Source: Escherichia phage BEU50. From it: a DNA stretch of 64,000 nt. The notes beneath the pieces are model-generated. The model saw only the letters and a program-made list of their open reading frames with translations. It was not told where the DNA came from and ran no database searches. The DNA lies in sequence record OM632671.1; one strand, 5' to 3'. The translations under genes were made by a program, and so were the position numbers. Below are positions 1 through 64,000 of this stretch, piece by piece. How positions within the stretch are numbered: position 1 is the first letter of the stretch; every line of letters begins with the position of its first letter.

Positions 1-54
1 CCCTTTTTGCTTTAGATTTTGGATGATAGAATACCTTCATAACGAGGAGACAAC

Positions 55-1875
55 ATGATTAAAAATGAAATTAAGGTATTGTCAGATGTAGAACATATTA
101 AGAAACGTAGTGGTATGTATATTGGTTCTTCTGCTAAAGAAGCACATGAGCGTTTTTTGTTTGGTAAATATCAACAAGTTGAATATGTTCCTGGTCTGGT
201 TAAATTAATCGATGAGATTATTGACAACTCGGTTGATGAAGCTATTCGTACATCATTTAAGTTTGCAAATAAAATTGATGTGCAAATTAAAAATAATCAA
301 GTTTCGGTGGAAGATAACGGACGTGGTATTCCTCAAGGTTTAGTTACCGACCAAACGGGTGAACAAATTCCTGGGCCTGTAGCAGCCTGGACTATTCCAA
401 AGGCTGGTGGTAACTTTGGTGATGACTCTGAACGCAAGACTGGTGGTATGAACGGTGTAGGGAGTAGTTTAACTAATATCTTCTCTACGTTGTTTACAGG
501 CATCACGTCAGATGGCGAAAATGAAATCACTGTTAACTGTTCAAACGGAATGGAAAACAAATCATGGTCTTCTAAGAAATCTAAAGGTAAAGGCACTAAA
601 GTAATCTTCACTCCTGATTTCTCTTCATTTGAAGAGCATAATTTATCTCAAATTTATTTAGATATTACTTTAGACAGACTTCAAACATTGGCAGTCGTTT
701 ATCCTGATATCAAGTTCACATTTAATGGTAAAAAGGTTGATGGTAATTTTAAACGATTTGCTAAACAATTTGGTGAAGATAACATCATTCAAGAAAATGA
801 TAAAGTCTCTATAGCATTCACAACATCACCAGATGGCTTCCGTCATTTAACTTATGTGAATAACATCCATACTAAAAATGGTGGCCATCATGTTGAATGT
901 GTAATGGATGATATCTGTGAACATCTTTTGCCGGGTATTAAAAAGAAATATAAGGGTATTGAAGTCACTAAAGCTCGTGTTAAAGAATGCCTCACAATGT
1001 TGATGTTTATTAGAGACATGAGCAACATGCGTTTTGATTCTCAGACTAAAGAACGTTTAACGTCAACGTATGGTGATATTCGTAATCATATCCAATTAGA
1101 TGCTAAGAAAATTGCTCAGGCACTTCTTAAAAACGAAGCCTTGATTATGCCTATTGTTGAAGCAGCATTAGCTCGTAAATTGGCAGCAGAAAAGGCTGCA
1201 GAAACTAAAGCAGCTAAAAAGGCGACTAAAGCTAAGGTTCATAAGCATATTAAAGCTAACCAATGTGGTAAAGATGCAGATACGACATTGTTTTTAACAG
1301 AAGGTGATTCGGCAATTGGTTATCTCATTGATGTTCGTGACCGTGAACTACACGGCGGATTCCCATTACGTGGTAAGGTGATGAATAGCTGGGGTATGTC
1401 ATATGCTGATATGATGAAGAACAAAGAGCTCTTTGATATCTGTGCTATCACAGGTCTTATTCTTGGTGAAAAGGCAGAGAATACGAACTATCGTAATATT
1501 GCAATTATGACCGATGCCGATCATGACGGTCTTGGAAGTATCTATCCAGCTTTGCTTGCTTTCTTTAGTAATTGGCCTGAATTGTTTGAACAAGGACGTA
1601 TTCGCTTTGTTAAAACGCCTGTAATTATTGCACAAATTGGCAAAACTCAAAAATGGTTTTATACTGTAGCTGAGTATGAAGAAGCTAAAGATACACTGCC
1701 TAAGCATAGTATTCGATACATCAAGGGATTGGGCTCACTTCAGCGAGATGAATATAAAGAAATGATTCAAAACCCTGTGTACGACGTAGTTAAACTTCCT
1801 GAAAATTGGAAAGAACTATTTGAAATGCTCATGGGTAACGACCCTGAACTCCGTAAAGATTGGATGCTAGGATAA
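55..1875 (+). CDS. 39: DNA topoisomerase II large subunit, unsplit 39/60 form
   Basis: 606 aa ORF with RBS GAGGAG; GyrB-like ATPase N-terminus, Toprim motifs EGDSA and DADHDG. Confidence 0.9.
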   Translation: MIKNEIKVLSDVEHIKKRSGMYIGSSAKEAHERFLFGKYQQVEYVPGLVKLIDEIIDNSVDEAIRTSFKFANKIDVQIKNNQVSVEDNGRGIPQGLVTDQTGEQIPGPVAAWTIPKAGGNFGDDSERKTGGMNGVGSSLTNIFSTLFTGITSDGENEITVNCSNGMENKSWSSKKSKGKGTKVIFTPDFSSFEEHNLSQIYLDITLDRLQTLAVVYPDIKFTFNGKKVDGNFKRFAKQFGEDNIIQENDKVSIAFTTSPDGFRHLTYVNNIHTKNGGHHVECVMDDICEHLLPGIKKKYKGIEVTKARVKECLTMLMFIRDMSNMRFDSQTKERLTSTYGDIRNHIQLDAKKIAQALLKNEALIMPIVEAALARKLAAEKAAETKAAKKATKAKVHKHIKANQCGKDADTTLFLTEGDSAIGYLIDVRDRELHGGFPLRGKVMNSWGMSYADMMKNKELFDICAITGLILGEKAENTNYRNIAIMTDADHDGLGSIYPALLAFFSNWPELFEQGRIRFVKTPVIIAQIGKTQKWFYTVAEYEEAKDTLPKHSIRYIKGLGSLQRDEYKEMIQNPVYDVVKLPENWKELFEMLMGNDPELRKDWMLG

Positions 1876-2672
1876 TGAATTATCGTAAAATTTATGATAA
1901 ACTTATCGCTGCGGCTAAAAACCGCAGCATTATTCCTAATTATACTGAGACACATCATATATTGCCAAAATCTATGGGTGGGAGTAATGATAAATCAAAT
2001 CTAGTTAAAATGACCCCTAGAGAGCATTTTATCGCCCATTTATTGCTTTATAAAATTCATAAGAACCGTTCTATGCTTATGGCTATTAGAGCTTTTTACA
2101 TGGGAGCTAGAAATTCTAGAGATTATGATTGGCTTAAACAAGAATTCTCTAAAGAGCACTCTAGATTTATGAAAGAATGGATTGCTAAAAACGGCAACCC
2201 ATTTAAAGGTAAAAAACATACTAAAGCAACAAGAGAATTAATGTCACATATTGCTTCACAACGTATAGGCGAATTAAATCCATTTTATGGTAAAACTCAT
2301 ACGCAAGAAGCAATAGATAAAATAATACAGGCCAACAAGTTATCTTGGGAGAATGGGCGAAAAGCACCTGTAAAAACAAAAGAACACCAGGATAAAATAA
2401 CTAAATCAAGAATGGAAACATTTAAAACAAAAGGATTTAAACCATACACTCCTAGGTCGGAAGAAACTAAAGCTAAGACTAGAGAGTTGTATAAATCTAA
2501 ATATGAAAGAAGGCCTATAAGAATCACAAGTGTAAAAACAGGTGAAACTATTGATTTTAACTATCTTTATGAATTAAGAGAGTATTTAGATATAGGGTCT
2601 TCTAATATATTGAAAGCATTAAATAATCCTAACAGAACCTGCAAAGGTTATAAAATGTGTTGGATGTCCTAA
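1875..2672 (+). CDS. HNH homing endonuclease (I-TevIII/MobA-like)
   Basis: ATG overlaps gene 39 stop (TAATG); N-terminus MNYRKI shared with intron ORF at 28074; HHILPKSMGG HNH motif. Confidence 0.75.
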   Translation: MNYRKIYDKLIAAAKNRSIIPNYTETHHILPKSMGGSNDKSNLVKMTPREHFIAHLLLYKIHKNRSMLMAIRAFYMGARNSRDYDWLKQEFSKEHSRFMKEWIAKNGNPFKGKKHTKATRELMSHIASQRIGELNPFYGKTHTQEAIDKIIQANKLSWENGRKAPVKTKEHQDKITKSRMETFKTKGFKPYTPRSEETKAKTRELYKSKYERRPIRITSVKTGETIDFNYLYELREYLDIGSSNILKALNNPNRTCKGYKMCWMS

Positions 2673-2696
2673 GCTCCTTCGGGAGCTTCATTTTAA
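2672..2696 (+). terminator. rho-independent terminator hairpin AGCTCC-TTCG-GGAGCT plus T-run
   Basis: perfect 6 bp stem, UUCG loop, followed by TCATTTT. Confidence 0.6.
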
Positions 2697-2714
2697 TTTT
2701 AATAAGGCTTAATT

Positions 2715-3815
2715 ATGAAAGTTATGTTTATCCCATCTCGTGCAGTCCCATTTAATCCTGACCGTGTACAAGGTGGTCTTGAAGCGGTTCATTTGAACGT
2801 GTTGAAATATTTAGTTTCTATCGGTGCCGATATTGATTATATCGGCTTTGATAATGACACGTTTGGTGACTGGAAAGTTACACACCATCCTGTTGGTCAT
2901 CTGACTAAATTCAGTCTAGGTATGAGTTATACTATGGCTCGTAAGATTGTTGAACTAGCCGGCATCCATGAATACGATTTTGTTGTTACTATGGAACCGA
3001 CTAAACTAACCGTTCAGGCAATTAAAGACGCAGGTCTCTCTAAAGTTCATAAGAATTTTATGGCAACACCATTTGAACCAGTATCTCGTGGCATTGTTCA
3101 AATTTGGGACCAGACTATTCAAATTCATAAGAATGGCGGTAAGAGTTATGCTCCTACTAAAGCCTTCCGTGAATTTGAACGCAAATATTGTTATATGACT
3201 TCAGGTCTGACTGACAAAATCGATTATGATTATTGGCGAGCAAATCCGTTGTTTGAAGCCGAAGATTATCCGGTTATTTGTTTGACTGAAAAGCCAGAAG
3301 TTCTCCCGGCAACTGATTTGATTATTAGTGCTCAACGTTATGACACTAAGATGCGTCGCACTGATGTTGCTCTTGAAGCAATTAAAGCACTAGGCGAAAA
3401 TGGTGTAGGATACTGTCCTAGTAAATGGGCACCACCAGCTAAATATCCTGTTATTATTGATGCTCCACACAGTGAAATCATGGAACGTCTTAAAACAGCT
3501 AAAGCACTTATTAATACGTGTCCTGACACAGGTACGGTAGAGAATAGTTCTATTGAAGCCATCTCTAAAGGTGTCCCTGTAATCCAGTTAGTTTTTAAGG
3601 ATTATCCTCATGCGACATTTGAATACGACCCAGATACTGTGCGTGTAGAAATTGATTCCTCTACTCCTAAGAAAGAAGTAGTTGCGCTTTACACAAAAGC
3701 TGTATTAGAATTCACTGACACATACGAAGCTCGAGTTAAACGTGCTGAAGCAGTATGGAAGAAGTATAATCGAGATGCAGTTGTTGCGATGTGGGATAAA
3801 ATCTTCACAGCGTAA
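2715..3815 (+). CDS. hypothetical protein, possible GT-B type glycosyltransferase
   Basis: 366 aa ORF; C-terminal E-x7-EA-x3-G-x-PVI pattern (ENSSIEAISKGVPVI); not at a position of any T4 gene I recognise. Confidence 0.5.
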   Translation: MKVMFIPSRAVPFNPDRVQGGLEAVHLNVLKYLVSIGADIDYIGFDNDTFGDWKVTHHPVGHLTKFSLGMSYTMARKIVELAGIHEYDFVVTMEPTKLTVQAIKDAGLSKVHKNFMATPFEPVSRGIVQIWDQTIQIHKNGGKSYAPTKAFREFERKYCYMTSGLTDKIDYDYWRANPLFEAEDYPVICLTEKPEVLPATDLIISAQRYDTKMRRTDVALEAIKALGENGVGYCPSKWAPPAKYPVIIDAPHSEIMERLKTAKALINTCPDTGTVENSSIEAISKGVPVIQLVFKDYPHATFEYDPDTVRVEIDSSTPKKEVVALYTKAVLEFTDTYEARVKRAEAVWKKYNRDAVVAMWDKIFTA

Positions 3816-3831
3816 ATCCTGAATAGCCTGA

Positions 3832-3882
3832 GGCACTATTACACATAAGATGATAGATTATATGGTCTTTAGTAATAGTGCC
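3832..3882 (+). other. long stem-loop (11 bp perfect stem, about 29 nt loop)
   Basis: GGCACTATTAC ... GTAATAGTGCC inverted repeat in the intergenic gap; no T-run. Confidence 0.4.
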
Positions 3883-3907
3883 CTAGGAATCTACTGAAGA
3901 GAATATT

Positions 3908-4108
3908 ATGAGAACATATAACGTGGACTTGGAACTTTTTGATAAAGCAGTGCTCCGGGAATTCCGGCTTATCCAAAGATTTTTTGATATCGAATCAGCA
4001 GAGTCCTTTAAAGAACGCTTTAAAGAAATTCGATATAAAATACAAACCGATACAGCTACTAAAGAAGAACTTCTTGAAGTAGCAGAAATTTTTAAACGTA
4101 ACTTGTGA
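3908..4108 (+). CDS. small hypothetical protein (rIIA.1 position)
   Basis: 66 aa ORF with ATG and upstream purine-rich RBS. Confidence 0.5.
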   Translation: MRTYNVDLELFDKAVLREFRLIQRFFDIESAESFKERFKEIRYKIQTDTATKEELLEVAEIFKRNL

Positions 4109-4120
4109 TGAGAGAAAAAC

Positions 4121-6178
4121 ATGATTATCGAAACGGCTAAAGAAACGATTATTGGTTCTGGTGGTAAGAGCACAGCATTCACTATTCAAGGCAATAGCAA
4201 AGTTTATAAGATTTTGTCTAATGACCTTTATACAAACAAAGAATTGGCTTGTGTACGTGAATTAATCACAAACTGTATCGATGGACAAATTCTTAATGGT
4301 TGCACTGATAAGTTTATTGTTCAGGCTCCAGGTCGTTTAGACCCACGTTTTGTAGTTCGAGACTTTGGTCCTGGTATGAGTGATTTCACCATTCGAGGTA
4401 ATGACGAAGAGCCAGGAATCTATAACTCATATTTTGCTTCAACTAAAACATCGAGTAATGATTTCATTGGTGGATTCGGACTCGGCTCTAAAGCTCCATT
4501 AGCATATACTGATACGTTTAACATTACTTCTTATCATAATGGTGAAGTTCGTGGTTATGTAATTTATCAAGATGACAGTGGTCCACAAATTAAGCCAACC
4601 TTTGTAGATAAGATGGGCCCTGATGACCGTACGGGTGTAGAAGTAGTTGTGCCTGTTAACCCGGAAGATTTTGAAAAGTTCGCATCTGAAATTGCGTATG
4701 TTATGCGTCCTCTCGGCGATATTGCAGAAGTTCGTGGTGTTAAAGATATCAAATACTTCCCGGAATTCGATGATGTTTATTTAGCCAAGGAAGCTCCATG
4801 GGGTGAACGTGGTAATATCATGGCTGTTTATGGTGGTATTGTATATCCAATCGGAAGTGTTATTAAAGAACAAACATGGATGATGACGCGATGCACTACA
4901 GCTTATATCAAATTCCCTATGGGTGAACTAGATGTAGCCCCGTCTCGTGAAGCATTGTCATTTGATAAACGTACAGTAGCAAATATTCATAAACGTGTTG
5001 CAGAAATTGATGCAAAATTATTTGCTGAAGATTCTAAGAAATGGATTGATTGTGAATATCCACGTCATGTATTCCGTGAAATCGATTCTCTTGGTTACTC
5101 TGCTCGTAAATACATGGAAAAAGCCGGTTCTAATATTGAATCACTGAAATATTCTAAAGAACAACTAACTTATTCTGAGTTGTACAAACGTTTTAAAATG
5201 GGACCTGAATGGTGCAACCTTGGCGTTGTATATGATATCGTTTCAGATCCACGACTTCGTCGTATTCGTGAAAGCGGAAGCTCGTCTGCAACTATTTCAA
5301 TTAATAGCCTGCTAGGTATTAGTCGTAAGCATATTGATATTGTTATTGACGATGTGAAAGGCCGCGTACCAATGATGCGTGCTCTGAACGATGCTTTGAC
5401 TTCCACCGATGCATCAACACTCGTTGATAAGGTTCCTTCCGGACGGGGTAGTAGCGTATTATTCATTAACCCGGAAGATGAAGTTGCAATGAAACTTCTG
5501 GAACGATTAAAGGTTATTTTCGCTGGTGATAGCCTTAAATTTTATAAGACCTCTGAAATTCTTGCATTAGTTAAACCATGGATTGAAGTTAAAGAACGTT
5601 CATCGCAGCCTCGTCCTAAATCCCCAAGTGCTCATCGGTTCTTTAAGAATGAAAACGATGTTTGGGTATCAGAAGATCTCTTTATTCCGGCCGGTAAAGC
5701 TGATGAGATTCAAGGTTATGTTGTAATTCGTAATCGTTCTAACGCTGAATGTCTTGACGCAGATAAAGGTTGGTTGAACTATGATTCTAATTTCTTGACT
5801 CGTATTGCTGATTTGTCAGGTATTAAAGAGTTCACTGTAGTCCGTCCACAGATTGCTAAGAAAGTTCGTAAACTTGGTGAAGTAGAATGCTTGTTCGAAA
5901 AATCAATTAATGACTATATTACGCTAATTGATAAAGTGGATTATGATGAGTATGTATCACCAAGTCGTAGAGCACAGCCTTATTTGAATCATATTACTCG
6001 TAACGAAGAGCTTAACTTCCTTAGTAAGTATTTTAGCTCTAAGAACAAAGAAATCAGTAAAGACTTTGCAAAACTCTCAACAGTAAATAATCGCTGGGGA
6101 TGGAATCGATTCGCAGGTGCTGATAACAGAGACCTGAACAGGAAGTTAGAATTGTGCTTAAAGAGGACTCTTTTGTAG
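4121..6178 (+). CDS. rIIA: rIIA membrane-associated protein, 3-prime end ends at a junction
   Basis: 685 aa; GHKL-like boxes ([19 protein letters not shown]); about 40 aa shorter than T4 rIIA as I recall it. Confidence 0.85.
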
Positions 6179-6429
6179 ACCCAGAAATTTTCTACGGTTT
6201 GCGTGCCCGTGAAATTGAAATTGAGCCACAACCTACAGTTAAAATTGAAGGTGGTCAACACCTGAACGTTAACGTTCTGCGTCGTGAAACTCTGGAAGAT
6301 GCAGTTAAGCATCCGGAAAAATATCCGCAATTGACTATCCGTGTATCCGGTTATGCAGTTCGCTTTAACTCTCTGACTCCGGAACAGCAGCGCGACGTTA
6401 TCGCTCGTACCTTTACCGAGAGTTTGTAA
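6154..6429 (+). CDS. GrcA/YfiD-like autonomous glycyl radical cofactor, 5-prime end probably truncated
   Basis: C-terminal RVSGYAVRF glycyl-radical motif, near-identical to E. coli GrcA C-terminal half; only a GTG start available. Confidence 0.75.
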
Positions 6430-6650
6430 TGGCAAAGATAATTATTGAAGGTTCTGAAGATGTGCTAAATGCTTTCGCCGAGTGGTTTAGTAATTCAGGT
6501 GAACAACAATTTAATGAAGCGTGGAATATGGGTGATATTGATGGAATTTATCCTACGACAGAAATTTCTGTTCAGGGATATGGCATTCATGAACCTATTC
6601 GTTTAGTTGAATACGATTTATGTACTGGCGAGGAAGTCAAATATGATTGA
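6429..6650 (+). CDS. hypothetical small protein (vs.5 position)
   Basis: 73 aa ORF, ATG overlaps upstream stop. Confidence 0.5.
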   Translation: MAKIIIEGSEDVLNAFAEWFSNSGEQQFNEAWNMGDIDGIYPTTEISVQGYGIHEPIRLVEYDLCTGEEVKYD

Positions 6651-6909
6651 AGATATTAAGGGTTATAAACCACATACCGACGAAAAAATCGGTAAAGTAA
6701 ATGCTATTAAAGACGCTGAAGTTCGTTTAGGACTTATCTTTGATGCTTTATACGATGAATTTTGGGAAGCATTTGATAGCTGTGAAGATGATGAACTCGC
6801 GAAGAATTACGCCGAAAGCCTCGATCAGTTAACTATTGCTAAAACGAAACTCAAAGAAGCAAGTATGTGGGCTTGCCGTGCTGTGTTCCAACCAGAGGAA
6901 AAATACTAA
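6643..6909 (+). CDS. hypothetical small protein, candidate Vs.4/Acb2-like
   Basis: 88 aa from ATG 6643 with RBS GAGGAAG; assigned by synteny (second ORF before regB) only. Confidence 0.4.
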
Positions 6910-7187
6910 TGGCTCAATTAAGCGCAGGGTTTGGTTATGAGTATTATACTGCCCCTCGTCGTGTATCTGTTGCTCCTAAGAAAATTCAAAGTCTTGATGA
7001 TTTCCAGGAAGTAGTCCGTAACGCTTTCCAGGACTATGCACGCTATCTTAAAGAAGATTCACAGGACTGTCTCGAAGAAGATGAAATTGCTTACTATACG
7101 CAGCGTCTTGAACAGCTCAAAAATCTACATGAGGTTCGTGCCGAAGTTTCAAAGTCTATGAATAAATTGATTAGATTTAAAGAATAA
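6909..7187 (+). CDS. hypothetical small protein (vs.3 position)
   Basis: 92 aa from ATG 6909 with RBS AGAGGAA. Confidence 0.5.
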
Positions 7188-7189
7188 CT

Positions 7190-7219
7190 GTTTACTTTTC
7201 CTCTTGACTGTGGTATAAT
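7190..7219 (+). promoter_or_regulatory. T4-type early promoter
   Basis: GTTTAC, 18 nt spacer, TATAAT; upstream of regB. Confidence 0.65.
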
Positions 7220-7246
7220 TTTTCTATCAGTTAAGAGGAGAATAAC

Positions 7247-7708
7247 ATGACTATCAACACAGAAGTTTTTATCCGTCGAAATAAGCTTCGTCGTCACTTT
7301 GAGTCGGAGTTTCGTCAAATTAACAATGAGATTCGTGAGGCATCAAAAGCAGCAGGGGTCTCATCGTTTCATCTAAAATATTCTCAGCATCTTCTTGATC
7401 GTGCAATTCAACGGGAGATTGATGAGACATATGTTTTTGAATTATTCCACAAAATAAAAGACCATGTTTTAGAAGTTAATGAATTCCTGAGTATGCCTCC
7501 GCGTCCTGACATTGATGAGGATTTTATTGATGGGGTTGAATACCGTCCTGGACGTTTAGAAATCACAGATGGAAATCTTTGGCTTGGATTTACAGTTTGT
7601 AAACCTAATGCGAAGTTCAAAGACCCGTCGCTTCAATGCAGGATGGCAATTATCAATAGTCGTCGTTTACCAGGAAAGGCTTCTAAAGCAGTAATTAAAA
7701 CTCAATGA
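7247..7708 (+). CDS. regB: RegB site-specific endoribonuclease
   Basis: 153 aa, RBS AAGAGGAG; sequence matches RegB as I recall it. Confidence 0.8.
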   Translation: MTINTEVFIRRNKLRRHFESEFRQINNEIREASKAAGVSSFHLKYSQHLLDRAIQREIDETYVFELFHKIKDHVLEVNEFLSMPPRPDIDEDFIDGVEYRPGRLEITDGNLWLGFTVCKPNAKFKDPSLQCRMAIINSRRLPGKASKAVIKTQ

Positions 7709-7715
7709 GGTAAGC

Positions 7716-8261
7716 ATGAGAAAAGCACTACTCGCTGGTCTATTGGCCATTTCAATGATGGCACATAGCTCCGAGCATACTTTCAGTAATGTCCAACTCG
7801 ATAACATGCGTTACGCGTATCAATTCGGGGAACAATTTTCTAAGGATGGAAAATATAAAACACACAAAAACATCCACAAGAGCGGATTGGGTCATATAAT
7901 GGCTGCTATTTTGTGGCAAGAAAGCTCTGCCGGAGTTAATTTAAAATCTAAACCAAAGCATCACGCCTACGGAATGTTCCAAAATTATTTGCCTACTATG
8001 CGAGCGAGAGTTAAGGAACTTGGTTATAATATGACCGATGCTGAAATAAAAAGAATGTTGAATAAACGATCCAATTCAGCTTCCTGGGCGTACATTGAAC
8101 TTTCTTATTGGTTAAATATACATAAGGGCGATATAAGAAAAGCAATATCCTCTTATAATTCGGGATGGAATGTTAAAGCAGGTTCTAAATATGCTTCTGA
8201 AGTCCTAGAAAAGGCTAATTACCTTAAAAATAATAAACTTTTGGAAATAGTAAATGACTAA
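7716..8261 (+). CDS. secreted lytic transglycosylase-like protein (SLT domain)
   Basis: signal peptide; ESSAG, YGMFQ and SYNSGW motifs resembling SLT catalytic motifs. Confidence 0.6.
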   Translation: MRKALLAGLLAISMMAHSSEHTFSNVQLDNMRYAYQFGEQFSKDGKYKTHKNIHKSGLGHIMAAILWQESSAGVNLKSKPKHHAYGMFQNYLPTMRARVKELGYNMTDAEIKRMLNKRSNSASWAYIELSYWLNIHKGDIRKAISSYNSGWNVKAGSKYASEVLEKANYLKNNKLLEIVND

Positions 8262-8595
8262 AATTTTGGTTTTATGTATAGGATTAATTTCATTTTCTGC
8301 GTTAGCAGATACATCATATACTGAAATTAGAGAGTATGTAAACCGTACTGCAGCGGATTATTGCGGGAAAAATAAAGCATGCCAAGCTGAATTTGCGCAG
8401 AAATTAATATATGCATATAAAGACGGAGAAAGAGATAAATCAAGCAGATACAAAAATGATACATTGTTAAAACGATATGCTAAAAAGTGGAATACCTTAG
8501 AATGTTCAGTTGCGGAGGAGAAAGATAAAGCCGCTTGTCATTCAATGGTTGACCGTTTAGTAGATTCTTATAATCGAGGATTGAGTACTAGATGA
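8254..8595 (+). CDS. small secreted protein (vs position)
   Basis: 113 aa with N-terminal signal peptide (…FSALA). Confidence 0.5.
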   Translation: MTKILVLCIGLISFSALADTSYTEIREYVNRTAADYCGKNKACQAEFAQKLIYAYKDGERDKSSRYKNDTLLKRYAKKWNTLECSVAEEKDKAACHSMVDRLVDSYNRGLSTR

Positions 8596-9071
8596 TTGTA
8601 AAATATATCAAGGGCGATATTGTCGCCCTATTTCTTCAAGGTAATATTATTGCGCACGGGTGCAATTGCTTCCACACAATGGGCTCTGGCGTAGCAGGTC
8701 AATTAGCAAGAGCCTATCCCAAAATTTTAGAAATAGATAAAACCACTACCGAGTACGGTTCTCGTGATAAATTAGGCGATATGTCTATTGTTTTTAAACA
8801 TAGTCCTACGGGATTTGGTATATGCTATAACCTGTATACACAATACGAACCGGGTCCTAATCTTGATTATGGTGCTTTAGTAAACTGCATGATAGAATTA
8901 AATCTACAGGCAGAAACCCTTTTGTTTAAACCAGTAATTTACATTCCACGCATAGGTTGCGGTATTGCTGGTGGTGATTGGGATAAGGTTTCTAAATTAA
9001 TCGACATGTTTACTCCTGATATTGATTTAATAGTGGTGGATTATGAAAGTACATTACCCGCATCCGTTTGA
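8592..9071 (+). CDS. macro domain protein (ADP-ribose binding/hydrolase family)
   Basis: 159 aa; IAHGCNCFHTMGSGVAGQ motif typical of macro domains. Confidence 0.7.
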   Translation: MIVKYIKGDIVALFLQGNIIAHGCNCFHTMGSGVAGQLARAYPKILEIDKTTTEYGSRDKLGDMSIVFKHSPTGFGICYNLYTQYEPGPNLDYGALVNCMIELNLQAETLLFKPVIYIPRIGCGIAGGDWDKVSKLIDMFTPDIDLIVVDYESTLPASV

Positions 9072-9255
9072 TCCTAAAAACAAAGTGGAAATTATTCGTC
9101 AATGGGAACGCATTTGCCGTACTAAATGCCCAATTAATAGTCCACATGATGTAGATAAAGACTATATTGGAACATTCGTTGAATATACCTTTATTGATAG
9201 GAAAGGTCGTAAACAACATGTAGAAGAATATTGTTTAAAGGTTACATGGTTATGA
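9043..9255 (+). CDS. hypothetical small protein
   Basis: 70 aa ORF, ATG start, overlaps macro gene end. Confidence 0.35.
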   Translation: MKVHYPHPFDPKNKVEIIRQWERICRTKCPINSPHDVDKDYIGTFVEYTFIDRKGRKQHVEEYCLKVTWL

Positions 9256-9458
9256 GCCAAACTAGTATTCTTAAAAATGCCCATTGTGAAAAGTGTAAGT
9301 GGCCGATTGTTTTTGCTTTATGTAATGATGAAATGGCTTGTGATTTCGATTATTGGTGCTATTGTTCTAATAAAGGATGCATCAATCATAAAGGTGAAGG
9401 ATTTTATTCAGGATTTTATCCTTATCCTGATTTCGTTAAAGAAGGTAAACCGAAATGA
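9246..9458 (+). CDS. hypothetical Cys-rich small protein
   Basis: 70 aa from ATG 9246; CEKC…C…C…C pattern. Confidence 0.4.
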   Translation: MVMSQTSILKNAHCEKCKWPIVFALCNDEMACDFDYWCYCSNKGCINHKGEGFYSGFYPYPDFVKEGKPK

Positions 9459-9628
9459 ATAGTTTTGAGTTACAATATGAAGTGTTACGTGAGCTTGATA
9501 ATTTAATTGAACTCGCTGTCAATAAAGGTTTTGCCATTGGAATCGGTCAAAAAGATACTGGTCATTTAACTATGGAAATATTTAAGCAAAAGCGAATTAT
9601 TTTAAAACTCCTGGAAATTAATATATGA
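9455..9628 (+). CDS. hypothetical small protein
   Basis: 57 aa, ATGA overlap with upstream stop. Confidence 0.3.
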   Translation: MNSFELQYEVLRELDNLIELAVNKGFAIGIGQKDTGHLTMEIFKQKRIILKLLEINI

Positions 9629-9819
9629 GTCTGAGTAAAGAATAAAAAGATAAATTGTTTGAGCTTATCCATGAACTTCTAGATGAGCATGCAGAAGCAA
9701 ACACCTTTTATGATGAATACGGCCCGCTATCTCCCGAACAGCAAGAAGAATTTGCTGATCGGTTTGATAAGAAAGAAAACGAATTAATAGCTTATGTGAA
9801 TATGCTTTAAGAAGGTGAT

Positions 9820-10401
9820 ATGGCGAGTTTAATTTTTACTTACGCAGCAATGAATGCTGGAAAATCTGCTTCTCTTTTGACTGCTGCACATAATTATAAA
9901 GAACGCGGAATGAGTGTATTAGTTCTTAAGCCTGCTATTGATACTCGCGATTCTGTCTGTGAAGTCGTTTCTCGCATTGGAATTAAGCAGGAAGCGAATA
10001 TTATTACAGATGATATGGATATTTTCGAGTTCTATAAATGGGCTGAAGCACAAAAAGATATTCATTGCGTATTTGTAGATGAAGCTCAGTTTTTAAAAAC
10101 TGAACAGGTGCATCAATTAAGTCGAATTGTTGATACATATAATGTTCCTGTTATGGCTTATGGATTAAGGACTGATTTCGCTGGAAAATTGTTTGAAGGT
10201 TCTAAAGAACTTTTAGCGATTGCAGATAAACTTATTGAACTAAAGGCAGTTTGTCATTGCGGCAAAAAAGCGATTATGACAGCTCGATTAATGGAAGATG
10301 GAACACCAGTTAAAGAAGGTAATCAAATCTGTATTGGTGATGAAATTTATGTTTCTTTGTGTAGAAAACATTGGAACGAATTAACTAAAAAGCTCGGTTA
10401 G
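9820..10401 (+). CDS. tk: thymidine kinase
   Basis: 193 aa; P-loop AAMNAGKS; C-terminal Cys cluster. Confidence 0.9.
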   Translation: MASLIFTYAAMNAGKSASLLTAAHNYKERGMSVLVLKPAIDTRDSVCEVVSRIGIKQEANIITDDMDIFEFYKWAEAQKDIHCVFVDEAQFLKTEQVHQLSRIVDTYNVPVMAYGLRTDFAGKLFEGSKELLAIADKLIELKAVCHCGKKAIMTARLMEDGTPVKEGNQICIGDEIYVSLCRKHWNELTKKLG

Positions 10402-10443
10402 TGCAAAAGTTATAAATAGGTTTATCTAACTAAAGGGGTATAT

Positions 10444-10656
10444 ATGCTACAATTAACTGAAAAGCAACTTCGCAATCTTACTGTTCTTCAATTAGATGAA
10501 ATTCGTAGGGAAGTTGGAAATATCATTTCAGCTTTGCGTCGAGAAGTATCACTCAACCAATCTCCGGCAGACTATACTAGATTGCGAAATTTTGAAAAAT
10601 ACCTTGATAAAGTTAAGGCCGTGCATCGGCATAAAGTAAATACAGGACAAAAATGA
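10444..10656 (+). CDS. hypothetical small protein
   Basis: 70 aa ORF in tk-nrdC region. Confidence 0.45.
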
Positions 10657-10668
10657 TAGGAGGCCTTT

Positions 10669-10962
10669 ATGGCCTTAAAAGCAACGGCACTATTTGCCAT
10701 GCTAGGATTAGCGTTTGCTTTATCTCCATCGATTGAAGCGAATGTCGATCCTCATTTTGATAAATTTATGGAATCTGGTATTAGACACGTTTATATGCTT
10801 TTTGAAAATAAAAGCGTAGAATCATCTGAACAGTTCTATAGTTTTATGCGAACGACTTATAAAAATGACCCGTGCTCTTCTGATTTTGAATGTATAGAGC
10901 GAGGCGCGGAGATGGCACAATCATACGCTAGAATTATGAACATTAAATTGGAGACTGAATGA
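10669..10962 (+). CDS. hypothetical secreted small protein
   Basis: 97 aa, RBS AGGAGG, N-terminal signal peptide. Confidence 0.5.
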   Translation: MALKATALFAMLGLAFALSPSIEANVDPHFDKFMESGIRHVYMLFENKSVESSEQFYSFMRTTYKNDPCSSDFECIERGAEMAQSYARIMNIKLETE

Positions 10963-11345
10963 AATTCAGCGACTTTTCACAAAGTGGAAAACCTTCAAAG
11001 GCAGATGAATACTTAGGTTTATTAATGGCTGCACAAGCTTATTTTCATTCTGCGCATTTTGAAACTAAAAGTTATGCTAGACACAAAGCATACGATTTTA
11101 TTTTCTCCGAGTTGCCAGATTTGATTGATAAATTTGGTGAGCAATATTTGGGGTATTCTGGTAGAAAATACACACCTTCAATTCCAGATGCTAGTAAACT
11201 TCCTACCGACACAATTAAAATGATTGATCGCATACTAGACCAATCTAACAGCATTTATAAAGAAATGCCTCCAGCCATTCAAAGCACGATAGATGATATC
11301 ACTGGGATGTTTTATCAGAGTAAATATCTTCTTTCCCTCGAATAA
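10959..11345 (+). CDS. hypothetical protein
   Basis: 128 aa ORF, overlapping start with upstream stop. Confidence 0.5.
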
Positions 11346-11350
11346 CGTTA

Positions 11351-11372
11351 GTCTCCTTCGGGAGACTTTTTT
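11351..11372 (+). terminator. rho-independent terminator GTCTCC-TTCG-GGAGAC plus T6
   Basis: perfect hairpin followed by TTTTTT. Confidence 0.7.
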
Positions 11373-11382
11373 CATTTTACCG

Positions 11383-11412
11383 GTTTACTTTCCATTTGAG
11401 CTGTGATACTAT
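11383..11412 (+). promoter_or_regulatory. T4-type early promoter
   Basis: GTTTAC, about 18 nt, TACTAT. Confidence 0.55.
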
Positions 11413-11440
11413 ACAACCATCGGATAAAGAGGAGAACATC

Positions 11441-11629
11441 ATGAAAATTGAAGCACTTAATCAAGAAGGAAATATCTACGTCATCATTAATGGTGATTTT
11501 TTCGTCGACATGGATGAAGTTACCAGTGAAGAACTTGTAGAACTTCTTAAGAAACGTTATAATATGTGTGATGAAGTTGCAACTCACATGGCGTGTGCAA
11601 TATTCTCTCTTTCATATGTGGTGGAATAA
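11441..11629 (+). CDS. hypothetical small protein
   Basis: 62 aa from ATG 11441 with RBS AAGAGGAG. Confidence 0.45.
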
Positions 11630-11645
11630 TGAAAACTGAAAAGCA
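11620..11645 (+). repeat. 26 nt direct repeat copy 1 (GGTGGAATAATGAAAACTGAAAAGCA)
   Basis: identical 26-mer spanning stop/RBS/start; second copy at 12010. Confidence 0.8.
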
Positions 11646-11832
11646 AGCGGATAAAATTAAGGAATTAGTGGCTTCAATTCGTAAAGCAGATGAAGAGCTG
11701 ATTGACTTTGCTTGGTATTCATCGGGTATTTCGAATAAAGGCATTAAAGACTTTGAAACTAAAGTTGATAATGCTTTAGAAGCGTTAGATATGTTTCTTG
11801 ATGAAATTATCGATCATAATACGAGAGTTTAA
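11629..11832 (+). CDS. hypothetical small protein (MKTEKQ start)
   Basis: 67 aa from ATG inside the 26 nt repeat. Confidence 0.45.
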   Translation: MKTEKQADKIKELVASIRKADEELIDFAWYSSGISNKGIKDFETKVDNALEALDMFLDEIIDHNTRV

Positions 11833-11834
11833 GT

Positions 11835-12029
11835 ATGCTAACACGTGAACAGTTTGAAAAAATCATTAAATTAGCACGTGATGTTGAAATAGATTCATAT
11901 CAATTAGCAGTTGAGCATTGTGAAGGATATTCATACGATGGTATAGAATCAGCTAAAAGGGATTTGGATAAATCTAAAGCTAAGTTAGTCCAATATCTTG
12001 AAATGATTAGGTGGAATAATGAAAACTGA
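11835..12029 (+). CDS. hypothetical small protein
   Basis: 64 aa ORF. Confidence 0.45.
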   Translation: MLTREQFEKIIKLARDVEIDSYQLAVEHCEGYSYDGIESAKRDLDKSKAKLVQYLEMIRWNNEN

Positions 12030-12035
12030 AAAGCA
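12010..12035 (+). repeat. 26 nt direct repeat copy 2
   Basis: identical to 11620-11645. Confidence 0.8.
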
Positions 12036-12192
12036 GATGTTTTTAATGAAACTAATTGAAGAATATGCTAATGCAGTTTCTGACTATGAGCGTTCTTCTC
12101 GGGAAAGAGGTACAGCTTTCGCCAAAGAAGAAATGAAAATCATGGTTGATGCTCACACAAAGCTTCAGAATTTTATTGAAAACAACATTTAA
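12019..12192 (+). CDS. hypothetical small protein (MKTEKQ start)
   Basis: 57 aa from ATG inside repeat copy 2. Confidence 0.35.
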   Translation: MKTEKQMFLMKLIEEYANAVSDYERSSRERGTAFAKEEMKIMVDAHTKLQNFIENNI

Positions 12193-12194
12193 CG

Positions 12195-12224
12195 GTTTAC
12201 AAGTTGGCAAGGTTATGGTATAGT
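12195..12224 (+). promoter_or_regulatory. T4-type early promoter
   Basis: GTTTAC, 18 nt, TATAGT. Confidence 0.55.
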
Positions 12225-12359
12225 AATCTTGTCAACTGTCAAGGAGAAGAGAATGAAAGTTTTGTTTGTTGTGTATGTAATGATTCAATATAATTACCCA
12301 ATGTTTACTTATAATCTGGTGAACAACATTATTGATATTATTCAAAGGAGTATGTAATT

Positions 12360-12590
12360 GTGAGTGAGTCGAAGAGAATCAATATGAAACGATTAGTATT
12401 AGAAGTTAGTCCGCTTTTTGGTGAATTGGCTATAGAAAAAGTAAATAACATGTATCGTTTGACGCAAGAAGACGATATGCTATATTTTACGCCTAGTGAA
12501 ATCATTCATTTAACCCAAATTGAATATCCTTATACTGATAAAATAGTAAGTATCAATGATGAGCACAAAATTCATTGCTCGTTTGATTGA
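12360..12590 (+). CDS. hypothetical small protein
   Basis: 76 aa; GTG start 8 nt after AAGGAG (alternative ATG at 12384). Confidence 0.4.
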   Translation: MSESKRINMKRLVLEVSPLFGELAIEKVNNMYRLTQEDDMLYFTPSEIIHLTQIEYPYTDKIVSINDEHKIHCSFD

Positions 12591-12680
12591 AGTTGAAGCC
12601 CAAATTGCAGAACACACCAAATTGTTAAAAGCTCTTAATGCAAAAGCAAATGGTTTACGTAATGCTATTGAGGTATTGAA

Positions 12681-12995
12681 ATGAAAAAGCGTCTATTAGA
12701 AGACATTGCAGCTTCAAGTAATTCCAGTTTAATTAAAATTATTATGGCCGGTGAAGAAGACGATCTGGAAATGCGTGGAAAGATTTATGGTTGTGATGAT
12801 TATAGCAGCCCTATTAATTGGGATTCTGTAATGGTCATGGTTGAACGTCGCGAAAGGGCTTCTAAAAACGTTCCTAATTGCCCTGAATGTGGAACTGAAC
12901 AGGTGCAATTAGTCCATTGGCAGACTAATAATCTTCGTTATAAATGTCGCCATTGTAAACACCGATTTGACCGAGAAGAAAATGACAAAGCGTAA
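12681..12995 (+). CDS. hypothetical zinc-ribbon protein
   Basis: 104 aa; CPECG…CRHCKH. Confidence 0.5.
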
Positions 12996-13224
12996 AGAAT
13001 ATATGGAGACCGCCGAAAAGGCAGTCCGTGAATTAGCAATAGCTTATTATAATGAACACGGTAAATTTCCTGATAGATACAGCGTGCTTAAATCTGCTTT
13101 AACTCGTTCATATAAAAATATGCTATCAGAAGTAAGTGATATTATATACAAACATAAAGAACAAACGGGCCAAAGTCTTGATTACGACGAGACTTTTAAA
13201 CAAGTACTAGGAATTAAGGAATAA
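12982..13224 (+). CDS. hypothetical small protein
   Basis: 80 aa from ATG 12982. Confidence 0.45.
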
Positions 13225-13225
13225 T

Positions 13226-13489
13226 ATGTTTAAAGTATATGGTTATGATAGCAACATCCATAAATGTGTGTATTGCGATAATGCAAAACGTCTTTTGACC
13301 GTGAAGAAACAGCCGTTTGAATTTATCAACATTATGCCGGAAAAAGGTGTTTTTGATGATGAGAAAATCGCTGAGCTTCTGACTAAACTAGGTCGTGATA
13401 CTCAAATCGGCTTAACAATGCCTCAGGTATTTGCTCCTGATGGAAGTCATATTGGTGGATTTGACCAATTGCGGGAATACTTTAAATGA
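13226..13489 (+). CDS. nrdC: glutaredoxin/thioredoxin NrdC
   Basis: 87 aa; CVYC active site. Confidence 0.85.
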   Translation: MFKVYGYDSNIHKCVYCDNAKRLLTVKKQPFEFINIMPEKGVFDDEKIAELLTKLGRDTQIGLTMPQVFAPDGSHIGGFDQLREYFK

Positions 13490-13701
13490 TTCTCGAAGGA
13501 ACTGATTATATCCATGATTACCGCGGAAGCGCGGTATATGTAGGTGATGAAGTTGCAGTTTACTACGGGTATGGAACTTTGATGACAGCCAAGGTTATTC
13601 AAATTAAAAATAATCGTGCTAAACTCGAAGTTTATTATTCTAACGGCGAAAAGTCTATTTCTAAGTGGAAATACGGCGATTGTATGGTCAAACTGGGGTA
13701 A
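13486..13701 (+). CDS. hypothetical small protein
   Basis: 71 aa, ATGA overlap with nrdC stop. Confidence 0.45.
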   Translation: MILEGTDYIHDYRGSAVYVGDEVAVYYGYGTLMTAKVIQIKNNRAKLEVYYSNGEKSISKWKYGDCMVKLG

Positions 13702-13703
13702 AT

Positions 13704-13874
13704 ATGATTTACGATATTAGTGCAGCAAGAGCTCCATCAATGGTTGCTATTCCAGCTGAAGAATTAGATCGTCTTCATAAAATTGAAGAACTTCTGTGGG
13801 AAATTGAATCTGATTTGCCATCAGGATTAGAATCCTGGATTGATTATGAAGAACTTAATAAGCTTCGGGGTTAA
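13704..13874 (+). CDS. hypothetical small protein
   Basis: 56 aa from first ATG of the 13665 ORF. Confidence 0.3.
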   Translation: MIYDISAARAPSMVAIPAEELDRLHKIEELLWEIESDLPSGLESWIDYEELNKLRG

Positions 13875-13996
13875 ACCCTGGTGGGCGGCTAGATGGGAAA
13901 CTGTAGAGCCAGAGCCGGAAGAACCGGTTTACACTGATGAAGAAACAGTATATAATGAACCAACGATAAATGACTTAATTGATATGGAGATGGGAC

Positions 13997-14482
13997 ATGA
14001 TTACAGTAGATAAGTGGTTTAGAATTAATCGTGTTGATACAGGGCTATGTAATTACTGGCCGGAACTTAGTGCAGGTACTGTCTTTAAAGTTCGTGAACT
14101 TGCAAAAGAATGTGAAGATGATATAGAACCTGATACTGGAATTATTGAAATTGAACTTTCTGATGGAAAGATTATTAACATCTATGATAAGCCAATTACG
14201 TATTGGTGCTTGTGGAATACTGAATCCGTTGAAAATGGCGAAATTGAAGAAGTTGTAGAGAGAACTAGCCAAGATGCTCAGAAGCCTAAAGCCGCTTTTC
14301 AAGGTGAACGTATTTCATACGCATTAGCTAAATTAGCTGCACAAGAAAATAACGATGGTTATGAAGGAAATTTAATGCAAGCTGCCGCAGAGTACATTGA
14401 ATGGCTTGAAACTCAAATTTCTTTTTCTGACCAAATGATTCGGCAATATAAGCGATTGCATCAAATGTTTTACAATACTTGA
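13997..14482 (+). CDS. pin: Pin-like protein (protease inhibitor position)
   Basis: 161 aa from ATG 13997 with RBS GGAGA; length and position match T4 pin. Confidence 0.55.
   Translation: MITVDKWFRINRVDTGLCNYWPELSAGTVFKVRELAKECEDDIEPDTGIIEIELSDGKIINIYDKPITYWCLWNTESVENGEIEEVVERTSQDAQKPKAAFQGERISYALAKLAAQENNDGYEGNLMQAAAEYIEWLETQISFSDQMIRQYKRLHQMFYNT
14408..14482 (+). repeat. direct repeat copy A (3-prime end of pin)
   Basis: two sub-blocks (26 nt and 48 nt) recur at 14483-14510 and 14648-14695. Confidence 0.75.
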
Positions 14483-14695
14483 AAAAACTCAAAATTCTTT
14501 TTCTGACAAGGCATTTTAATGAAAACCGAATTGGTTTATACTGAAAAGTTAAATGGCGGTAAGGTTTGGAAACTTTTTATTAAAGGACATTCTACGGACC
14601 CTCATATGACCACTTGCGTAGGAACCTATTCTCGTCCTACTAAAAAGATGATTCGACAGTATAAACGATTGCATCGAATGTTTTACAATACTTAA
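14483..14695 (+). repeat. direct repeat copy B flanking a 58-codon ORF
   Basis: AAAAACTCAAAATTCTTTTTCTGACA at 14483 and ATGATTCG…TACAATACTTAA at 14648. Confidence 0.75.
14519..14695 (+). CDS. hypothetical small protein sharing Pin C-terminal 15 aa
   Basis: 58 aa ending MIRQYKRLHRMFYNT, the same tail as the pin ORF. Confidence 0.4.
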   Translation: MKTELVYTEKLNGGKVWKLFIKGHSTDPHMTTCVGTYSRPTKKMIRQYKRLHRMFYNT

Positions 14696-14704
14696 ATAAT
14701 AAAT

Positions 14705-14735
14705 ACCCTTATCTATTTAAGGTAAGGGTTTTATT
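14705..14735 (+). terminator. hairpin plus T-run before gene 49
   Basis: ACCCTTA … TAAGGGT stem followed by TTTTATT. Confidence 0.5.
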
Positions 14736-15209
14736 ATGTTATTGACTGGCAAATTATACAAAGAAGAAAAACAAAAATTTTATAATGTACAAAACGGTAA
14801 ATGCTTAATTTGCCAACGAGAACTAAATCCTGATGTTCAAGCTAATCACCTTGACCATGACCATGAATTAAATGGACCAAAAGCAGGAAAGGTACGTGGA
14901 TTGCTTTGTAATCTCTGCAATGCTGCAGAAGGTCAAATGAAGCACAAATTTAATCGTTCTGGCTTAAAGGGTCAAGGTGTTGATTATCTTGAATGGTTAG
15001 AAAATTTACTTACTTATTTAAAATCCGATTACACCCAAAATAATATTCACCCTAACTTTGTTGGAGATAAATCAAAGGAATTTTCTCGTTTAGGAAAAGA
15101 GGAAATGATGGCCGAGATGCTTCAAAGTGGATTTGAATATAATGAATCTGACACCAAAACACAATTAATAGCTTCATTTAAGAAGCAGCTTAGAAAGAGT
15201 TTAAAATGA
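14736..15209 (+). CDS. 49: endonuclease VII (Holliday junction resolvase)
   Basis: 157 aa; CLICQ…CNLC zinc site plus HLDHDHE. Confidence 0.85.
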   Translation: MLLTGKLYKEEKQKFYNVQNGKCLICQRELNPDVQANHLDHDHELNGPKAGKVRGLLCNLCNAAEGQMKHKFNRSGLKGQGVDYLEWLENLLTYLKSDYTQNNIHPNFVGDKSKEFSRLGKEEMMAEMLQSGFEYNESDTKTQLIASFKKQLRKSLK

Positions 15210-16027
15210 ATGTAGTATATAAACTATCATTTATTAATAGAATTAATGCTAAAACCCCACCATATTATTACATTGGAAGTAAAACCAATTGCACTTTTGA
15301 TGGAACGAATATTATTGATAAAAATGGTAAATTTTATTATTCGTCTTCGTCATCTTCTGAATTTCAAAAAGCCTTATTGAAAGAAACGCCGAAAGTTGAA
15401 ATATTATATTTTCAATTAGTCGGAGATGAACAAATAACTAGCATTGAAGCTGAATTTCAAAAGAATATAGAAAAAGATGTATGGAATAAAGAGTATTTTA
15501 ATTTAGCATATGCTGATGGCAAATTTACGACATATGGTATTTCTCCTTCTAAAGAAACTAGAGAAAAGCAATCAATAACCATGATTAAAAGAAATCGTAA
15601 TAAAGGCAAAAATCATGGATTTTATGGAAAGCATCATACTAATTTAGCTAGAAAGAAAATATCAGAAGCTTCTAAAAAATACTGGAAAGAAAATCCACAT
15701 CGTGGATTTTCGCATACAAAGGAAGCTAAAATTAAAATTGGAATTTCATCTTCTATCAGGCATAAAGGAAGTGGAAATCCGATGTATGGTGTAAAACCTT
15801 GGAAAACTCCGAGCGCAATTAAATCTGGTACTTGTATATTATGGTTAAAATACGCAGAAATTTTATATGATTATTTAAGTCCAGATTTTAAAAGTAAATC
15901 ATCTATTTTTGCGGATTTAAACTTACCGAAATTTAGAATTGATAATTTCATCAAAAGGTTTAAAATGGGTTGGAACCCATATTTAGACGAAGAATTTCAA
16001 AAGGATAAATTAGAATTATGTCTTTAG
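15206..16027 (+). CDS. GIY-YIG/NUMOD-type homing endonuclease-like protein (seg-like)
   Basis: 273 aa; VVYKLS…YYYIGSK and repeated GxxHT/NPMYG NUMOD-like motifs; inserted between 49 and nrdD. Confidence 0.6.
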   Translation: MNVVYKLSFINRINAKTPPYYYIGSKTNCTFDGTNIIDKNGKFYYSSSSSSEFQKALLKETPKVEILYFQLVGDEQITSIEAEFQKNIEKDVWNKEYFNLAYADGKFTTYGISPSKETREKQSITMIKRNRNKGKNHGFYGKHHTNLARKKISEASKKYWKENPHRGFSHTKEAKIKIGISSSIRHKGSGNPMYGVKPWKTPSAIKSGTCILWLKYAEILYDYLSPDFKSKSSIFADLNLPKFRIDNFIKRFKMGWNPYLDEEFQKDKLELCL

Positions 16028-17016
16028 AAAAAGATGTTTTAAATTTTATTTCAAATAAAGATAAAGAATTAAATACAGAAAACGCCAACAAAGATTCTCG
16101 CGTCTTTCCAACAAAAAGAGATTTAATGGCCGGTATTGTTTCTAAACATATCGCTTGTCGTATTCTTCCAAGTCATATTGTAAATGCCCATAATGTTGGA
16201 TTAATTCATTTTCATGATTTAGATTACAGTATATCATTGCCTTTTACTAATTGCTGTTTAGTAGATTTAAAAGGAATGCTTGAGAACGGGTTTAAGCTCG
16301 GTAATGCACAGATTGAAACTCCTAAATCAATCGGTGTTGCTACTGCAATTATGGCACAAATTACTGCACAGGTTGCTTCTCACCAATATGGCGGAACTAC
16401 ATTTGCTAATGTCGATAAAGTACTTTCTCCTTATGTTAAACGCACCTATGCAAAACATATCGAAGACGCAGAAAAATGGCAAATCGCCGATGCGTTAAAT
16501 TATGCTCAATCTAAAACAGAAAAAGACGTATACGATGCATTCCAAGCTTATGAATATGAAGTAAATACTCTCTTTAGTTCAAACGGACAGACTCCTTTTG
16601 TAACAATTACATTTGGTACAGGAACTGACTGGACTGAACGAATGATTCAGAAAGCAATTCTGAAAAATCGTATTAAAGGTCTTGGTCGTGATGGGATAAC
16701 TCCTATTTTCCCTAAGCTTGTTATGTTTGTTGAAGAAGGTGTTAATCTTTATAAAGACGATCCGAACTATGATATTAAGCAGCTTGCTCTAGAGTGTGCA
16801 AGCAAAAGAATGTATCCTGATATTATTTCAGCTAAGAACAATAAAGCTATCACTGGTTCATCTGTTCCTGTTTCTCCAATGGGTTGCCGTAGTTTCTTGG
16901 GCGTATGGAAAGATTCGACTGGTAATGAAATTCTTGATGGACGTAATAATCTTGGCGTTGTAACACTGAATCTTCCTCGCATCGCGTTAGATTCTTATAT
17001 TGGAACACAGTTCAAT
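16018..17016 (+). pseudogene. nrdD: anaerobic ribonucleotide reductase NrdD, 3-prime truncated (N-terminal ~333 codons only)
   Basis: NrdD-like sequence to …[17 protein letters not shown]; remainder of the ORF to 17103 is reverse complement of gene 37 start; no glycyl-radical C-terminus. Confidence 0.8.
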
Positions 17017-17150
17017 CCTGAGTCATCTTTTGTGAAAATTGTTTTATCTTTTAAGTTTATAGCCAATTCACCTTCGGCTAATACTGAAGCAGCAGGACGT
17101 TGACCTGCAGTTTTGCTTCTTTTAAATTGTATTTGTTTTAAAGTAGCCAT
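16995..17150 (-). pseudogene. 37: long tail fibre distal subunit gene 37, 51-codon N-terminal stub
   Basis: [13 protein letters not shown]…TKDDSG then LNCVPI-stop; gp37-like only to codon 45. Confidence 0.75.
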
Positions 17151-17158
17151 AAGTCCTC

Positions 17159-17809
17159 TTAATAATAGCCGAAATCTTGAACAGAATCCTTAATTACGAT
17201 TTGGTCAAATCGTGGAACGTGTGAAGGTTGAGATGCAGGATTCTGTGAAAAAAGGTTTGGCGCAGTTAAATTTCCTGTCATAGTGTCTCCAGAGCGTAAT
17301 ACCCTAGAGTTTGCATTTGCTGTAACAGTATTTATTGCTCCATCAACATAATCTTTACGAGTAGCATCTGATGCTGCGGAAGGAGTAGATGTAACAGTTA
17401 CAGATGGAGCCGTTACAGCTTTGGTAAATGTTGTCAAACCTTCTGGCGTAATAGTAATTTGTCCAGTAGTGATTTCACTACCTGCTGGTCTAAAACTAAT
17501 ACCGCCAGAAGAGCCACCAACTACAAGAGTATTACCAGTGCCGCCACCAGAACGAATTCGGATGGGGGTTTCATTATTACTTAATTGAAGATAACTATTT
17601 ACACCATAATTAATAGTAACTGGGCCTGTGTAAGTACCACCAGTAGATTTAGAAACGAAATCATTATCAGCTGCCTGTGGTTTATTATATTCTGAATATA
17701 TTTTAAATGATTTGTAGAGTACATCGTCACCGGCTGAATTCAACGGAAAATTTCCTTGATGCCAAATGACAGATCCACCTACAGTTGAACCTCCTTTTAA
17801 ATCAGCCAT
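17159..17809 (-). CDS. 36: long tail fibre subunit gp36
   Basis: 216 aa; N- and C-termini match gp36 as recalled. Confidence 0.9.
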
Positions 17810-17832
17810 AGTATGCCCATTTATTTTAATAT

Positions 17833-17840
17833 TATTTATA
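17833..17840 (-). promoter_or_regulatory. late promoter TATAAATA
   Basis: TATAAATA on minus strand 24 nt upstream of gene 36 ATG. Confidence 0.6.
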
Positions 17841-17842
17841 AA

Positions 17843-17866
17843 GAAAAAAGGAGCCCGGCGGCTCCC
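17843..17866 (-). terminator. hairpin GGAGCC-GCCG-GGCTCC plus T6 (minus strand)
   Basis: between gene 35 stop and gene 36 late promoter. Confidence 0.6.
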
Positions 17867-17871
17867 TCAGT

Positions 17872-18987
17872 TTAAACTTCTCTAAATTCCTGTCCAAACA
17901 CTTTACCAGTTTTAGACGATGCCTGTGTAGGAAGTACCATTATATCTGGAGGTGAAGCCGATTCACAGACATAATTAACGCGAATACCATTGACGCCAAA
18001 TTCGGCAGGTTTTGAAATGCCGCCATTTCTTGATACTTCAGAAAAGCTTAAATTTCTCATACCGCCTTGACCCGCTTGGGCGGTTCTCTGTGTGTATATC
18101 GTAAATCCTACTGCATTTTCAGGAACAACTACATAATCTTCTTTTAATTCCCAAGACCCAGCTTGCCCAGTAAACTCAGCTTGGGTCGAGGAAATATATC
18201 CATTTGATGCATCATAAAAACGAATAGATATATTTGCAGTTCCAAGATCAAGTAAATCAGCATCAGCATATAGTTGTGCTTTAAGATAAAGAACATCACC
18301 AGGAATTAAATTGTAGTCAGAAAGTTTACTTATAGCAGCTGAAGTTGGTAAACGCGCAATTTCATTATTAGTTCCACCAACCGCAGACATAAATTGCTCA
18401 ACGCTTTCGTATGTTCTTTTAGGAAATCCTGTAGCTCCGACGTCTTCTAAACTATCAAATACAACATCTAAAATAGTTTGATAATCATCTGTGCTTTTTC
18501 TATTACTTAGTTTAACATGCTCTAATGCAATAGCTCTTTTAGAAGAAGTATAAAAAGCAGCATATGACACGTCAAATCTTGACAATACTGAATCTGATGG
18601 AAAAACTGAAGTTCCTGCTCCCCTTAACCAAGATACCACTTCAGGAGGAAAATTAACCTTTCCGCTAGTTAATATAGCAACAAGTCTATTGTTTGACAAA
18701 GAATTCATGAAACTGACAAAAGTGGTAGATGTTGTATTGTTTGAAGCAGAAAAAGCATATGACTTACTATCAACTAATGCTCCCGTAGAAGGGTCAAAAA
18801 CTCTTAAATGAAGACCTGCACTAAATGTTTGATTTCCAACGGGATTATCCTGAAATTTAACATATGGTCCCGCAGTAGAAAGCGGGCAAGAACCCGCTAT
18901 GCTTATTTTATATCTTACTGAATTGCTTTCCGATAAAAATGGCGTTTGGACATATCCTTGTCCAAACTCTGCCATAAATTTTTCCAT
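17872..18987 (-). CDS. 35: long tail fibre hinge protein gp35
   Basis: 371 aa; position and length. Confidence 0.85.
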   Translation of the reverse strand: MEKFMAEFGQGYVQTPFLSESNSVRYKISIAGSCPLSTAGPYVKFQDNPVGNQTFSAGLHLRVFDPSTGALVDSKSYAFSASNNTTSTTFVSFMNSLSNNRLVAILTSGKVNFPPEVVSWLRGAGTSVFPSDSVLSRFDVSYAAFYTSSKRAIALEHVKLSNRKSTDDYQTILDVVFDSLEDVGATGFPKRTYESVEQFMSAVGGTNNEIARLPTSAAISKLSDYNLIPGDVLYLKAQLYADADLLDLGTANISIRFYDASNGYISSTQAEFTGQAGSWELKEDYVVVPENAVGFTIYTQRTAQAGQGGMRNLSFSEVSRNGGISKPAEFGVNGIRVNYVCESASPPDIMVLPTQASSKTGKVFGQEFREV

Positions 18988-18995
18988 AATACCTC

Positions 18996-21900
18996 TTATT
19001 CAACCCATTCAAATTTAACAGTTTTATTCACTGGGTCAGGAATAATGCGAACATTACCAATTCGTAAGAAATCACGAATAGTAAGATTACCTATTATTCC
19101 ATTATCAGATGGGATTGCTCCTATATCCGAAGGTTGAGGAGGATTACCTCCATCGAATACCTGAACAAAACTTGACCAAGAGTTTTTGGTTTTCTGCCAT
19201 GTACGTGTCCAGCGAGTGGTACGTGCTTCTGGGGTCGTTGGATAAGTAATCCAATCTTGGTAAAGTGAATCAAGTGTGTTACCAAACTGAGTCAATGTAC
19301 CAGGAGATTTAACTTCTTCACCGCGTTCTAAATATGGAAGTCCAGTCACTTCATTAGTTTTTTCAACCATTTTAAAATAACCCGGGAACTGGTTATAAGT
19401 GGCTGAATCATTAATATCGATTGACCAGAATCCTACAGTATCAGATGTTGGCGCACGGGTATATAAATCAGATGTTTTAACACCTTGAGAACGAATTCTC
19501 GAGTTAACAGTTAAACCGCCTGAACTTATAGTAGCACCTTTTGCAATGATTAAGCTTTCACCAATCGTTACTTGGCCAGATGCATTATTAATAGATAAAG
19601 GACGTAATCCATTAAATCCGCCAGTTTGATCACCCGATGCAGTAAGCATAAAATTCGTTACTGACCCATCATTGCGAACAATGAAACCATAATTTCCGTT
19701 AATAGCACGGAAAGCATTTGCGCTTCGAGAAATAATTTCACCAGTTGCAGTGACTGAATTACCAAATGTTGCTACACCATTTGCATTCAATGTTCCTGAA
19801 GCATTAACATTTATCGGTGTTACTGTACCGTTGATATTAAATGTTATATTTCCAGCTTTATTACGCTGAGAATAAAAATGACTAGACGTTTCATCACTAA
19901 CTTCAAATACGGTAGAACGTGTTGTGTCTGATTCCCCACTAAATTGATTTCCCCACACTCTGACTGTCATCGTTTGAGCCGGGTTTGTTCCAGTTTGAGG
20001 TCCTTTCTCAAAAATCAATCGAGTTGCCGTTCCAGTATTAGAAATAGTTAATGTACTATTTGCTGAAACTGATCCACCGAATGTAGCAGTACTAGATGAT
20101 ACAAGAGGGGCACTCAGATTCGTTTGTTGGGTTAAGGTTAGTGAACCATTAACTGTTTGTGCAATGTCCCTACGAATGAACTGGAGCGAATCTAGACCAT
20201 CTAATAAATTACTATCTACAGCTTTTGCTTTTAATGGCAAATAATTTGCTAATACGCGATTTAATTCATATGGTGATACTGCATAACCATTTTTCTCATA
20301 TGATTCTAATGGTTGTGTTGAACCTACCGTATCATTACCAACGAATGTAATTGAACCAGATGAAGTTTTAACAAACCCTCTTATCAGAGTAGTTGCTGCC
20401 CAAGTTGGTTCACTCTGCACAATCCATTTTAAATTTTTTGGAGATACAGCAGTATTTGCTGATGTTCCAGTCACAGTTTCAGACTGAGTTGCAACTTTAA
20501 TAACACCTTCCTGTGCTTCAGTAGATTTAGTACCTAAAAGCTTTTTAGGAGTTATTAAAACATTATCTAATGTTCCTGCAGCAGCTTCAACTTGTGTAGC
20601 TACACGAAGTGTACCACGCTGTGTCTCATTTGCTTCAAGAATATTAAGTGTATAATGGTCCCAGAGAGTTCCTGATTCAACTAATCCAGATAGAGCAACA
20701 ACAGAAGTACGATCAGTACTATTAAATCTAGTTTTAATTTTTAATGGTGTAGAGATGCGAGTATCGTCGACGCCTGCGTCGAATTCAACTTGCGTAGCAA
20801 TTTCAGCTATACCACTTAAACTTTCAGTTGCTCTACGGTCATTTAAAGTTTTAGGAGTGACTGCACGAGTATAGTCAGTTCCTGTGTTAACTTCACTTTG
20901 CGTAGCAATTTCAATTAAACCAATTCTTCCATCAGTTGATGTCTTTTTATGTAACGTTTCTGGCGTTACAACCGCATTTGCCCATCCTTCTTGGCTTTGT
21001 CCAGCAATTACTTCACTTTCAACTGCTAAAATTACTGCGCCTTGTTGCGTTGGAGTAGCTTTATACTGATCCAAAGCTTTAGGTGAAACAACTAAATTAT
21101 TAGTGTTTTTATTATAAACATTCGTACCATTTAATTCACGGCTAGAAGCTGGAGTAGCTCCTGCAGTAGATACATAAGTTACAATACCAGATAATGATTC
21201 AGAACCTTGGCGAGCTTGAAGCTTTTTAGGAGTGATGATTGTAGTATCATCAGTACCTGTATTAGTTTCCTGCTGCGTAGCAATTTCAGCGACACCTCTA
21301 CGAGTTTCTGTAGCAGTTCTTTCATTCAGCTTTTTAGGAGTGATGATAAGGTCATCTGCAAAAGAGAATGTGGTGTTCTGATTCACTTGAGCAGTAGTTG
21401 CTATTCTTGCAATACCTCTGCGAGTTTCTGTAGCAGTACGATTAGCTAACGTTTCTGGAGTAATTGCTAATTCTTTTTGTGGAGAATTTTCTAAATCAGC
21501 ATTTGCTTGAGCTTGCGTAGCTAAAGCAATTACGCCTAATCTTGCTCTAGTAGAAGCATTTAAAGAGTCTACTCTTTCTACAGTTGGAACGTTTTGCTGT
21601 ACAACCCAGCATTTTCCATCAGAATCTTCTATATAAGCAAGTTGTAAAACTGGAACATAATTAGTTTCACCGTTAAAAACTAATTCTTGAACTGTTACCC
21701 ATTCAGCTTCAGGCGGATATTCTGAACGTTTTGGGAATTGCAGCAATTGAACTGAGGAAGCAATTTTATCTTCACCTGCAGCTTTGATTTTAACTGTTTG
21801 TCCTTTTCTCATGTAATTCATGGAAATTTTAACAGTATCACCAACAGAAATATCAGTCGGAAGCTGAAGTTCAATTGTTTGGGTTGTTCCATTATTCGCG

Positions 21901-22865
21901 CCAAATACCATGACTTCTTCATTTGGACGAATATTAGAATTAGTTGTTATAATGCGTAAACGTGCTTTACTATCCCCGTCAAACAATCTCCACAATTTCT
22001 CATTATCATCAAACATCAAGAAACCGTCAATCGATGTACGGCCTTCAATGGAATGAGTTCCAACTTCTTGCACTGACGTTGTTTCATCATATGTCGTAAC
22101 AATTGTATGATAAAGTGGATTTAATTTATCTAAATCAACGAAATTAATGATATCTCCATGATTGGCAAATCTTGGAAGCTTAACATTAATCGGCGCGGCA
22201 GAAGTAAATCTACGTACGATAAAATCATTAGATTGTGCTTGATATGCAGTCGATGGAGTAACAATCGCAGCTTCTCTGCTATAATCAGCAATATACATTT
22301 GCCACAAACGATTATTAAAAATGAATACCATCTGTGACTTTGGATGAGTCATTAAAACTGAACGTACCTGTTCACCTCTAAAATTGACAATACTCTGATT
22401 TGAAGAATTTATTTTAACCTGATTTATGCCAGGTTTTCCACCGATATCTTGAATTATTACGGTTTCTCCATCAAGCGGAGAAGGTGGTAAAGTAAACTCA
22501 ATGTCATTGCCAACTGATGTATCTACTGAAATTGCTTCTCCGGATTTTAATTGATATGGTCCAGATGATACGGTTGTATATACAGCATCAGTACGTAATG
22601 CTTTCCAACGAATTCTATTAAAATTTCCAGCAGGTTTTGGAATATTATCCGTTGCTGCCCAAAAACGATTATTATAAATGATTACAAAATCTTTTAAATA
22701 TCCACGAGTTGGATCATATTGCTGAACTGTGTTTTCTTGAATTAAGTAATCAACGTTAACACCGTCAGTTCCTACGGTACGATCAGCTAAAGCTACGTTG
22801 ATTATTTTATCGCCACCTGCGTCCAGACCATCTTCTGCTCTGAACTTTCTTTTAATCTCGGCCAT
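18996..22865 (-). CDS. 34: long tail fibre proximal subunit gp34
   Basis: 1289 aa with internal repeats; divergent from rnh. Confidence 0.9.
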   Translation of the reverse strand: MAEIKRKFRAEDGLDAGGDKIINVALADRTVGTDGVNVDYLIQENTVQQYDPTRGYLKDFVIIYNNRFWAATDNIPKPAGNFNRIRWKALRTDAVYTTVSSGPYQLKSGEAISVDTSVGNDIEFTLPPSPLDGETVIIQDIGGKPGINQVKINSSNQSIVNFRGEQVRSVLMTHPKSQMVFIFNNRLWQMYIADYSREAAIVTPSTAYQAQSNDFIVRRFTSAAPINVKLPRFANHGDIINFVDLDKLNPLYHTIVTTYDETTSVQEVGTHSIEGRTSIDGFLMFDDNEKLWRLFDGDSKARLRIITTNSNIRPNEEVMVFGANNGTTQTIELQLPTDISVGDTVKISMNYMRKGQTVKIKAAGEDKIASSVQLLQFPKRSEYPPEAEWVTVQELVFNGETNYVPVLQLAYIEDSDGKCWVVQQNVPTVERVDSLNASTRARLGVIALATQAQANADLENSPQKELAITPETLANRTATETRRGIARIATTAQVNQNTTFSFADDLIITPKKLNERTATETRRGVAEIATQQETNTGTDDTTIITPKKLQARQGSESLSGIVTYVSTAGATPASSRELNGTNVYNKNTNNLVVSPKALDQYKATPTQQGAVILAVESEVIAGQSQEGWANAVVTPETLHKKTSTDGRIGLIEIATQSEVNTGTDYTRAVTPKTLNDRRATESLSGIAEIATQVEFDAGVDDTRISTPLKIKTRFNSTDRTSVVALSGLVESGTLWDHYTLNILEANETQRGTLRVATQVEAAAGTLDNVLITPKKLLGTKSTEAQEGVIKVATQSETVTGTSANTAVSPKNLKWIVQSEPTWAATTLIRGFVKTSSGSITFVGNDTVGSTQPLESYEKNGYAVSPYELNRVLANYLPLKAKAVDSNLLDGLDSLQFIRRDIAQTVNGSLTLTQQTNLSAPLVSSSTATFGGSVSANSTLTISNTGTATRLIFEKGPQTGTNPAQTMTVRVWGNQFSGESDTTRSTVFEVSDETSSHFYSQRNKAGNITFNINGTVTPINVNASGTLNANGVATFGNSVTATGEIISRSANAFRAINGNYGFIVRNDGSVTNFMLTASGDQTGGFNGLRPLSINNASGQVTIGESLIIAKGATISSGGLTVNSRIRSQGVKTSDLYTRAPTSDTVGFWSIDINDSATYNQFPGYFKMVEKTNEVTGLPYLERGEEVKSPGTLTQFGNTLDSLYQDWITYPTTPEARTTRWTRTWQKTKNSWSSFVQVFDGGNPPQPSDIGAIPSDNGIIGNLTIRDFLRIGNVRIIPDPVNKTVKFEWVE

Positions 22866-22899
22866 TCTCCCGGGCTCCTATTGTGTTTTCAATAATAAG

Positions 22900-22907
22900 T
22901 ATTTATA
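22900..22907 (-). promoter_or_regulatory. late promoter TATAAATA
   Basis: 35 nt upstream of gene 34 ATG on minus strand. Confidence 0.65.
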
Positions 22908-22910
22908 CTT

Positions 22911-22940
22911 GTTTACTTTAAGATTTAGATAGTATATAAT
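22911..22940 (+). promoter_or_regulatory. T4-type early promoter
   Basis: GTTTAC, 18 nt, TATAAT upstream of rnh; -10 flanked by AGATTT/AAATCT dyad. Confidence 0.65.
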
Positions 22941-22969
22941 AGAAATCTCACTAATTGAACGAGGTTCAT

Positions 22970-23887
22970 ATGGATTTAGAAATGATGTTGGATGAAGATT
23001 ACAAAGAAGGAATTTGCTTAATTGACTTTAGTCAGATTGCGCTTTCAACTGCTCTGGTAAACTTCCCAGATAAAGAAAAAATTAATTTATCAATGGTTCG
23101 TCATTTGATATTGAACTCAATTAAGTTTAATGTCAAAAAAGCAAAAACGCTTGGATACACTAAAATTGTGCTGTGTATTGATAACGCGAAATCTGGATAC
23201 TGGCGTCGTGATTTTGCTTATTATTATAAGAAAAACCGTGGAAAAGCACGAGAAGAATCTACTTGGGACTGGGAAGGTTATTTTGAATCCAGCCATAAAG
23301 TTATAGATGAATTGAAAGCTTATATGCCATACATTGTTATGGATATTGATAAGTATGAAGCAGATGACCACATTGCTGTTCTTGTTAAAAAGTTCTCTTT
23401 AGAAGGACATAAGATTTTAATCATTTCATCGGATGGTGACTTTACACAGCTTCACAAATATCCAAATGTTAAGCAATGGTCACCGATGCATAAGAAATGG
23501 GTTAAAATTAAAAGCGGTTCTGCTGAAATTGACTGTATGACTAAAATCCTTAAAGGCGACAAAAAGGATAACGTTGCTTCAGTTAAAGTACGATCTGACT
23601 TTTGGTTTACCAAAGTTGAAGGTGAACGGACTCCTTCAATGAAAACTTCAATCGTTGAAGCTATTGCTAATGATCGTGAGCAAGCTAAGGTGCTTCTCAC
23701 AGAATCTGAATATAATCGTTATAAAGAAAATTTAGTTCTAATTGATTTTGATTATATTCCTGATAATATTGCTTCAAACATTGTGAATTACTATAATTCA
23801 TATAAATTACCACCGCGTGGCAAAATTTATTCATATTTTGTAAAAGCGGGTCTTTCTAAATTAACTAATAGCATTAATGAATTTTGA
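22970..23887 (+). CDS. rnh: RNase H / 5-prime-3-prime exonuclease (FEN family)
   Basis: 305 aa from ATG 22970 (MDLEMML…) with RBS GAGG. Confidence 0.9.
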   Translation: MDLEMMLDEDYKEGICLIDFSQIALSTALVNFPDKEKINLSMVRHLILNSIKFNVKKAKTLGYTKIVLCIDNAKSGYWRRDFAYYYKKNRGKAREESTWDWEGYFESSHKVIDELKAYMPYIVMDIDKYEADDHIAVLVKKFSLEGHKILIISSDGDFTQLHKYPNVKQWSPMHKKWVKIKSGSAEIDCMTKILKGDKKDNVASVKVRSDFWFTKVEGERTPSMKTSIVEAIANDREQAKVLLTESEYNRYKENLVLIDFDYIPDNIASNIVNYYNSYKLPPRGKIYSYFVKAGLSKLTNSINEF

Positions 23888-23895
23888 GGTGAATA

Positions 23896-24165
23896 ATGGC
23901 TAAAAAAGAAATGGTTGAATTTGATGAAGCTATCCATGGCGAAGACTTGGCTAAATTTATTAAAGAAGCATCTGATCATAAACTGAAAATTTCCGGTTAT
24001 AATGAACTGATTAAAGATATTCGAATTCGTGCTAAAGATGAACTTGGCGTTGATGGTAAGATGTTTAATCGTCTATTAGCTTTGTATCATAAAGATAACC
24101 GTGATGTGTTTGAAGCTGAAACTGAAGAGGTAGTTGAACTTTATGACACAGTTTTCTCTAAATGA
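23896..24165 (+). CDS. dsbA: dsDNA-binding protein DsbA
   Basis: 89 aa, position between rnh and 33. Confidence 0.8.
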   Translation: MAKKEMVEFDEAIHGEDLAKFIKEASDHKLKISGYNELIKDIRIRAKDELGVDGKMFNRLLALYHKDNRDVFEAETEEVVELYDTVFSK

Positions 24166-24481
24166 CATTCGTCCGGTCGATGAGACCGGTCTTTCAGAAA
24201 AAGAACTTTCAATTAAGAAAGAAAAGGATGAAATAGCAAAGCTTCTTGATCGTCAAGAAAATGGATTTATTATTGAAAAAATGGTAGAAGAGTTTGGAAT
24301 GAGTTATCTTGAAGCTACAACAGCATTCTTAGAAGAAAATTCTATTCCTGAAACTCAATTTGCTAAATTTATTCCTTCGGGTATAATTGAAAAAATTCAG
24401 TCAGAAGCTATTGACGAAAATCTTTTACGTCCTTCTGTTGTTCGTTGTGAAAAAACTAATACATTAGATTTTCTACTATGA
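24143..24481 (+). CDS. 33: late transcription accessory protein gp33
   Basis: 112 aa from ATG 24143 (MTQFSLNDI…). Confidence 0.85.
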   Translation: MTQFSLNDIRPVDETGLSEKELSIKKEKDEIAKLLDRQENGFIIEKMVEEFGMSYLEATTAFLEENSIPETQFAKFIPSGIIEKIQSEAIDENLLRPSVVRCEKTNTLDFLL

Positions 24482-24537
24482 TTAAACTCCGCATGCCTGC
24501 TGGTGGTGAAAGATACATTGATGGTAAATCAGTTTAG
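24478..24537 (+). pseudogene. 59: helicase loader gene 59, 19-codon N-terminal stub
   Basis: [19 protein letters not shown] then TAG; downstream sequence is not gene 59. Confidence 0.6.
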
Positions 24538-24620
24538 TGAGTATTTTGATAATAAAATTTCTACAGTTAAAACTTCTTCTGATTGTTACTATGATATTAC
24601 TGTTTTGACGGAAAAACAAT

Positions 24621-24947
24621 ATGTTGAATTATCACCGCGCGGGCCGTCTATGCCGGGTAGTGAATAAATATAAATCCGACTTTGATGTTAATATTCACCG
24701 TGGTACATTTTGGGGAAATTACGTCGGTAAAGATGCTGGCAGCCGGGAGGCTGCCATTGAATTATTCAAAAAAGATTTTATACGTCGAATTAAATCCGGA
24801 GAAATAACTAAAGCACATTTAGAGCCTTTACGTGGAATGAGGCTAGGATGCACATGTAAACCAAAGCCGTGTCATGGTGATATAATAGCTCATATAGTTA
24901 ACCGACTGTTTAAAGACGATTTTCAAGTTGAGGACTTATGCAATTAA
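24621..24947 (+). CDS. hypothetical protein with C-terminal C-x-C…CHGD motif
   Basis: 108 aa ORF upstream of nrdA; GC-rich 5-prime patch; true start uncertain. Confidence 0.45.
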
Positions 24948-27202
24948 TTAATGTTATCAAAAGTAGTGGTGTTTCTCAGAGCTTTGACCCGCAAAAAATT
25001 ATTAAAGTTTTATCTTGGGCAGCTGAAGGAACATCAGTAGATCCTTATGAATTATATGAAAATATTAAATCTTATCTCCGTGATGGAATGACAACTGATG
25101 ATATTCAGACTATTGTCATTAAGGCCGCTGCGAATTCTATTTCGGTTGAAGAGCCTGATTATCAATATGTAGCTGCACGCTGTTTAATGTTCGCTCTTCG
25201 TAAGCATGTTTATGGGCAGTATGAACCACGTTCATTTATTGACCATATTTCTTACTGCGTAAATGAAGGTAAATATGACCCTGAATTATTGTCAAAATAT
25301 TCAGCAGAAGAAATTACATTTTTAGAATCAAAAATTAAGCACGAGCGGGATATGGAATTTACTTATTCCGGGGCGATGCAATTAAAAGAAAAATATCTAG
25401 TCAAAGATAAAACCACCGGTCAAATTTATGAAACTCCGCAGTTTGCATTTATGACTATTGGAATGGCATTGCATCAAGATGAACCTGTTGATAGACTAAA
25501 ACACGTTATCCGTTTTTATGAAGCAGTATCCACTCGACAGATTTCATTGCCAACTCCTATTATGGCTGGTTGCCGTACTCCGACTCGACAGTTTAGTTCA
25601 TGTGTTGTTATTGAGGCAGGAGATTCATTGAAGTCTATCAATAAGGCTTCTGCTTCAATTGTTGAATATATCTCTAAACGCGCTGGAATTGGTATTAACG
25701 TTGGTATGATTCGTGCCGAAGGTTCTAAGATTGGCATGGGTGAAGTACGCCATACTGGTGTTATTCCTTTTTGGAAACATTTTCAGACTGCAGTTAAATC
25801 ATGTTCACAGGGTGGAATTCGTGGCGGCGCTGCTACTGCTTATTATCCTATTTGGCATTTGGAAGTTGAAAATCTTCTCGTTTTGAAAAATAACAAAGGC
25901 GTAGAAGAAAACCGCATTCGTCATATGGATTATGGTGTTCAACTGAATGATTTGATGATGGAACGTTTTGGAAAGAACGATTACATTACTTTGTTCAGTC
26001 CCCATGAAATGGGTGGAGAGCTTTATTATTCTTATTTTAAAGACCAAGACCGTTTCCGTGAATTATACGAAGCAGCAGAAAAAGACCCTAATATTCGTAA
26101 AAAGCGTATTAAAGCCCGTGAACTATTTGAATTGCTCATGACTGAACGTTCAGGAACAGCAAGGATTTATGTACAGTTCATTGATAATACGAATAACTAT
26201 ACTCCGTTTATTCGTGAAAAGGCACCTATTCGTCAGAGTAACTTGTGCTGTGAAATTGCTATTCCAACAAATGATGTGAATAGTCCTGATGCTGAAATTG
26301 GATTGTGTACTCTCTCTGCATTCGTACTAGATAATTTTGACTGGCAAGACCAAGATAAAATTAATGAATTGGCAGAAGTTCAAGTTCGTGCTCTTGATAA
26401 TCTTTTGGATTACCAAGGATATCCAGTTCCTGAAGCAGAAAAAGCTAAAAAGCGTCGTAACCTTGGCGTAGGTGTTACCAACTATGCAGCTTGGCTGGCA
26501 AGTAACTTTGCTTCTTATGAAGATGCTAACGATTTAACACATGAACTATTTGAGAGATTACAGTATGGACTCATTAAAGCATCCATTAAGCTCGCCAAAG
26601 AAAAAGGACCTTGCGAATATTATTCAGACACTCGTTGGTCTCGAGGCGAATTACCTATCGACTGGTACAATAAAAAGATTGACCAAATCGCAGCTCCAAA
26701 ATACGTTTGTGACTGGTCGTCGCTGCGGGAAGACCTCAAGCTCTTTGGCATCCGTAATAGCACATTATCAGCACTTATGCCATGTGAGTCATCTTCCCAA
26801 GTTTCTAACAGTACAAACGGTATCGAGCCTCCACGTGGACCGGTAAGTGTTAAAGAATCAAAAGAGGGTTCCTTTAATCAAGTCGTGCCCAATATTGAGC
26901 ATAACATAGACCTCTATGATTATACGTGGAAATTAGCTAAGAAAGGTAATAAACCTTATCTTACGCAGGTAGCTATTATGCTGAAATGGGTATGTCAATC
27001 AGCTTCAGCGAATACATACTATGACCCGCAAATTTTTCCAAAAGGAAAGGTTCCAATGTCAATAATGATTGATGACATGCTATATGGATGGTATTATGGC
27101 ATTAAAAATTTCTATTATCATAATACCCGTGATGGTTCTGGTACTGATGATTATGAAATAGAAACTCCAAAAGCTGAAGATTGTTCATCCTGTAAATTAT
27201 GA
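24938..27202 (+). CDS. nrdA: ribonucleotide reductase large subunit
   Basis: 754 aa; N-terminal ATP-cone; class I RNR alpha. Confidence 0.9.
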   Translation: MQLINVIKSSGVSQSFDPQKIIKVLSWAAEGTSVDPYELYENIKSYLRDGMTTDDIQTIVIKAAANSISVEEPDYQYVAARCLMFALRKHVYGQYEPRSFIDHISYCVNEGKYDPELLSKYSAEEITFLESKIKHERDMEFTYSGAMQLKEKYLVKDKTTGQIYETPQFAFMTIGMALHQDEPVDRLKHVIRFYEAVSTRQISLPTPIMAGCRTPTRQFSSCVVIEAGDSLKSINKASASIVEYISKRAGIGINVGMIRAEGSKIGMGEVRHTGVIPFWKHFQTAVKSCSQGGIRGGAATAYYPIWHLEVENLLVLKNNKGVEENRIRHMDYGVQLNDLMMERFGKNDYITLFSPHEMGGELYYSYFKDQDRFRELYEAAEKDPNIRKKRIKARELFELLMTERSGTARIYVQFIDNTNNYTPFIREKAPIRQSNLCCEIAIPTNDVNSPDAEIGLCTLSAFVLDNFDWQDQDKINELAEVQVRALDNLLDYQGYPVPEAEKAKKRRNLGVGVTNYAAWLASNFASYEDANDLTHELFERLQYGLIKASIKLAKEKGPCEYYSDTRWSRGELPIDWYNKKIDQIAAPKYVCDWSSLREDLKLFGIRNSTLSALMPCESSSQVSNSTNGIEPPRGPVSVKESKEGSFNQVVPNIEHNIDLYDYTWKLAKKGNKPYLTQVAIMLKWVCQSASANTYYDPQIFPKGKVPMSIMIDDMLYGWYYGIKNFYYHNTRDGSGTDDYEIETPKAEDCSSCKL

Positions 27203-27253
27203 TATAATTTGACTCATGGACGAGTCACTATCTATTAACTAAGTGGAAAATTT

Positions 27254-27915
27254 ATGAGCACAGTTTTTAATACAAACCCAGTTGATGTTTTAAAAGAACC
27301 TATGTTTTTTGGTTCAGGTCTTGGTATTGCGCGTTATGATATTCAACGCCATAAAGTTTTTGAAGATTTGACCGAAAAGCAATTGTCATTTTTCTGGCGT
27401 CCTGAAGAAGTAAACTTAATGATGGATGCTGCACAGTTTAATAAGCTTCCTCAGTATCAGCAAAATATTTTTACTAATAACCTGAAGTATCAATCACTTT
27501 TGGATAGCATTCAGGGTCGTGCGCCATCTGCTGTACTTATGTCATTAATTTCAGACCCGAGTCTTGATACATGGGTTGCTACATGGACTTTTAGTGAAAC
27601 TATTCACAGCCGTTCATATACACATATCATGCGAAATCTTTATACTGATCCATCGAAGGTATTTGATGAGATTGTATTAGATGAAGCTATTATGAAACGT
27701 GCTGAATCTATCGGTCGCTATTATGATGATGTTCTGATTAAAACCCGTGAATGGGAAAATGCTAAAGAATTTGTAGAACTAGCTAAAGAATCTCCTGATG
27801 CTGTCTTTCGTTTAAACCGAGCTATTAAACAAGAAGCCGAAGCTAAACGTGCTTTAATGAAATCTCTTTACCTCTGTTTGCACGTTATTAATGCCTTAGA
27901 AGCATTCGTTTTTAT
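27254..27915 (+). CDS. nrdB: ribonucleotide reductase small subunit, exon 1 (3-prime boundary approximate)
   Basis: NrdB-like sequence to …LYLCLHVINALEA; frame then runs into intron. Confidence 0.75.
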
Positions 27916-28038
27916 GTATCTTTTGCGTAAAATGCGCCTTTAAACGGTAACGTTTATCGAAAACTCCTTTAATTGCTGGAAAGTCCTTTATAGGAAAACT
28001 AGCAGCCAAGGTTTTGCTTGCACCTTTAATTAGTATAA

Positions 28039-28046
28039 TATAAATA
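28039..28046 (+). promoter_or_regulatory. late promoter TATAAATA inside intron
   Basis: 28 nt upstream of the intron ORF start. Confidence 0.5.
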
Positions 28047-28073
28047 TGGTTATACTTTTAAGAGGATGCACAA

Positions 28074-38730: not shown

Positions 38731-38771
38731 AGACCTGTACCAACAAACAACTTAAACATCTGGAGAATAAA

Positions 38772-39137
38772 ATGAACTACATCAACTTCGAACGTAAATA
38801 TGTTTCTAACGGTATCGCTGGTTCTTCTGAAGTTATTTGCTTATGGAAACACGAAAACGGTACAGTTTGTGAAATCGAACAGTGCATGACTCCTAATTAC
38901 GTTTATATGCGATTTGAAAACGGTATCACGGTTTCAATCACGATGGAAGGTTCAAATTTTAAAATTGCATTAGATGATGATTTCCGTCAGCGTGATTTAG
39001 GTACTCATCCTTGCTGGAATGGTGTTAATCGTAAACTTCTGGTTAAAACTTGGATTCGTCATATCCTGAGTAACCGAGCTAAACCTGAACATCTCGAAGC
39101 AATCTTTGATGTAGTTCTTAACGAATTTGATATCTAA
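38772..39137 (+). CDS. hypothetical protein (30.x cluster)
   Basis: 121 aa, RBS CTGGAGAA. Confidence 0.5.
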   Translation: MNYINFERKYVSNGIAGSSEVICLWKHENGTVCEIEQCMTPNYVYMRFENGITVSITMEGSNFKIALDDDFRQRDLGTHPCWNGVNRKLLVKTWIRHILSNRAKPEHLEAIFDVVLNEFDI

Positions 39138-39145
39138 ATTAATTG

Positions 39146-39161
39146 GGAGCTTCGGCTCCCA
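39146..39161 (+). other. intercistronic stem-loop GGGAGC-TTCG-GCTCCC without T-run
   Basis: perfect 6 bp stem with UUCG loop just upstream of RBS. Confidence 0.4.
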
Positions 39162-39172
39162 CTGAGGAAATT

Positions 39173-39787
39173 ATGTTTAAAGTTAATACTTTTTATAAAA
39201 TGAATTTTAAAAATGGGGATATTACTCCACGCCTTAAAAACATGTTCTCATATGACCTTATCGAGCCTTTTGAAGTTTTAGAAGTTACTGATGCCGGCTC
39301 GGTTTGTGAAATTAGAACTTCTGAAGGTAAAATTTATCAGGCAGGTGTTGGTAAATTCAGTAATTGTTTTTCTTTAATATTCTCGACCGATTTAGATGAG
39401 CATTTTATTGAATGTCCTAACCCTAAGGTCTATGAAGTTCCACATCAAGAAACTAAGAAAAATGGACCGCACGAATATACGAAGGTTGAAACTCCTCACG
39501 GCGTGATGTGGCGACATAACTCTCCTTTTGGAAGTAAAGGAACATTTGCTCAACTGGCTAAGCCCTACGACGATGAAAAATATGTAGTAGTCCTTTTATC
39601 TGAACAGGGTACTCAAGACCGTGGATGCCAGCGTTCCGGTTTATTGAGTGAACTCGAAGCTCATAACCTAGCACGTGAATTCGTTGAGAAAAATCCTGGT
39701 TCTGAAGCTCTAGTCATGAAAGCAATTACTCAATATATCACTGCTCAACCTGTTGTTCATCCGGTAGAAATTAATTTCATTAAGTAG
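39173..39787 (+). CDS. hypothetical protein (30.x cluster)
   Basis: 204 aa from ATG 39173 with RBS GAGGAA. Confidence 0.5.
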   Translation: MFKVNTFYKMNFKNGDITPRLKNMFSYDLIEPFEVLEVTDAGSVCEIRTSEGKIYQAGVGKFSNCFSLIFSTDLDEHFIECPNPKVYEVPHQETKKNGPHEYTKVETPHGVMWRHNSPFGSKGTFAQLAKPYDDEKYVVVLLSEQGTQDRGCQRSGLLSELEAHNLAREFVEKNPGSEALVMKAITQYITAQPVVHPVEINFIK

Positions 39788-39841
39788 TGTACATCCAAGG
39801 ACGGATTAGAGTATAATGATTTCTTTAGTAAGTGGAAAAAT

Positions 39842-40039
39842 ATGAAATTTTTAATAGCACAAACAGTCCAATTAAAAGGTGTTGGAATCCCTGGGATGAT
39901 TTTTAAAGTTCTCAACGAATTTAAAACTGCCGCTGGAATTATCAATGAAGCGTATGCTGTTCAATGGGTTGATGGGACTTCTGACATACGTATGGGTAAA
40001 GAGTTATCTCCTATTAAAGGGTTGAAACATGTTGAATAA
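39842..40039 (+). CDS. hypothetical small protein
   Basis: 65 aa ORF. Confidence 0.4.
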   Translation: MKFLIAQTVQLKGVGIPGMIFKVLNEFKTAAGIINEAYAVQWVDGTSDIRMGKELSPIKGLKHVE

Positions 40040-40247
40040 ATTAATCCAGAAATTGTTTGGTACGGAAATGATTGAAGTTACTTATCGTGTAACCGACGTT
40101 TTTCCATATTACGCGGAAAACCGTTTAGAACCATACGTTACGTCAATTAAAATGCCTAAAAATGACAGAAATTTATCTATCGAAGACCGTATACCTGGAT
40201 ACGGACATTGGGCTGATGTTGAAATTATAAGTGTTAAAGATGTCTGA
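40029..40247 (+). CDS. hypothetical small protein
   Basis: 72 aa ORF. Confidence 0.4.
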   Translation: MLNKLIQKLFGTEMIEVTYRVTDVFPYYAENRLEPYVTSIKMPKNDRNLSIEDRIPGYGHWADVEIISVKDV

Positions 40248-40698
40248 ATTAGAAATAAGAAGTAATTTCAAATGGCCGTCATGTGCATTAAGTAACTTTG
40301 CTCAATGGCCTTTTGTTATGGATGGTATTCAATTCGGAGGTCTTGAAGGATTTCTCCAAGGATGTAAGGTGAAAAATGTTGAACAACAAAGACGTATATT
40401 TGGGTTGTCTGGATTGGCTGCACAGCAAGCTGGAAGGTCTTACGCAAGAGCTCAGGACCGTGGGACTCTCTTCTGGTTCGGAGTTCCATTTTCAAGATAC
40501 TCCGAAGCGTGGAAAGAATTATACACAAATGCATATTTTGAAGCCGCGATCCAAAACAAGGGGTTTCGTGATGCCTTACAAGCCTCTAAAGGAAAAATTT
40601 TGAAGCACAGCATGGCCAGCCACCTAACAAAAGATGATACAATACTAACTGAAGATGAATTTATTGACGTGTTAAACCTATTAAGAGACTCTTTATGA
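40240..40698 (+). CDS. NADAR-domain (YbiA-like) protein
   Basis: 152 aa from ATG 40240; LSNFAQWPFVMDG…LEGFLQGCKV resembles YbiA FSNFAAWPIKVDG…SEHYFQAQKF. Confidence 0.65.
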   Translation: MSELEIRSNFKWPSCALSNFAQWPFVMDGIQFGGLEGFLQGCKVKNVEQQRRIFGLSGLAAQQAGRSYARAQDRGTLFWFGVPFSRYSEAWKELYTNAYFEAAIQNKGFRDALQASKGKILKHSMASHLTKDDTILTEDEFIDVLNLLRDSL

Positions 40699-41510
40699 AG
40701 CCTACTATTTTGACTGATATTGATGGTGTATGTTTAAGCTGGCAATCTGGACTTCCTTATTTTGCCCAAAAATATAACCTTCCATTAGAACATATTTTAA
40801 AAATGATTCAGGACGAAAAATTTATTTCTCCTGGTAAACTGTTCAATACCGACGATAACCTTGGTAAACAATTAATAGAAAAATATAATAGCTCTGATTT
40901 TATTCGTTACTTAGCGCCTTATTCTGATGCTCTTCGAGTTATCAATAAACTAAAAGAAGACTATAATTTTGTAGCCGTGACGGCGCTAGGTGATTCAATT
41001 GATGCTCGATTGAATAGACAATTTAATTTGAATGCTTTGTTCCCAGGCGCTTTCTCTGAAGTAATGATGTGTGGTCATGATTCTTCAAAGGAACAATTAT
41101 TCGAACTAGCTAAAACAAAATATAACGTAATTTGTTACGTTGACGATTTAGCTCATCATTGTGACCATGCGGCAGAAATTCTTAATGTACCGATTTATTG
41201 GTTGGCTCGTGGTGAACGTGATGCCATTCCTCGTACTGCACAACGTGTACACACGTGGGATGATATTGAATCTCGTTTGGTTCTGCCTAAGAATAATTCA
41301 GATTCAGATCGTGAAGACCTTTTAAAACGATTGGCGGATTTGCTTAAAGAATCTGGTGCAACAAGTCCAGGTGCATGGCCTAATCAAATTGGCGCTCCGT
41401 CGAATCCGTATACCTGGCGAACCCTAGGACCAACCGATATGCAGCCATGGTGGACGATTCAAAACTTTCCTTTAGATTCGTCTAAATGGACTTGGTCTAT
41501 AAATTGTTAA
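40695..41510 (+). CDS. HAD-superfamily hydrolase-like protein
   Basis: 271 aa; N-terminal LTDIDGV motif. Confidence 0.55.
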   Translation: MKPTILTDIDGVCLSWQSGLPYFAQKYNLPLEHILKMIQDEKFISPGKLFNTDDNLGKQLIEKYNSSDFIRYLAPYSDALRVINKLKEDYNFVAVTALGDSIDARLNRQFNLNALFPGAFSEVMMCGHDSSKEQLFELAKTKYNVICYVDDLAHHCDHAAEILNVPIYWLARGERDAIPRTAQRVHTWDDIESRLVLPKNNSDSDREDLLKRLADLLKESGATSPGAWPNQIGAPSNPYTWRTLGPTDMQPWWTIQNFPLDSSKWTWSINC

Positions 41511-41519
41511 GGGATAATT

Positions 41520-41789
41520 ATGTTTGTAGTTCATGATATTACAGATGGCAAAAACACCACACGTGACTACGGTCATGTTAACATGTTCTTTCGAGACTGG
41601 CCATTGTTTCGTTCAGTAAAAGACGCAGAAATATTTAAAGAGTGTGTTGAACAAGGGTTCATCTACATTTCAGAATATTATGTTGAAGGTCTCGGTAAAT
41701 GGATTACAACTTATCAGAAAACGCTGAAATCGCTTCTAGATGAAGTGGCTTATAATAGAACCGTAACCAAAATCGAGGACATCAAATGA
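41520..41789 (+). CDS. hypothetical small protein
   Basis: 89 aa ORF upstream of ligase. Confidence 0.45.
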   Translation: MFVVHDITDGKNTTRDYGHVNMFFRDWPLFRSVKDAEIFKECVEQGFIYISEYYVEGLGKWITTYQKTLKSLLDEVAYNRTVTKIEDIK

Positions 41790-43279
41790 TTTTAGATATT
41801 TTAAACCAAATAGCTGCGATCGGTTCTACTAAAACAAAACAAGAAATCCTTAAGAAAAATAAGGACAACAAATTACTTGAACGTGTGTATCGTTTAACAT
41901 ATGCACGTGGTATCCAGTATTATATTAAGAAATGGCCAGGACCAGGTGAAAGGTCCCAAGCATATGGTCTTCTTGAATTAGATGACATGTTGGATTTTAT
42001 TGAGTTCACATTAGCCACTCGTAAACTCACCGGTAATGCCGCAATTAAAGAGCTCATGGGTTATATCGCTGACGGTAAACCTGATGATGTAGAAGTCCTT
42101 CGTCGTGTAATGATGCGCGACCTTGAAGTAGGTGCTTCAGTGTCTATCGCGAATAAGGTGTGGCCTGGACTTATTCAATTGCAACCACAGATGTTAGCAT
42201 CTGCATATGATGAGAAATTGATTACTAAAAATATTAAATGGCCTGCATTTGCTCAATTAAAAGCCGATGGTGCTCGTTGTTTCGCTGAAGTTCGCGATGA
42301 TGGTGTTCAATTCTTTTCTCGTGCTGGTAATGAATACCATGGTCTTACCCTATTAGCAGATGAATTAATGGAAATGACTAAAGAAGCTCGTGAAAGACAT
42401 CCTAATGGGGTTTTAATCGACGGTGAATTAGTTTACCATTCATTTGATATTAAAAAGGCTGTGAGCTCAGGAAATGACCTGTCGTTCTTATTTGGTGATA
42501 ATGAAGAATCCGAAGAAGTACAAGTTGCGGACCGTAGCACTTCAAACGGTTTAGCAAATAAATCTCTTCAAGGGACTATTTCTCCTAAAGAAGCTGAAGG
42601 TATGGTTCTTCAAGCCTGGGACTATGTTCCTTTAGATGAAGTCTATTCTGATGGCAAAATTAAAGGTCAGAAATACGATGTTCGTTTTGCTGCTCTTGAA
42701 AATATGGCTGAAGGCTTTAAACGAATTGAGCCAATTGAAAATCAGTTAGTTCGTAATCTTGACGAAGCTAAAGTGGTTTATAAAAAATATGTTGACCAAG
42801 GTCTTGAAGGTATTATCCTTAAAAACCGTGATTCATATTGGGAAAACAAACGTTCTAAGAACCTAATTAAATTTAAAGAAGTTATTGATATCGCTTTAGA
42901 AGTTGTAGGATACTATGAACACTCTAAAGACCCTAACAAATTAGGTGGTGTCGAACTCGTATCACGTTGTCGTCGTATTACAACCGATTGTGGTTCAGGG
43001 TTTAAAGATACAACTCATAAAACAGTTGATGGTGTAAAGGTTCTTATTCCTTTAGATGAGCGACATGATTTGGACCGTGAACGATTAATGACCGAAGCTC
43101 GTGAAGGTAAATTGATTGGACGTATTGCTGATTGTGAATGCAATGGTTGGGTTCATTCTAAAGGACGTGAAGGCACTGTAGGTATTTTCCTCCCAATTAT
43201 TAAAGGGTTCCGTTTTGATAAAACAGAAGCGGATTCGTTTGAAGACGTATTTGGACCACGGTCCCAGACAGGTTTATAA
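41786..43279 (+). CDS. 30: ATP-dependent DNA ligase
   Basis: 497 aa; motif I KADGAR. Confidence 0.9.
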   Translation: MILDILNQIAAIGSTKTKQEILKKNKDNKLLERVYRLTYARGIQYYIKKWPGPGERSQAYGLLELDDMLDFIEFTLATRKLTGNAAIKELMGYIADGKPDDVEVLRRVMMRDLEVGASVSIANKVWPGLIQLQPQMLASAYDEKLITKNIKWPAFAQLKADGARCFAEVRDDGVQFFSRAGNEYHGLTLLADELMEMTKEARERHPNGVLIDGELVYHSFDIKKAVSSGNDLSFLFGDNEESEEVQVADRSTSNGLANKSLQGTISPKEAEGMVLQAWDYVPLDEVYSDGKIKGQKYDVRFAALENMAEGFKRIEPIENQLVRNLDEAKVVYKKYVDQGLEGIILKNRDSYWENKRSKNLIKFKEVIDIALEVVGYYEHSKDPNKLGGVELVSRCRRITTDCGSGFKDTTHKTVDGVKVLIPLDERHDLDRERLMTEAREGKLIGRIADCECNGWVHSKGREGTVGIFLPIIKGFRFDKTEADSFEDVFGPRSQTGL

Positions 43280-43467
43280 TGAAAGCTTATTTAGAAACAG
43301 TTATTGTAGCTAAGAAGGATGGTGGAGATGTTTCCACCTCTTGCTCTCAGATTATATTAGATTTTCCTAATAACGATTCCTATCATATTTTTATGGACAA
43401 TTTCGATAAGTACGAAAAAGGCTCTAATTTTGAAGTTTATCGTACTTTGCTTCCGATTGTGGATTAA
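43279..43467 (+). CDS. hypothetical small protein
   Basis: 62 aa, ATG overlaps ligase stop. Confidence 0.4.
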   Translation: MKAYLETVIVAKKDGGDVSTSCSQIILDFPNNDSYHIFMDNFDKYEKGSNFEVYRTLLPIVD

Positions 43468-43487
43468 GAGCCTTCGGGCTCTTTTTG
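43467..43487 (+). terminator. hairpin AGAGCC-TTCG-GGCTCT plus T-run
   Basis: perfect stem, UUCG loop, TTTTTGG. Confidence 0.65.
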
Positions 43488-43522
43488 GCATAAATATAAA
43501 TTATTACTAAAAGGAAAACACT

Positions 43523-45610
43523 ATGTCTGAACAATTAAATGAAGTGTTTGAATCTGAAGGCAGTCTTCCTGTCGTCAATTTGAACCCTAAAGCTAAAGTT
43601 CCACAAGTCTGGAAAATTGGTGATATCGATACAAATATTGTAGTTCGTTTATTCTCTTACCTTTCCGAAGGCGACGCTGTAAAACAAGTTAAACTTGGCG
43701 ACAAATACGCTCATGTTGTTATTATGAGTCTGTCTGAAAAGGGTAATCTCGCTGAATTGAAAAATGGCCTTGGTCCTGCTCCTATTGATGCAATCAACAC
43801 CATTTTCAATACAGTATATGAACAAGTTAAAGCTCTTCGTATGGATGCAGTTCTGTTCCGATTCCCTACCAAGAAATTGAAAGGACGTGGACAACAGCTT
43901 CAAACTCTTCTTGCTCGTTTAGTTTCTACTAAAACCGGTGGTCGTTTTAAAGTATTGTCGGCAATGTATCAATTCACAGGTAAACACACCTATGTGATGA
44001 TGGTTCGTAAAAATGCCAACATTGAAGATATTAAAGGCATCCCTAACATTAACACAGAGTTGTACACGAAAGTAGATTCTGATGTTGGCGAAGTTTATGT
44101 GAGTAAAAAGACCGGCGAAAAAGTCACCAAAGAAACGGCTATCGCTGGTTCTATTGCTGCTGTAGAAGAAAAACGTAAAGATAAGCCTGTTATTGCTCGT
44201 ACTAAAATTTCTCGTCGTGCTATTGCCGCAAGCCAATCTTTAGAAGCTGACCGCCAAGAAGGTGAGTTATTCCAGAAATACGAAAATTCTGCTAAAGAAG
44301 TTAGTGGCCCGGCTACAGCCGAATTACTTCCTGAAGCATATGAAATCGTACTAGCCCAAGCATCATCCACAGCAAAAGGCACTTTAGTTGCTGATATCGA
44401 AAATAAGATTTATAATCGTATTGATGAATCCTTTAGATTTGCTGATGAAGTTTCTTATGGTAGTGTTATTAAGCCAACTTTAGAAAAGTTTGCTAAGAAA
44501 ATTAAAACTGAAAAAACAACATCTGTTAAAGCATTAGCTGCTTTTGTTGAAGCTGCAAACGAAATTGCGGACTCTATTAAAGACGAATGGTTTGAAGATT
44601 TTAGACGTGATAATTTCCAACTGGCCGACGATGTTTTAGCTGAAGTATCTGAAAAAACTTGGAAACAACGTAAATCAGCGTTCTTGTCTAATGTGATGTA
44701 TACTTATGCACGAGAATCGGCTAGAGGCACCTTTAATATAACAATGAATCGGGACCCTAAACAATACTCTGTTGCTGAAAAACGAGCTATTCGCGAATAT
44801 GCCTCTTCTGCGTATACCGATATCAATAATATGTTGTTAGGTCGTTATAAACCAGATTTTTACGATGTTGCAGATGAAGATGAAGTTAAACGCGCTATTG
44901 ATGGTCTTGATTCGGCGTTTTTAAATGGAGACCGTTTACCTGAAGGACTAACGTTATATAGAGCTCAGTCTATCAGAATGCCTATTTACGAAGCAATGGT
45001 TAAAAATAAGGTATTCTACTTCAGAAACTATGTTTCCACTTCACTAGCTCCTATTATTTTCGGTGGGTTTAAAGAGAACGTTGCCCTTGGACTTGCTCCT
45101 GAAGAAGTTCGCAAAGAGCTTAACATTGACAATAATGACGAAGGTGTTACCATTTCTCCTAGTCAAGTAAGAACAGCTATGCATGCGCCAGAACAAATCC
45201 GTGTTAACGTTGGATGGGCTATTGATGGCGCCCATAAAGTTAACGTGATTTATCCAGGACAGTTGAGTAATCACCCTAATGAGCAAGAAATTATTTTGCC
45301 TAGAGGCATTCTCTTGCAGATAAATAAAATTACAGATGCGTCATCTGACACCGGTGCAGGTTTAGAATCCAACCTTAAATTTATTCAAGCTGAAGTCATG
45401 TCCTCGGACCAGTTGGACGAAGCTGTCATTTACGATGGTGATGTTCTCATGGAAACAGGCGAGGTAGTTGCTATGACGGGTGAAATCGAATCAGATGAGC
45501 CGGTATCTTTTGCCTCATTTGTAGAAAAAACTAGTGCACCTAAAGGTTTGAAATTGTTAGCATCTTTAATGGATTTAGAATCAGTTCCGTTTAAATTTAT
45601 CCAAGGATAG
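43523..45610 (+). CDS. alt: Alt ADP-ribosyltransferase (packaged)
   Basis: 695 aa; ART-like R/STS/E arrangement (LYRAQS, STS, QEIILP); position next to gene 54. Confidence 0.8.
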   Translation: MSEQLNEVFESEGSLPVVNLNPKAKVPQVWKIGDIDTNIVVRLFSYLSEGDAVKQVKLGDKYAHVVIMSLSEKGNLAELKNGLGPAPIDAINTIFNTVYEQVKALRMDAVLFRFPTKKLKGRGQQLQTLLARLVSTKTGGRFKVLSAMYQFTGKHTYVMMVRKNANIEDIKGIPNINTELYTKVDSDVGEVYVSKKTGEKVTKETAIAGSIAAVEEKRKDKPVIARTKISRRAIAASQSLEADRQEGELFQKYENSAKEVSGPATAELLPEAYEIVLAQASSTAKGTLVADIENKIYNRIDESFRFADEVSYGSVIKPTLEKFAKKIKTEKTTSVKALAAFVEAANEIADSIKDEWFEDFRRDNFQLADDVLAEVSEKTWKQRKSAFLSNVMYTYARESARGTFNITMNRDPKQYSVAEKRAIREYASSAYTDINNMLLGRYKPDFYDVADEDEVKRAIDGLDSAFLNGDRLPEGLTLYRAQSIRMPIYEAMVKNKVFYFRNYVSTSLAPIIFGGFKENVALGLAPEEVRKELNIDNNDEGVTISPSQVRTAMHAPEQIRVNVGWAIDGAHKVNVIYPGQLSNHPNEQEIILPRGILLQINKITDASSDTGAGLESNLKFIQAEVMSSDQLDEAVIYDGDVLMETGEVVAMTGEIESDEPVSFASFVEKTSAPKGLKLLASLMDLESVPFKFIQG

Positions 45611-45639
45611 TTTACAAACACATGGATGTGTGATACTAT
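45610..45639 (+). promoter_or_regulatory. T4-type early promoter
   Basis: GTTTAC, 18 nt, TACTAT. Confidence 0.55.
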
Positions 45640-45668
45640 CATCCCATAAACAACATGAGGAAAACGTT

Positions 45669-45962
45669 ATGAAATCTATGCTTCGCTTTAATGGTCAAGA
45701 ACTAGTAGTTGAAGATGCTATCCCAGCGGATGATGTTTTTAACGAAGCTGTGATTGACGAATTGAATCGAGTATTCCCAGGTGCATTCCATATTGCTATG
45801 GAACCTCTTAAAAACTTTCGTGACCCTGAGCACACTGATCAAATTTTTATCGGTGTAGTGACAGGTCATTTAGAAACAGAGGTACCAATGGTCGTATTAG
45901 TTAAATACTCTAAAGATGATACTCCATTCCGAGCACCAGCATTCCTTTCATTCCGTAAATAA
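45669..45962 (+). CDS. hypothetical small protein
   Basis: 97 aa from ATG 45669 with RBS GAGGAAAA. Confidence 0.45.
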   Translation: MKSMLRFNGQELVVEDAIPADDVFNEAVIDELNRVFPGAFHIAMEPLKNFRDPEHTDQIFIGVVTGHLETEVPMVVLVKYSKDDTPFRAPAFLSFRK

Positions 45963-45969
45963 ACCCCTA

Positions 45970-45995
45970 AAGGGAGACGTTGTCTCCCTTTTTCT
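45970..45995. terminator. bidirectional terminator GGGAGAC-GTTG-TCTCCC with flanking A/T runs
   Basis: between convergent ORF 45669-45962 and gene 54. Confidence 0.65.
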
Positions 45996-46957
45996 TATAG
46001 TCCTAAAACTCTTGACGCAGAATTCACCACACCTGTCAATGTGTTTATATTAGACACGCCACCAGCAGTCCCACCTAATCTAGAAAGTCTTGATACTGCA
46101 CTTCCTAGACCAGAATCATTCTGATTATTTCCAAACATTCCTGAAACACTACTAATAAGTCCTGATTCCAACCATTCTAAAGCAGCCTGTCTATTTACAG
46201 CACCTGATTGCATAACGCGATAAGCAAATGTTACATCAAAAACTGTTATCTGATTATCACCATCATATGTTAACTCAGGAGAAGAGACACTAACAGGAAT
46301 ACATCCGGTGAACATGACAGCGGTATGTGGTAAACCATTTCGTGCATGTAAATTAACCTGAATATCTGCTTCGACGTCTTGTGGTAAAGCACGAAGACCT
46401 GTTACAGGGTCTTGGACTGAGTTTACCCAGTCTTGCATTGCTCTAAAGTTAGATGCTTCGGAATCCATTCTAAAGCTTATTACTAACGGGTCCATTTCAC
46501 GACCGGTAATTCGGATGTTCGGGGAGTTATAGTTGAAATCTGTTTCATACGATAATCGGTTCTCAGGCATTTTTACAGAATAAATCATTAAACCTGTATT
46601 ATTATATGCCATATTGAAGAAGTCTATCAGATAAGCTCCTACCGTGAACTCACCTAACAAGCTTTGTACCGTACGTTGGCTCATTGCTCCAATCAGATAT
46701 TTACTTATACCCGATTTTCGAATTAATTTCTGTGTTCCTGCTGTAATCAGGGTTGTTACGCCCTGATTGATATCACCTTGAGACAATCCTAGCCAATCGG
46801 AATCCAACCCTAAGTTATTATAAGCAAAACTACCAATTGACGAAATTAGTGAAGACGATTTGGTTGATGGTGTAGTAGCAAATACACAACTAAACATATT
46901 GTTTCGTTGGAAATCTGCATTTATAGCTTGGTTATTAAATTCTTCTAAAGAGTACAT
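45995..46957 (-). CDS. 54: baseplate tail tube initiator gp54
   Basis: 320 aa; order 54-48-29-28-27-51 as in T4. Confidence 0.85.
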   Translation of the reverse strand: MYSLEEFNNQAINADFQRNNMFSCVFATTPSTKSSSLISSIGSFAYNNLGLDSDWLGLSQGDINQGVTTLITAGTQKLIRKSGISKYLIGAMSQRTVQSLLGEFTVGAYLIDFFNMAYNNTGLMIYSVKMPENRLSYETDFNYNSPNIRITGREMDPLVISFRMDSEASNFRAMQDWVNSVQDPVTGLRALPQDVEADIQVNLHARNGLPHTAVMFTGCIPVSVSSPELTYDGDNQITVFDVTFAYRVMQSGAVNRQAALEWLESGLISSVSGMFGNNQNDSGLGSAVSRLSRLGGTAGGVSNINTLTGVVNSASRVLGL

Positions 46958-48066
46958 TAGAAAGTCCCCGCATAAAGTGAAGAACGGTTTAATGTAATAA
47001 TTTCTCGCATTGTTATCTCTAACGTAAATGTCGATGGTAAGTTAGGAGCAACAGCGAGACCATTAAATTGTCCATTTGGAGTTTTATCAAAACGTACGCT
47101 TTGAATTTGACATGGGCCAAATACATCAGTTAACCCGTCAAATTTAGACGTGTGTCCAAAGTTTTTAACCATCCAAATTGTAGGGTTGCTTACAACTAAT
47201 ACATTTGTTAATGACGCAGTAATCTTTTCAAACAATGTCTTATTTTTTACTGCATCGTCTGGTGTCATAGGCTCAATAAACGTTGAACGGTACCATTCGT
47301 CTAAATAACTTTTAATCTCTTGGGCGTATTGTGATTTACCTGTCTCACCATATGAGAAATAGTTAAAATATTGGTAAATGTTTATAATAGCCATAAGGTC
47401 TTCAGTTGAACGTGGAGTTAAATCCCATGTAAAGACTTTAGTACGGTTCTCAGCACCGCCATACATACTACGAGAAGTCGTATAAATCTGTTCGTTATTA
47501 TCAGCCATAAGCCCTTGAGTAATAGAATCTAATGCACCAAAAACTGCAGTAGAAGCAATGTTACTTAAAACACCTGTAGCAGTACCTCCACCTTTAGTAA
47601 TAAGGCTATCACCTATATCATTAAAACGATGTGAAGTTGTATCAACGTCAGATTTGGAACGTGGCAAAAGTATATTAGCAACAGGAGTTTTATTTATAGT
47701 AGACTTATTAGCTCCGGCAGGAAGCAATCCATTTGAGAATTTAGTCACCGCATCTTTCACATTATCAGTTAAATCTGATATGATACCGTTAGATGAAGTC
47801 CCGGCGTATGCCGGACGTAAATTCCTGAGGGATCCTGAATCGCGTGCAGACATATTGTACGCGGTAAATAATAATCCATTCTTATAAAGGTCTGTTACCT
47901 GGAAGTCTCCTGTGGAGTCATTTCCGGCTGCTCTTCCTGTAGGAAATTGAGCAACATAAGTTTTAGTAGTTGTTTCGGTTTTAGTGCTTTGCCCAGCACT
48001 TTCTGATACTGGGATTGCTTTATTTAAATCCTTTGCATCTACTACTATTTCTTTTACACTAATCAT
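46957..48066 (-). CDS. 48: baseplate tail tube cap gp48
   Basis: 369 aa; synteny. Confidence 0.85.
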   Translation of the reverse strand: MISVKEIVVDAKDLNKAIPVSESAGQSTKTETTTKTYVAQFPTGRAAGNDSTGDFQVTDLYKNGLLFTAYNMSARDSGSLRNLRPAYAGTSSNGIISDLTDNVKDAVTKFSNGLLPAGANKSTINKTPVANILLPRSKSDVDTTSHRFNDIGDSLITKGGGTATGVLSNIASTAVFGALDSITQGLMADNNEQIYTTSRSMYGGAENRTKVFTWDLTPRSTEDLMAIINIYQYFNYFSYGETGKSQYAQEIKSYLDEWYRSTFIEPMTPDDAVKNKTLFEKITASLTNVLVVSNPTIWMVKNFGHTSKFDGLTDVFGPCQIQSVRFDKTPNGQFNGLAVAPNLPSTFTLEITMREIITLNRSSLYAGTF

Positions 48067-48074
48067 AATAATCC

Positions 48075-49847
48075 TTAATTAACACCGGTGGCATGGAAAA
48101 TTCCAGGAGCCGTTGTACTTGTTACAGGGGTCATATTCTGGACTACGGTATTCTTTTTGACGACATTATTTGTGTTACTAATCGCCGCTACCGGTTGCTG
48201 TTGTTTAGATTCAGAAGCACGTCCTTTCTCTATTGACTGAACTTGTTTTGCTTCTGGAGATTTAGATGAAGATTCAGGCTTAACTGTTGTCTGAGCCTTT
48301 TTGGCTTCAGCCATTTTATTATTTAGCTTTTCAAATCTAGCATCTAATTCCTTTTTAACAACAGGAGTTTTATTAAGTTCAGGGTCTTTAATAAGTTTAC
48401 TTAAATCGGCATAAGACTTCTCGACGTTTTTAGCATTTTCCGGATTAGTCATATCGATTTTATCGATATAATCCTCAAATCTAACCAGTGCCGCACGAGT
48501 TTCATTAGCTTTTATATACGCCTCTTTACGCTCCTCTTCAGGTAAATCTTTTAATTTTGCTGATTCCGCAGCACGCTCATCACTTGTACTAAACTCTTCT
48601 TTATTGTCATTACCACGAACCCAGTTAGTAACGAATGTTTTACCGCGTTGTAACATATCAAGACCTTTAGAAACGGTTCCTAATTCCCCATCGTCACGCT
48701 TCATTTGATATTTAGCGACTTTCTCTTGGTCTTCTTTCTTTAATTTGTTCCCAGTAGTTTCTTGGAATCCTTCCAAAGCACGTCCTTCTATTTCGTCCGC
48801 GGTATCACCAAAACCTATAGCACGCAATATAGACGCGGAGAGTTTAGCCATTCCTAATTGAATTAGTTCACCTAAGTTCATTAATGCTGTTCCTACACCT
48901 TTGACAATAGCAACGGTTAAACCACCCCAGTCTCCAGCTTCCCACAATTGTTTTATCGAGTCAATAGAAGTGAATATATCACTTAAGAATTTACCCCACT
49001 CTTTAGCTTCATCGGAGAATTTAGTAAAGTTTTCATCAAATAAATCCCAGGCAGAAGTGAACTTGTCTGTCCAATATTTGAAATGGACTATCAATAAATC
49101 AATACCGATAACAATACCAAGAATAAGTGCGGCCATTTTTGCTGCTTCAATAGCAGCCGTTATAGTGTATTTGAAAAGCATTCCAGCAATTCTGTCTGAA
49201 ATTGATATTGATTTATTAAACCCGGTTTGAACTGTTTTGGTGAGCATTGCAATTTTATCGCTCAATTTAAAGCTAATTCCGCCTTTAGAATCGGAAGTAG
49301 AATTAGCACTTTCTTGAACCGGGGCCGGGAAGAAATCTTCGTCTGGCTTATTATCAATCTTTTCAGGTGTAGGGAATGCTTTAAACAACTCATCAGAAGT
49401 TTCATTCTCAACCACTTTAACAGGTATTGCGTTCTCAATTACTTCAAGAGAGGTGCCTCCTGTATTTTGAATAGCGGTAGATGTTTGTAATTTTTGCTCT
49501 AATAATGTAGCTAATCGGTCTAACTTAGAGCTTATTGCACTAGAAACTTCGTTTATACTTTTAGTGACTTCAGTTTGTTTTTCAATAACTTCTGCGATAA
49601 GCTCTGTGCCTTCAGCAGTATTATCTGTCGAATTCTTTAAGTCTCCAATTGATTCAATAATTCCATTGCCTTTATCTTCTACACTTTGTGATGTGAGTTC
49701 AGACGCGGCTTGGACATCGTCTAGTTTTGATGAAATGTCATTCAATGCTTCTAATGAATCGGTAGCTGCTGTTGCAGCTACTTTTTGTGGTTTATTATCG
49801 GCAATGACCTTATTTCTACGCATGGATTTCATTTCTTCAGGTTTCAT
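48075..49847 (-). CDS. 29: tail length tape measure / baseplate hub gp29
   Basis: 590 aa; synteny and length. Confidence 0.85.
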   Translation of the reverse strand: MKPEEMKSMRRNKVIADNKPQKVAATAATDSLEALNDISSKLDDVQAASELTSQSVEDKGNGIIESIGDLKNSTDNTAEGTELIAEVIEKQTEVTKSINEVSSAISSKLDRLATLLEQKLQTSTAIQNTGGTSLEVIENAIPVKVVENETSDELFKAFPTPEKIDNKPDEDFFPAPVQESANSTSDSKGGISFKLSDKIAMLTKTVQTGFNKSISISDRIAGMLFKYTITAAIEAAKMAALILGIVIGIDLLIVHFKYWTDKFTSAWDLFDENFTKFSDEAKEWGKFLSDIFTSIDSIKQLWEAGDWGGLTVAIVKGVGTALMNLGELIQLGMAKLSASILRAIGFGDTADEIEGRALEGFQETTGNKLKKEDQEKVAKYQMKRDDGELGTVSKGLDMLQRGKTFVTNWVRGNDNKEEFSTSDERAAESAKLKDLPEEERKEAYIKANETRAALVRFEDYIDKIDMTNPENAKNVEKSYADLSKLIKDPELNKTPVVKKELDARFEKLNNKMAEAKKAQTTVKPESSSKSPEAKQVQSIEKGRASESKQQQPVAAISNTNNVVKKNTVVQNMTPVTSTTAPGIFHATGVN

Positions 49848-50377
49848 TCAAGCAATCCAATAATTTCTGCTATACCCTTAATAGGGCCATTAGGGCCTGG
49901 AATAGCAATAGTTGTCGAAAGGTCTTCTGCCCATTTGATTACAAAAGCAGGCATCTCAAGGAAAGAAATTTCTTTCTCTTCGTCATTAACTTTTATTAAG
50001 CAATTTGATAGCATTTCACTGATTGTAGCGAATTGTTCAAATTTGCCTGGGGGTCTAAAATAAAAAGTATTACCTTGAAATTGGAATTCTGTTCGTTGGC
50101 ATACATAGACGTCATCTAGTTTATAAGTGAATCCATCTTTTTCAACTTCAGACTTAAGTTTGTTATTAAATTCCAATATGTGTAGACATGCAAAATCAAA
50201 ATCGGCGGGACTCATATTTTTACAAATAGAATCAGCTAAGATTTTCATGTTTTCGTCAGGACCTTTAACGTCCTTTAAAAGATTATAATGTTTGAGCCCT
50301 AATTTGGGAATCATTACCTTTTTATTAGACTGTGGTAGAATTATTTTCTTTAGAGGTAGAATCAGATTTAAGTTCAT
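49844..50377 (-). CDS. 28: baseplate hub distal subunit gp28
   Basis: 177 aa; synteny and length. Confidence 0.8.
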
Positions 50378-51497
50378 TTTTAACCTTAACTGGGTTAACA
50401 GGTTCTAACACCATTGAGTTGGTAAACATGTACAGATGAGTTTGTGAGTTGTTATTTGATAACTCATGAATAACTTCATCGACGTAAAATTCGGATTTGA
50501 ATTGGTTCTTTTGGTCAACAAATATAATTTTAGTAGCAGGCGTTATGTTAAAATTACCTGTAGTAGTGCATTTAGCATATCCGTCATATTGAGCCATTGT
50601 CTGAAGACGACTTGCTTCTTCAAATCCATTACGATAGGTCATTTCGGAATATCCACCGGATCTTGACACAAGAATAGCATTATCACCATCGCCTGTAACA
50701 ATAACCGGAATAGATGTATCTAAAAATGAATGGGCGAATATTGTGGCGTTTTTAATAGGGTCTCTTGTAAATTGGTTGGCTTTAGTCATCCAGGTAAAAT
50801 CCCATACTAATGGATACTCAAGCTCTTGAATATACTGACCTACGGTATTTGGCTCGCCTACAACCATCTTAATGCCTTCCTGACCAATAAGAGTATCGTA
50901 GTCAATCATGTTTACGCCTAAAATATCTTGCCATACGAATACGAACTTATCACTCGCTGTAGCAAGTCCTAATTCTCTGACATATGCCAAATAATCATCA
51001 AATGTGCTTGTCCAAGGGATATCAGGAACATAAGCATTAATAGTGTTTATTGGCGGAGTAATTAACGCACGATCTTTGTATATGACACCTAACATTTCAC
51101 GTATAGATTCGCCTGCGTCCGGGAAGAATGGTCGCCCAAATTTAAGGTTCTCTATAGAATGTATTGTTCCAAGCTCAATTGCAATAATATTGTCACCTTT
51201 TGAGTCCACAGACACAGAATAATGTCTACATCCATAAATTCGAGTTCTAACTTGGAGAGGTGTGTTTGAATTTGAAACAGAGATTTGAACTATCTGTCTA
51301 CCATCCATTTTAGTGTGGATGTTTTTAGTGTCATAAAATTGAAGAATCCCTTCATTTCTTCCATATAGCGAATCTCGCATGGTTAAAGTTGTTATTGTTG
51401 CTGCGAGTTCAACGTATCTATTTTCTTGCCAAGCCGAATAATCTTGGTATAATTTAACGCTTAAGTTAGGATATCCTGGACGTTGGAATACTGTCAT
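50325..51497 (-). CDS. 27: baseplate hub subunit gp27
   Basis: 390 aa; synteny and length. Confidence 0.85.
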
Positions 51498-52246
51498 TTT
51501 TTATGGTCCTTTTCTACTAATGTTAAAGCAATACCACGTTCAACAGGAATCATTTGCATAATAGAATCCAATGTGTATTGACTCTTTACTAGTGAATGGT
51601 TTATCTGATAGAATGTAAAAATCTCATCAGGGTTAACTAACAATTTAAAAACCTCTAAGATATCAGTATATGTTTTAACATGACGTTCACAACAACCTAA
51701 TCTAAGGGTCAAATTAATAGGGTTCATAGAAGCAATAACCTTCTCGAGCGAGTCAATGTCTATTGCTTCTATTACTTGGATTTGGTTCTCTTCAGTCAAA
51801 TCATTCCATGGGTACCATTCATCATTATAATATATTTCTTTTATGTTTTCACTTATCATTAATGCCTTGTTGTCATAAAACTTTTCAGGGAAAGAAAAAC
51901 GTATTTTTATACCAGCAACATCAAGTTCAGGTTCGACTAGTTCTTTTTGATATATCTCAAATGGTGCAGTTTTTTCTTTAGAGCATTTAGGGCAAGTGAA
52001 AATAACGGGAACTTTTGTTTTGCCTATAGAGCCTGCAAAAACTTGCAGGAATATAAATGGTTGCCATGTTTTAGGGTATTCGTTAAAATAATCATCAATC
52101 AGATCGGCAATTATTTCTTTTTGTTCTTGCGGCGAACGATGTTCGATATCATTTCTAACTAGTAAAAAGTCTCTATAATCCGCTACGGTGAACGGCTTAA
52201 AACGATGAACACCATCCGGTAATTTACAACGAATTATATTAGCCAT
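51494..52246 (-). CDS. 51: baseplate hub assembly catalyst gp51
   Basis: 250 aa; Cys pairs; synteny. Confidence 0.8.
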
Positions 52247-52263
52247 AATTACTCCTTTTCTAT

Positions 52264-52275
52264 TATTTATAAATA
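52264..52275. promoter_or_regulatory. bidirectional late promoter, palindromic TATTTATAAATA
   Basis: TATAAATA readable on both strands, 18-19 nt from the ATGs of divergent genes 51 and 26. Confidence 0.6.
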
Positions 52276-52293
52276 CACAATAAAGGAGTTAAC

Positions 52294-52920
52294 ATGTACA
52301 AATATACGTTTACCGTACGTTTAGGCGATAAAGAAGTGAATTGTAGAGCCTTTACTTTAAAAGAATATTTAGGACTCATAGGTGCGCGGGCTACCGGTAC
52401 TATTGAATCAGCAGTGAACAATATTATCACTAATTGCTCTAACGCTAAAAACTTGACTAAACAAGAAGCCGAGCTATTGTTGGTAAATCTGTGGGCACAT
52501 TCGTTAGGTGAAGTGAATCAAGAACACACCTGGAATTGTTCCTGTGGGCATTCATTTCAAGTCTATATGAATTTATTGCACACTCAATTGGATGAACAGG
52601 CCGATCCCTGGTATTCGTTCAGTGGCATTAAAATTAAGTTCCGTCAACCTAAATTATTTGATGATAAAAATATCGCATTAATGATTGCTTCATGTATTGA
52701 GGCCGTTTTTGTCAATGGAGAGTCCATCCCTGTTGAAGATTTAACTGAAGCAGAAATAAACGACCTTTACGGCCTTATAACAGAAGATGACATGATCAAT
52801 ATTAAAAATCTTTTGGTATCGCCATCAATTTATCTGGCAACCCCTATTAAATGTCCCAAATGCGGGGCGTCACACGTTCACACAATACGAGGCCTCAAAG
52901 AATTCTTTGAGTTACTATAA
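52294..52920 (+). CDS. 26: baseplate hub subunit gp26
   Basis: 208 aa; RBS AAGGAG. Confidence 0.8.
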   Translation: MYKYTFTVRLGDKEVNCRAFTLKEYLGLIGARATGTIESAVNNIITNCSNAKNLTKQEAELLLVNLWAHSLGEVNQEHTWNCSCGHSFQVYMNLLHTQLDEQADPWYSFSGIKIKFRQPKLFDDKNIALMIASCIEAVFVNGESIPVEDLTEAEINDLYGLITEDDMINIKNLLVSPSIYLATPIKCPKCGASHVHTIRGLKEFFELL

Positions 52921-53318
52921 TGTCTAATATCAATAAACTTTATTCAGATATCGACCCAGAAATGCGCATGGATTGGAACAAGGACGTTGCTCGTTCTGTA
53001 GGACTTCGTTCTATTAAAAATAGTCTTCTTGGTATAGTGACAACTAGAAAAGGCTCACGCCCCTTCGACCCTGAATTTGGATGCGATTTGGTCGACGAAC
53101 TTTTCGAGAACATGACACCGCTTACAGCCGATACGATTGAGCGTAATATCCAGGCAGCCGTCCGCAACTATGAGCCGCGCATCGACAAACTTTCTGTAAG
53201 TGTAACGCCAGTATATGATGACTATACGGTTATAGTAGAGATTAGATTTTCGGTCGTAGATAACCCTGATGATATCGAACAAATCAAACTTCAGTTAGCA
53301 TCAAGCAATAGAGTGTAA
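52920..53318 (+). CDS. 25: baseplate wedge subunit gp25
   Basis: 132 aa; synteny. Confidence 0.85.
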   Translation: MSNINKLYSDIDPEMRMDWNKDVARSVGLRSIKNSLLGIVTTRKGSRPFDPEFGCDLVDELFENMTPLTADTIERNIQAAVRNYEPRIDKLSVSVTPVYDDYTVIVEIRFSVVDNPDDIEQIKLQLASSNRV

Positions 53319-53398
53319 TGCTTCAAGGCAACCTATGTATAATGGTTTTAGGTCCTTCCGATACAGCCGGGAGATTATTAGTTAAAAGAGAGAATATT

Positions 53399-53812
53399 AT
53401 GAAGCTGGAAGATTTACAGGAAGAGTTAGACGCAGACTTAGCTATTGATACGACAAAGTTGCAATATGAGACAGCGAATAATGTTAAGTTATACAGCAAA
53501 TGGCTACGTAAGCACTCATTTATTCGTAAAGAAATGTTGCGTATAGAGACTCAGAAGAAAACTGCTCTAAAAGCGAGATTAGACTACTACTCGGGACGAG
53601 GTGACGGTGATGAATTCAGTATGGACCGATACGAGAAATCTGAAATGAAAACTGTCCTGGCTGCAGATAAAGATGTGCTTAAAATAGAGACTACTTTACA
53701 ATACTGGGGAATTTTACTTGAGTTCTGTAGTGGTGCACTTGACGCAGTTAAGTCTCGTAGTTTTGCACTTAAACATATCCAGGATATGCGAGAATTTGAA
53801 GCGGGGCAATAA
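53399..53812 (+). CDS. uvsY: UvsY recombination mediator
   Basis: 137 aa from ATG 53399 (MKLEDLQEEL…). Confidence 0.9.
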   Translation: MKLEDLQEELDADLAIDTTKLQYETANNVKLYSKWLRKHSFIRKEMLRIETQKKTALKARLDYYSGRGDGDEFSMDRYEKSEMKTVLAADKDVLKIETTLQYWGILLEFCSGALDAVKSRSFALKHIQDMREFEAGQ

Positions 53813-54036
53813 TGCGTTATTCAATTGAAGATGCCTTTAATAACGATGAAGAATTTGAAACTGAAATTAAATTCTTAATGGAAAAGTATCGTCTACGTCG
53901 TCAGGATATTCGTATCCTGGCAGACCACCCTTGTGGCGAAGACGTCCTTTATATTAAAGGGAAGTTTGCTGGGTACATCGACGAGTATTTTTATACAAAA
54001 GATATGGGTATCGATATGTGCATGCGAATGGTATAA
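53812..54036 (+). CDS. hypothetical small protein (uvsY-adjacent)
   Basis: 74 aa ORF. Confidence 0.45.
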   Translation: MRYSIEDAFNNDEEFETEIKFLMEKYRLRRQDIRILADHPCGEDVLYIKGKFAGYIDEYFYTKDMGIDMCMRMV

Positions 54037-54068
54037 ATAGATATGTAATTTCAACTTAGGAGGCAATC

Positions 54069-54236
54069 ATGTCAGATAAGATTTGTGTTGTCTGTAAAAC
54101 TCCAATCGATTCTGCATTGGTTGTTGAAACAGACAAAGGTCCAGCACATCCTGGTCCTTGTTATAATTATGTCCAACAATTGCCGGTTTCAGAAAGTTCA
54201 GAAGAGCAATTGAACGAAACCCAACTTTTACTATAG
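54069..54236 (+). CDS. hypothetical small Cys-containing protein
   Basis: 55 aa; RBS AGGAGG; CVVCK…C; not in ORF track (under 60 aa). Confidence 0.35.
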   Translation: MSDKICVVCKTPIDSALVVETDKGPAHPGPCYNYVQQLPVSESSEEQLNETQLLL

Positions 54237-54294
54237 TGTTACCTTTTTTGCCTATGGTTTTTGGCCCTTCCAAAAAGGTCGGGCCTTTTTTTAA

Positions 54295-54525
54295 TTAGAA
54301 GTCTTCTTCCGCATCCTCATCGTCGCCTTCAAGTTCGGCACGCTTACCTGCTAAGGCATCCCTGACAGAAATATCATCTGTATCTTTTAATTCCGTTTCT
54401 TTTATACGTTTCTTATAATAAGCTTCCAATTCTTCAAGCCCTTCTAAGGTATGACAACTAGCAATTTTACCCATGAATTCGTCAATAGATGCTTCGTATA
54501 AAAATTGTTTAAATTCAAGTACCAT
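54295..54525 (-). CDS. UvsW.1-like small protein
   Basis: 76 aa immediately downstream of uvsW. Confidence 0.6.
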   Translation of the reverse strand: MVLEFKQFLYEASIDEFMGKIASCHTLEGLEELEAYYKKRIKETELKDTDDISVRDALAGKRAELEGDDEDAEEDF

Positions 54526-54535
54526 TTTTATCTCC

Positions 54536-54552
54536 TAAGGGCCGAAGCCCTT
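54536..54552 (-). other. intercistronic stem-loop between uvsW and uvsW.1
   Basis: TAAGGGC-CGAA-GCCCTTA on + strand, just before uvsW.1 RBS. Confidence 0.4.
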
Positions 54553-56065
54553 ATAAATTAATTGTTTTCATTACATAGTTAAATTTCTCATCAGCGTAAC
54601 GTTGGATACGATCAATACCGTGTTTTAACAAGTAATTAAGATGAGTATACTTCTTTTTAGTATTTAATGATTTAGGTTTTACACCTGCGTCATCTATGAG
54701 ATCCCAAACTGTAGCAACAGCTTTAGAACCGTGCTTACGAAGCACACGACCTACGGTTTGAAGTACGATAATTTTTGATTTAACACCATGGGCAAAAATA
54801 ACATGATGAAGATTCTTGACTGAAATACCAGTAGAGAATACTCCATATGATGCAACAATAATAATGCCTTTACCATTTTCTGCCATGACTTTAAGCGCGT
54901 TACGTGTTTCAGTATCAACTTCACCTGATACGTAATAAACTTTTTCGTATCCAAGCTCTTTAATAGCTTCAAATATTTCTTTACCGTGTGTAACGTGTTT
55001 AAACATTACAAAGGCGTTCTCGTCTTTCTTAGCCAATTTGACTGAAAGTTGAGCAATCCACTTTGTACGTCGTTTTAGTCCGGTAATAATTTTAACTTCT
55101 TCTTGGTATGTTTTACCTTTTAATTTAACAGTGAATTCGTCCGGATAACGAAGGAAAATACTATTAATCTTAAGCTCAGTTACCTGTCCATCTTCCATTA
55201 ATTTAGACGTGCTAACAGGACGGAAGATTTCGCCGAACATGCCTACATACTGCATTACATTGGCTTTTCCGTCTCTTAATGAGCCGGATAAACCGAATTT
55301 AAACATGCAATTATTTAATCCTGAGATGATTGAAGAAATACTTTTGCCTGTTGCTAAGTGGCATTCATCGTTCATCATCATACCGAACTGAGAGAACCAT
55401 TCTTTAGGCTGCTTAACTACCGTTTGCCATGTGCCAACAATAATTGGAGCGTCGTTTTTAGATTTGTCCGCTTTATCAGCACCACCGCCAATTTTCTTAA
55501 TCATCGAATGACTAAACAAGCGATAATCAACAAAATCATTAGCCATCTGGGTTGTCAATGCTGTTGTAGGGACGATAATGAGAATTTTACCTTCATAGTT
55601 CTCTAGATAATACCGAGCTAAAAGTGCTTGGATTAGTGATTTACCTGCTGATGTCGGAAGGTTTAAAATTCGACGACGATTAACTAGTCCTTCATATACT
55701 GCATCTTTTTGATACCAATGTGGTTCGATTTTGGCATTGCCGGAATAAATTTCTTGTTTAGAAAGCCATGCGTCAAAATCTTCCCTGGTAAGGTCTTCGG
55801 TCTCAAAGATTTTAGGGTCAATCCATACAGAATAACTCATATTGTTACAGAACTTTTTTATTTGTCCTACAAGTCCATATGGTAACAAACGATTGTAATC
55901 TAAAAGTCGAATTCTACCATCCCAGTTCCCATATTTGTAACGCGGGTTGAATTTGTACCCATCGGCTTCAAAGCTAAAAAAGTCACGAAGTTCGTAAAAC
56001 GTACTTTCGTCGCATTCAATGCGCACGTGACTAAAATCATAAAAATGTACTTTAATATCTGTCAT
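54551..56065 (-). CDS. uvsW: UvsW RNA-DNA / DNA helicase
   Basis: 504 aa; Walker A PTSAGKS, DECH box. Confidence 0.9.
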   Translation of the reverse strand: MTDIKVHFYDFSHVRIECDESTFYELRDFFSFEADGYKFNPRYKYGNWDGRIRLLDYNRLLPYGLVGQIKKFCNNMSYSVWIDPKIFETEDLTREDFDAWLSKQEIYSGNAKIEPHWYQKDAVYEGLVNRRRILNLPTSAGKSLIQALLARYYLENYEGKILIIVPTTALTTQMANDFVDYRLFSHSMIKKIGGGADKADKSKNDAPIIVGTWQTVVKQPKEWFSQFGMMMNDECHLATGKSISSIISGLNNCMFKFGLSGSLRDGKANVMQYVGMFGEIFRPVSTSKLMEDGQVTELKINSIFLRYPDEFTVKLKGKTYQEEVKIITGLKRRTKWIAQLSVKLAKKDENAFVMFKHVTHGKEIFEAIKELGYEKVYYVSGEVDTETRNALKVMAENGKGIIIVASYGVFSTGISVKNLHHVIFAHGVKSKIIVLQTVGRVLRKHGSKAVATVWDLIDDAGVKPKSLNTKKKYTHLNYLLKHGIDRIQRYADEKFNYVMKTINL

Positions 56066-56070
56066 AATAA

Positions 56071-56814
56071 TTACCTTAAACGGCCTTTAACATATCCATC
56101 TGGGATGGATAACGGATTTACTAATTTATTTATAGCCCCGTTATTTACCCATATTCTGCCGGTGGTCGTAGGTTTTACTTCACAGCCCTTTCTAGATTTT
56201 CTATTAAGTTGGACCATTCCTTTTACAAATCCTTCAGGCATCGGGTCCTCGGCTGATATAAATCTGTTTTCTTTACCGTTGTTAACACAAATTTTATTTA
56301 GAGTTGTAGGATTTTTAGGACCTTTAATTTTATCAATCTTTGGCTTTCCTGTACCATACCGCCCGTGGCATGTTGGGTCTTCAGAGTATCGACGTTTATT
56401 TGTTTCAGATAGTTTTCTTTTTGTTTCTTCCGATCTGTGTTTTCCTAAAAGATTATGACCAAGCCTCTTTATTCGTTCTTTAGCACTATTAGACATTTTA
56501 GTCTTATCAGCTTCGGTGTACTTATACCTTCCACCTTCACCGCCTTGGCGCATATTATAATACTCGTTAGATTTGACCAAATCCTCTGTTACTAACTGAG
56601 CTTCGTATTCTAAAGCTTCAGCGGAAGTTTCAAATTGTTTAATTATTGAACGTTTAAATGATTCTTCTCCGTATTTTTTGATAGCGCGATTTAAGGCAAC
56701 ACCTGACCCTAGATACGAATCATTTAAATTTTCTGTAGAATGTTTGCCAATGTACTTTTTACCATTGATTAAATTTACGGTCTCATAAACAAAGTGATAC
56801 ATACTCTTTTCCAT
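56071..56814 (-). CDS. GIY-YIG homing endonuclease (seg-like)
   Basis: start taken at MEKSMYHFVYE; GIY-YIG motif region; late promoter upstream. Confidence 0.7.
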   Translation of the reverse strand: MEKSMYHFVYETVNLINGKKYIGKHSTENLNDSYLGSGVALNRAIKKYGEESFKRSIIKQFETSAEALEYEAQLVTEDLVKSNEYYNMRQGGEGGRYKYTEADKTKMSNSAKERIKRLGHNLLGKHRSEETKRKLSETNKRRYSEDPTCHGRYGTGKPKIDKIKGPKNPTTLNKICVNNGKENRFISAEDPMPEGFVKGMVQLNRKSRKGCEVKPTTTGRIWVNNGAINKLVNPLSIPDGYVKGRLR

Positions 56815-56830
56815 GTAATAAATATAGTTA

Positions 56831-56838
56831 TATTTATA
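56831..56838 (-). promoter_or_regulatory. late promoter TATAAATA
   Basis: minus-strand TATAAATA upstream of the seg-like gene. Confidence 0.5.
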
Positions 56839-56851
56839 ATGAGGAAATATC

Positions 56852-57520
56852 ATGATCGATAAAGACTATATTGAAGAGTTACGTGCTCTTTCTGATAAAA
56901 AGGAAGCCAAAGCTAAACTGTTTGAATATGCGGAACAATTTGGCATTAGTGTTAAGAAAACAAAATCATTCGATAATATTGTTATTGATATCGAAGAAGC
57001 TCTTAACGCACTGGCTGATGAACCATTACCTGAAACTGATGGATTATCTATCACTGATTTAATTACTGCCGCAGATGATGTGGACGGTGTTAATTTCACC
57101 AACGAAGAAGTTAAAGAAGAAGCTATTCTGTTGTTTGATTCTCCAACAGAACAAGTTGAAGTATTAGAAGTTGTCGAACAAGAAAAAGAATTCGACCATG
57201 ATAAATTCAAAGAAGCAATTACTCAGGTTGTTGAATCTGAAAAAGAGCCTGAGACAGAGGTAAATAAAGAAGTAAAATTTGTTCTGCCTGAAAATTTTAG
57301 TCCTACACTCATTAAATTAGGCAAAGGCCTAGGATATGTTACTGTTCCTTGGTGGATTTATCAATGGATCGCTGAAACCCCAGATTGGAAATCTCGCCCA
57401 ACTAGTTTTGTGCATGCTTCTGCTCACCAAACATTATTTAGCTTAATTTATTATATTAATCGCGATGGATCAGTTCTAATTCGTGAAACTCGTAATTCTT
57501 CTTTCGTAACATTAAAATAA
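56852..57520 (+). CDS. inh: Inh-like protein (prohead protease inhibitor position)
   Basis: 222 aa, acidic; RBS GAGGAAA; between seg-like gene and hoc. Confidence 0.6.
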   Translation: MIDKDYIEELRALSDKKEAKAKLFEYAEQFGISVKKTKSFDNIVIDIEEALNALADEPLPETDGLSITDLITAADDVDGVNFTNEEVKEEAILLFDSPTEQVEVLEVVEQEKEFDHDKFKEAITQVVESEKEPETEVNKEVKFVLPENFSPTLIKLGKGLGYVTVPWWIYQWIAETPDWKSRPTSFVHASAHQTLFSLIYYINRDGSVLIRETRNSSFVTLK

Positions 57521-57529
57521 GGATAACTT

Positions 57530-58660
57530 ATGGCTTTTACAGTTAATATAACTCCTAAAACACCTACTGGAGTTATAGGACAGACTCAGCAGTTTACTGT
57601 CACACCCAGTGGTCAGGCTGAAGGTGGAACTATTACATATGCTTGGACTGTGGATGATGCTCCTCAAGTAGGATCGGCAGAAACTTTTGATTACGTGTTA
57701 AAAGGACCTGCTGGAACAAAAACAATTAAAGTTGTTGCAACAAATACTATTCCTGATACTGACGCTGAAACAGCAGAAATTACTACGACTATCACGGTTA
57801 AAAATAAAACTCAGACAACTACGTTGGCAGTAACTCCCAATAGTCCTCCAGCAGGAGTAATTGGAACAGCTGTTAAATTTACCGCTGCTTTGGCTTCGAA
57901 GCCATCAGGTGCATCTGCTACGTACCAATGGTATGTTGACGGTTCTCAAGTTAGTGGAGAAACTAACTCTACATTTAGCTATACTCCAACTACAAGTGGA
58001 GTTAAAAAAATTAAATGCGTAGCCCAAGTAACCGCGGCAGATTATGATGCAAAGGAAGTTACTTCTAATGAAGTATCATTAACGGTTAATAAGAAGACAA
58101 TGAATCCACAGGTTACATTGACTCCTCCTTCTATTAACGTTCAGCAAGATGCTTCGGCTACATTTACCGCTAATGTCACTGATGCACCACCAGAAGCACA
58201 AATTACTTATTCATGGAAGAAAGATTCTTCTCCTGTAGAAGGGTCAACTAATGTATATACCGTTGATACCTCGTCTATTGGAAGTCAAACTATTGAAGTT
58301 ACTGCAACTATTACTGCAACTGATTACGATAGCAAAACTATTACAGCAGAAGGTCAAGTTCAGGTAACTGATAAAGTTGCTCCAGAACCAGAAGGTGAAC
58401 TACCTTATGTTCATCCTCTTCCACATCGTACTTCAGCTTACATCTGGTGCGGATGGTGGGTTATGGATGAAATCCAAAAAATGACTGAAGAAGGTAAAGA
58501 TTGGAAAACTGAAGATCCAGATAGTAAATACTACCTGCATCGTTACACTCTTCAGAAGATGATGAAAGACTATCCGGAAGTTGATGTTCAAGAATCACGT
58601 AATGGATACATCATCCATAAAACTGCTTTGGAAACTGGTATCATCTATACATATCCATAA
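57530..58660 (+). CDS. hoc: Hoc outer capsid protein
   Basis: 376 aa; repeated Ig-like segments. Confidence 0.8.
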   Translation: MAFTVNITPKTPTGVIGQTQQFTVTPSGQAEGGTITYAWTVDDAPQVGSAETFDYVLKGPAGTKTIKVVATNTIPDTDAETAEITTTITVKNKTQTTTLAVTPNSPPAGVIGTAVKFTAALASKPSGASATYQWYVDGSQVSGETNSTFSYTPTTSGVKKIKCVAQVTAADYDAKEVTSNEVSLTVNKKTMNPQVTLTPPSINVQQDASATFTANVTDAPPEAQITYSWKKDSSPVEGSTNVYTVDTSSIGSQTIEVTATITATDYDSKTITAEGQVQVTDKVAPEPEGELPYVHPLPHRTSAYIWCGWWVMDEIQKMTEEGKDWKTEDPDSKYYLHRYTLQKMMKDYPEVDVQESRNGYIIHKTALETGIIYTYP

Positions 58661-58665
58661 TCGTA

Positions 58666-58693
58666 AGGGGCTTCGGCCCCTTTCTTCGTTTTT
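58666..58693 (+). terminator. rho-independent terminator GGGGC-TTCG-GCCCC plus T-rich tail
   Basis: after hoc. Confidence 0.7.
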
Positions 58694-58761
58694 AAAGCAT
58701 ACAAAACACAACTTGAGATTGATGTATATAATGGCACAAACCAAATAATACGGGATTGATT

Positions 58762-58956
58762 ATGAGAGCTGAAGTTGAAGTTTATACATTACATGAGGCG
58801 GGATTTTCATTCGTAGAAATTGCTCAAAAAATTGGTTTACAACCTAAAGAAGTTGGATTACTATGGACTAAAGCCGAGACAGCTCGGTCAAAGTTTAAAG
58901 CAAAAGAAAAAGTTGTATACCGTAAACGTTTGATTAACAAAAAGGTGAAGAAATGA
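58762..58956 (+). CDS. hypothetical small protein
   Basis: 64 aa from ATG 58762. Confidence 0.45.
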   Translation: MRAEVEVYTLHEAGFSFVEIAQKIGLQPKEVGLLWTKAETARSKFKAKEKVVYRKRLINKKVKK

Positions 58957-59204
58957 GTTTTGCACAGGAATTAAGAGAAAGGGCACTGGCCACTAAAGCT
59001 AATTTGTTGAGTGATTTTATTACTAACTTCTCTGTGATGGCAGAGAAAGCCGCTGATAAAGGCCAGACACAATTCACGTACTACCCGTCAAAGAACGATT
59101 TAACTATAACTGAACAAGTCGGTCAATGGCTTCGTGATAACGGCTTTCAGTACAAAATTAATCACGACCAGCGTGATGGGCACTGGATAGAAATCAAGTT
59201 CTAG
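58953..59204 (+). CDS. hypothetical small protein
   Basis: 83 aa ORF. Confidence 0.45.
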   Translation: MSFAQELRERALATKANLLSDFITNFSVMAEKAADKGQTQFTYYPSKNDLTITEQVGQWLRDNGFQYKINHDQRDGHWIEIKF

Positions 59205-59205
59205 T

Positions 59206-59233
59206 ATGCTTTACATTTTTTGATGGTATAATG
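59206..59233 (+). promoter_or_regulatory. middle promoter (MotA box TGCTTTA plus TATAAT)
   Basis: box 13 nt upstream of TATAAT, before rnlB. Confidence 0.55.

Positions 59234-64000: not shown

What the first reader, a model, noticed from the sequence alone, without database searches (positions are those of the whole stretch)
8592..9071. Macro domain protein in the early vs-tk accessory region
The 159 aa ORF has the macro-domain signature IAHGCNCFHTMGSGVAGQ and sits among early small ORFs after an early promoter. Macro domains bind or hydrolyse ADP-ribose adducts. In a phage that itself encodes the ADP-ribosyltransferase Alt, such a protein could reverse host or toxin ADP-ribosylation (for example DarT-type) or tune phage-directed modification. 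I cannot confirm whether T4 has an orthologue at this position.
Basis: partly seen in the sequence, partly recalled or inferred. Interest (0 to 1): 0.6.

Follow-up and report, generated by a model that had tools for sequence, protein, structure and literature searches.

The report
T4 tk.4 (AdfM) macrodomain orthologue
This gene is a real macrodomain enzyme, a divergent copy of the phage T4 gene tk.4 (recently renamed adfM), which T4 needs to resist the bacterial DarTG2 defence, so the finding is correct but already known.

Summary
Window 8592..9071 (+) is a 159-aa ORF that passes Pfam's Macro threshold and gives a confident macrodomain model (pLDDT 94). Its closest solved folds are TARG1, Poa1p, BT1257 and DarG. 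The window is a T4-like Tequatrovirus, and the ORF lies between vs and the tk.3 orthologue, where T4 has tk.4 ("phosphatase, A1pp motif"). It is 58% identical to T4 Tk.4.

A 2025 preprint shows that tk.4 is the only T4 gene needed to resist DarTG2, and renames it AdfM.

The family is not DarG-type. An invariant Gln (Q84, 259/259 members) sits where TARG1 and DarG have their catalytic Lys. The same is true of Streptomyces SCO6735, a proven hydrolase of thymidine-linked ADP-ribose on DNA. The family also contains Vibrio phage Gary Adpp (39% identical), a proven ADPR-1''-phosphate phosphatase of NARP1 operons. The closest full genome, SHFML-11, has no NARP1.

Most likely function: early-expressed removal of DarT2 ADP-ribose from phage DNA. 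This is inferred and was not tested for this allele.

Novelty is low. Side observations: the gene body is a sharply bounded allelic cassette, and the window itself is a patchwork with two unique junctions.

The parts
8592..9071 (+). Macrodomain CDS (159 aa plus stop). It is the orthologue, as a divergent allele, of T4 tk.4 / adfM.
   Evidence: ORF list. Pfam Macro at 32 bits. 58% identity to T4 Tk.4 in the syntenic position. AF2 model with pLDDT 94.2. Best PDB fold matches are TARG1, Poa1p, BT1257 and DarG.
8649..8702 (+). Motif 1, residues 20-37 (IAHGCNCFHTMGSGVAGQ). It holds H22, N25 and the first Gly-rich loop that contacts the distal ribose and phosphate.
   Evidence: H22, G23, N25, C26, G33 and A35 are invariant or nearly so in 259 family members. 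N25 aligns with PhiKZ AdfM N23 and SCO6735 N27, and H22 with SCO6735 H24 and Poa1p H23.
8829..8843 (+). Catalytic-loop motif N80-L-Y82-T83-Q84. Q84 (CAA, 8841-8843) occupies the position of the catalytic Lys of TARG1 (K84) and DarG (K80), and of the essential Gln85 of SCO6735.
   Evidence: Q84 is present in 259/259 members and Y82 in 259/259. Supported by profile alignments to TARG1 and DarG and by the MSA. The SCO6735 Q85A data are in PMC9411070.
8946..8981 (+). Motif 2, residues 119-130 (PRIGCGIAGGDW): the diphosphate-binding Gly-rich loop.
   Evidence: Conserved across the family. T4 Tk.4 differs here (GAGIGKGNW).
8630..9040 (+). Divergent allelic cassette. Identity to T4 is 42-77% here, against 98-100% upstream and 88-97% downstream.
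   Evidence: Sliding identity to T4 and base-level boundaries.
8611..8629 (+). GC-rich hairpin (AGGGCGAT-ATT-GTCGCCCT) inside codons 7-13. It is identical in T4 and ends exactly where the divergence from T4 begins.
   Evidence: Terminator-like hit. Alignment to T4 and RNAfold energies of -12.9 and -13.4 kcal/mol. Its function is unknown.
7191..7219 (+). Best sigma-70/early-promoter-like site, upstream of regB. It is the likely start of the regB-vs.1-vs-macro-...-tk transcript.
   Evidence: 10/12 match with an extended -10 TG. The downstream ORFs overlap or abut one another. This is a consensus match only, not above chance in number.
7247..8595 (+). Upstream genes, probably co-transcribed: regB (7247..7708), vs.1 SLT-like (7716..8261) and vs (8254..8595).
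   Evidence: ORFs. Annotation of the syntenic regions in SHFML-11 and T4. SLT hit for vs.1.
9043..9255 (+). Downstream tk.3 orthologue (DUF7202). It overlaps the macro ORF by 29 nt.
43523..45610 (+). Alt-like ADP-ribosyltransferase (695 aa).
   Evidence: tblastn with the SHFML-11 Alt paralogues gives 36-42% identity and E down to 4e-175.

Best explanation
The ORF is a divergent allele of the phage T4 accessory gene tk.4 (adfM). It encodes a single-domain macrodomain hydrolase of the ALC1/TARG1-like class. It belongs to the Gln-type subgroup, in which an invariant glutamine (Q84) replaces the catalytic lysine of TARG1 and DarG. It is probably made early in infection from the polycistronic regB-vs.1-vs-tk.4-...-tk transcript, translationally coupled to vs. 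It binds the ADP-ribose moiety through D9, N25 and two Gly-rich loops, and hydrolyses the bond at C1'' of the distal ribose with a positioned water molecule. Its most likely biological substrate is ADP-ribose that the host toxin DarT2 attaches to thymidines in single-stranded phage DNA. Removing it lets replication proceed, so the phage escapes DarTG2 defence. Shown here: the ORF, the fold, the family signature, synteny with tk.4 and the absence of a NARP1 partner. Taken from the literature on homologues: the anti-DarTG2 phenotype (T4 Tk.4), thymidine-ADPr hydrolysis by a Gln-type enzyme (SCO6735) and ADPR-1''-P phosphatase activity (Gary Adpp). Inferred: that this 58%-identical allele does the same, and the timing of its expression.
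For: The ORF and the Macro HMM hit are established. The model is confident, and its top fold matches are TARG1, Poa1p, BT1257 and the DarG macrodomains. The ORF sits in the same position as T4 tk.4 and is 58% identical to it over the full length. T4 tk.4 was the single Tn-seq hit against DarTG2 and its knockout is sensitised (10.1101/2025.11.20.689424). All invariant family residues (H22, N25, C26, D49, N80, Y82, Q84, W130) are present in both the window and T4 alleles. Q84 aligns with SCO6735 Gln85. SCO6735 cleaves DarT-made thymidine-ADPr on ssDNA, its Q85A mutant is inactive, and it protects cells from DarT (PMC9411070). T-even phages are all DarTG2-resistant, and AdfA and AdfN do not account for that resistance (PMC11257639). 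Neither the window nor the whole SHFML-11 genome, which carries the same allele, has Adps or Namat. This argues against a NARP1-linked phosphatase role here.
Against: There is no biochemical or genetic test of this allele, and the T4 evidence is genetic and from a preprint. The closest biochemically characterised homologue by sequence is Gary Adpp, a phosphatase and not a DNA hydrolase: 38.7% identity and 114 profile bits, against 69 bits for BT1257 and 45 for DarG. The protein lacks features SCO6735 uses for DNA. The K34 equivalent is Ser32, the mobile loop after Q84 is shorter and has no lysines, and the protein is acidic (pI 5.0 against 9.5). T4 Tk.4 has an unusual loop 2 (GKGNW; K127 occurs in only 4/259 members) that the window allele lacks, so the two alleles could differ in substrate.
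Confidence: 0.65

Rival explanations
1. Its main job is small-molecule chemistry. On this view it is an ADPR-1''-phosphate phosphatase (Adpp/Poa1p-like) that converts the product of RES-type NAD+ phosphorolysis (aRES defence), or of Tpt1/KptA reactions, back to ADP-ribose. This is not mutually exclusive with DNA de-ADP-ribosylation.
For: Gary Adpp, shown in vitro to dephosphorylate ADPR-1''-P, is the closest characterised homologue: 38.7% identity, E=1e-25, and the same signature AH-CNC ... N-Y-Q ... GCGLAGGDW. tblastn with Adpp finds essentially the same ~2,700 phage records as the window protein. Public annotations call it 'phosphatase' or 'Poa1p-like'. The window allele has the consensus loop 2 shared with Adpp.
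Against: Adpp works only together with NARP1 (Adps plus Namat). Deleting any of the three genes abolished the anti-aRES activity. No Adps or Namat homologue is in the window or anywhere in SHFML-11. The T4 orthologue's only conditional phenotype was against DarTG2.
Confidence: 0.2
2. It reverses protein ADP-ribosylation. The target would be either the phage's own Alt/ModA/ModB marks on host proteins (tuning) or marks made by host ART toxins on phage proteins.
For: An Alt-like ART is encoded in the window. TARG1 and SCO6735 also remove Glu/Asp-linked ADP-ribose from proteins. Arginine-specific macrodomains exist (MavL, PMC10951314, listed).
Against: By established knowledge, Alt, ModA and ModB modify arginines, and no member of this subgroup is known to cleave Arg-ADPr. 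No MavL-type structure is among the top 50 fold matches. In T4, tk.4 showed reduced transposon-insertion read counts specifically in the presence of DarTG2.
Confidence: 0.07
3. It acts mainly without catalysis, by binding DarT2 or ADP-ribosylated DNA and blocking the toxin (an antitoxin mimic).
For: Catalytically dead SCO6735 Q85A still inhibits DarT in vitro, more strongly than dead DarG or TARG1. Other phage anti-DarT factors (AdfA, AdfB) are direct inhibitors.
Against: The full set of active-site residues is invariant across 259 diverse members, which points to selection on catalysis. There is no C-terminal DarT-binding domain like that of DarG: the protein is 159 aa, and the NCBIfam DarG model scores 27.7 bits against a 250-bit cutoff.
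Confidence: 0.05
4. It is a YmdB/MacroD-like O-acetyl-ADP-ribose deacetylase or RNase III regulator, as some database records label it.
For: JGI and GenBank labels read 'O-acetyl-ADP-ribose deacetylase (regulator of RNase III)' or 'RNase III inhibitor'.
Against: E. coli YmdB (5cb3) is only rank 33 in the fold search (E=2.8e-6), behind all ALC1-class members. Loop 1 is MGSGVAG, not the MacroD-type GGG-V-D motif. The labels are transferred COG names.
Confidence: 0.02

Closest known systems
Phage T4 Tk.4 = AdfM (anti-DarT factor Macrodomain), NP_049723; bioRxiv 10.1101/2025.11.20.689424
   Same: It has the same genomic slot between vs and tk.3, the same length class (155 vs 159 aa), 58% identity over the full length and all invariant family residues. 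The first 13 codons and the hairpin within them are identical at the DNA level.
   Different: 42% of residues differ. Loop 2 is consensus GCGIAGGDW here and GAGIGKGNW in T4. The anti-DarTG2 phenotype has been shown only for the T4 allele.
Streptomyces coelicolor SCO6735 (PDB 5e3b) and Bacteroides BT1257 (2fg1/2afc): Gln-type ALC1-class macrodomains; PMC9411070
   Same: These are also stand-alone single-domain proteins with the same fold. They have Gln at the TARG1-K84/DarG-K80 position, equivalents of H24 and N27, and a GCGLAGG-W loop. SCO6735 hydrolyses thymidine-ADPr on ssDNA.
   Different: Identity is only 25-27%. The K34 equivalent is Ser32. The mobile loop is shorter and lacks lysines. 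The window protein is acidic where SCO6735 is basic. The bacterial enzymes are housekeeping or SOS-linked, not phage-encoded.
Vibrio phage Gary Adpp (KNV71_gp137), ADPR-1''-phosphate phosphatase of the NARP1-AP pathway; bioRxiv 10.64898/2026.01.28.702374
   Same: It belongs to the same sequence family (38.7% identity, 114 bits to the family profile), has the same signature including Q84 and loop 2, and is a phage accessory gene.
   Different: Adpp is embedded between Adps and Namat. The window gene has no such neighbours, and its closest relative's genome has none at all.
DarG antitoxin macrodomain (PDB 5m3i, 5m31) and PhiKZ gp104 'AdfM'; PMC5179494, PMC13309987
   Same: It shares the macrodomain fold (TM 0.73-0.78), the conserved Asn (N25 = PhiKZ N23) and an N-x-x-T motif before the catalytic position. 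The biological target, DarT2-modified thymidine, is presumably the same.
   Different: DarG and PhiKZ gp104 carry the FPTK catalytic lysine, where the window protein has Q84. DarG has a second, DarT-binding domain. PhiKZ gp104 matches Mtb DarG at E=9e-25 but scores only 33 bits against the window family's profile. The name AdfM therefore covers two different macrodomain lineages.
Human TARG1/OARD1 (PDB 4j5r) and yeast Poa1p (6lfq-6lfu)
   Same: These are the best fold matches (E ~1e-9, TM up to 0.83), and they have the same loop architecture.
   Different: The TARG1 catalytic dyad K84/D125 is Q84/A126 here. Identity is 20-24%.

Membership tests
Macro domain superfamily (Pfam PF01661) | Profile HMM score above the curated gathering threshold over the full domain | tested here: met
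   32 bits against a 22-bit cutoff, covering profile positions 2-117 of 118.
Macro domain superfamily (Pfam PF01661) | Three-layer alpha/beta/alpha macro fold | tested here: met
   AF2 model with pLDDT 94.2 and pTM 0.89. 166 PDB matches at E<=1e-3; all 50 listed are macrodomains or serine hydrolases designed on a macrodomain scaffold.
Macro domain superfamily (Pfam PF01661) | ADP-ribose-binding elements: an N-terminal Asp for adenine, a conserved Asn and two Gly-rich loops | tested here: met
   D9, N25, M30-G-S-G-V-A-G36 and I121-G-C-G-I-A-G-G128 are all present and conserved. Their contacts are inferred by alignment, not from a ligand-bound structure.
T4 tk.4 / AdfM orthologous group | Syntenic position between vs and tk.3 in a Tevenvirinae early region | tested here: met
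   regB-vs.1-vs-macro-tk.3 is colinear with T4 and SHFML-11.
T4 tk.4 / AdfM orthologous group | Full-length sequence similarity to T4 Tk.4 | tested here: met
   58% identity over 155 aa, E=1e-70.
T4 tk.4 / AdfM orthologous group | Required for growth on DarTG2-expressing hosts | not testable with these tools
   Shown only for T4. A plaque assay is needed.
Gln-type ALC1-class macrodomains (SCO6735/BT1257) | Gln at the position of TARG1 K84 / DarG K80 | tested here: met
   Q84, present in 259/259 members. Supported by the alignments.
Gln-type ALC1-class macrodomains (SCO6735/BT1257) | DNA-positioning lysines (SCO6735 K34 and K89) and a long basic mobile loop | tested here: not met
   The K34 equivalent is Ser32. 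The loop after Q84 is shorter (YEPGPN) and has no Lys. The pI is 5.0.
Gln-type ALC1-class macrodomains (SCO6735/BT1257) | Hydrolysis of thymidine-linked ADP-ribose on ssDNA | not testable with these tools
   An enzyme assay is needed.
DarG antitoxin (NCBIfam NF048014) | Score above the equivalog cutoff, and a two-domain architecture with a DarT-binding C-terminal domain | tested here: not met
   27.7 bits against a 250-bit cutoff. Only model positions 2-142 of 338 are matched, and the protein is 159 aa. The PADLOC DarG model scores 27.5 bits on the macro part only.
DarG antitoxin (NCBIfam NF048014) | Catalytic lysine in the FPTK motif | tested here: not met
   NLYTQ in place of NFPTK.
DarG antitoxin (NCBIfam NF048014) | Encoded next to a darT toxin gene | tested here: not met
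   The neighbours are vs and the tk.3 orthologue. A bacterial homologue (Pelagimonas) is also stand-alone.
Adpp (NARP1-associated ADPR-1''-P phosphatase) | Sequence membership in the Poa1p-like phage macro family | tested here: met
   38.7% identity to Gary Adpp, 114 bits to the family profile and a shared signature.
Adpp (NARP1-associated ADPR-1''-P phosphatase) | Located within two genes of Adps and Namat (a NARP1 operon) | tested here: not met
   tblastn finds no Adps or Namat in the window or in the whole SHFML-11 genome.
Adpp (NARP1-associated ADPR-1''-P phosphatase) | ADPR-1''-P phosphatase activity | not testable with these tools
   An LC-MS assay is needed.
MacroD/YmdB type | Closest fold and sequence relatives are MacroD-type, with the GGG-V-D loop-1 motif | tested here: not met
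   YmdB is rank 33 in the fold search. Loop 1 is MGSGVAG.

The most novel reading that the evidence does not exclude
The two deeply divergent tk.4 alleles that circulate in otherwise ~98%-identical Tequatroviruses may not be functionally equivalent. The window type has the consensus loop 2 GCGIAGGDW, as in Adpp and SCO6735. The T4 type has GAGIGKGNW, with a rare Lys. They could be exchangeable anti-defence cassettes with different substrate ranges. For example, they might act on different DarT2 variants, or on DNA-linked ADP-ribose versus ADPR-1''-phosphate from RES-type NADases. The cassettes would be swapped by recombination anchored at the conserved hairpin at the 5' end of the gene. One Gln-type macrodomain family would then underlie two counter-defences that have been published under separate names (AdfM and Adpp).
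Probability: 0.15. Interest if true: 0.55.

Novelty: already known. Interest (0 to 1): 0.22.

Why it matters
The gene is one layer of the T-even phages' stacked counter-measures against DarTG toxin-antitoxin defences: AdfA and AdfN act against DarTG1, and AdfM against DarTG2. For annotation, three practical points follow. (1) Hundreds of Tequatrovirus records label this gene 'hypothetical', 'phosphatase' or 'RNase III inhibitor', and some give it a truncated 130-aa start. (2) The name AdfM now covers two unrelated macrodomain lineages, Lys-type PhiKZ gp104 and Gln-type T4 Tk.4. (3) T4 AdfM and the NARP1 phosphatase Adpp belong to one sequence family, so one or both activities may be general to the family. 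None of this changes the basic picture, which is already published.

Tried and rejected
(1) I tested DarG membership and rejected it. The NCBIfam DarG score is far below its cutoff, there is no FPTK lysine, no second domain and no darT neighbour.

(2) At first the Gln-for-Lys replacement looked like a new catalytic variant, or a sign of an inactive enzyme. I rejected that once PMC9411070 showed that Gln-type SCO6735 is a highly active thymidine-ADPr hydrolase.

(3) I tested a NARP1-linked Adpp role by searching for Adps and Namat in the window and in the complete SHFML-11 genome. Neither was found.

(4) I looked for a toxin partner next to a bacterial homologue (Pelagimonas P0094). There was none.

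(5) I took the 685-aa ORF at 4121..6178 for a novel GHKL ATPase, because it had no Pfam, NCBIfam or PADLOC hit. It turned out to be rIIA, cut off at an assembly-like junction.

(6) I searched for ModA, ModB and AdfA (61.2) in the window and found none.

(7) I searched for both junction sequences in 50,697 phage records and in IMG/VR and found none.

(8) The promoter scan gave no promoter directly upstream of the ORF, and no enrichment over shuffles.

Full report
**Observation**

Window 8592..9071 (+) is an intact 159-aa ORF with an ATG start. The quoted motif IAHGCNCFHTMGSGVAGQ is residues 20-37. The ATG overlaps the TGA stop of the upstream gene (ATGA), with GAGG 12 nt upstream. The protein passes Pfam's gathering threshold for Macro (PF01661: 32 bits against 22, E=1.3e-7, nearly full profile coverage). 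It also hits PHROG 335 'phosphatase' at E=1e-71. It has 794 homologues in the word-indexed search. A profile of 104 of these finds 17,901 cluster representatives at E<=1e-3 and 1,174 at E<=1e-30.

**Where it sits**

The 2.75 kb around the ORF is 98-99.6% identical to many Tequatrovirus (T4-like) genomes. The best match is Shigella phage SHFML-11. The gene order regB, vs.1, vs, macro, tk.3-like..., tk, rI matches both T4 and SHFML-11.

T4 has an orthologue in exactly this slot: tk.4 (NP_049723, 155 aa), annotated 'phosphatase; contains A1pp phosphatase motif'. A1pp is the older name for the macro domain. The tk.4/A1pp link was already tabulated in 2006 (PMC1524935). The window protein is 58% identical to T4 Tk.4 over the full length.

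The only strong sigma-70-like site nearby lies upstream of regB, at 7191..7219. The ORFs from regB to the macro gene abut or overlap. Expression from a polycistronic early transcript is therefore plausible but inferred, and promoter-like hits are not enriched over shuffles.

**Structure and family**

An AlphaFold2 model built on 104 homologues is confident (pLDDT 94.2, pTM 0.89). Its best PDB matches are:
- TARG1 (E 6e-10, TM up to 0.83)
- yeast Poa1p
- Bacteroides BT1257
- the DarG macrodomains of Thermus and Mycobacterium

These all belong to the ALC1/TARG1-like class.

Across 259 diverse members the family has a sharp signature:
- H22-G-C-N25-C26
- G33 and A35
- D49
- K60-L-G62
- N80-x-Y82-T83-Q84
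- P119-x-I-G-x-G-x-A-G-G-D-W130

Profile alignments and an MSA place the invariant Q84 on the catalytic lysine of TARG1 (K84) and DarG (K80, FPTK motif). They place A126 on TARG1 D125. The protein is therefore not a Lys-type enzyme and not a DarG:
- The NCBIfam DarG equivalog scores 27.7 bits against a 250-bit cutoff.
- There is no second domain.
- There is no darT neighbour.
- A bacterial homologue is also stand-alone.

**What is known about homologues**

1. T4 Tk.4. In a T4 transposon-insertion screen, tk.4 was the single significant hit on a DarTG2 host. A clean knockout sensitised T4 to DarTG2, and the authors renamed the gene adfM. From fold similarity to DarG they proposed enzymatic removal of ADP-ribose from DNA (bioRxiv 10.1101/2025.11.20.689424). 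Earlier work had noted that T-even phages resist DarTG2 by an unknown factor distinct from AdfA and AdfN (PMC11257639).

2. SCO6735 of Streptomyces coelicolor (PDB 5e3b). This stand-alone macrodomain has Gln85 at the Lys position. It cleaves DarT-made thymidine-ADPr on ssDNA and protects cells from DarT. Its Q85A mutant is inactive, and a water-mediated mechanism was proposed (PMC9411070). BT1257 is 57% identical to it. The Gln is therefore an established catalytic variant and not a defect.

3. Vibrio phage Gary Adpp. This Poa1p-like macro protein sits between the NARP1 genes Adps and Namat. It dephosphorylates ADPR-1''-phosphate in vitro and is needed, together with NARP1, to overcome the aRES defence (bioRxiv 10.64898/2026.01.28.702374). 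From the sequence in that paper's Table S1, Adpp is 38.7% identical to the window protein (E=1e-25). It scores 114 bits against the family profile and carries the same signature, including Q84 and GCGLAGGDW. tblastn with Adpp and with the window protein recover about the same 2,700-2,800 phage records.

4. PhiKZ gp104, also named AdfM. It removes DarT2 marks from DNA in vitro (PMC13309987), but it is a true DarG-type protein. It carries FPTK and matches Mtb DarG at E=9e-25, yet scores only 33 bits against the window family's profile.

So T4 AdfM and PhiKZ AdfM share a name but not a lineage, while T4 AdfM and Adpp share a lineage but not a name.

**Which function applies here**

The Adpp role requires NARP1. 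tblastn finds no Adps or Namat in the window, or anywhere in the 170.6-kb SHFML-11 genome, which carries the same macro allele. The syntenic orthologue has a DarTG2-specific phenotype.

I therefore favour DNA de-ADP-ribosylation against DarT2 (confidence about 0.65). ADPR-1''-P phosphatase is a non-exclusive rival (0.2).

Reversal of the phage's own Alt/Mod marks is unlikely. Those marks are arginine-linked by established knowledge, and no relative in this subgroup is known to cleave them. In T4, tk.4 showed reduced transposon-insertion read counts specifically in the presence of DarTG2. The window does encode an Alt-like enzyme at 43523..45610.

Several features weaken the DNA-hydrolase reading:
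- The SCO6735 K34 equivalent is Ser32.
- The loop after Q84 is short and has no lysines.
- The protein is acidic (pI 5.0).
- T4 Tk.4 has an unusual loop 2 (GAGIGKGNW; K127 in 4/259 members) that this allele lacks.

**Allelic cassette**

Identity to T4 is 98-100% up to nt 8629. It drops to 42-77% through about 9040 and returns to 88-97% in tk.3. The break begins exactly after a perfectly conserved 8-bp GC-rich hairpin at 8611..8629.

Both alleles are common in public phage records:
- 312 records are >=90% identical to the window type.
- 224 records are >=90% identical to the T4 type, and a further 158 are 80-90% identical to it.

This pattern of gene-sized swaps fits an accessory or anti-defence gene. 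Whether the alleles differ in specificity is open.

**Verdict**

The domain has been annotated in T4 for two decades, and the anti-DarTG2 role was published in 2025. This analysis adds four things:
- the subfamily assignment (Gln-type, SCO6735/Adpp-like, not DarG-like)
- the link between the AdfM and Adpp literature
- the absence of NARP1 in SHFML-11, the closest complete genome, which carries the same allele
- the cassette boundaries

**Side note on the window**

The window is a patchwork relative to every public T4-like genome:
- 1-6156 is the gene 39/rIIA region.
- 6158-17016 runs from vs.6 through tk to nrdD.
- 17017 onward runs from gene 36/35/34 towards gene 23.

Both junctions cut genes. 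Neither is found in 50,697 phage records or in IMG/VR. The local regB-tk operon that holds the macro gene is intact, so this does not affect the conclusion. It does suggest a misassembly or an unusual rearrangement.

Noticed in passing
window 6157/6158 and 17016/17017: The window is not colinear with any public T4-like genome. A 10.9-kb block (truncated vs.6/GrcA through tk to part of nrdD) sits between the gene 39/rIIA region and genes 36/35/34. In T4 that position holds rIIB...gene 37. Both junctions cut genes. Neither is present in 50,697 phage records or in IMG/VR. This is probably an assembly chimera or a rearranged, defective genome.
   Followed up: partly
window 4121..6178 (+) and 6154..6429 (+): The 685-aa ORF is rIIA cut short at the 6157 junction and reading 21 nt into foreign sequence. 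It has GHKL-ATPase-like motifs by eye but no Pfam, NCBIfam or PADLOC hit. The following 91-aa ORF is a 5'-truncated GrcA/vs.6 glycyl-radical cofactor. The intact gene is a 363-nt CDS in both T4 and SHFML-11.
   Followed up: partly
window 8611..8629: A perfect 8-bp GC-rich hairpin with a T-rich tail lies inside codons 7-13 of the macro ORF. It is identical in T4 (-12.9 and -13.4 kcal/mol) and lies exactly at the 5' edge of the divergent cassette. It might be an RNA element or a recombination anchor. This is untested.
   Followed up: partly
window 9263..9854: The stretch between the tk.3 orthologue and tk is unrelated to T4 tk.2/tk.1 (12-55% identity). It carries instead a phage zinc-binding domain ORF (PF23895, 9231..9458), a 57-aa ORF and a DUF7438 ORF (9655..9810). 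This is a second swapped cassette in the same operon.
   Followed up: no
L001 5980..6372 (SHFML-11 BH804_gp019), equivalent to window 8592..9071: RefSeq annotates the SHFML-11 orthologue from an internal ATG as 130 aa. That start removes strand 1, the adenine-contact Asp and the H-G-C-N-C motif. The full 159-aa frame is open and is conserved from residue 1. This is a likely start-codon misannotation, propagated in several records.
   Followed up: partly
window 43523..45610 (+): This Alt-like ADP-ribosyltransferase (695 aa) is only 36-42% identical to either of the two tandem Alt paralogues of SHFML-11, so it is a divergent Alt variant. No ModA, ModB or AdfA (61.2) homologue lies in the window.
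   Followed up: no
literature / L006 3501..3977 (Vibrio phage Gary Adpp): There is a nomenclature clash. 'AdfM' is used both for Lys-type, DarG-like PhiKZ gp104 and for Gln-type T4 Tk.4, which are only remotely related. Meanwhile T4 AdfM and the NARP1 phosphatase Adpp belong to one sequence family.
   Followed up: yes

What the first reader, a model, noticed from the sequence alone, without database searches (positions are those of the whole stretch)
11620..12035. Identical 26 nt stop-RBS-start module repeated 390 bp apart
GGTGGAATAATGAAAACTGAAAAGCA occurs twice, each time providing the stop of one small gene and the RBS plus MKTEKQ start of the next. The downstream proteins are otherwise unrelated. 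This looks like a portable translation-initiation junction used to splice small accessory ORFs into the tk-nrdC hyperplastic region.
Basis: seen in the sequence. Interest (0 to 1): 0.4.

Follow-up and report, generated by a model that had tools for sequence, protein, structure and literature searches.

The report
Short gene-conversion patch between paralogous phage gene starts
Two neighbouring small genes of a T4-like phage begin with the same 26 bases because a stretch of about ten bases was copied from the start of one related gene onto another, which is an ordinary by-product of phage replication and recombination, not a mobile "splice-in" module.

Summary
The exact 26-nt repeat (11620-11645 and 12010-12035) is real and not due to chance. 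The window is a Tequatrovirus (T4-like) early region: tk, rI.1, rI, rI.-1, mobD.5, mobD.4, mobD.3, mobD.2a, mobD.2 ... nrdC. The repeat lies at the mobD.5/mobD.4 junction (J1) and the mobD.3/mobD.2a junction (J2).

mobD.4, mobD.3 and mobD.2a are a tandem trio of paralogues (Pfam DUF7438, full length, E 1e-15 to 3e-17).

In about 98% of sequenced relatives, including T4 and RB51, J1 and J2 share only a 13-nt SD-stop-start core (GGTGGAATAATGA). There mobD.4 starts MISIEQ, MISVEQ or MTSIEQ, and the outgroup VR7 has MITLEQ. The window and six GenBank phages carry six clustered substitutions in 9 nt (11633-11641), all matching J2. J2 itself is unchanged in all 498 records.

So the 26-mer is a derived, non-reciprocal short-patch transfer from J2 to J1, either a templated strand-switch mutation or ectopic gene conversion between imperfect direct repeats.

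The "portable junction" idea is not supported for the 26-mer. However, 14-15 nt of J2 is the breakpoint of a multi-gene deletion in five relatives, so shared initiation-region sequence does occasionally guide rearrangements here. Interest is low.

The parts
11620..11645 (+). J1: copy 1 of the 26-mer, at the mobD.5 stop / mobD.4 start. It is the recipient of the patch. The left 10 nt are the last mobD.5 codons (V-E-stop).
11633..11641 (+). Minimal converted tract: six substitutions relative to RB51-type relatives (11633, 34, 36, 38, 39, 41), all matching J2. They change mobD.4 codons 2-5 from ISIE to KTEK.
12010..12035 (+). J2: copy 2 of the 26-mer, covering the mobD.3 3' end and stop and the mobD.2a start. 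It is the donor. The 80-nt stretch spanning J2 is at least 95% identical in all 498 related records.
11441..11629 (+). mobD.5 (62 aa, phrog_3024), first gene of the early transcription unit. Not a DUF7438 member.
11629..11832 (+). mobD.4 (67 aa), DUF7438 paralogue; N-terminus MKTEKQ here, MISIEQ/MISVEQ/MTSIEQ in most relatives.
11835..12029 (+). mobD.3 (64 aa), DUF7438 paralogue. It overlaps mobD.2a by 11 nt.
12019..12192 (+). mobD.2a (57 aa), DUF7438 paralogue.
11350..11412 (+). Terminator stem-loop (11350-11367) followed by a T4-type early promoter (about 11383-11412) upstream of mobD.5. This is the left border of the four-gene transcription unit and is a PeSL-like element.
   Evidence: terminator; terminator and early-promoter features annotated at the same place in ASO78A; PMC1702504 (mobD.5 promoter)
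12196..12224 (+). Early-promoter-like site (TTTACA-17-TATAGT with TG) upstream of mobD.2; right border of the unit.

Best explanation
The two junctions are the 5' ends of two diverged tandem paralogues, mobD.4 and mobD.2a. Both are members of the DUF7438 trio mobD.4-mobD.3-mobD.2a in one early transcription unit of a T4-like phage.

Ancestrally the junctions formed an imperfect direct repeat 390 bp apart, about 20 of 26 nt identical, with a perfect 13-nt SD-stop-start core GGTGGAATAATGA. In the lineage that includes this window, a very short stretch (at least 9 nt, at most 26 nt) was copied non-reciprocally from the mobD.2a start (J2) into the mobD.4 start (J1). That raised the identity to 26/26 and changed the mobD.4 N-terminus from MISIEQ to MKTEKQ.

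The most likely mechanism (inferred) is a templated mutation. A nascent strand ending in the shared 13-mer mispairs with the other copy, copies a few bases, and returns. The alternative is a short heteroduplex or ectopic gene-conversion patch made by the very active T4 recombination system.

Functionally, each junction is an ordinary translational-coupling junction. The SD lies inside the upstream coding sequence and the upstream stop overlaps or closely follows the downstream ATG. The patch has no demonstrated function. It may have been neutral, or mildly favoured by its A-rich second to fifth codons.
For: Shown:
- The repeat is exact and not due to chance.
- mobD.4, mobD.3 and mobD.2a all match DUF7438 over its full length (E 4e-15, 3e-17, 1e-15). 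The leave-one-out HMM agrees.
- T4, RB51, KIT03, KMB40, D5505 and Ptacy1496 have ATGATTAGT.../ATGACTAGC... at J1 and share only GGTGGAATAATGA with J2.
- The outgroup Gaprivervirus VR7 has mobD.4 starting ATGATTACTTTGGAGCAA (MITLEQ), so the MI-type start is ancestral.
- Only 7 listed records (6 distinct phages: VEc20, SHFML-26, ASO78A, ESCO58, ph0021, PsgM02F) of 426 carry the window-type J1. No intermediate alleles appear in the identity bands.
- The window-type J1 is absent from IMG/VR, where all four 26-mer hits are J2, and from JGI metagenome contigs.
- Window vs RB51: 31 differences in 911 nt, six of them within 9 nt. The permutation P for such a cluster is 3.5e-5, and all six are identical to J2.
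- The 80-nt stretch spanning J2 is at least 95% identical in all 498 records, so the transfer was one-way.

Established knowledge:
- Templated mutations that copy an imperfect repeat elsewhere and then return have been described in T4 (Schultz, Carver and Drake 2006, as summarised in PMC3016281).
Against: - The return switch would have only 4 nt (AGCA) of homology on the right, which is short for either mechanism.
- The patch sits on several flanking haplotypes. Markers at 11611 and 11682 differ among carriers. So either it arose more than once or it was spread by later recombination; I cannot tell which.
- No direct observation of the event exists.
- An unsampled donor phage cannot be excluded.
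Confidence: 0.8

Rival explanations
1. Portable translation-initiation junction: a reusable stop-RBS-start cassette that travels with, or is used to splice in, accessory ORFs in the hyperplastic region.
For: - J2 is the exact breakpoint of a deletion that joins mobD.3 to nrdC.11 in F13076, HY03, G8, ELT1, RPN226 and IMG/VR contig L017.
- VR7 keeps GGTGGAATAATGAAAC at the end of mobD.5, but an unrelated ORF109c follows.
- The 26-mer has stops in both non-coding frames.
- 6 of 22 CDS in the SHFML-26 mobD-nrdC stretch start ATGAAAAC.
Against: - There are only two copies in 64 kb, even of the 13- and 14-nt cores.
- The two genes headed by the junction are paralogues.
- The 26-nt identity is derived and confined to a few phages.
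- Gene order is constant in 488 of 501 relatives.
- At J1 the left 10 nt are simply the conserved C-terminal codons of mobD.5.
- The window's own 8.7-kb deletion in the same region is mid-gene, with at most 5 nt of imperfect homology.
Confidence: 0.07
2. A divergent mobD.4 5' allele was imported by ordinary homologous recombination from an unsampled phage lineage. Its match to J2 would then be inherited from an event in that lineage, or from deeper paralogy.
For: - T4-like phages are mosaic.
- The flanks of the patch differ among carriers.
- Codons 2-5 of mobD.4 are polymorphic anyway, with MISIEQ, MISVEQ and MTSIEQ alleles.
Against: - This only moves the conversion event to another genome.
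- No donor lineage was seen in 426 GenBank records matching the J1 query, in IMG/VR or in JGI metagenomes.
- The identity to J2 extends to synonymous positions.
Confidence: 0.06
3. Convergent point mutations selected for a better initiation region, with A-rich codons after the AUG.
For: - The predicted local mRNA structure around the start is slightly weaker in the converted J1 (-5.4 vs -6.9 kcal/mol).
- ATGAAAACT is over-represented in the window (7 observed vs 1.7 expected).
Against: - It requires six simultaneous changes with no intermediates among 426 records.
- All six reproduce the neighbour's exact codons.
Confidence: 0.03
4. A simple recent tandem duplication of one gene or of a two-gene unit.
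For: - The spacing of 390 bp equals two gene lengths.
- The genes are paralogues.
Against: - Nucleotide identity is limited to 26 nt.
- Pairwise BLASTP finds nothing beyond the six shared residues.
- The trio is present and already diverged in all Tequatrovirus relatives, and a diverged mobD.4/mobD.3 pair is present in VR7.
Confidence: 0.02

Closest known systems
Templated (strand-switch) mutations between imperfect repeats in phage T4 (Schultz, Carver and Drake 2006; reviewed by Kreuzer and Brister, PMC3016281)
   Same: A cluster of simultaneous base changes that exactly reproduces a nearby imperfect repeat. The donor is unchanged. It happens in the same replication and recombination system.
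   Different: Those cases were recovered as laboratory mutants in reporter genes. This one is a natural variant carried by several isolates. The donor is a paralogous gene start 390 bp downstream, and the mechanism is inferred rather than observed.
Ectopic (inter-paralogue) gene conversion in tandem gene families (general mechanism; e.g. PMC3758752)
   Same: One-way transfer between diverged tandem paralogues, producing a local island of identity.
   Different: The tract is extremely short (9-26 nt), with only 13 nt and 4 nt of flanking identity. That is far below the usual homology requirements, which is why a template switch is favoured.
PeSL cassettes (promoter-early stem-loop) of T4-type phages (Arbiol et al. 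2010, PMC2839356; Comeau et al. 2014, PMC4122927)
   Same: Short conserved expression signals at gene borders in hyperplastic regions that act as crossover points and preserve gene boundaries. In PeSLs, crossovers were mapped between the SD or ATG and the -10 box. The J2/nrdC.11 deletion here resembles this.
   Different: The 26-mer has no stem-loop and no early promoter. It lies inside an operon, has two copies rather than many, and heads paralogous rather than unrelated genes. Real PeSL-like elements lie at 11350-11412 and 12196-12224, outside the repeat.
Overlapping stop/start (TAATG, ATGA-type) translational-coupling junctions of phage operons
   Same: The SD lies inside the upstream ORF, and the upstream stop overlaps or closely follows the downstream start.
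   Different: Nothing differs functionally. Only the extended identity between the two junctions is unusual.

Membership tests
DUF7438 (PF24219) tandem paralogue family (mobD.4, mobD.3, mobD.2a) | Full-length match to the Pfam model above the gathering score | tested here: met
   56.3, 63.1 and 57.9 bits against a cut-off of 25, covering model positions 1-57; a leave-one-out HMM finds mobD.2a at E 7.6e-6; no other member in the window.
Templated mutation / short-patch ectopic gene conversion | A donor sequence pre-exists in the same genome and stays unchanged (non-reciprocal) | tested here: met
   The 80-nt stretch spanning J2 is at least 95% identical in all 498 records. The exact J2 26-mer is present in relatives that have the ancestral J1.
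Templated mutation / short-patch ectopic gene conversion | The ancestral state of the recipient differs, and the derived state is phylogenetically restricted | tested here: met
   T4, RB51, KIT03, KMB40, D5505 and Ptacy1496 and the outgroup VR7 have the MI/MT-type start. The converted type is in 7 listed records (6 phages) of 426.
Templated mutation / short-patch ectopic gene conversion | Multiple clustered changes, all identical to the donor, with no intermediates | tested here: met
   Six changes within 9 nt out of 31 in 911 nt, P = 3.5e-5. The identity bands show no partial alleles.
Templated mutation / short-patch ectopic gene conversion | The event is observed directly, or depends on replication/recombination proteins (gp32, gp41, UvsX) | not testable with these tools
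   Needs phage genetics or deep sequencing of clonal stocks.
PeSL (promoter-early stem-loop) cassette | A composite of a terminator stem-loop, an early promoter and an SD | tested here: not met
   The terminator is at 11350-11367 and the promoters are at about 11383-11412 and 12196-12224. None lies in or next to the 26-mer copies.
PeSL (promoter-early stem-loop) cassette | Many near-identical copies flanking unrelated ORFs in hyperplastic regions | tested here: not met
   Two copies only, and the genes they head are paralogues.
Portable junction / mobile cassette | ORF content varies at the repeat boundaries among close relatives | tested here: inconclusive
   Gene order is constant in 488 of 501 records, and no J1xJ2 deletion or duplication product was among the best-ranked records. 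But the J2 x nrdC.11-start deletion occurs in five phages plus one IMG/VR contig, and different ORFs follow both genes in VR7.
Recent tandem duplication | Extended nucleotide identity across the duplicated unit | tested here: not met
   Identity ends after 26 nt. BLASTP between the paralogues is not significant.
Known structured RNA | Rfam match | tested here: not met
   No Rfam hit at E <= 1 in 11200-12400.

The most novel reading that the evidence does not exclude
Short templated patches like this one may repeatedly homogenise the initiation regions (SD, ATG and first codons, e.g. AATAATGAAAACTG) of neighbouring and even non-homologous genes in the mobD-nrdC hyperplastic region. The resulting 13-26-nt microhomologies would then act as 'translational mini-PeSLs' that guide deletions and swaps while preserving gene boundaries.

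Three hints point this way:
- The F13076/HY03-type deletion falls at J2 x nrdC.11.
- 6 of 22 CDS in the SHFML-26 stretch start ATGAAAAC.
- nrdC.11 has two clustered start alleles, one of them closer to J2.
Probability: 0.12. Interest if true: 0.45.

Novelty: new member of a known kind. Interest (0 to 1): 0.15.

Why it matters
It is a clean natural example, with a donor, a recipient, an outgroup and population frequency, of a very short non-reciprocal sequence transfer between diverged paralogues in a T4-like phage. Such multi-nucleotide patches can be mistaken for rapid adaptive change or for mobile modules. They also create longer direct repeats that could promote later deletions.

The example also shows that shared initiation-region sequence can be a deletion breakpoint in the hyperplastic region. 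Beyond that it is ordinary genome housekeeping noise. No new element, function or system is involved.

Tried and rejected
- Chance: rejected by shuffles.
- More copies of the module: none in the window at up to 3 mismatches, nor of the 13- or 14-nt cores.
- Unequal crossover products between J1 and J2: chimeric queries for the 390-bp deletion and for the duplication gave only two-piece matches among the top-ranked of about 500 records.
- Reverse conversion (J1 into J2): not seen. The 80-nt stretch spanning J2 is at least 95% identical everywhere.
- Structured RNA: no Rfam hit.
- Pairwise BLASTP between the paralogues was uninformative. Pfam and HMM profiles were needed.
- A homologue search with mobD.2a returned only close relatives and frameshifted or truncated variants, with no chimeras with mobD.4.
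- The local HMM found no further DUF7438 members in the window.
- A single donor for the alternative nrdC.11 start allele was not found in the loci at hand.
- Searching the literature for DUF7438/PF24219 found nothing. mobD.2a-mobD.5 appear only incidentally in two papers.

Full report
**Observation.** The 26-mer GGTGGAATAATGAAAACTGAAAAGCA occurs exactly twice on the + strand, at 11620-11645 and 12010-12035. There are no other matches at up to three mismatches, and no match in 100 dinucleotide-preserving shuffles. It is the only exact repeat of this size in the 64-kb window. Identity ends at 26 nt on both sides. Each copy holds a GGTGG Shine-Dalgarno-like element, an ATG that opens an ORF starting MKTEKQ, and the stop of the upstream ORF. 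The two stops lie in different frames. One is TAA overlapping the ATG (TAATG) at 11627-11629. The other is TGA at 12027-12029, 8 nt after the second ATG.

**Where this is.** The window is a Tequatrovirus (T4-like) genome read in the direction of early transcription. A 911-nt query around the finding matches 501 phage records at 90-98% identity, 488 of them over at least 80% of its length. From the annotated RB51 and T4 records the genes are:

| Gene | Window coordinates |
|---|---|
| tk | 9820-10401 |
| rI.1 | 10444-10656 |
| rI | 10669-10962 |
| rI.-1 | 10959-11345 |
| mobD.5 | 11441-11629 |
| mobD.4 | 11629-11832 |
| mobD.3 | 11835-12029 |
| mobD.2a | 12019-12192 |
| mobD.2 | 12253-12357 |
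| nrdC | 13226-13489 |

- The repeat copies lie at the mobD.5/mobD.4 junction (J1) and the mobD.3/mobD.2a junction (J2).
- The four genes form one early transcription unit.
- A terminator hairpin at 11350-11367 and a T4-type early promoter at about 11383-11412 precede mobD.5 (same features annotated in ASO78A; a mobD.5 promoter is used as a control in PMC1702504).
- A second early-promoter-like site at 12196-12224 follows mobD.2a.
- No Rfam family matches the region.

**The downstream proteins are related.** mobD.4, mobD.3 and mobD.2a each match Pfam DUF7438 (PF24219) over the whole 57-position model, at E 4e-15, 3e-17 and 1e-15, well above the gathering score. PHROGs links them too: mobD.4 and mobD.3 match phrog_653, and both mobD.4 and mobD.2a match phrog_4859. 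Pairwise BLASTP shows nothing beyond the six shared residues. However, an HMM built only from mobD.3, MISIEQ-type mobD.4 and a fourth paralogue from phage P8 finds mobD.2a at E 7.6e-6. The three genes are therefore an old, strongly diverged tandem triplet. No further members occur in the window.

**The 26-nt identity is derived.**
- In T4, RB51 and KIT03 the J1 sequence is GGTGGAATAATGATTAGT(A/G)T(A/C)GA(G/A)CA, with mobD.4 starting MISIEQ or MISVEQ. It shares only the 13-nt core GGTGGAATAATGA with J2.
- D5505 and Ptacy1496 have a third allele, MTSIEQ.
- In the outgroup Gaprivervirus VR7, mobD.4 starts ATGATTACTTTGGAGCAA (MITLEQ), so the MI-type start is ancestral.
- An 80-nt J1 query finds the window-type allele in only 7 listed records (6 distinct phages) of 426: VEc20, SHFML-26 (two records), ASO78A, ESCO58, ph0021 and PsgM02F. 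All other records fall 6-10 mismatches away, and no intermediate class exists.
- All four IMG/VR hits to the 26-mer are J2 copies. A J1-specific 27-mer is absent from JGI metagenome contigs.
- By contrast, the 80-nt stretch spanning J2 is at least 95% identical in all 498 records.

**A patch, not a duplication.** The window differs from RB51 at 31 of 911 positions. Six of these lie within 9 nt (11633, 34, 36, 38, 39, 41). The permutation probability of such a cluster is 3.5e-5, and all six changes reproduce the J2 sequence, including synonymous positions. The transferred tract is therefore at least 9 nt and at most 26 nt. It is bounded by 13 nt of pre-existing identity on the left and 4 nt (AGCA) on the right.

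The donor is unchanged, so the event was non-reciprocal, from J2 to J1. This fits templated mutation by transient strand switching to an imperfect repeat, a process described in T4 by Schultz, Carver and Drake (2006), as summarised in PMC3016281. The alternative is a very short ectopic gene-conversion patch between paralogues. Which of the two operated is inferred, not shown.

The carriers have different flanking markers at 11611 and 11682. So the patch either arose more than once or was moved between backgrounds by the frequent recombination of these phages.

**Test of the 'portable junction' idea.**

Against it:
- Only two copies exist, even of the 13- and 14-nt cores.
- The genes headed by the junction are paralogues.
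- Gene order mobD.5-mobD.4-mobD.3-mobD.2a is constant in 488 of 501 relatives.
- Chimeric queries for the expected 390-bp deletion or duplication product gave only two-piece matches among the top-ranked records.
- At J1 the left 10 nt are simply the conserved last codons of mobD.5 (…YVVE-stop), which VR7 also keeps.

Partly for it:
- In Salmonella phage F13076, and in HY03, G8, ELT1, RPN226 and IMG/VR contig L017, mobD.3 is joined directly to nrdC.11. The breakpoint lies inside (G)AATAATGAAAACTG, which J2 shares with the nrdC.11 start of T4/TB004-type phages.
- Because mobD.1 and its neighbours are present in the other Tequatrovirus relatives and in both outgroup genera, this is a derived deletion of mobD.2a through the gene preceding nrdC.11.
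- In VR7, different ORFs follow both mobD.5 and mobD.3.

So shared initiation-region sequence does occasionally serve as a crossover point that preserves gene boundaries. This resembles the PeSL cassettes of Arbiol et al. (PMC2839356) and Comeau et al. (PMC4122927). But the 26-mer lacks the stem-loop, the promoter and the multi-copy distribution that define a PeSL. The window's own 8.7-kb deletion in the same region is mid-gene, with almost no homology, so such modules are not required.

**Function.** Both junctions look like ordinary translational-coupling junctions (inference from anatomy). The patch replaces codons ISIE with KTEK. Predicted local mRNA structure changes little, from -6.9 to -5.4 kcal/mol. 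No function is known for DUF7438, and no papers mention it.

**Verdict.** The statement that the proteins are unrelated is wrong. The proposed mechanism is largely unsupported. The best explanation (confidence about 0.8) is a recent short templated or gene-conversion patch between the starts of two anciently duplicated paralogues. This is a new instance of a known process and of low general interest. Its modest value is as a clean natural example, and as a hint that microhomology at translation-initiation regions contributes to rearrangements in the mobD-nrdC hyperplastic region.

Noticed in passing
window 12360-12684 (junction at about 12572-12576): Relative to its closest relatives (e.g. SHFML-26), the window lacks 8,745 bp. 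The deletion joins the N-terminal part of mobD.1 (a 76-aa ORF at 12360-12590 carrying only the T4_y05I_N domain) to the last ~40 codons of a 309-aa gene upstream of nrdC (remnant ORF 12556-12684). The junction shows at most an imperfect 5-nt match (TCATT vs TCAAT). None of 608 matching phage records spans this junction.
   Followed up: partly
L007 3640-3700 (F13076); also HY03, G8, ELT1, RPN226 and L017: A multi-gene deletion joins mobD.3 directly to nrdC.11. The breakpoint lies inside the 14-15-nt (G)AATAATGAAAACTG shared by J2 and the nrdC.11 start.
   Followed up: yes
L010 2490-2545 vs L011 2490-2545 / L006 4850-4900: The nrdC.11 start exists as two alleles (MKTVMKS... and MKTVVKS...) that differ at about 9-10 positions within 30 nt, while the flanks are nearly identical. 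The T4/TB004 allele is closer to J2 (18 of 19 nt). This may be another clustered patch at a gene start. No single donor was found in the loci at hand.
   Followed up: partly
L013 1255-1290 (VR7): VR7 ORF109c is annotated from an ATG with no SD. An in-frame ATG six codons upstream overlaps the mobD.5 stop (TAATG) and has the GGTGG SD, so the annotated start is probably wrong (MKLTNTMVSLEYE...).
   Followed up: no
relatives of window 11629-12192 (RefSeq records): Many RefSeq and other records label the small mobD.x genes 'molybdopterin-guanine dinucleotide biosynthesis protein MobD'. This is a name collision with the T4 mobD (mobile endonuclease) locus names, and the annotation error has propagated. 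The phrog_4859 label 'helicase loader' for a 61-aa DUF7438 paralogue also looks doubtful.
   Followed up: no
window 11717-11737 and 12121 (compared with L006 T4 and L008 KIT03): T4 and KIT03 lack 21 nt (7 codons) of mobD.4. T4 also lacks one base at the position equivalent to 12121, which frameshifts mobD.2a to the 38-aa form annotated in the reference genome. The 57-aa form in this window is the common one.
   Followed up: partly
window 14435-14486 and 14648-14699: A 52-nt direct repeat at 88% identity, 213 nt apart, covers the 3' end and stop of an ORF (…MIRQYKRLHQMFYNT). It suggests another pair of adjacent paralogues downstream of nrdC.
   Followed up: no
window 20488-21464: Four diverged copies (63-72% identity) of a 68-nt unit, with a nested 20-nt repeat. 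This is probably an internal repeat of a coding sequence.
   Followed up: no
L012 (SHFML-26 mobD-nrdC stretch): Six of 22 annotated CDS in this 11-kb stretch start with ATGAAAAC (MKT...), mostly in genes with no detectable homology to one another. In the 64-kb window, only one likely gene start besides J1 and J2 has ATGAAAACT.
   Followed up: partly

What the first reader, a model, noticed from the sequence alone, without database searches (positions are those of the whole stretch)
14408..14695. Duplicated 3-prime end of pin flanks an inserted 58-codon ORF
The last ~75 bp of the pin ORF recur 75-215 bp downstream as two blocks with a few substitutions. The intervening small ORF therefore ends with the same 15 residues as Pin (MIRQYKRLH[Q/R]MFYNT). 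This is the footprint of a cassette inserted by recombination through short homology, or of a shared C-terminal tail with function, for example a protease-targeting motif.
Basis: seen in the sequence. Interest (0 to 1): 0.5.

Follow-up and report, generated by a model that had tools for sequence, protein, structure and literature searches.

The report
Two pin alleles stacked in tandem
In this T4-like phage the end of the Lon-inhibitor gene pin is repeated because two natural versions of the pin–gene 49 interval were joined head to tail, and comparison shows that the last 15 residues of the classic T4 PinA protein were captured from the small neighbouring gene; it is a tidy but ordinary case of phage genome reshuffling.

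Summary
Block A (14409-14431) recurs at 14485-14507 (22/23). Block B (14435-14482) recurs at 14648-14695 (43/48). Both Pin and the 58-codon ORF end in MIRQYKRLH[Q/R]MFYNT.

The small ORF is a conserved gene (Pfam DUF7279) lying between pin and gene 49 in five Tevenvirinae genera. The tail is its own predicted C-terminal helix. Native Pin is 148 aa and ends ...FSDRAF, with its stop overlapping the ORF start (TAATG).

T4-type Pin (161 aa) arose by a 137-nt in-frame deletion that fused pin codon 146 to the last 15 codons of DUF7279.

The window (RB32/RB33 type) carries that chimeric pin, then a 36-nt relic of a native pin 3' end (reads KTQNSFSDKAF*), then an intact DUF7279 gene about 98% identical to that of phage vB_Eco_F25. 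The join lies in an A-run within a shared CTTGAAA heptamer.

Junction-specific searches give about 252 fused, 113 stacked, 71 ancestral and 69 fully deleted alleles in public phage genomes.

Tail substitutions are 3 synonymous/0 non-synonymous in the ORF and 0/4 in Pin, so there is no sign that the tail is conserved for a function in Pin. DUF7279 function remains unknown.

The parts
13997..14482 (+). pin, chimeric T4-type allele (161 aa): PinA/Inhibitor_I24 core plus captured 15-residue tail
   Evidence: Pfam PF10465, E 1.7e-47, covers aa 4-141 only. Residues 146-161 match phrog_3272 (the small-ORF family) at positions 43-58. The pin core is closer to a-type alleles (16-17 differences to L010 and T4; 16-27 over all five a-types) than to b-type alleles (25-44).
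14405..14411 (+). CTTGAAA heptamer inside pin, first copy of the short homology at the novel joint
   Evidence: Sequence read directly. The same heptamer recurs at 14478-14484, spanning the pin stop codon.
14409..14431 (+). Block A: pin codons ...TQISFSD, reference copy of the 23-nt repeat
   Evidence: the repeat finder family D3.
14435..14482 (+). Block B: captured tail (MIRQYKRLHQMFYNT + TGA) fused in frame to pin codon 146
   Evidence: Alignment A1. Fused alleles (T4 and this window's pin) equal a b-type allele minus 137 nt (GCATTTTA...AAAAAG). All fused pins seen share CAA (Q) where DUF7279 tails have CGA (R).
14478..14487 (+). Novel joint B|A': second CTTGAAA heptamer plus a 6-A run
   Evidence: The 46-nt query across this joint finds 113 phage records, all covering at least 80% of it. 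a-type alleles read CTTGAAAATAAT here and b-type alleles read CTTGAAACTCAAA.
14484..14519 (+). Relic 3' end of a native short pin (contains block A' at 14485-14507); non-coding here, carries the ribosome-binding region of the small ORF
   Evidence: Translates as KTQNSFSDKAF*, which is the native Pin C-terminus. It is +1 relative to the live pin frame. It differs by one substitution from the pin end of phage vB_Eco_F25 (ETQNSFSDRAF*).
14519..14695 (+). 58-codon gene, Pfam DUF7279 / phrog_3272; function unknown
   Evidence: PF23945, E 3e-17, 62.7 bits against a cutoff of 24.5, aa 7-56. phrog_3272, E 3.4e-34. pN/pS is 0.06-0.55 across 45 pairwise comparisons between homologues. The AF2 model is beta-beta-beta-alpha with mean pLDDT 82. 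Homologues sit at this position in Tequatro-, Mosig-, Dhaka- and Gaprivervirus and in the same gene neighbourhood in Gelderlandvirus.
14648..14695 (+). Block B': native tail of DUF7279 (MIRQYKRLHRMFYNT + TAA), its predicted C-terminal helix
   Evidence: the repeat finder family D1. Helix 42-56 in the AF2 model. Differences among ORF tails are 3 synonymous and 0 non-synonymous.
14705..14729 (+). Conserved hairpin just upstream of gene 49 (right-hand anchor shared by all alleles)
   Evidence: Terminator-like site with a 10-bp stem. Invariant in all aligned alleles. Annotated as a terminator in JB75 and G50.
14736..15209 (+). Gene 49, endonuclease VII (downstream boundary of the variable interval)
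   Evidence: Pfam PF02945 and PF09124.

Best explanation
The repeat is the scar of two alleles of the pin-gene 49 interval stacked in tandem.

Step 1, ancestral 'b' state (shown by comparison): pin is 148 aa and ends ...SFSDRAF. Its stop overlaps the start (TAATG) of a small conserved gene, DUF7279. That gene's last 15 residues form its own predicted C-terminal helix.

Step 2, 'a' state as in T4 (shown by alignment): a 137-nt deletion removed pin's last two codons and DUF7279 codons 1-43. This fused pin codon 146 in frame to the last 15 DUF7279 codons and gave the 161-aa PinA.

Step 3, 'd' state, this window and RB32/RB33 (the joint is shown; the process is inferred): one illegitimate join connected the end of an a-type pin to a point 36 nt before the end of a native pin in an F25-like b-type genome. 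The join lies just past the a-type stop, in an A-run within a shared CTTGAAA heptamer. The result is chimeric pin, then a dead pin 3' relic, then intact DUF7279.

Predicted consequences (inferred): the phage makes both tailed Pin and DUF7279. The 23-nt and 48-nt direct repeats can recombine back to the b or a allele.

The tail in Pin is most likely a passenger rather than a selected motif.
For: (1) The tail belongs to DUF7279. PF23945 covers ORF aa 7-56 at E 3e-17, while PF10465 covers Pin aa 4-141 only. The Pin tail hits phrog_3272 positions 43-58. The AF2 model places the tail as helix 42-56 of a beta3-alpha fold.

(2) Short Pin is ancestral. Pins from many T4-like genera, including ones with no small ORF, end FSD[RKE]AF or similar. 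DUF7279 lies between pin and gene 49 in Mosig-, Dhaka- and Gaprivervirus and in the same neighbourhood in Gelderlandvirus.

(3) The T4 allele equals the b allele minus 137 nt, with everything downstream identical.

(4) The relic 14484-14519 translates as KTQNSFSDKAF*. The relic plus ORF is about 98% identical to b-type phage vB_Eco_F25 and shares the synonymous tail codons CGA CAG TAT AAA. The window relic and the RB33 relic each differ from F25 by one different substitution.

(5) The d-type pin core is nearer to a-types (16-17 differences to L010 and T4) than to b-types (25-44). All fused pins seen share the derived CAA (Q) codon.

(6) Junction-specific searches give 365 records with the fused junction, 113 with the B|A' joint, 184 with the A|ORF start, and 69 with the full deletion.

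(7) The interval loses and fuses this gene repeatedly. A second, independent Pin::tail fusion (...LERR+FHRDFYNVY) arose through ACGTTT microhomology in a Mosigvirus-like contig. Clean deletions occur in IME339 and FP43, and L019 carries a frameshifted copy.

(8) Tail substitutions are 3 syn/0 nonsyn in ORF copies against 0 syn/4 nonsyn in Pin copies (Fisher p = 0.03).
Against: The joint has six A's. A simple crossover within CTTGAAA would give three, so the exact breakpoint, and whether slippage followed, is uncertain.

A one-step a x b join cannot be told apart from a 73-76-bp tandem duplication in an a-type genome followed by homologous exchange with a b-type genome.

Gene 49 just downstream gives no clear a-versus-b signal, as expected in highly mosaic phages.

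The substitution counts rest on about a dozen loci plus protein clusters and are small.

All 161-aa Pins seen keep the full tail with no truncation, so some benefit of the tail cannot be excluded.
Confidence: 0.82

Rival explanations
1. A long, tailed pin is original, and the 58-codon ORF is a foreign cassette that inserted by recombination through short homology, duplicating the pin 3' end as target or flank.
For: The ORF is present or absent among close relatives, and repeats flank it.
Against: The tail lies outside the PinA Pfam domain and inside the DUF7279 profile. Pins of other genera end FSDRAF-like without the tail. The ORF occupies the same position in four other genera. b-type alleles carry the ORF with no duplication at all. 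The ORF encodes no nuclease or recombinase domain.
Confidence: 0.04
2. The shared tail is a functional module, for example a Lon-binding or protease-targeting helix, kept by selection in both proteins. On this reading the stacked arrangement exists because both tailed proteins are useful.
For: The tail is highly conserved within DUF7279 (RPTKKMIRQYKRxHRxFY). Two independent in-frame captures by Pin exist. Every 161-aa Pin seen keeps the full-length tail. DUF7279 is adjacent to pin across genera, and two paralogues flank pin in Mosigviruses. The AF2 model makes the tail a continuation of Pin's C-terminal helix.
Against: About 140 of 505 Tequatrovirus records, and all distant genera sampled, have tail-less Pin. 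Pin-tail changes are all non-synonymous and hit residues that are invariant in DUF7279 (H to N, R to Q). An in-frame outcome is expected by chance in one of three deletions. No similarity to any solved structure or known motif was found.
Confidence: 0.1
3. In-situ origin. A b-type genome tandemly duplicated the 213-bp unit (A-ORF-B), the first ORF copy was then deleted to give the d-type, and T4-type alleles descend from d by B x B' recombination. On this reading d precedes a.
For: The d-type can in principle generate both a and b by recombination between its direct repeats. RB33 has identical A and A' copies, which suggests ongoing exchange between the copies.
Against: It needs more steps. 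a-type alleles share with b-types the exact downstream sequence ACTTGAAAATAATAAATACC and a TGA stop, whereas d-type ORF copies end TAA. a-types are more than twice as common and more diverse in the junction codons (CGAATG, CAAATG, CAAAAG).
Confidence: 0.1
4. Chance similarity or assembly artefact.
For: None.
Against: Shuffles never approach the observed identity. The joint is present in 113 independently sequenced genomes, including RB32 and RB33.
Confidence: 0.01

Closest known systems
T4 PinA (gene pin), inhibitor of E. coli Lon protease (Pfam Inhibitor_I24, PF10465; UniProt P07068 as cited in PMC8835725)
   Same: The window's pin is a 161-aa T4-type allele. Its first 146 residues are 95% identical to the T4 protein, and it carries the same fused tail at the same junction.
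   Different: It is followed by a relic pin end and an intact DUF7279 gene, both absent from T4. The comparison shows that the T4 reference protein itself is a chimera, whereas 148-aa tail-less Pin is the ancestral form.
RB32 / RB33-type pin-49 interval (DQ904452, KM607001), small ORF annotated 'hypothetical protein'
   Same: The architecture and joint are identical.
   Different: There are a few substitutions: relic DKAF here against DRTF there, and Pin ...TQISFSDQM here against ...TQNSFSDQM there. The window also has a homing-endonuclease-like ORF after gene 49 that RB33 lacks.
Modular shuffling of small ORFs in T4-type hyperplastic regions via PeSL cassettes (Arbiol et al. 2010, PMC2839356; Comeau et al. 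2014, PMC4122927)
   Same: Small non-essential ORFs are gained, lost and replaced between closely related T4-type phages by recombination at short repeated sequences.
   Different: The repeats here are coding sequence of pin and DUF7279, not promoter-plus-stem-loop cassettes. No sigma70-like site and no inverted repeat lies within them. The events are microhomology deletions and one illegitimate join, not exchange between dispersed regulatory cassettes.
Microhomology-mediated deletion and gene fusion in phage T4 (classical rII deletion studies; from my own knowledge, not checked here)
   Same: Deletion end-points fall at short direct repeats: ACGTTT in the Mosigvirus fusion and (TTTTA)AAT in the IME339-type deletion.
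   Different: I could identify no microhomology at the T4-type 137-nt deletion junction itself.

Membership tests
Pfam DUF7279 (PF23945) / phrog_3272, for the 58-codon ORF | Score above the curated gathering cutoff, with near full-length profile coverage | tested here: met
   62.7 bits against a cutoff of 24.5, E 3e-17, protein aa 7-56 on profile 1-53/53. phrog_3272 E 3.4e-34, positions 1-58/59.
Pfam DUF7279 (PF23945), for the 58-codon ORF | The conserved C-terminal basic segment (RPTKK-MIRQYKR-HR-FY) is part of the domain | tested here: met
   R39, P40, T41, K42, I45, R46, K49, R50, H52, R53 and F55 are invariant in alignment A2. The segment is predicted as helix 42-56.
PinA peptidase inhibitor (Pfam Inhibitor_I24, PF10465), for pin | Score above the gathering cutoff | tested here: met
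   161.2 bits against a cutoff of 27, E 1.7e-47.
PinA peptidase inhibitor (Pfam Inhibitor_I24, PF10465), for pin | The 15-residue tail belongs to the family domain | tested here: not met
   The profile match ends at residue 141 of 161. 148-aa and shorter orthologues lack the tail.
PinA peptidase inhibitor, for pin | Binds and inhibits Lon protease | not testable with these tools
   Known for T4 PinA from the literature (PMC8835725 and references therein). Not tested for this allele, nor for 148-aa alleles.
PeSL mobile regulatory cassette (Arbiol et al. 2010) | The repeated element consists of a strong sigma70-like early promoter plus a stem-loop terminator | tested here: not met
   No promoter-like site lies between 14007 and 14947 on either strand, and the only stem-loop there is the gene-49 hairpin at 14705-14729, outside the repeats. 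There are no inverted repeats in 13900-15300.
Free-standing homing-endonuclease cassette insertion | The inserted ORF encodes a nuclease domain (GIY-YIG, HNH, LAGLIDADG and similar) | tested here: not met
   The ORF matches only DUF7279. The neighbouring NUMOD3 ORF at 15206-16027 occurs in only 5 of the 113 or more d-type genomes, so it is not linked to the arrangement.
Lon degron / protease-targeting tail | The peptide is sufficient for Lon binding or degradation | not testable with these tools
   No sequence or fold match to any solved structure. Only the substitution pattern argues against constraint in Pin.
Unequal/illegitimate recombination product (tandem stacking of alleles) | A novel joint flanked by short shared sequence, with each side traceable to a distinct extant allele | tested here: met
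   CTTGAAA at 14405-14411 and 14478-14484. The left side is nearest a-type alleles. The right side is about 98% identical to b-type vB_Eco_F25.

The most novel reading that the evidence does not exclude
DUF7279 and Pin are functional partners. They are adjacent, and often translationally coupled, across genera. On this reading the basic C-terminal helix of DUF7279 is a protease- or partner-binding module. Its capture by Pin, which happened independently at least twice, would change how PinA engages Lon, for example by adding a pseudo-degron or an oligomerisation helix. The textbook T4 PinA would then be an evolved two-module inhibitor, and the stacked allele would give the phage both activities.
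Probability: 0.08. Interest if true: 0.55.

Novelty: new member of a known kind. Interest (0 to 1): 0.3.

Why it matters
The arrangement itself is already in more than 100 public genomes and reflects ordinary T4-type genome plasticity.

The useful by-product concerns the reference Lon inhibitor. T4 PinA, used in Lon biochemistry and structural work, carries a 15-residue C-terminal helix that is foreign to the Pin family. It was taken from the neighbouring gene by a deletion. Natural 148-aa Pins end at ...FSDRAF.

This gives a clear construct-design hint and a simple test of whether the tail matters for Lon inhibition.

It also documents one locus with four or more segregating alleles (ancestral, fused, deleted, stacked) and identifiable donors. 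That makes it a convenient natural system for studying microhomology-mediated deletion and repeat-mediated reversion in T4-like phages.

Finally, it shows that DUF7279 is a real, selected but repeatedly lost small gene of unknown function.

Tried and rejected
- **Function of DUF7279, not resolved.** A sequence search of the PDB found nothing. Foldseek against the PDB gave nothing below E 0.27. Foldseek against the viral library gave only a family member from phage S16. The afdb50 library was unavailable.
- **Exhaustive HMMER search.** It returned four family members (P0011, P0013, P0014 and one more) plus four long repetitive proteins. The best domain hits of those long proteins were unrelated or below cutoff, so I treated them as compositional matches.
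- **Shine-Dalgarno idea, rejected.** I considered that the relic had evolved a better Shine-Dalgarno sequence after losing coupling to pin. The AGG/AAG purines are already present in the b-type donor-like phage F25, and the two d-type variants are single substitutions from it.
- **Link to the homing-endonuclease-like ORF at 15206-16027, rejected.** Only 5 records share that ORF.
- **PeSL cassettes, rejected.** No promoter or stem-loop lies in the repeats.
- **The 37-nt similarity between pin (14390-14426) and gene 49 (14982-15018).** It scores 26/37, only marginally above the best shuffle (25/37). I treated it as probably chance.
- **Rfam.** No hit in 13000-21000.
- **Literature.** Searches for DUF7279 and for pin/T4-like terms found no description of this polymorphism. 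The 1988 pin paper (PMC211243) is not held.
- **A script error.** One row set (the 'window' rows) picked the wrong ORF, at 12019, and should be ignored. L001 and L009 carry the same ORF58 protein as the window and stand in for it.

Full report
**Context.** The window is a Tequatrovirus (T4-like) genome segment. Around the finding lie nrdC (13226-13489), three small ORFs, and pin (ATG at 13997, stop at 14482; 161 aa). Then come a 58-codon ORF (14519-14695), gene 49/endonuclease VII (14736-15209), a NUMOD3 homing-endonuclease-like ORF (15206-16027) and nrdD. Megablast of 13900-15300 finds 731 phage records, the best at 97% identity.

**Observation.** The repeat finder gives two direct-repeat families. 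One is 14409-14431 vs 14485-14507 (23 nt, 22 identical). The other is 14435-14486 vs 14648-14699 (52 nt, 88%). Over the 48 nt that include the stop codons, 43 are identical. In 30 shuffles of the region the best 47-mer match was at most 30/47, against 42 observed. The best 23-mer match was at most 19/23, against 22 observed. Pin ends ...SFSDQMIRQYKRLHQMFYNT*, and the ORF ends ...PTKKMIRQYKRLHRMFYNT*. The joint between the first copy and the second is found in 113 independent genomes, including RB32 and RB33, so it is not an artefact.

**Which gene owns the tail.**
- The ORF is a full-length member of Pfam DUF7279 (PF23945: E 3e-17, 62.7 bits against a cutoff of 24.5, residues 7-56). It is also a full-length member of phrog_3272 (E 3.4e-34).
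- The PinA profile (PF10465) matches Pin residues 4-141 only. Pin residues 146-161 instead hit phrog_3272 at positions 43-58.
- An AlphaFold2 model of the ORF (10-sequence alignment, mean pLDDT 82) has three beta-strands followed by a helix at residues 42-56. That helix is the tail.
- In the alignment of homologues, R39, P40, T41, K42, I45, R46, K49, R50, H52, R53 and F55 are invariant.
- pN/pS between homologues is 0.06-0.55, so this is a real gene under purifying selection.
- Homologues lie directly upstream of gene 49 in Mosigvirus (RB69 ORF087c), Dhakavirus (JS98, MN04) and Gaprivervirus (VR7). One lies in the same neighbourhood in Gelderlandvirus (S16).

**What native Pin looks like.** I examined 44 IMG/VR loci fetched through gene 49, together with Pin protein clusters. 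Pins from many genera end ...LE.QL.FSD[RKE]AF, or similar, and lack the tail. This includes genera that have no small ORF at all. Within Tequatrovirus, 148-aa Pins ending SFSDRAF* are common. Their stop overlaps the ORF start as TAATG. The short Pin followed by DUF7279 is therefore the ancestral arrangement, which I call 'b'.

**The alleles.** Alignment of the interval shows four alleles.
- **b (GRNsp7, PEC04, G50, F25):** pin148 followed by the ORF.
- **a (T4 and many others):** identical to b except for a 137-nt deletion (GCATTTTA...AAAAAG). The deletion joins pin codon 146 in frame to the last 15 ORF codons and gives the 161-aa PinA.
- **c (IME339, ime09):** pin148 with the whole ORF removed, at a TTTTA/AAT microhomology.
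- **d (this window, JB75, RB32/33):** an a-type pin, then a second partial pin end, then the complete ORF.

Junction-specific 41-46-nt queries can only score if the junction is contiguous. They give 365 records with the fused junction (a+d), 113 with the B|A' joint (d), and 184 with pin-end|ORF-start (b+d). The full-deletion junction (c) occurs in 69 records. This works out to about 252 a, 113 d, 71 b and 69 c, in total about the 506 records that match the interval at 90% identity or more.

**Anatomy of the window allele.**
- After the pin stop (TGA, 14480-14482), the 36 nt at 14484-14519 translate as KTQNSFSDKAF*. This is a native Pin C-terminus, in a frame +1 to the live pin. Its TAA overlaps the ORF's ATG exactly as in b alleles.
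- Phage vB_Eco_F25 is a b allele whose pin end (ETQNSFSDRAF*) and ORF are about 98% identical to window 14484-14735. It also shares the synonymous tail codons CGA CAG TAT AAA, which distinguish d-type ORFs from other b alleles.
- The window relic (AAG GCA) and the RB33/JB75 relic (AGG ACA) each differ from F25 (AGG GCA) by one different substitution. This is as expected for a dead sequence derived from an F25-like donor.
- On the left, the window's pin core differs at 16-17 sites from the a-type alleles L010 and T4, but at 25-44 sites from b alleles.
- All fused pins seen share CAA (Q) where ORF tails have CGA (R).
- The joint reads ACTTGAAAAAACTCAAAA. a alleles read ACTTGAAAATAAT and b alleles read GGCTTGAAACTCAAA. 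The breakpoint therefore lies in the A-run of a shared CTTGAAA heptamer (14405-14411 and 14478-14484).

The simplest history is b to a by deletion, followed by one illegitimate a x b join that produced d. A tandem duplication within an a allele, followed by homologous exchange with a b allele, would give the same product and cannot be excluded. The alternative that d preceded a is less parsimonious. a and b share the downstream sequence ACTTGAAAATAATAAATACC and a TGA stop, whereas d-type ORFs end TAA.

**Is the tail functional in Pin?**
- Among ORF tails in Tequatrovirus, the three variable sites are all synonymous (CGG/CGA, CAA/CAG, AAG/AAA).
- Among Pin tails, the four substitutions are all non-synonymous (M to K, R to Q, H to N, R to Q). 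They include residues that are invariant in DUF7279.
- Fisher p = 0.03. The numbers are small.
- The pattern fits purifying selection on the ORF and relaxed, or different, constraint in Pin.
- The AF2 model of Pin161 (mean pLDDT 69) extends the native C-terminal helix through the tail at moderate confidence.
- No PinA or DUF7279 structure is in the PDB.
- The literature I could read shows that T4 PinA binds and inhibits Lon, but says nothing about its C-terminus (PMC8835725).
- I therefore regard the tail in Pin as a probable passenger. It remains possible that it contributes to function. Every 161-aa Pin seen keeps it intact, and a second, independent capture exists (next paragraph).

**Recurrence.**
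- A Mosigvirus-like metagenomic contig (L055, protein P0046) has Pin fused to the last nine residues of its own DUF7279 neighbour (...LERR+FHRDFYNVY). The fusion arose by a deletion between two ACGTTT repeats.
- FP43 has a clean deletion of the ORF.
- L019 has a frameshifted copy.
- The interval is thus a hot spot where a dispensable small gene is repeatedly lost, sometimes leaving its tail on pin.

**Comparison with known systems.**
- The closest general phenomenon is modular shuffling of small ORFs in T4-type hyperplastic regions (PMC2839356). The repeats here are not PeSL promoter/stem-loop cassettes: no promoter-like site or inverted repeat lies in them.
- Nothing links the arrangement to the nearby homing-endonuclease-like ORF, which only five records share.
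- The allele itself is already in public genomes, with the ORF annotated 'hypothetical protein'.
- I found no paper describing the polymorphism or the chimeric origin of the T4 PinA C-terminus. The held library is incomplete.

**Verdict.** It is wrong in polarity, and it is unsupported as to a functional shared tail. The finding is an ordinary product of illegitimate recombination in a T4-like phage. Its modestly interesting corollary is that textbook T4 PinA carries a helix borrowed from its neighbour. Interest 0.3; new member of a known kind.

Noticed in passing
window 15206-16027 (+): A 273-aa ORF with a NUMOD3 motif and homing-endonuclease PHROG hits (phrog_7504) sits between gene 49 and nrdD. 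Its start overlaps the stop of gene 49. Only the 5 best of 731 matching phage records extend through it; the other records listed stop at window 15209.
   Followed up: partly
window 16018-17103 (+): The nrdD-like ORF ends after 361 aa. In JB75 the nrdD large subunit is likewise annotated as a short fragment followed by a homing endonuclease. Rfam found no intron family in 13000-21000 at gathering threshold.
   Followed up: partly
window 14390-14426 vs 14982-15018: A 37-nt direct similarity (26/37) links the pin 3' region (EYIEWLETQ) and gene 49 (DYLEWLENL). It is only just above the best of 30 shuffles (25/37), so it is probably chance.
   Followed up: partly
L019 695-865, L055 1029-1199, protein P0045: Mosigvirus-like phages carry a second DUF7279 paralogue (...RPTKRQLRKAKRxHRNFY..) immediately upstream of pin, so pin is flanked by two paralogues. 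In P0045 the upstream copy is called as one 191-aa protein with pin.
   Followed up: partly
L011, L014, L016 (about 720-1470); L053 748-1106; L058 456-1077: In Dhakavirus and Gaprivervirus, pin is split. A 57-aa ORF matches only the Pin C-terminal region (ending FSDEAF, with its stop overlapping the next start). In some phages a 100-aa ORF weakly similar to the Pin N-terminal half lies between that ORF and DUF7279, which is a permuted order.
   Followed up: no
L019 1342-1461 and upstream: The DUF7279 copy downstream of pin in this Mosigvirus-like contig is frameshifted (an extra T in a T-run). Only a 39-codon ORF carrying the tail remains.
   Followed up: no
window 14705-14729 (+): A hairpin that is nearly invariant (one substitution, in RB69) starts just after TAATAAATA and ends 6 nt before the gene 49 ATG. 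It is conserved from Tequatrovirus to Mosigvirus. It probably corresponds to the regulatory stem-loop described for T4 gene 49; that identification is from memory and was not checked.
   Followed up: no
window 13928-13956 (+): A near-consensus sigma70-like promoter (TTTACA, 17-nt spacer, TATAAT; 11 of 12 matches) lies inside the 49.1-like ORF about 40 nt upstream of pin. It is a candidate promoter for pin and the DUF7279 gene.
   Followed up: no
protein P0038 (142 aa): A metagenomic protein joins Pin residues 1-83 to a Peptidase_S24-like (PF00717) segment. It may be a chimeric contig or another rearrangement at pin.
   Followed up: no

What the first reader, a model, noticed from the sequence alone, without database searches (positions are those of the whole stretch)
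15206..16027. High load of free-standing homing endonuclease genes
Besides the intron ORF and the HNH gene after 39, three GIY-YIG-type genes sit between core genes: 15206-16027 (between 49 and nrdD), 56071-56814 (between uvsW and inh, minus strand, with its own late promoter) and 62015-62674 (between 23 and 24). That is five endonuclease genes in 64 kb, and the first one lies immediately upstream of the nrdD/37 breakpoint.
Basis: partly seen in the sequence, partly recalled or inferred. Interest (0 to 1): 0.4.

Follow-up and report, generated by a model that had tools for sequence, protein, structure and literature searches.

The report
Five homing endonuclease genes, T4-like phage
The window is T4-like phage DNA that really does carry five selfish "homing endonuclease" genes, but this density equals that of phage T4 itself and all five belong to known families, so the finding is correct but ordinary.

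Summary
The window holds exactly five homing endonuclease genes (HEGs):
- a Mob-like HNH gene after an unsplit gene 39 (1860-2672);
- a SegG-like GIY-YIG gene between 49 and nrdD (15206-16027);
- a full-length I-TevIII in the nrdB group I intron (28074-28883);
- a SegE-like gene between uvsW and inh (56071-56814, minus strand, TATAAATA 17 nt upstream);
- a SegD-like gene antisense between 23 and 24 (62015-62674).

Each is a minority presence/absence allele, found in 10-82 of 50,697 phage records. The insertions are precise, of 736-812 bp.

The 49|nrdD gene is an 812-bp cassette that is absent from T4. It is completely linked to a diverged first ~240 nt of nrdD: 58-66% identity to HEG-less phages, against 90-100% in the rest of the flanks. 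I infer that its cleavage target lies in that tract.

The load is not exceptional: 5 per 64 kb, against T4's 15 per 169 kb.

The window is a composite. It has four abrupt joins that remove essential genes, so a per-genome load cannot be derived from it. Nothing ties the nrdD/37 join to the endonuclease. This is known biology; at most the 49|nrdD gene is an uncharacterised member of the SegG family at a site not occupied in T4.

The parts
1860..2672 (+). Free-standing HNH (Mob-like) homing endonuclease gene with NUMOD3 repeats. It starts 16 nt before the stop of an unsplit gene 39.
   Evidence: Pfam NUMOD3 5.1e-09; HNH 0.0018, below cut-off. PHROG 655 'homing endonuclease' 2.6e-57. BLASTP: MobB 46%, MobE 54%, MobD 38%. 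It is an 800-bp insert (1860-2659) relative to phage JK45. The allele is present in 19 phage records.
1731..1851 (+). Two clusters of substitutions in the 3' end of gene 39 next to the HNH insert. Candidate target or immunity polymorphism.
   Evidence: Identity to HEG-less JK45 drops to 72% and 82% in two 50-nt bins, while the rest of the flanks are 94-100%.
14736..15209 (+). Gene 49 (endonuclease VII), the upstream flank. Its TGA stop overlaps the ATG of the endonuclease gene (ATGA).
   Evidence: Pfam Endonuclease_7 and Endonuc-dimeris; junction alignment.
15206..16027 (+). SegG-like GIY-YIG free-standing homing endonuclease gene: N-terminal catalytic domain 1-~105, NUMOD3 linker, C-terminal DNA-binding region. 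It is a promoter-less 812-bp cassette inserted exactly at the 49|nrdD overlap.
16018..16260 (+). Diverged 5' tract of nrdD, co-inherited with the endonuclease gene. Inferred location of its cleavage target in HEG-less phages and of the immunity polymorphism.
   Evidence: 58-66% nt identity to T4, CHD16UKE1 and SSE1, against 90-100% in gene 49 and in nrdD beyond ~nt 240. The tract is found at >=95% identity in 49 records and at 60-80% in 932 records. That matches the 48-49 carriers of the endonuclease gene.
27927..29018 (+). Group I intron in nrdB. Boundaries are approximate, within about 3 nt.
   Evidence: Exons align to intron-less nrdB of phage AlbertHofmann at 27423-27926 and 29019-29550. 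Rfam Intron_gpI at 28728-28968, E 4.8e-07, 35.6 bits, below the gathering score of 50. The DNA is collinear with the T4 nrdB intron.
28074..28883 (+). Full-length I-TevIII (HNH) intron-encoded endonuclease gene, 269 aa.
   Evidence: Pfam HNH_3 6e-13. PHROG 12324 2e-193, covering 1-269 of 269. 96.6% identity to the truncated T4 I-TevIII over its last 89 aa. TATAAATA at 28039-28046 just upstream.
56071..56814 (-). SegE-like GIY-YIG free-standing homing endonuclease gene between inh and uvsW, in the same orientation as uvsW.
   Evidence: Pfam SegE_GIY-YIG 29.7 bits (cut-off 25) and GIY-YIG 25.8 bits (cut-off 22.6). 48.6% identity to T4 SegE. It is a 736-bp insert (56071-56806) relative to phage FL18. 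This allele is in 10 records.
56831..56838 (-). T4 late-promoter consensus TATAAATA, 17 nt upstream of the SegE-like ATG.
56127..56134 (-). Second TATAAATA, inside the 3' end of the SegE-like gene and 62 nt upstream of the uvsW start. An embedded promoter for the host gene, as described for T4 segE.
   Evidence: the T4 parallel is described in PMC2988022.
55934..55964 (-). Cluster of mostly synonymous substitutions in uvsW codons ~34-45. Candidate SegE-type target or immunity site.
   Evidence: 12 nt differences in ~31 nt but only 2 aa changes against HEG-less FL18, in flanks that are otherwise 96-100% identical. T4 SegE targets uvsW (PMC2988022).
62015..62674 (+). SegD-like GIY-YIG free-standing homing endonuclease gene, antisense between genes 24 and 23, as segD is in T4.
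   Evidence: 58.4% identity to T4 SegD over 221 aa. TIGR01453 56.8 bits against a cut-off of 56.05. PHROG 314 7.8e-54. 77 records cover at least 80% of the locus. T4 has the same arrangement.

Best explanation
The window is Tevenvirinae (T4-like) DNA carrying five ordinary homing endonuclease genes. Four occupy positions or families already described in T4:
- I-TevIII in the nrdB intron, here intact as in RB3;
- a SegE-type gene at inh/uvsW;
- a SegD-type gene antisense at 23/24;
- a Mob-type HNH gene next to the topoisomerase gene 39.

The gene at the finding's own coordinates (15206-16027) is an intact SegG-family GIY-YIG enzyme with a NUMOD3-containing DNA-binding part. It is an 812-bp promoter-less cassette inserted exactly into the ATGA overlap of gene 49 and nrdD. 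It uses the start codon position that nrdD uses in T4. A new nrdD start lies inside its 3' end.

Inferred mechanism, by analogy with SegG, SegE and SegF. In mixed infections the enzyme makes a double-strand break in the 5' ~240 bp of nrdD of phages that lack it. Repair from the carrier genome then copies the gene together with the diverged, cleavage-immune nrdD 5' tract.

Shown here: gene identity, precise insertion, presence/absence polymorphism, and complete linkage with the diverged tract. Inferred only: cleavage activity, the exact target, and homing.
For: - Five HEG ORFs and no more.
- HEG-less phages, including T4, have gene 49 and nrdD overlapping. In an even sample of 60 of the 1,645 matching records, 29 show the 1,003-bp uninterrupted junction and 2 show the insert. 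In total 48 records hold the insert, and 49 by tblastn.
- nrdD nt 1-~240 is 58-66% identical to HEG-less alleles, against 90-100% elsewhere.
- That tract occurs at >=95% identity in 49 records and at 60-80% in 932, with almost nothing in between.
- The catalytic domain is 40% identical to the experimentally active T4 SegG (activity per PMC2988022).
- In 22 homologues E81 and N99 are invariant, and Y5, Y22, I23 and G24 are nearly so.
- hhalign aligns VVY to GIY, YYIG to YVG and YFN to GYN of I-TevI, with 80-90% probability.
- The AlphaFold N-domain has pLDDT ~90 and a beta-beta-alpha-beta-alpha order.
- The profile hits the I-TevI DNA-binding domain 1I3J at E 1.8e-4.
- Analogous substitution clusters sit next to the SegE-like and HNH inserts.
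Against: - The 49|nrdD ORF has no Pfam GIY-YIG hit and no PDB sequence hit to a catalytic domain.
- Foldseek against the PDB is not significant: the I-TevI catalytic domain 1LN0 is only rank 18, E 8.7, TM 0.54.
- The canonical catalytic Arg (I-TevI R27) has no clear counterpart.
- The diverged nrdD tract also changes many amino acids. It could therefore be a co-transferred foreign segment rather than a selected immunity polymorphism.
- No cleavage or homing data exist for this gene. I found no paper describing it.
Confidence: 0.8

Rival explanations
1. The apparent load is partly an artefact. The window is not one natural molecule but a concatenation or chimeric assembly of pieces from at least two related phages, one Tequatrovirus-like and one Mosigvirus-like. 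The five genes would then never have coexisted in one genome at this density.
For: - blastn against T4 shows five collinear blocks joined abruptly at 6157/6158, ~12574, 17016/17017 and 24536/24537, and the first block is out of order.
- The joins truncate rIIA, a glycyl-radical gene, nrdD and gene 37. They also omit essential genes such as 32, 43, 41 and 45.
- No phage record spans any 22-kb or 4-kb query across these joins.
- The 17016 junction 30-mer is absent from IMG/VR and from the JGI metagenomes.
- Identity to T4 is 91-98% for 6158-27198 but 68-82% elsewhere. The best matches for the right-hand part are Mosigvirus phages.
Against: - Each HEG sits in locally intact context, with both flanks contiguous for kilobases.
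- Single phages carry several of them: KAW3E185 covers 44001-64000 in one piece with both Seg genes, and phage a20 has both the HNH gene and the intron.
- T-even genomes are naturally mosaic.
Confidence: 0.6
2. The 49|nrdD endonuclease caused the nrdD/37 rearrangement: a double-strand break it made in nrdD was repaired illegitimately to gene 37.
For: - The join is in nrdD, 989 bp downstream of the gene.
- Illegitimate repair of HEG breaks and HEG-driven segmental amplification are documented in T-even phages (PMC2988022; abstract of PMC13096335).
- T4 coordinates of three of the four joins fall within about 0.5 kb of sites that are HEG-polymorphic in T4: mobD, the nrdD intron, and segG/td.
Against: - The join lies ~750 bp beyond the tract linked to the endonuclease and ~460 bp beyond the I-TevII intron site.
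- The carrier's own nrdD allele should be immune.
- The product would lack tail-fibre gene 37 and about 59 kb of essential genes, so it is not viable.
- Three similar joins occur elsewhere, and there is only 0-1 bp of overlap at the junction.
Confidence: 0.05
3. The 49|nrdD ORF is a decayed or domesticated Seg relative. It binds DNA, for example as a regulator of nrdD, but no longer cleaves or homes.
For: - There is no Pfam GIY-YIG hit, and the catalytic Arg is not identifiable.
- The copy in phage FL18 is truncated at residue 205, which shows that decay does occur.
- I-TevI is known to moonlight as a repressor (PMC2988022).
Against: - The ORF is full length, 273 aa, the same as its 98%-identical cluster of 82 sequences.
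- All family-invariant residues are kept.
- The same motif pattern is present in T4 SegG, which is active.
- Tight linkage to a diverged flank is what active homing produces.
Confidence: 0.12

Closest known systems
T4 SegG (gene 32.1), a free-standing GIY-YIG homing endonuclease between genes 59 and 32
   Same: - 40% identity over the whole catalytic domain (residues 1-126), with the same VVY/PPYYYIGSK/YxSS/E/YFN motif set.
- Both are promoter-less cassettes in the same orientation as their neighbours.
- The inferred target lies in the adjacent downstream gene, some distance from the insertion (SegG cuts gene 32; PMC2988022).
   Different: - The insertion site differs: 49|nrdD instead of 59|32.
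- The DNA-binding C-terminal half is unrelated. No BLAST match extends beyond residue 126, and the protein is 273 aa against 210 aa.
- The target and the activity have not been tested.
T4 SegE (inh/uvsW) and T4 SegD (23/24)
   Same: The window's genes at 56071-56814 and 62015-62674 occupy the same intergenic positions and orientations as SegE and SegD. [quoted passage not shown]
   Different: - They are only 48.6% and 58.4% identical to the T4 proteins, while the flanking genes are 74-82% identical at the DNA level. They are therefore distinct alleles at the same sites.
- The SegE-like protein is 247 aa against 205 aa in T4.
- An extra 93-aa ORF precedes the SegD-like gene.
I-TevIII of phage RB3 (intact) and of T4 (truncated), the nrdB group I intron HNH endonuclease
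   Same: Same intron and same host gene. The last 89 aa are 96.6% identical to the T4 remnant. The full 269-aa length matches PHROG 12324 end to end. A late-promoter consensus lies upstream.
   Different: None of substance. Unlike T4, the ORF is not deleted.
T4 MobA-E (free-standing HNH endonucleases)
   Same: The N-terminal HNH domain is 38-54% identical to MobB, MobD and MobE. The gene is adjacent to the topoisomerase large-subunit gene, which is also the reported target of mobA.
   Different: T4 mobA is a pseudogene lying inside the split 39/60 gene. Here gene 39 is unsplit (606 aa) and the HNH gene follows its stop, so it is not a positional orthologue.
SegH (phage U5), MobC and I-TevII: other endonucleases that target the nrdD/nrdG locus
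   Same: nrdD is again the host or target gene. The review notes that the anaerobic reductase genes are repeatedly targeted (PMC2988022).
   Different: SegH and MobC lie between nrdD and nrdG, and I-TevII lies in the nrdD intron. This gene is at the opposite, 5' end of nrdD. I did not compare it with the SegH sequence.

Membership tests
GIY-YIG nuclease superfamily (ORF 15206-16027) | N-terminal 'GIY' and 'YIG' beta-strand motifs about 10-15 residues apart | tested here: met
   VVY(3-5) and YYIG(21-24). Y5, Y22, I23 and G24 are at least 90% conserved in 22 homologues. They align to I-TevI GIY and YVG in a global hhalign run.
GIY-YIG nuclease superfamily (ORF 15206-16027) | Conserved catalytic Glu and Asn (I-TevI E75 and N90) | tested here: met
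   E81 and N99 are invariant in alignment A1. N99 aligns to N90, and E81 falls within one residue of E75.
GIY-YIG nuclease superfamily (ORF 15206-16027) | Conserved catalytic Arg after the YIG strand (I-TevI R27) | tested here: inconclusive
   No Arg aligns there. The SegG-like family has K26/N28 and a nearly invariant R12 instead. T4 SegG shares this pattern.
GIY-YIG nuclease superfamily (ORF 15206-16027) | Match to the curated family profile (Pfam PF01541 or PF19835) | tested here: not met
   The only Pfam hit is NUMOD3. TIGR01453 scores 21.2 bits against a cut-off of 56. The local profile-profile match to Seg/I-TevI has 90% probability.
GIY-YIG nuclease superfamily (ORF 15206-16027) | Three-stranded sheet plus helices fold of the I-TevI catalytic domain | tested here: inconclusive
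Free-standing homing endonuclease gene (all four non-intron genes) | Precise presence/absence polymorphism between otherwise collinear close relatives | tested here: met
   Inserts of 812, 736 and 800 bp have clean boundaries. Carriers number 48, 10, 77 and 19 records, against hundreds of records with empty sites.
Free-standing homing endonuclease gene (all four non-intron genes) | Modular build: nuclease domain plus NUMOD or other DNA-binding modules | tested here: met
   NUMOD3 is found in the 49|nrdD, SegE-like and HNH genes. There is a match to the I-TevI DNA-binding domain 1I3J. The HNH and SegG-like proteins share 31% identity over their DNA-binding parts.
Free-standing homing endonuclease gene (all four non-intron genes) | Flanking sequence divergence linked to the gene (co-conversion or target immunity) | tested here: met
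   This holds for nrdD 5', uvsW codons 34-45 and the gene 39 3' end. It was not seen for the SegD-like gene, whose flanks are 98-100% identical.
Free-standing homing endonuclease gene (all four non-intron genes) | Site-specific double-strand cleavage and super-Mendelian inheritance in mixed infection | not testable with these tools
   This needs enzyme assays and phage crosses.
HNH endonucleases (1860-2672 and 28074-28883) | HNH (beta-beta-alpha-metal) motif recognised by curated profiles | tested here: met
   28074-28883: HNH_3 48.7 bits against a cut-off of 24.8. 1860-2672: Pfam HNH only 18.8 bits against 21.4, but the HHILPKSMGG...N motif is present, PHROG 655 scores 2.6e-57, and it is 38-54% identical to MobB, MobD and MobE.
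Group I intron (nrdB) | Catalytic core recognised by Rfam RF00028, and interruption of an otherwise continuous gene | tested here: inconclusive
   The core match is E 4.8e-07 but 35.6 bits, below the gathering score of 50. There is no hit at the gathering threshold. The interruption of nrdB relative to an intron-less orthologue is clear, as is collinearity with the T4 intron.

The most novel reading that the evidence does not exclude
The SegG-like gene at 49|nrdD defines a homing site that has not been studied experimentally, at the 5' end of nrdD. That would make nrdD a gene attacked from three sides by unrelated endonucleases: this gene at the 5' end, I-TevII in the intron, and MobC/SegH at the 3' end. 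In addition, the abrupt joins in this window, three of which fall within ~0.5 kb of HEG-polymorphic loci, might be real endonuclease-triggered rearrangements rather than assembly artefacts.
Probability: 0.07. Interest if true: 0.5.

Novelty: new member of a known kind. Interest (0 to 1): 0.2.

Why it matters
Free-standing homing endonucleases shape which alleles survive when T-even phages co-infect a cell (marker exclusion), and they drive local gene exchange. The 49|nrdD cassette and its completely linked, diverged nrdD 5' tract form a clean natural example. It could be used to map a new SegG-family target. Beyond that, the finding adds nothing unexpected: the number, families and positions of the genes are what the T4 literature predicts. 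The practical value of this check is a warning that the window is a composite. Any statement about per-genome load, or about rearrangements next to these genes, needs the original reads.

Tried and rejected
- Pfam, NCBIfam and phmmer against the PDB gave no catalytic-domain hit for the 49|nrdD ORF.
- A 22-sequence profile against the PDB hit only the I-TevI DNA-binding domain.
- I first suspected that the gene was SegH. I rejected this because SegH and MobC sit between nrdD and nrdG, not between 49 and nrdD.
- I first took the HNH gene for MobA. I rejected it as a positional orthologue because T4 mobA lies inside the split 39/60 gene.
- Rfam at gathering threshold found no intron. Only the E-value mode did.
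- A global MAFFT alignment misplaced the intron gap. I replaced it with blastn.
- Exact searches for the 17016 junction in IMG/VR and in JGI metagenomes found nothing.
- Two literature searches found no paper on an endonuclease gene at 49|nrdD.
- The 36-nt similarity between 15452-15487 and 15992-16044 was not pursued and may be chance.
Full report
**What the window is**

megablast places the window among Tevenvirinae phages of E. coli, Shigella and Yersinia. Its plus strand corresponds to the minus strand of the T4 record. A blastn comparison with the T4 genome (AF158101, fetched) shows five collinear blocks:

| Window | T4 coordinates | Content |
|---|---|---|
| 41-5032 | 5342-1272 | 39, rIIA |
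| 6158-12576 | 63828-57624 | |
| 12572-17016 | 49045-44354 | nrdC, pin, 49, nrdD |
| 17016-24536 | 156676-149138 | 37', 36, 35, 34, rnh, 33 |
| 24537-64000 | 143081-105242 | nrdA ... uvsW ... 24, 23 |

The joins cut through rIIA, a glycyl-radical gene, nrdD and gene 37. They leave out essential genes such as 32, 59, 43 and 41. Identity to T4 is 91-98% for 6158-27198 and 68-82% elsewhere. The best relatives of the right-hand part are Mosigvirus phages.

No record in the phage collection spans the joins. A 30-mer across 17016 is absent from IMG/VR and from the JGI metagenomes. I therefore treat the window as a composite, either concatenated contigs or a chimeric assembly, until reads show otherwise.

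**The observation**

The two further endonuclease ORFs also exist. A six-frame scan with three profiles built from T4 and window sequences, plus tblastn with all fifteen T4 endonuclease proteins, finds these five loci and nothing else. DenA (29548-29958) and gp49 are the only other related nucleases.

**Family assignments**

- **1860-2672.** NUMOD3 scores 5.1e-09. A weak HNH hit falls below the Pfam cut-off. PHROG 655 scores 2.6e-57. It is 46%, 54% and 38% identical to MobB, MobE and MobD.
- **28074-28883.** HNH_3 is above cut-off. PHROG 12324 matches end to end at 2e-193. The protein is 96.6% identical to the truncated T4 I-TevIII. It lies in a ~1.09-kb interruption of nrdB. I defined that interruption against an intron-less orthologue. 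It contains a sub-threshold Rfam group I core.
- **56071-56814.** Pfam SegE_GIY-YIG and GIY-YIG are both above cut-off. It is 48.6% identical to T4 SegE.
- **62015-62674.** It is 58.4% identical to T4 SegD. TIGR01453 scores just above its cut-off. It lies antisense to genes 23 and 24, exactly as segD does in T4 (PMC2988022).

**The gene at the finding's coordinates (15206-16027)**

The evidence for a GIY-YIG domain is as follows:

- Residues 1-126 are 40% identical (E 6e-26) to T4 SegG, a GIY-YIG homing endonuclease listed as active in the T4 review (PMC2988022).
- Twenty-one homologues from the large protein collection share VVY, PPYYYIGSK, YxGSS, an invariant Glu (E81) and YFN (N99).
- A profile of this domain aligns to an alignment of SegA-E plus I-TevI with 90% probability locally and 80% globally. 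It pairs GIY, YIG and Asn correctly, and Glu to within one residue.
- The AlphaFold model has a confident N-domain (pLDDT ~90) with the expected order of strands and helices.
- The middle part matches the I-TevI DNA-binding domain (1I3J, E 1.8e-4).

The evidence against is weaker but real. Structure search against the PDB was not significant. The catalytic Arg of I-TevI has no clear counterpart. BFVD lists a 97%-identical protein already named 'SegG homing endonuclease' in Shigella phage JK42.

I conclude that it is a SegG-family GIY-YIG enzyme. The profile-level evidence is weaker than for the other two Seg genes.

**Insertion anatomy**

In T4, and in most relatives, the stop of gene 49 overlaps the start of nrdD as ATGA. 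In carriers, an 812-bp cassette sits exactly there. The endonuclease ORF now starts at that ATG, and nrdD starts 10 nt before the endonuclease stop.

Forty-eight records hold the insert, or 49 by tblastn. In an evenly spaced sample of 60 of the 1,645 matching records, 29 had the uninterrupted 1,003-bp junction and 2 had the insert.

Gene 49 is 95-100% identical between carriers and non-carriers right up to its stop. In contrast, the first ~240 nt of nrdD are only 58-66% identical. Identity then returns to 90-100%.

This tract occurs at >=95% identity in 49 records and at 60-80% in 932, with one record in between. It is therefore, within the resolution of the counts, completely linked to the endonuclease gene.

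This is the signature described for SegG/gene 32, SegE/uvsW, SegF/gene 56 and MobE/nrdB. In those cases the target lies in the neighbouring gene, some distance from the insertion, and flanking sequence is co-converted (PMC2988022). I infer that the enzyme's target lies in the 5' ~240 bp of HEG-less nrdD. This is an inference, not a demonstration.

**The other loci**

- The SegE-like allele is a 736-bp insert relative to FL18. Ten records have it.
- Twelve substitutions that change only two amino acids cluster in uvsW codons ~34-45.
A second copy inside the 3' end of the gene precedes uvsW. This matches the embedded-promoter arrangement described for T4 segE.
- The HNH gene is an 800-bp insert relative to JK45, found in 19 records. 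Two substitution clusters lie in the last 150 nt of gene 39.
- The SegD-type locus is covered to at least 80% in 77 records. Many phages have nothing there, or only a small ORF. No flank divergence was seen.
- The nrdB intron with a full-length ORF is in 82 records.

**Is the load high?**

T4 is annotated with 15 such genes in 168,903 bp, which is 5.7 per 64 kb (table in PMC2988022). The T4 segments homologous to this window hold six: the mobA remnant, I-TevII, mobE, the I-TevIII remnant, segE and segD. The window holds five. It lacks the nrdD intron and mobE, and it gains the 49|nrdD gene.

Each allele is a minority one among relatives, so the combination is richer than in a typical T-even phage. 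It is not richer than in T4. The composite nature of the window also forbids a per-genome statement.

**The breakpoint hint**

The nrdD/37 join is 989 bp beyond the endonuclease gene. It lies ~750 bp beyond the linked tract and ~460 bp beyond the I-TevII intron site. It has 0-1 bp of overlap and is one of four similar joins.

Three of the four joins fall within about 0.5 kb of loci that are HEG-polymorphic in T4: mobD, the nrdD intron, and segG/td. That pattern would also be expected if an assembler broke contigs at strain-variable sites in a mixed sample. I rate a causal role of the endonuclease at about 5%.

**Verdict**

The finding is ordinary T-even biology. The only mildly new element is an uncharacterised SegG-family member at a site that is empty in T4, with a well-defined candidate target tract. 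It is already annotated as a homing endonuclease in about 48 public genomes.

Noticed in passing
window 6157/6158, 12572-12576, 17016/17017, 24536/24537: There are four abrupt joins between blocks that are far apart, or in a different order, in T4. They truncate rIIA, a glycyl-radical (vs.6-like) gene, nrdD and gene 37. They also omit essential genes such as 32, 59, 43 and 41. Overlap at the joins is 0-5 bp. No public record or contig that I searched contains the 17016 junction.
   Followed up: partly
window 1-5032 and 27254-64000, against 6158-27198: Identity to T4 is 68-82% in the outer parts, whose best relatives are Mosigvirus phages. It is 91-98% in the middle part. This suggests either a natural mosaic or a mixture of two phages in one assembly.
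   Followed up: partly
window 14435-14486 and 14648-14699: A 52-nt direct repeat (88% identical) duplicates the 3' end of pin (peptide MIRQYKRLH(Q/R)MFYNT). It brackets a 58-aa DUF7279 ORF (14519-14695) that is absent from many close relatives. It looks like a small insertion made by recombination at a duplicated gene end.
   Followed up: partly
window 61730-62011 (+): A 93-aa ORF with no Pfam or NCBIfam match lies directly upstream of the SegD-like gene on the same strand, antisense to genes 23 and 24. HEG-less relatives such as WFL6982 carry a different, non-homologous small ORF at the same place. A sigma-70-like site (61687-61715) precedes it, but that is not more than chance would give.
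   Followed up: partly
window 15452-15487, against 15992-16007 and 16025-16044: A ~36-nt stretch inside the catalytic domain of the 49|nrdD endonuclease (peptide EFQKNIEKDVWN) resembles the region around its own stop and the nrdD start (EFQKD...LEKDVLN). This may be chance, or a trace of how the cassette was inserted.
   Followed up: no
window 2715-3815 (+): A 366-aa ORF between the HNH gene and rIIA has no Pfam hit. T4 has only the small rIIA.1 and 60 genes in this interval.
   Followed up: no
window 16553-16556 and 27202-27254: nrdD is intron-less at the T4 I-TevII intron site, and there is no mobE between nrdA and nrdB. Two T4 endonuclease sites are therefore empty here. Several phages that carry the 49|nrdD gene do also have an nrdD intron endonuclease, for example fPS-2, G8, F26 and Manna.
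   Followed up: partly
window 28074-28883, residues 74-114 of the protein: Pfam FlgM (anti-sigma-28) scores just above its cut-off (26.2 bits against 25) inside I-TevIII. This is probably a spurious low-complexity helical match.
   Followed up: no
phage FL18 (PP400780.1), 104712-105326: The copy of the 49|nrdD endonuclease gene in this Mosigvirus matches only residues 1-205, at 96% identity. It appears to be a truncated, decaying copy.
   Followed up: no

Follow-up and report, generated by a model that had tools for sequence, protein, structure and literature searches.

Within the 64,000 nucleotides of Escherichia phage BEU50 analyzed here (sequence record OM632671.1; hereafter the window), the gene encoding the large subunit of the anaerobic ribonucleotide reductase, nrdD, breaks off part way through its coding sequence and is followed directly, on the opposite strand, by the beginning of the distal tail fiber gene 37. 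The question raised by this locus is whether such a junction belongs to the genome of a phage, functional or defective, or solely to the sequence record in which it is found. The evidence presented below favors the latter answer: with a probability of roughly 0.85, the window is a composite (chimeric) sequence and does not reflect the arrangement of a functioning phage genome, and the nrdD/gene 37 junction is most likely not biological.

The position of the junction was established by megablast comparison of window positions 15900-17900 and 16900-17140 with 50,697 phage records. The alignments break exactly between bases 17016 and 17017, the left flank matching nrdD and the right flank the 5' end of gene 37, and no matching phage record crosses this point (0 of 873 and 0 of 854; megablast, INPHARED). 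Similarly, local BLAST against T4 places window positions 16556-17016 at T4 44814 to 44354, in nrdD, and window positions 17016-17363 at T4 156676 to 156329, in genes 37 and 36. The nrdD similarity therefore ends at base 17016, which is codon 333 of 605, and minus-strand similarity to gene 37 begins at 17017. These results bear out the claim of the first-pass annotation that the reading frame is NrdD-like only up to approximately 17016 and that both similarities end together; in the alignment of 15900-17900 to a reference, which had been proposed as a check, neither similarity carries on past the seam.

To the left of the seam lies a 5' fragment of nrdD (16018-17016, plus strand; codons 1-333 of 605, without an intron) that is 97.9% identical to the nrdD of PTE-Eco15 up to base 17016 (megablast). 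The fragment corresponds to T4 46325 to 44354 with the T4 intron passed over, the gap that the intron makes in T4 (45850 to 44814) being closed at window position 16553/16556. At the protein level, tblastn with intact relatives recovers NrdD residues 1-333 of 605, with the alignment drifting to residue 340, and the Pfam NRDD profile is matched at positions 1-293 of 562 only; neither NrdG nor the NrdD C-terminus was found by tblastn anywhere in the window. Across the seam the frame remains open, giving a chimeric open reading frame of 361 amino acids (16018-17103, plus strand) in which NrdD residues 1-333 are followed by 28 residues encoded antisense to gene 37. That the tail of this frame is antisense to gene 37 had been recognized at first pass; its length, given there as about 29 codons, is corrected to 28 of the 361.

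The nrdD gene of T4 is itself interrupted, by a group I intron with I-TevII, and there too the coding similarity is discontinuous. The window gene differs in that it is intron-less and in that antisense gene 37, not an intron, follows base 17016. Insertion of a group I intron or homing endonuclease gene into nrdD was considered and rejected: no match to a structured RNA was found by Rfam anywhere in the window, and no NrdD residues occur past approximately 333-340. An intron origin of the seam was likewise rejected, the T4 intron being absent from the nrdD of the window and the intron site lying approximately 460 bp upstream of the joint. A NUMOD3 endonuclease open reading frame is located between gene 49 and nrdD; this is a normal variable feature, and PTE-Eco15 has one too.

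To the right of the seam lies a 5' fragment of gene 37 (17017-17150, minus strand) that comprises codons 1-44 and two bases of codon 45. This fragment is the universally conserved N-terminal block of the gene: of the 134 nt of the gene 37 start contained in the window, 124 nt match many Tequatrovirus genomes without a single difference (100%; megablast), and Shigella phage SHFML-26 matches the window from 17017 onward. By tblastn, gp37 is represented by residues 1-45 of 1024 only and gp36 is complete, while neither gp38 nor holin t was found anywhere in the window. A stub of gene 37 measuring 51 codons had been described at this place, and such a frame is indeed present (16995-17150, minus strand), consisting of gp37 residues 1-45 followed by 6 residues antisense to nrdD; no Pfam family was found in it. 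Also confirmed are the earlier observations that genes 36, 35, and 34 are intact beyond the stub, and that the body of gene 37, gene 38, and the glycyl-radical half of NrdD are missing from the window, the latter by T4 BLAST, tblastn, and Pfam. Intact genes 37 and 38 adjoining gene 36, as expected of a functional segment from the Tevenvirinae (T4-like phages), are thus lacking here; both genes are intact in EC.W14-2 (PQ860993), deposited as a 116-kb "complete genome."

The point at which the gene 37 fragment ends coincides with a boundary of conservation. Among T4, SHFML-26, and EC.W14-2, conservation of gene 37 stops at codon 45, and the window sequence breaks off at the first polymorphic base past the invariant 5' block (A in T4, C in SHFML-26, and T in EC.W14-2), a position at which the assembly graph of a mixture of strains would branch. 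The break is also the natural 5' boundary of an exchangeable cassette, as distal tail fibers of T-even phages are reportedly exchanged by recombination at conserved motifs of gene 37, in work ascribed to Tetart and colleagues (1998). The likeness to such exchange does not extend further, however: a natural swap brings in a functional cassette, composed of the gene 37 body and gene 38, by way of homology on both sides, whereas the partner in the window is antisense nrdD with no adhesin after it.

The arrangement of the two flanks had been interpreted as two genes cut in mid-codon and joined in opposite orientation. With respect to the codons, this holds for gene 37, in which two bases of codon 45 are left, and does not hold for nrdD, whose 999 nt end with a complete codon, that of Asn333. 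With respect to orientation, the interpretation has to be abandoned. In every T4-like genome, nrdD and gene 37 are encoded on opposite strands, and both flanks of the seam keep their reference orientation in Shinka and T4. There is no inversion at this joint, and a head-to-head inversion was ruled out on the ground that the two sides run the same way on the reference map. In Shinka, the flanks are both located on the minus strand, at approximately 42.9 kb and 149.3 kb, and the blunt joint between bases 17016 and 17017 amounts to a collinear skip, about 55.7 kb long in that genome and about 56.6 kb long on the T4 map. The flanks share not only reference strand and collinearity but also lineage, both being of Tequatrovirus, SHFML-26-like origin (97.8% and 98.8%). 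On the T4 map the interval skipped consists of positions 1-44353 and 156677-168903 and includes rIIA/B, 39, 60, 52, dda, 56, 61, 41, uvsX, 42, 43, regA, 62, 44, 45, 46, 47, 55, and nrdG, as well as the body of gene 37, 38, t, asiA, and motA. Of these genes together with gene 32, many are essential in T4, as reportedly set out in the T4 genome review of Miller and colleagues (2003).

The seam had been treated as a lone breakpoint; it proves to be one of four equally blunt and equally private joints within the first 24.5 kb, which divide the window into five blocks drawn from two genera of T4-like phages. Block A (1-6156, plus strand) is of Mosigvirus origin, matching a20 at 98.8% in one piece and T4 at 68-78%, and carries a fused gp39/60 topoisomerase gene, a homing endonuclease gene, an open reading frame of 366 amino acids, rIIA.1, and the 5' 92% of rIIA. 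Block B1 (6157-12576, plus strand; 6420 bp) is of Tequatrovirus origin, being matched by SHFML-26 at 98.5% in a single HSP and by T4 63828 to 57624 at 91-94%, and extends from a truncated vs.6 to tk, rI, and a truncated mobD.1. Block B2 (12577-17016, plus strand; 4440 bp), also Tequatrovirus (SHFML-26, 97.8%; PTE-Eco15, 97.9%; T4 49045 to 44354, 84-97%), runs from a truncated nrdC.3 to nrdC, pin, 49, the homing endonuclease gene, and the truncated nrdD. Block C (17017-24536, minus strand; 7520 bp) is again Tequatrovirus, with 98.8% identity to SHFML-26 over 100% of its length and approximately 92% to T4, and the Mosigvirus FL18 reaches only 77-81% identity to it; the truncated gene 37 and genes 36, 35, and 34 are located on its minus strand, and rnh, dsbA, 33, and a truncated 59 on its plus strand. 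Block D (24537-64000, plus strand) returns to Mosigvirus, with 97.8-98.1% identity to FL18, including one HSP of 27.4 kb, and 69-82% to T4 beyond nrdA; it contains a truncated nrdA.2, nrdA, and nrdB onward to genes 24 and 23. Positions 44000-64000 of this block are matched by KAW3E185 at 98.1% in a single piece. Block D shows no break in collinearity with Mosigvirus genomes, so that every anomaly lies in the first 24.5 kb.

Each of the four joints truncates two genes, for a total of eight. At 6156/6157, Mosigvirus rIIA is cut within codon 679 of 737 and is followed by Tequatrovirus vs.6 (GrcA-like) from codon 31 of 120. At 12576/12577, mobD.1 is cut after codon 72 of 185 and is followed by nrdC.3 at codon 275 of 309, with 8.7 kb of SHFML-26 (8.6 kb on the T4 map) skipped. 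At 24536/24537, gene 59 is cut in codon 20 of 217 and is followed by nrdA.2 in codon 45 of 87, with 59, segG, 32, frd, and td (approximately 6 kb) skipped. The corresponding protein fragments were recovered by tblastn: vs.6 residues 31-120 at the first of these joints, mobD.1 residues 1-72 and nrdC.3 residues 275-309 at the second, and gp59 residues 1-19 of 217 and nrdA.2 residues 46-87 at the third. On the T4 map the mobD.1/nrdC.3, nrdD/gene 37, and gene 59/nrdA.2 joints are simple collinear deletions, while the rIIA/vs.6 joint is not collinear. The sequence that naturally follows block A is known from 8 of 8 independent contexts of the identical topoisomerase (those listed, comprising isolates and metagenome scaffolds), in all of which a full rIIA of 737 amino acids is followed by rIIB, ndd, 52, and motA.

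The overall layout of the blocks is likewise at odds with a reference genome in some respects and regular in others. The core-gene collinearity expected of a functional Tevenvirinae segment is broken by jumps of 8.6, approximately 56.6, and 6 kb, and the order of the blocks, A-B1-B2-C-D, is not that of the circular T4 map (B1-B2-A-C-D), in which A is located between B2 and C. All five blocks share one orientation relative to the reference map, an outcome with a chance of 1/16 for randomly oriented fragments. In addition, each of the three interior blocks (6420, 4440, and 7520 bp) has a length divisible by 20; with 1-nt ambiguities at three joints taken into account, the probability of this by chance is at most about 1e-3.

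Base-level alignment to both parents revealed microhomology of 0-1 nt at all four joints, with dissimilar partner flanks, and together these two features exclude both homologous recombination and joining through k-mer overlap. At none of the joints does the sequence switch between parents at homologous positions, as a mosaic produced by homologous recombination would, and the reading-frame phase across the joints is arbitrary. A search of the joints for direct and inverted repeats found none, and repeats, transposon ends, and site-specific recombination sites were rejected as a cause, none having been found there. The joints are, moreover, private to this record. No phage record spans any of them among the 507-1142 related records per search (873, 854, 1142, and 507), and a natural deletion variant was ruled out on this basis. 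None of the four junction 35-mers has a match in IMG/VR; the 35-mer of the nrdD/gene 37 seam has none in JGI metagenome contigs or in GTDB (a set of 100,044 species genomes), and its flanks have no match in E. coli complete genomes or plasmids. Nor do public assemblies contain the fusion proteins, but little weight is attached to this, as the exact Tequatrovirus control proteins of the window (intact gp36, gp49, and gp35) are equally absent there.

Several private joints linking different source genomes are characteristic of a chimeric assembly, and the window displays precisely this pattern, with four joints and two genera in alternation. The explanation that we consider best is that three fragments from a single SHFML-26-like Tequatrovirus were spliced between two from an a20/FL18-like Mosigvirus. 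The nrdD/gene 37 junction would then be the seam of the second and third Tequatrovirus fragments, natively located about 55-57 kb apart, and both short chimeric open reading frames would represent accidental read-through over the seam, presumably without function. We infer that this splicing is the result of assembling, scaffolding, or concatenating a mixed-phage sample, or of some other in-silico step, and that it did not take place in a replicating genome.

The uniform orientation of the blocks is more easily reconciled with deletions in a real molecule, or with a scaffold oriented to a reference, than with random ligation. Together with the fact that three of the four joints (mobD.1/nrdC.3, nrdD/gene 37, and gene 59/nrdA.2) have the geometry of deletions, and with joints that are blunt and free of homology, as the products of illegitimate recombination are, it speaks for a real but defective Mosigvirus x Tequatrovirus hybrid. 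Such a hybrid would have formed in a mixed infection through several illegitimate recombination events, whether non-homologous end-joining or topoisomerase-type, and would have been replicated and packaged only by way of an intact co-infecting phage; the nrdD/gene 37 joint would be the genuine endpoint of a deletion of approximately 56 kb. Both parental genera co-occur in sewage and fecal samples and infect the same hosts, and headful packaging of the T4 type would tolerate a shortened genome. We nevertheless regard a defective hybrid as unlikely. Four independent illegitimate events would be needed within 24.5 kb, and at two of these the genus would change as well; the rIIA/vs.6 joint is not collinear; the window lacks the genes for the replisome, late sigma factor, ssDNA-binding protein, holin, distal tail fiber, and adhesin, which the joints remove from the places where they normally lie; the joints are shared by no other genome or contig in any collection searched; block lengths in multiples of 20 are not expected from biology; and the documented recombinants of T4-like phages are homologous and syntenic. 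Quite improbable as well is the corresponding claim for the junction itself, namely that it is real and stems from an inter-genus hybrid, made by repeated homology-independent end joining, that persists as a helper-dependent, headful-packaged parasite of T4-like phages. A different suggestion, that the phage is viable and its genome complete but rearranged, with the joints as translocation borders and the missing parts (the body of gene 37, gene 38, the 3' half of nrdD, rIIB, gene 32, and the replisome genes) located outside the window, draws on the fact that only 64 kb are visible and that homing endonuclease genes, promoters of local rearrangement, are frequent in the region. Even so, nrdD, 37, rIIA, vs.6, mobD.1, nrdC.3, 59, and nrdA.2 would still be split mid-gene, and no distal tail fiber could be produced from a split gene 37; core gene order is conserved in all reference genomes examined, no related record crosses the joints, and the nearest known target of an nrdD endonuclease, the I-TevII intron site, is some 460 bp away from the joint on its upstream side, all of which renders this suggestion very unlikely. 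The least probable origin, and one to which we give hardly any credence, is deliberate engineering of T4-like phages in the laboratory, yielding either a hybrid or a deletion derivative: round block lengths and clean blunt joints are compatible with design, but no joint preserves a reading frame or gene boundary, the phases being arbitrary, and the joints abolish essential genes; neither a vector or marker nor a scar or recombination-site sequence is present there, and the blocks differ by 1-2% from any deposited genome, unlike constructs derived from laboratory strains.

Comparison with recombinant and deleted phages of known history leads in the same direction. Recombinants among T4-like phages have been found to be homologous, syntenic, full-length mosaics (PMC8614997). 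The bred epsilon-squared phages of that study resemble the window in that stretches from different ancestors occur within one sequence, and differ from it in that their parents are switched at homologous positions, in that they are mosaics of whole ancestor-derived stretches, and in that they plaque (PMC8614997). The window, by contrast, switches at non-homologous positions and has lost essential genes. A further comparison concerns illegitimate events, given the collinear, deletion-type geometry of three of the joints and their little or no endpoint homology. The classical deletions of T4, in the rII region and in 39-56, arose by illegitimate recombination and likewise have little or no homology at their endpoints. 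Viable T4 deletions, however, measure from a few kb to approximately 10 kb and remove non-essential DNA, whereas the nrdD/gene 37 joint would remove approximately 56 kb, including the replisome.

If the window is accepted as a composite, what remains is the kind of artefact that produced it, and here the evidence does not all point one way. The round block lengths favor in-silico handling, the end of block C at a branch point favors assembly fragments, and the two together point to different kinds of artefact. Chimeric contigs assembled from mixed, related phages are similar to the window in their private joints, their alternation between two related genomes, and their truncated genes, and one window block ends, as theirs do, at a boundary between conserved and variable sequence where the graph branches. 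Typical de Bruijn chimeras, on the other hand, switch inside shared sequence and stay syntenic, whereas the joints of the window are blunt, the loci joined are non-homologous, and the lengths are round. Mis-joining in a de Bruijn graph through shared k-mers was ruled out, no joint having shared sequence; more generally, blunt joints argue against a plain k-mer-graph mis-join, which normally needs a shared k-mer. Taken together, blunt non-homologous joints and round lengths suggest concatenation or in-silico splicing over graph traversal.

The practical value of these findings is one of quality control: the source record should be handled as a chimera across at least the first 24.5 kb, and neither the truncated nrdD and the stub of gene 37 nor the two fusion open reading frames should be annotated or given a biological interpretation. 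Were the junction real after all, it would document both the joining of two genera of T4-like phages independently of homology and the existence of a helper-dependent defective genome, for which, to our knowledge, there is no precedent among these phages.

At the start of the Mosigvirus block running from 24537 to 64000, nrdA.2 and nrdA (24537-27198) share approximately 97.8% identity with T4, a Tequatrovirus, and equally with the Mosigvirus phage FL18, unlike the remainder of the block, which is only 69-82% identical to T4. The interval 24537-27198 has the appearance of a segment that Tequatrovirus and Mosigvirus exchanged naturally and recently. Comparison of the adjoining nrdA-nrdB interval (27209-28623) with positions 10573-13048 of FL18 (L006) identified a 1.6-kb ORF in FL18 that is missing from the window, as well as an internal segment of nrdB that diverges between the two phages. 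This nrdA-nrdB difference probably reflects the presence or absence of a homing endonuclease or intron.

Between gene 49 and nrdD, the plus strand carries a free-standing homing endonuclease gene with a NUMOD3 motif (15206-16027; 273 aa), which is present in PTE-Eco15 and many other relatives and absent from T4 and from the Shigella phage SHFML-26. The window nrdD itself is devoid of the T4 group I intron carrying I-TevII, the gap from T4 position 45850 to 44814 being closed at 16553/16556. The stretch 55-2672 holds the large topoisomerase subunit of Mosigvirus, a single, unsplit protein of 606 aa with neither the gene 39/60 division nor the gene-60 bypass, and a NUMOD3 homing endonuclease gene (1860-2672) overlaps its 3' end. 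This endonuclease is missing from two (L013 and L016) of the eight natural contexts, public isolate or metagenome loci, that encode an identical topoisomerase. Between the topoisomerase gene and rIIA.1, a plus-strand ORF of 366 aa (2715-3815) is kept in every Mosigvirus context among those listed, and a search of Pfam returned no family match for its product.

The 3' end of pin is present as a 52-nt direct repeat, the two copies of which (14435-14486 and 14648-14699) are 88% identical. The second copy contains the end of a 58-aa ORF (14519-14695), whose product shares with that of pin the C-terminal motif MIRQYKRLH(Q/R)MFYNT. Because an ORF is annotated at the equivalent position in SHFML-26, the duplication is a natural feature.

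EC.W14-2 (L001, PQ860993.1), a Tequatrovirus compared at the gene 37 locus, has an intact tail-fibre locus. Its database entry gives a circular 'complete genome' of just 116,473 bp, where approximately 168 kb would be normal for a Tequatrovirus, and this entry may itself be incomplete or wrongly assembled.

Finally, within the Mosigvirus block, between the cd.x genes and cd, lies a plus-strand ORF of 330 aa (35090-36082) whose product matches the DAHP synthetase I family of Pfam over the full length of the domain (E=6e-75). The stretch holding this ORF has no T4 counterpart, and an equivalent gene is annotated in FL18. The phage thus carries a gene for the enzyme that opens the shikimate pathway.

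Follow-up and report, generated by a model that had tools for sequence, protein, structure and literature searches.

The break at positions 24536/24537 of the window (the whole stretch of DNA analyzed, 64,000 nt of OM632671.1) is most likely a mis-join in the sequence record rather than a feature of a replicating phage. We assign this reading a probability of roughly 0.8 and infer that its cause is technical or computational. We favor it because the window is a non-collinear patchwork with four blunt joins, each cutting an open reading frame (ORF); because essential genes are missing and the join occurs in no public record; because six natural contigs keep the full block from gene 33 to nrdA; because the four joins are spaced with a greatest common divisor of 20, which is expected from no biological breakage; and because the join is unlike documented T4 deletions or bred T-even hybrids.

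The join and the genes on either side of it are as follows:

Ending at 23887, plus strand: rnh (ORF list)
23896 to 24165, plus strand: dsbA (ORF list)
24143 to 24481, plus strand: gene 33, late-transcription coactivator, intact (Pfam Trans_coact, E = 5.6e-27; collinear with JB75 20436 to 20774)
24478 to 24537, plus strand: gene 59 remnant, 19 codons from the ATG (24478 to 24534) and a TAG stop (24535 to 24537) (gp59 residues 1 to 19, 100%)
24536 to 24537, no strand: join, blunt, with 0 nt of microhomology (alignment with both parental sites)
24537 to 24667, plus strand: nrdA.2 (DUF5496) remnant, the last 2 nt of codon 45, codons 46 to 87, and TAA (Pfam, tblastn)
24621 to 24947, plus strand: nrdA.1 (DUF4326), intact (Pfam; identical protein in 22 public contigs)
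24938 to 27202, plus strand: nrdA, intact, 754 aa, Tequatrovirus type (ORF list, blastn)

The TGA of gene 33 at 24479 to 24481 overlaps the ATG of gene 59 at 24478 (ATGA). A tblastn search with JB75 proteins matched gp59 residues 1 to 19 at 100% identity over 24478 to 24534 and stopped there, in agreement with an earlier note on this DNA, which held that gene 59 is cut after 19 codons. That note had the frame ending in TAG at 24535; the stop codon is indeed TAG, and 24535 is its first base rather than its end. This TAG spans the join and is a by-product of it (TA/G): the native Tyr20 codon (TAT) contributes TA, and nrdA.2 contributes the G. A full-length gp59 helicase loader (T4_Gp59_N plus T4_Gp59_C, about 217 aa) was not found in the window. 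A tail of 43 codons, shifted to the +1 frame with respect to gene 59, extends from 24536 to 24664 and ends in TAA at 24665 to 24667. The earlier note took this open tail for the 3′ end of a gene whose 5′ part is missing, and the gene proves to be nrdA.2: the tail corresponds to positions 45 to 87 of the 87-position DUF5496 profile (Pfam, E = 5.5e-24), the C-terminal half of NrdA.2, and tblastn with JB75 proteins matched NrdA.2 residues 46 to 87 at 97.6% over 24539 to 24664. Instead of a complete NrdA.2 (DUF5496, 87 aa with its own start), the window thus holds a remnant without a start codon. As the note also stated, nrdA follows within 400 bp, starting at 24938.

Alignment with a T-even reference, which the earlier note had proposed, places the break exactly. 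By blastn against Tequatrovirus JB75, window positions 17017 to 24536 correspond to JB75 13310 to 20829 (97.3%) and positions 24537 to 27926 to JB75 25784 to 29174 (96%), and the same 24536/24537 break was obtained against every reference compared. Matches of this sort are deterministic and do not reflect chance. The absent interval measures 4,954 bp relative to JB75 (20830 to 25783) and 6,017 bp relative to L010 (3900 to 9916), the closest relative found. It holds the rest of gene 59, gene 32, frd.3, frd.2, frd.1, frd, td (whether or not it carries its intron), and the first 133 nt of nrdA.2, so that the 59-32-frd-td block is missing between gene 33 and nrdA, as had been claimed. The suggested search for genes 32 and 59 elsewhere found no homologue in the 64 kb by tblastn. 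L010 is a metagenome scaffold of 215 kb (ENA ERZ28650664, VATT16-1 scaffold_2); it is longer than a T4-type genome (roughly 165 to 170 kb) and may itself be redundant or chimeric. Divergence from L010 is 0.44% in the left flank (17017 to 24536) and 0.31% in the right flank (24537 onward), and since the flanks are about equally diverged, both sides come from one Tequatrovirus lineage. Insertion of a mobile element instead of a deletion was rejected, since on its right side the join is followed by precisely the 3′ half of nrdA.2.

At nucleotide resolution, a three-way alignment (slashes mark the join site) gives ...CAGTTTA/TAAATTAT for the gene 59 parent, ...ATGACTC/GTGAGTAT for the nrdA.2 parent, and ...CAGTTTA/GTGAGTAT for the window. 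The parental sites GTTTA/TAAAT and GACTC/GTGAG, which yield the join GTTTA/GTGAG, have 0 nt in common. Within 100 nt on either side of the join, the longest word in common is an 8-mer with both copies inside the deleted part, and a search for hidden homology or repeats at the join recovered short repeats at chance level only. A promoter and terminator scan of positions 23700 to 25200 revealed no enrichment over shuffled sequences.

In natural relatives the locus is complete. Gene tables were inspected for six natural contigs whose NrdA.1 is identical to that of the window (L008 to L013), and each of them carries the full block, in the order 33-59 (217 aa)-32-frd.3-frd.2-frd.1-frd-td-nrdA.2 (87 aa)-nrdA.1-nrdA. 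The join itself was not reproduced in independent sequences of the lineage: none of the 517 phage records in INPHARED that match the 1.5 kb around 24536 spans it, exact searches of IMG/VR, JGI metagenomes, and GTDB genomes for the 37-nt junction sequence came back empty, and complete E. coli genomes and plasmids gave nothing for the 851-bp junction region. Exact-protein look-ups found gp35, gp49, and one seg-like ORF of the window not to be on record, while look-ups of NrdA.1 and of a NUMOD3-motif ORF (see below) led to natural, intact loci only.

The earlier note implied a phage genome that had lost an essential block. This implication is unsupported, as the join is one of four in a patchwork of Tequatrovirus and Mosigvirus sequence, laid out as follows:

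6156 to 6157, no strand: join; Mosigvirus rIIA breaks off 178 nt short of its end and abuts a Tequatrovirus region about 60 kb away on the map
6157 to 12576, no strand: first Tequatrovirus piece (JB75 104.5 to 111.0 kb), with the regB, vs, tk, and rI region
12576 to 12577, no strand: join, position uncertain by 1 nt, in the middle of an nrdC-region gene; about 9.2 kb of the JB75 map is missing
12577 to 17016, no strand: second Tequatrovirus piece (JB75 120.2 to 125.0 kb), with the nrdC region, gene 49, and the first half of nrdD
17016 to 17017, no strand: join; nrdD is cut at position 293 of 562 of Pfam NRDD and abuts codon 45 of gene 37 on the opposite strand
17017 to 24536, no strand: third Tequatrovirus piece, 7,520 bp (JB75 13310 to 20829, 97.3%)
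24537 to 27804, no strand: fourth Tequatrovirus piece (JB75 25.8 kb onward), with the nrdA.2 remnant, nrdA.1, nrdA, and nrdB exon 1
27805 to 28458, no strand: interval containing the switch from Tequatrovirus to Mosigvirus, within nrdB intron sequence common to both parents

The backbone is Mosigvirus, occupying positions 1 to 6156 and the stretch from about 27800 to 28000 up to 64000. Its left-hand part (gene 39 to the truncated rIIA) is 98.8% identical to Mosigvirus a20, and its right-hand part is a20-like, with 100% identity over kilobases. Between them, the four Tequatrovirus pieces, which lie in one orientation and in ascending map order, take the place of roughly 29 kb of Mosigvirus sequence (a20 72780 to about 44100). 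The native place of the first two, in every T-even genome, is tens of kilobases away, beyond gene 39 and rIIA. The third comprises codons 1 to 45 of gene 37 (minus strand), genes 36, 35, and 34, rnh, dsbA, gene 33, and the gene 59 remnant; it is 98.8% identical to SHFML-26 and shows the 0.44% divergence from L010 given above. The fourth differs from L010 at 10 of 3,268 positions. As a whole, the window is collinear with no T-even genome.

All four joins (6156, 12576, 17016, and 24536) are blunt, with 0 to 1 nt of microhomology, and each cuts an ORF. A look-up among 153 billion gene positions returned no record of the fusion ORF made from rIIA or of its protein. For the join at 12576, an origin in natural variation was rejected even though the nrdC-tk region is variable, as none of 497 matching records spans it. 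By tblastn, the 64 kb contain no gp32, Frd, Td, gp38, holin t, AsiA, MotA, gp52, or RIIB of either parental type, and gene 37 is represented by nothing beyond codon 45. According to the a20 map, the Mosigvirus copies of the missing genes would sit in the replaced interval. The window therefore combines several abrupt, non-collinear, gene-truncating joins with a gene set incompatible with replication. Any other missing or truncated gene noted near 6156, 12576, or 17016 is explained in the same trivial way.

Several other ORFs of the window deserve separate mention. Gene 39 (55 to 1875) consists of one ORF of 606 aa, with 39 and 60 fused as is usual outside T4; the ORF that follows it (1860 to 2672, 270 aa) carries a homing endonuclease annotation in a20. 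A 273-aa ORF with a NUMOD3 motif lies at 15206 to 16027 on the plus strand, between gene 49 and nrdD, and is not in JB75, although an identical protein occurs in 13 natural Tequatrovirus contigs (L015 to L019). Two GIY-YIG seg-like endonuclease ORFs, at 56071 to 56853 (minus strand, between uvsW and inh) and 61730 to 62674 (plus strand, between genes 24 and 23), occupy sequence that a20, the closest Mosigvirus, lacks, and are probably free-standing homing endonuclease insertions.

The positions of the joins follow a regular pattern. Positions 6156, 12576, 17016, and 24536 are all congruent to 16 modulo 20, and the spacings of 6420, 4440, and 7520 bp have a greatest common divisor of 20. Monte Carlo simulations that allowed for 1-nt ambiguities put the probability of such spacing at about 5e-4 when modulus 20 was considered and at about 7e-4 when any one of several round moduli counted, both values applying to a pattern noticed post hoc. 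No biological breakage model predicts this spacing; a computational splice could give it. FASTA line length was dropped as its source, on the ground that 7520 fits no multiple of 60, 70, or 80.

The return to Mosigvirus in the nrdB intron is of another kind. The last Tequatrovirus-type informative site is at 27804 and the first Mosigvirus-type site at 28459, and the two parents are nearly identical across the 27805 to 28458 interval in between. Judged from these sites, the switch is consistent with homologous exchange, though a fifth, artificial blunt join could lie hidden in the near-identical interval. A switch within homology that keeps gene order, as in hybrids made by homologous recombination, was found only here and at none of the joins at 24536, 17016, 12576, and 6156. 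The intron, about 1.09 kb long (about 27927 to 29018), interrupts nrdB (27254 to 29521) and carries an intact, I-TevIII-like HNH endonuclease ORF of 269 aa (28074 to 28883). An Rfam scan of positions 24000 to 29600 returned no family at the gathering threshold and no hit for the nrdB intron.

We considered whether the deletion could be genuine, having occurred in the real DNA of a defective, helper-dependent Tequatrovirus/Mosigvirus hybrid through homology-independent end joining in a mixed infection. Some observations fit such a history: both flanks belong to one Tequatrovirus lineage with about equal divergence from L010, the Tequatrovirus pieces keep a common orientation and an ascending map order, and the right-hand switch to Mosigvirus falls inside a shared intron, as homologous recombination would give. 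Both parental types are also found together in nature, and deletions are compatible with headful packaging (Wu et al. 2021, mBio, PMC8262927). However, a genuine deletion would require illegitimate joining to have happened four times independently within 18 kb, never with the 3 to 13 nt of minihomology seen in T4, together with the loss of eight or more genes, of which several, 32 and 37 included, are essential. Furthermore, none of the collections searched holds a second example, and the 20-bp regularity of the joins is left unexplained. We therefore regard a genuine deletion as unlikely. We give still less credence to its specific form as a packaged, helper-dependent genome in which end joining without homology placed a 21.6-kb Tequatrovirus collage in a Mosigvirus backbone; it is similarly hard to credit that such a genome, lacking genes 32, 37, and 38, t, asiA, and motA, would persist in the manner of a defective interfering particle, in mixed infections only.

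Since the window shows 64 kb of a genome of roughly 165 to 170 kb, genes 59 and 32 might instead have been relocated beyond it in a viable phage. The cuts fall inside genes 59, nrdA.2, 37, nrdD, and rIIA, however, and the moved copies would be truncated too unless they had been duplicated intact. Given also that genes 59 and 32 lie between gene 33 and frd in the six inspected contigs with identical NrdA.1, and that the join is spanned by 0 of 517 matching phage records, relocation is highly improbable. Finally, a naturally short gene 59 in a lineage-specific compact locus, for which nothing speaks beyond the ORF itself and which would have overturned the earlier note, is refuted, since the closest natural genomes, 99.6% identical up to the join, have at this locus a gp59 of 217 aa with both Pfam domains, the stop consists of 2 nt of gene 59 and 1 nt of nrdA.2, and what follows is a truncated nrdA.2.

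We thus return to a mis-join as the best explanation. Two stretches of one Tequatrovirus genome, natively about 5 to 6 kb apart, would have been abutted, so that gene 59 accidentally acquired a TAG behind its codon 19 and the 3′ half of nrdA.2 was left without a start. The source may have been a chimeric assembly of a sample in which a Tequatrovirus and a Mosigvirus were both present; it would also be possible that contigs were strung together with no gap markers between them, or that some other computational splice took place. Some features count against a mis-join. A true deletion, too, would leave two flanks from one Tequatrovirus genome, which is what is seen, and the single orientation and ascending order of the pieces are unexpected from random concatenation of contigs. 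Moreover, De Bruijn chimeras normally arise at shared k-mers, of which there are none at the four joins.

The choice between these readings matters for how the record is used. Gene 32 is essential according to established T4 genetics. Its product has been termed "physiologically essential" (PMC535899). A deletion that was real in a free-living phage would overturn the view that the T4-type single-stranded DNA-binding protein is essential; alternatively, a real deletion would reveal a helper-dependent defective T-even genome. Under a mis-join, the practical value of the finding is in quality control, with the window, and probably the contig that contains it, unfit for inference of gene content, synteny, or essentiality. 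The earlier note's description was confirmed as a description of the sequence.

The join can also be compared with known rearrangements of T-even phages. The classical T4 deletions between genes 63 and 32 (denA-nrdB-nrdA-td-frd) lie in a nonessential region. Like them, the window has lost frd and td, genes that T4 can do without on normal hosts; however, the classical deletions spare gene 32, whereas the gap described here removes gene 32 and nearly all of gene 59 and keeps nrdA and nrdB. T4 topoisomerase can carry out homology-independent illegitimate recombination in vitro, and a blunt join in vivo is hence not impossible. T4 deletions recovered by experiment formed at minihomologies of 3 to 13 nt in a UvsX-dependent manner, and none was recovered when essential genes were targeted; according to the authors, a deletion that took out part of an essential gene would not survive (PMC8262927). 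The join at 24536 is similar to these deletions in that kilobases are lost between two T-even points and the shortened genome would still be packaged by the headful. In contrast to them, it has 0 nt of parental identity rather than 3 to 13 nt with one copy retained, and it removes the essential gene 32 rather than nonessential DNA only.

T-even hybrids bred from mixed infection are collinear mosaics made by homologous recombination (PMC8614997). The window shares with these hybrids, and with exon coconversion around homing introns, the presence of two parental types in one sequence, and the nrdB intron switch at 27805 to 28458 matches the hybrid pattern. Such hybrids keep gene order and switch within homology; the four joins, in contrast, are non-homologous and the order is scrambled. 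With mis-joined contigs from mixed phage samples, on the other hand, the window has in common abrupt switches between parents, truncated genes at the joins, missing essential genes, and joins that occur in no independent record. It departs from graph-based chimeras, which usually form at shared k-mers, and the 20-bp regularity of its joins hints at a different computational step.
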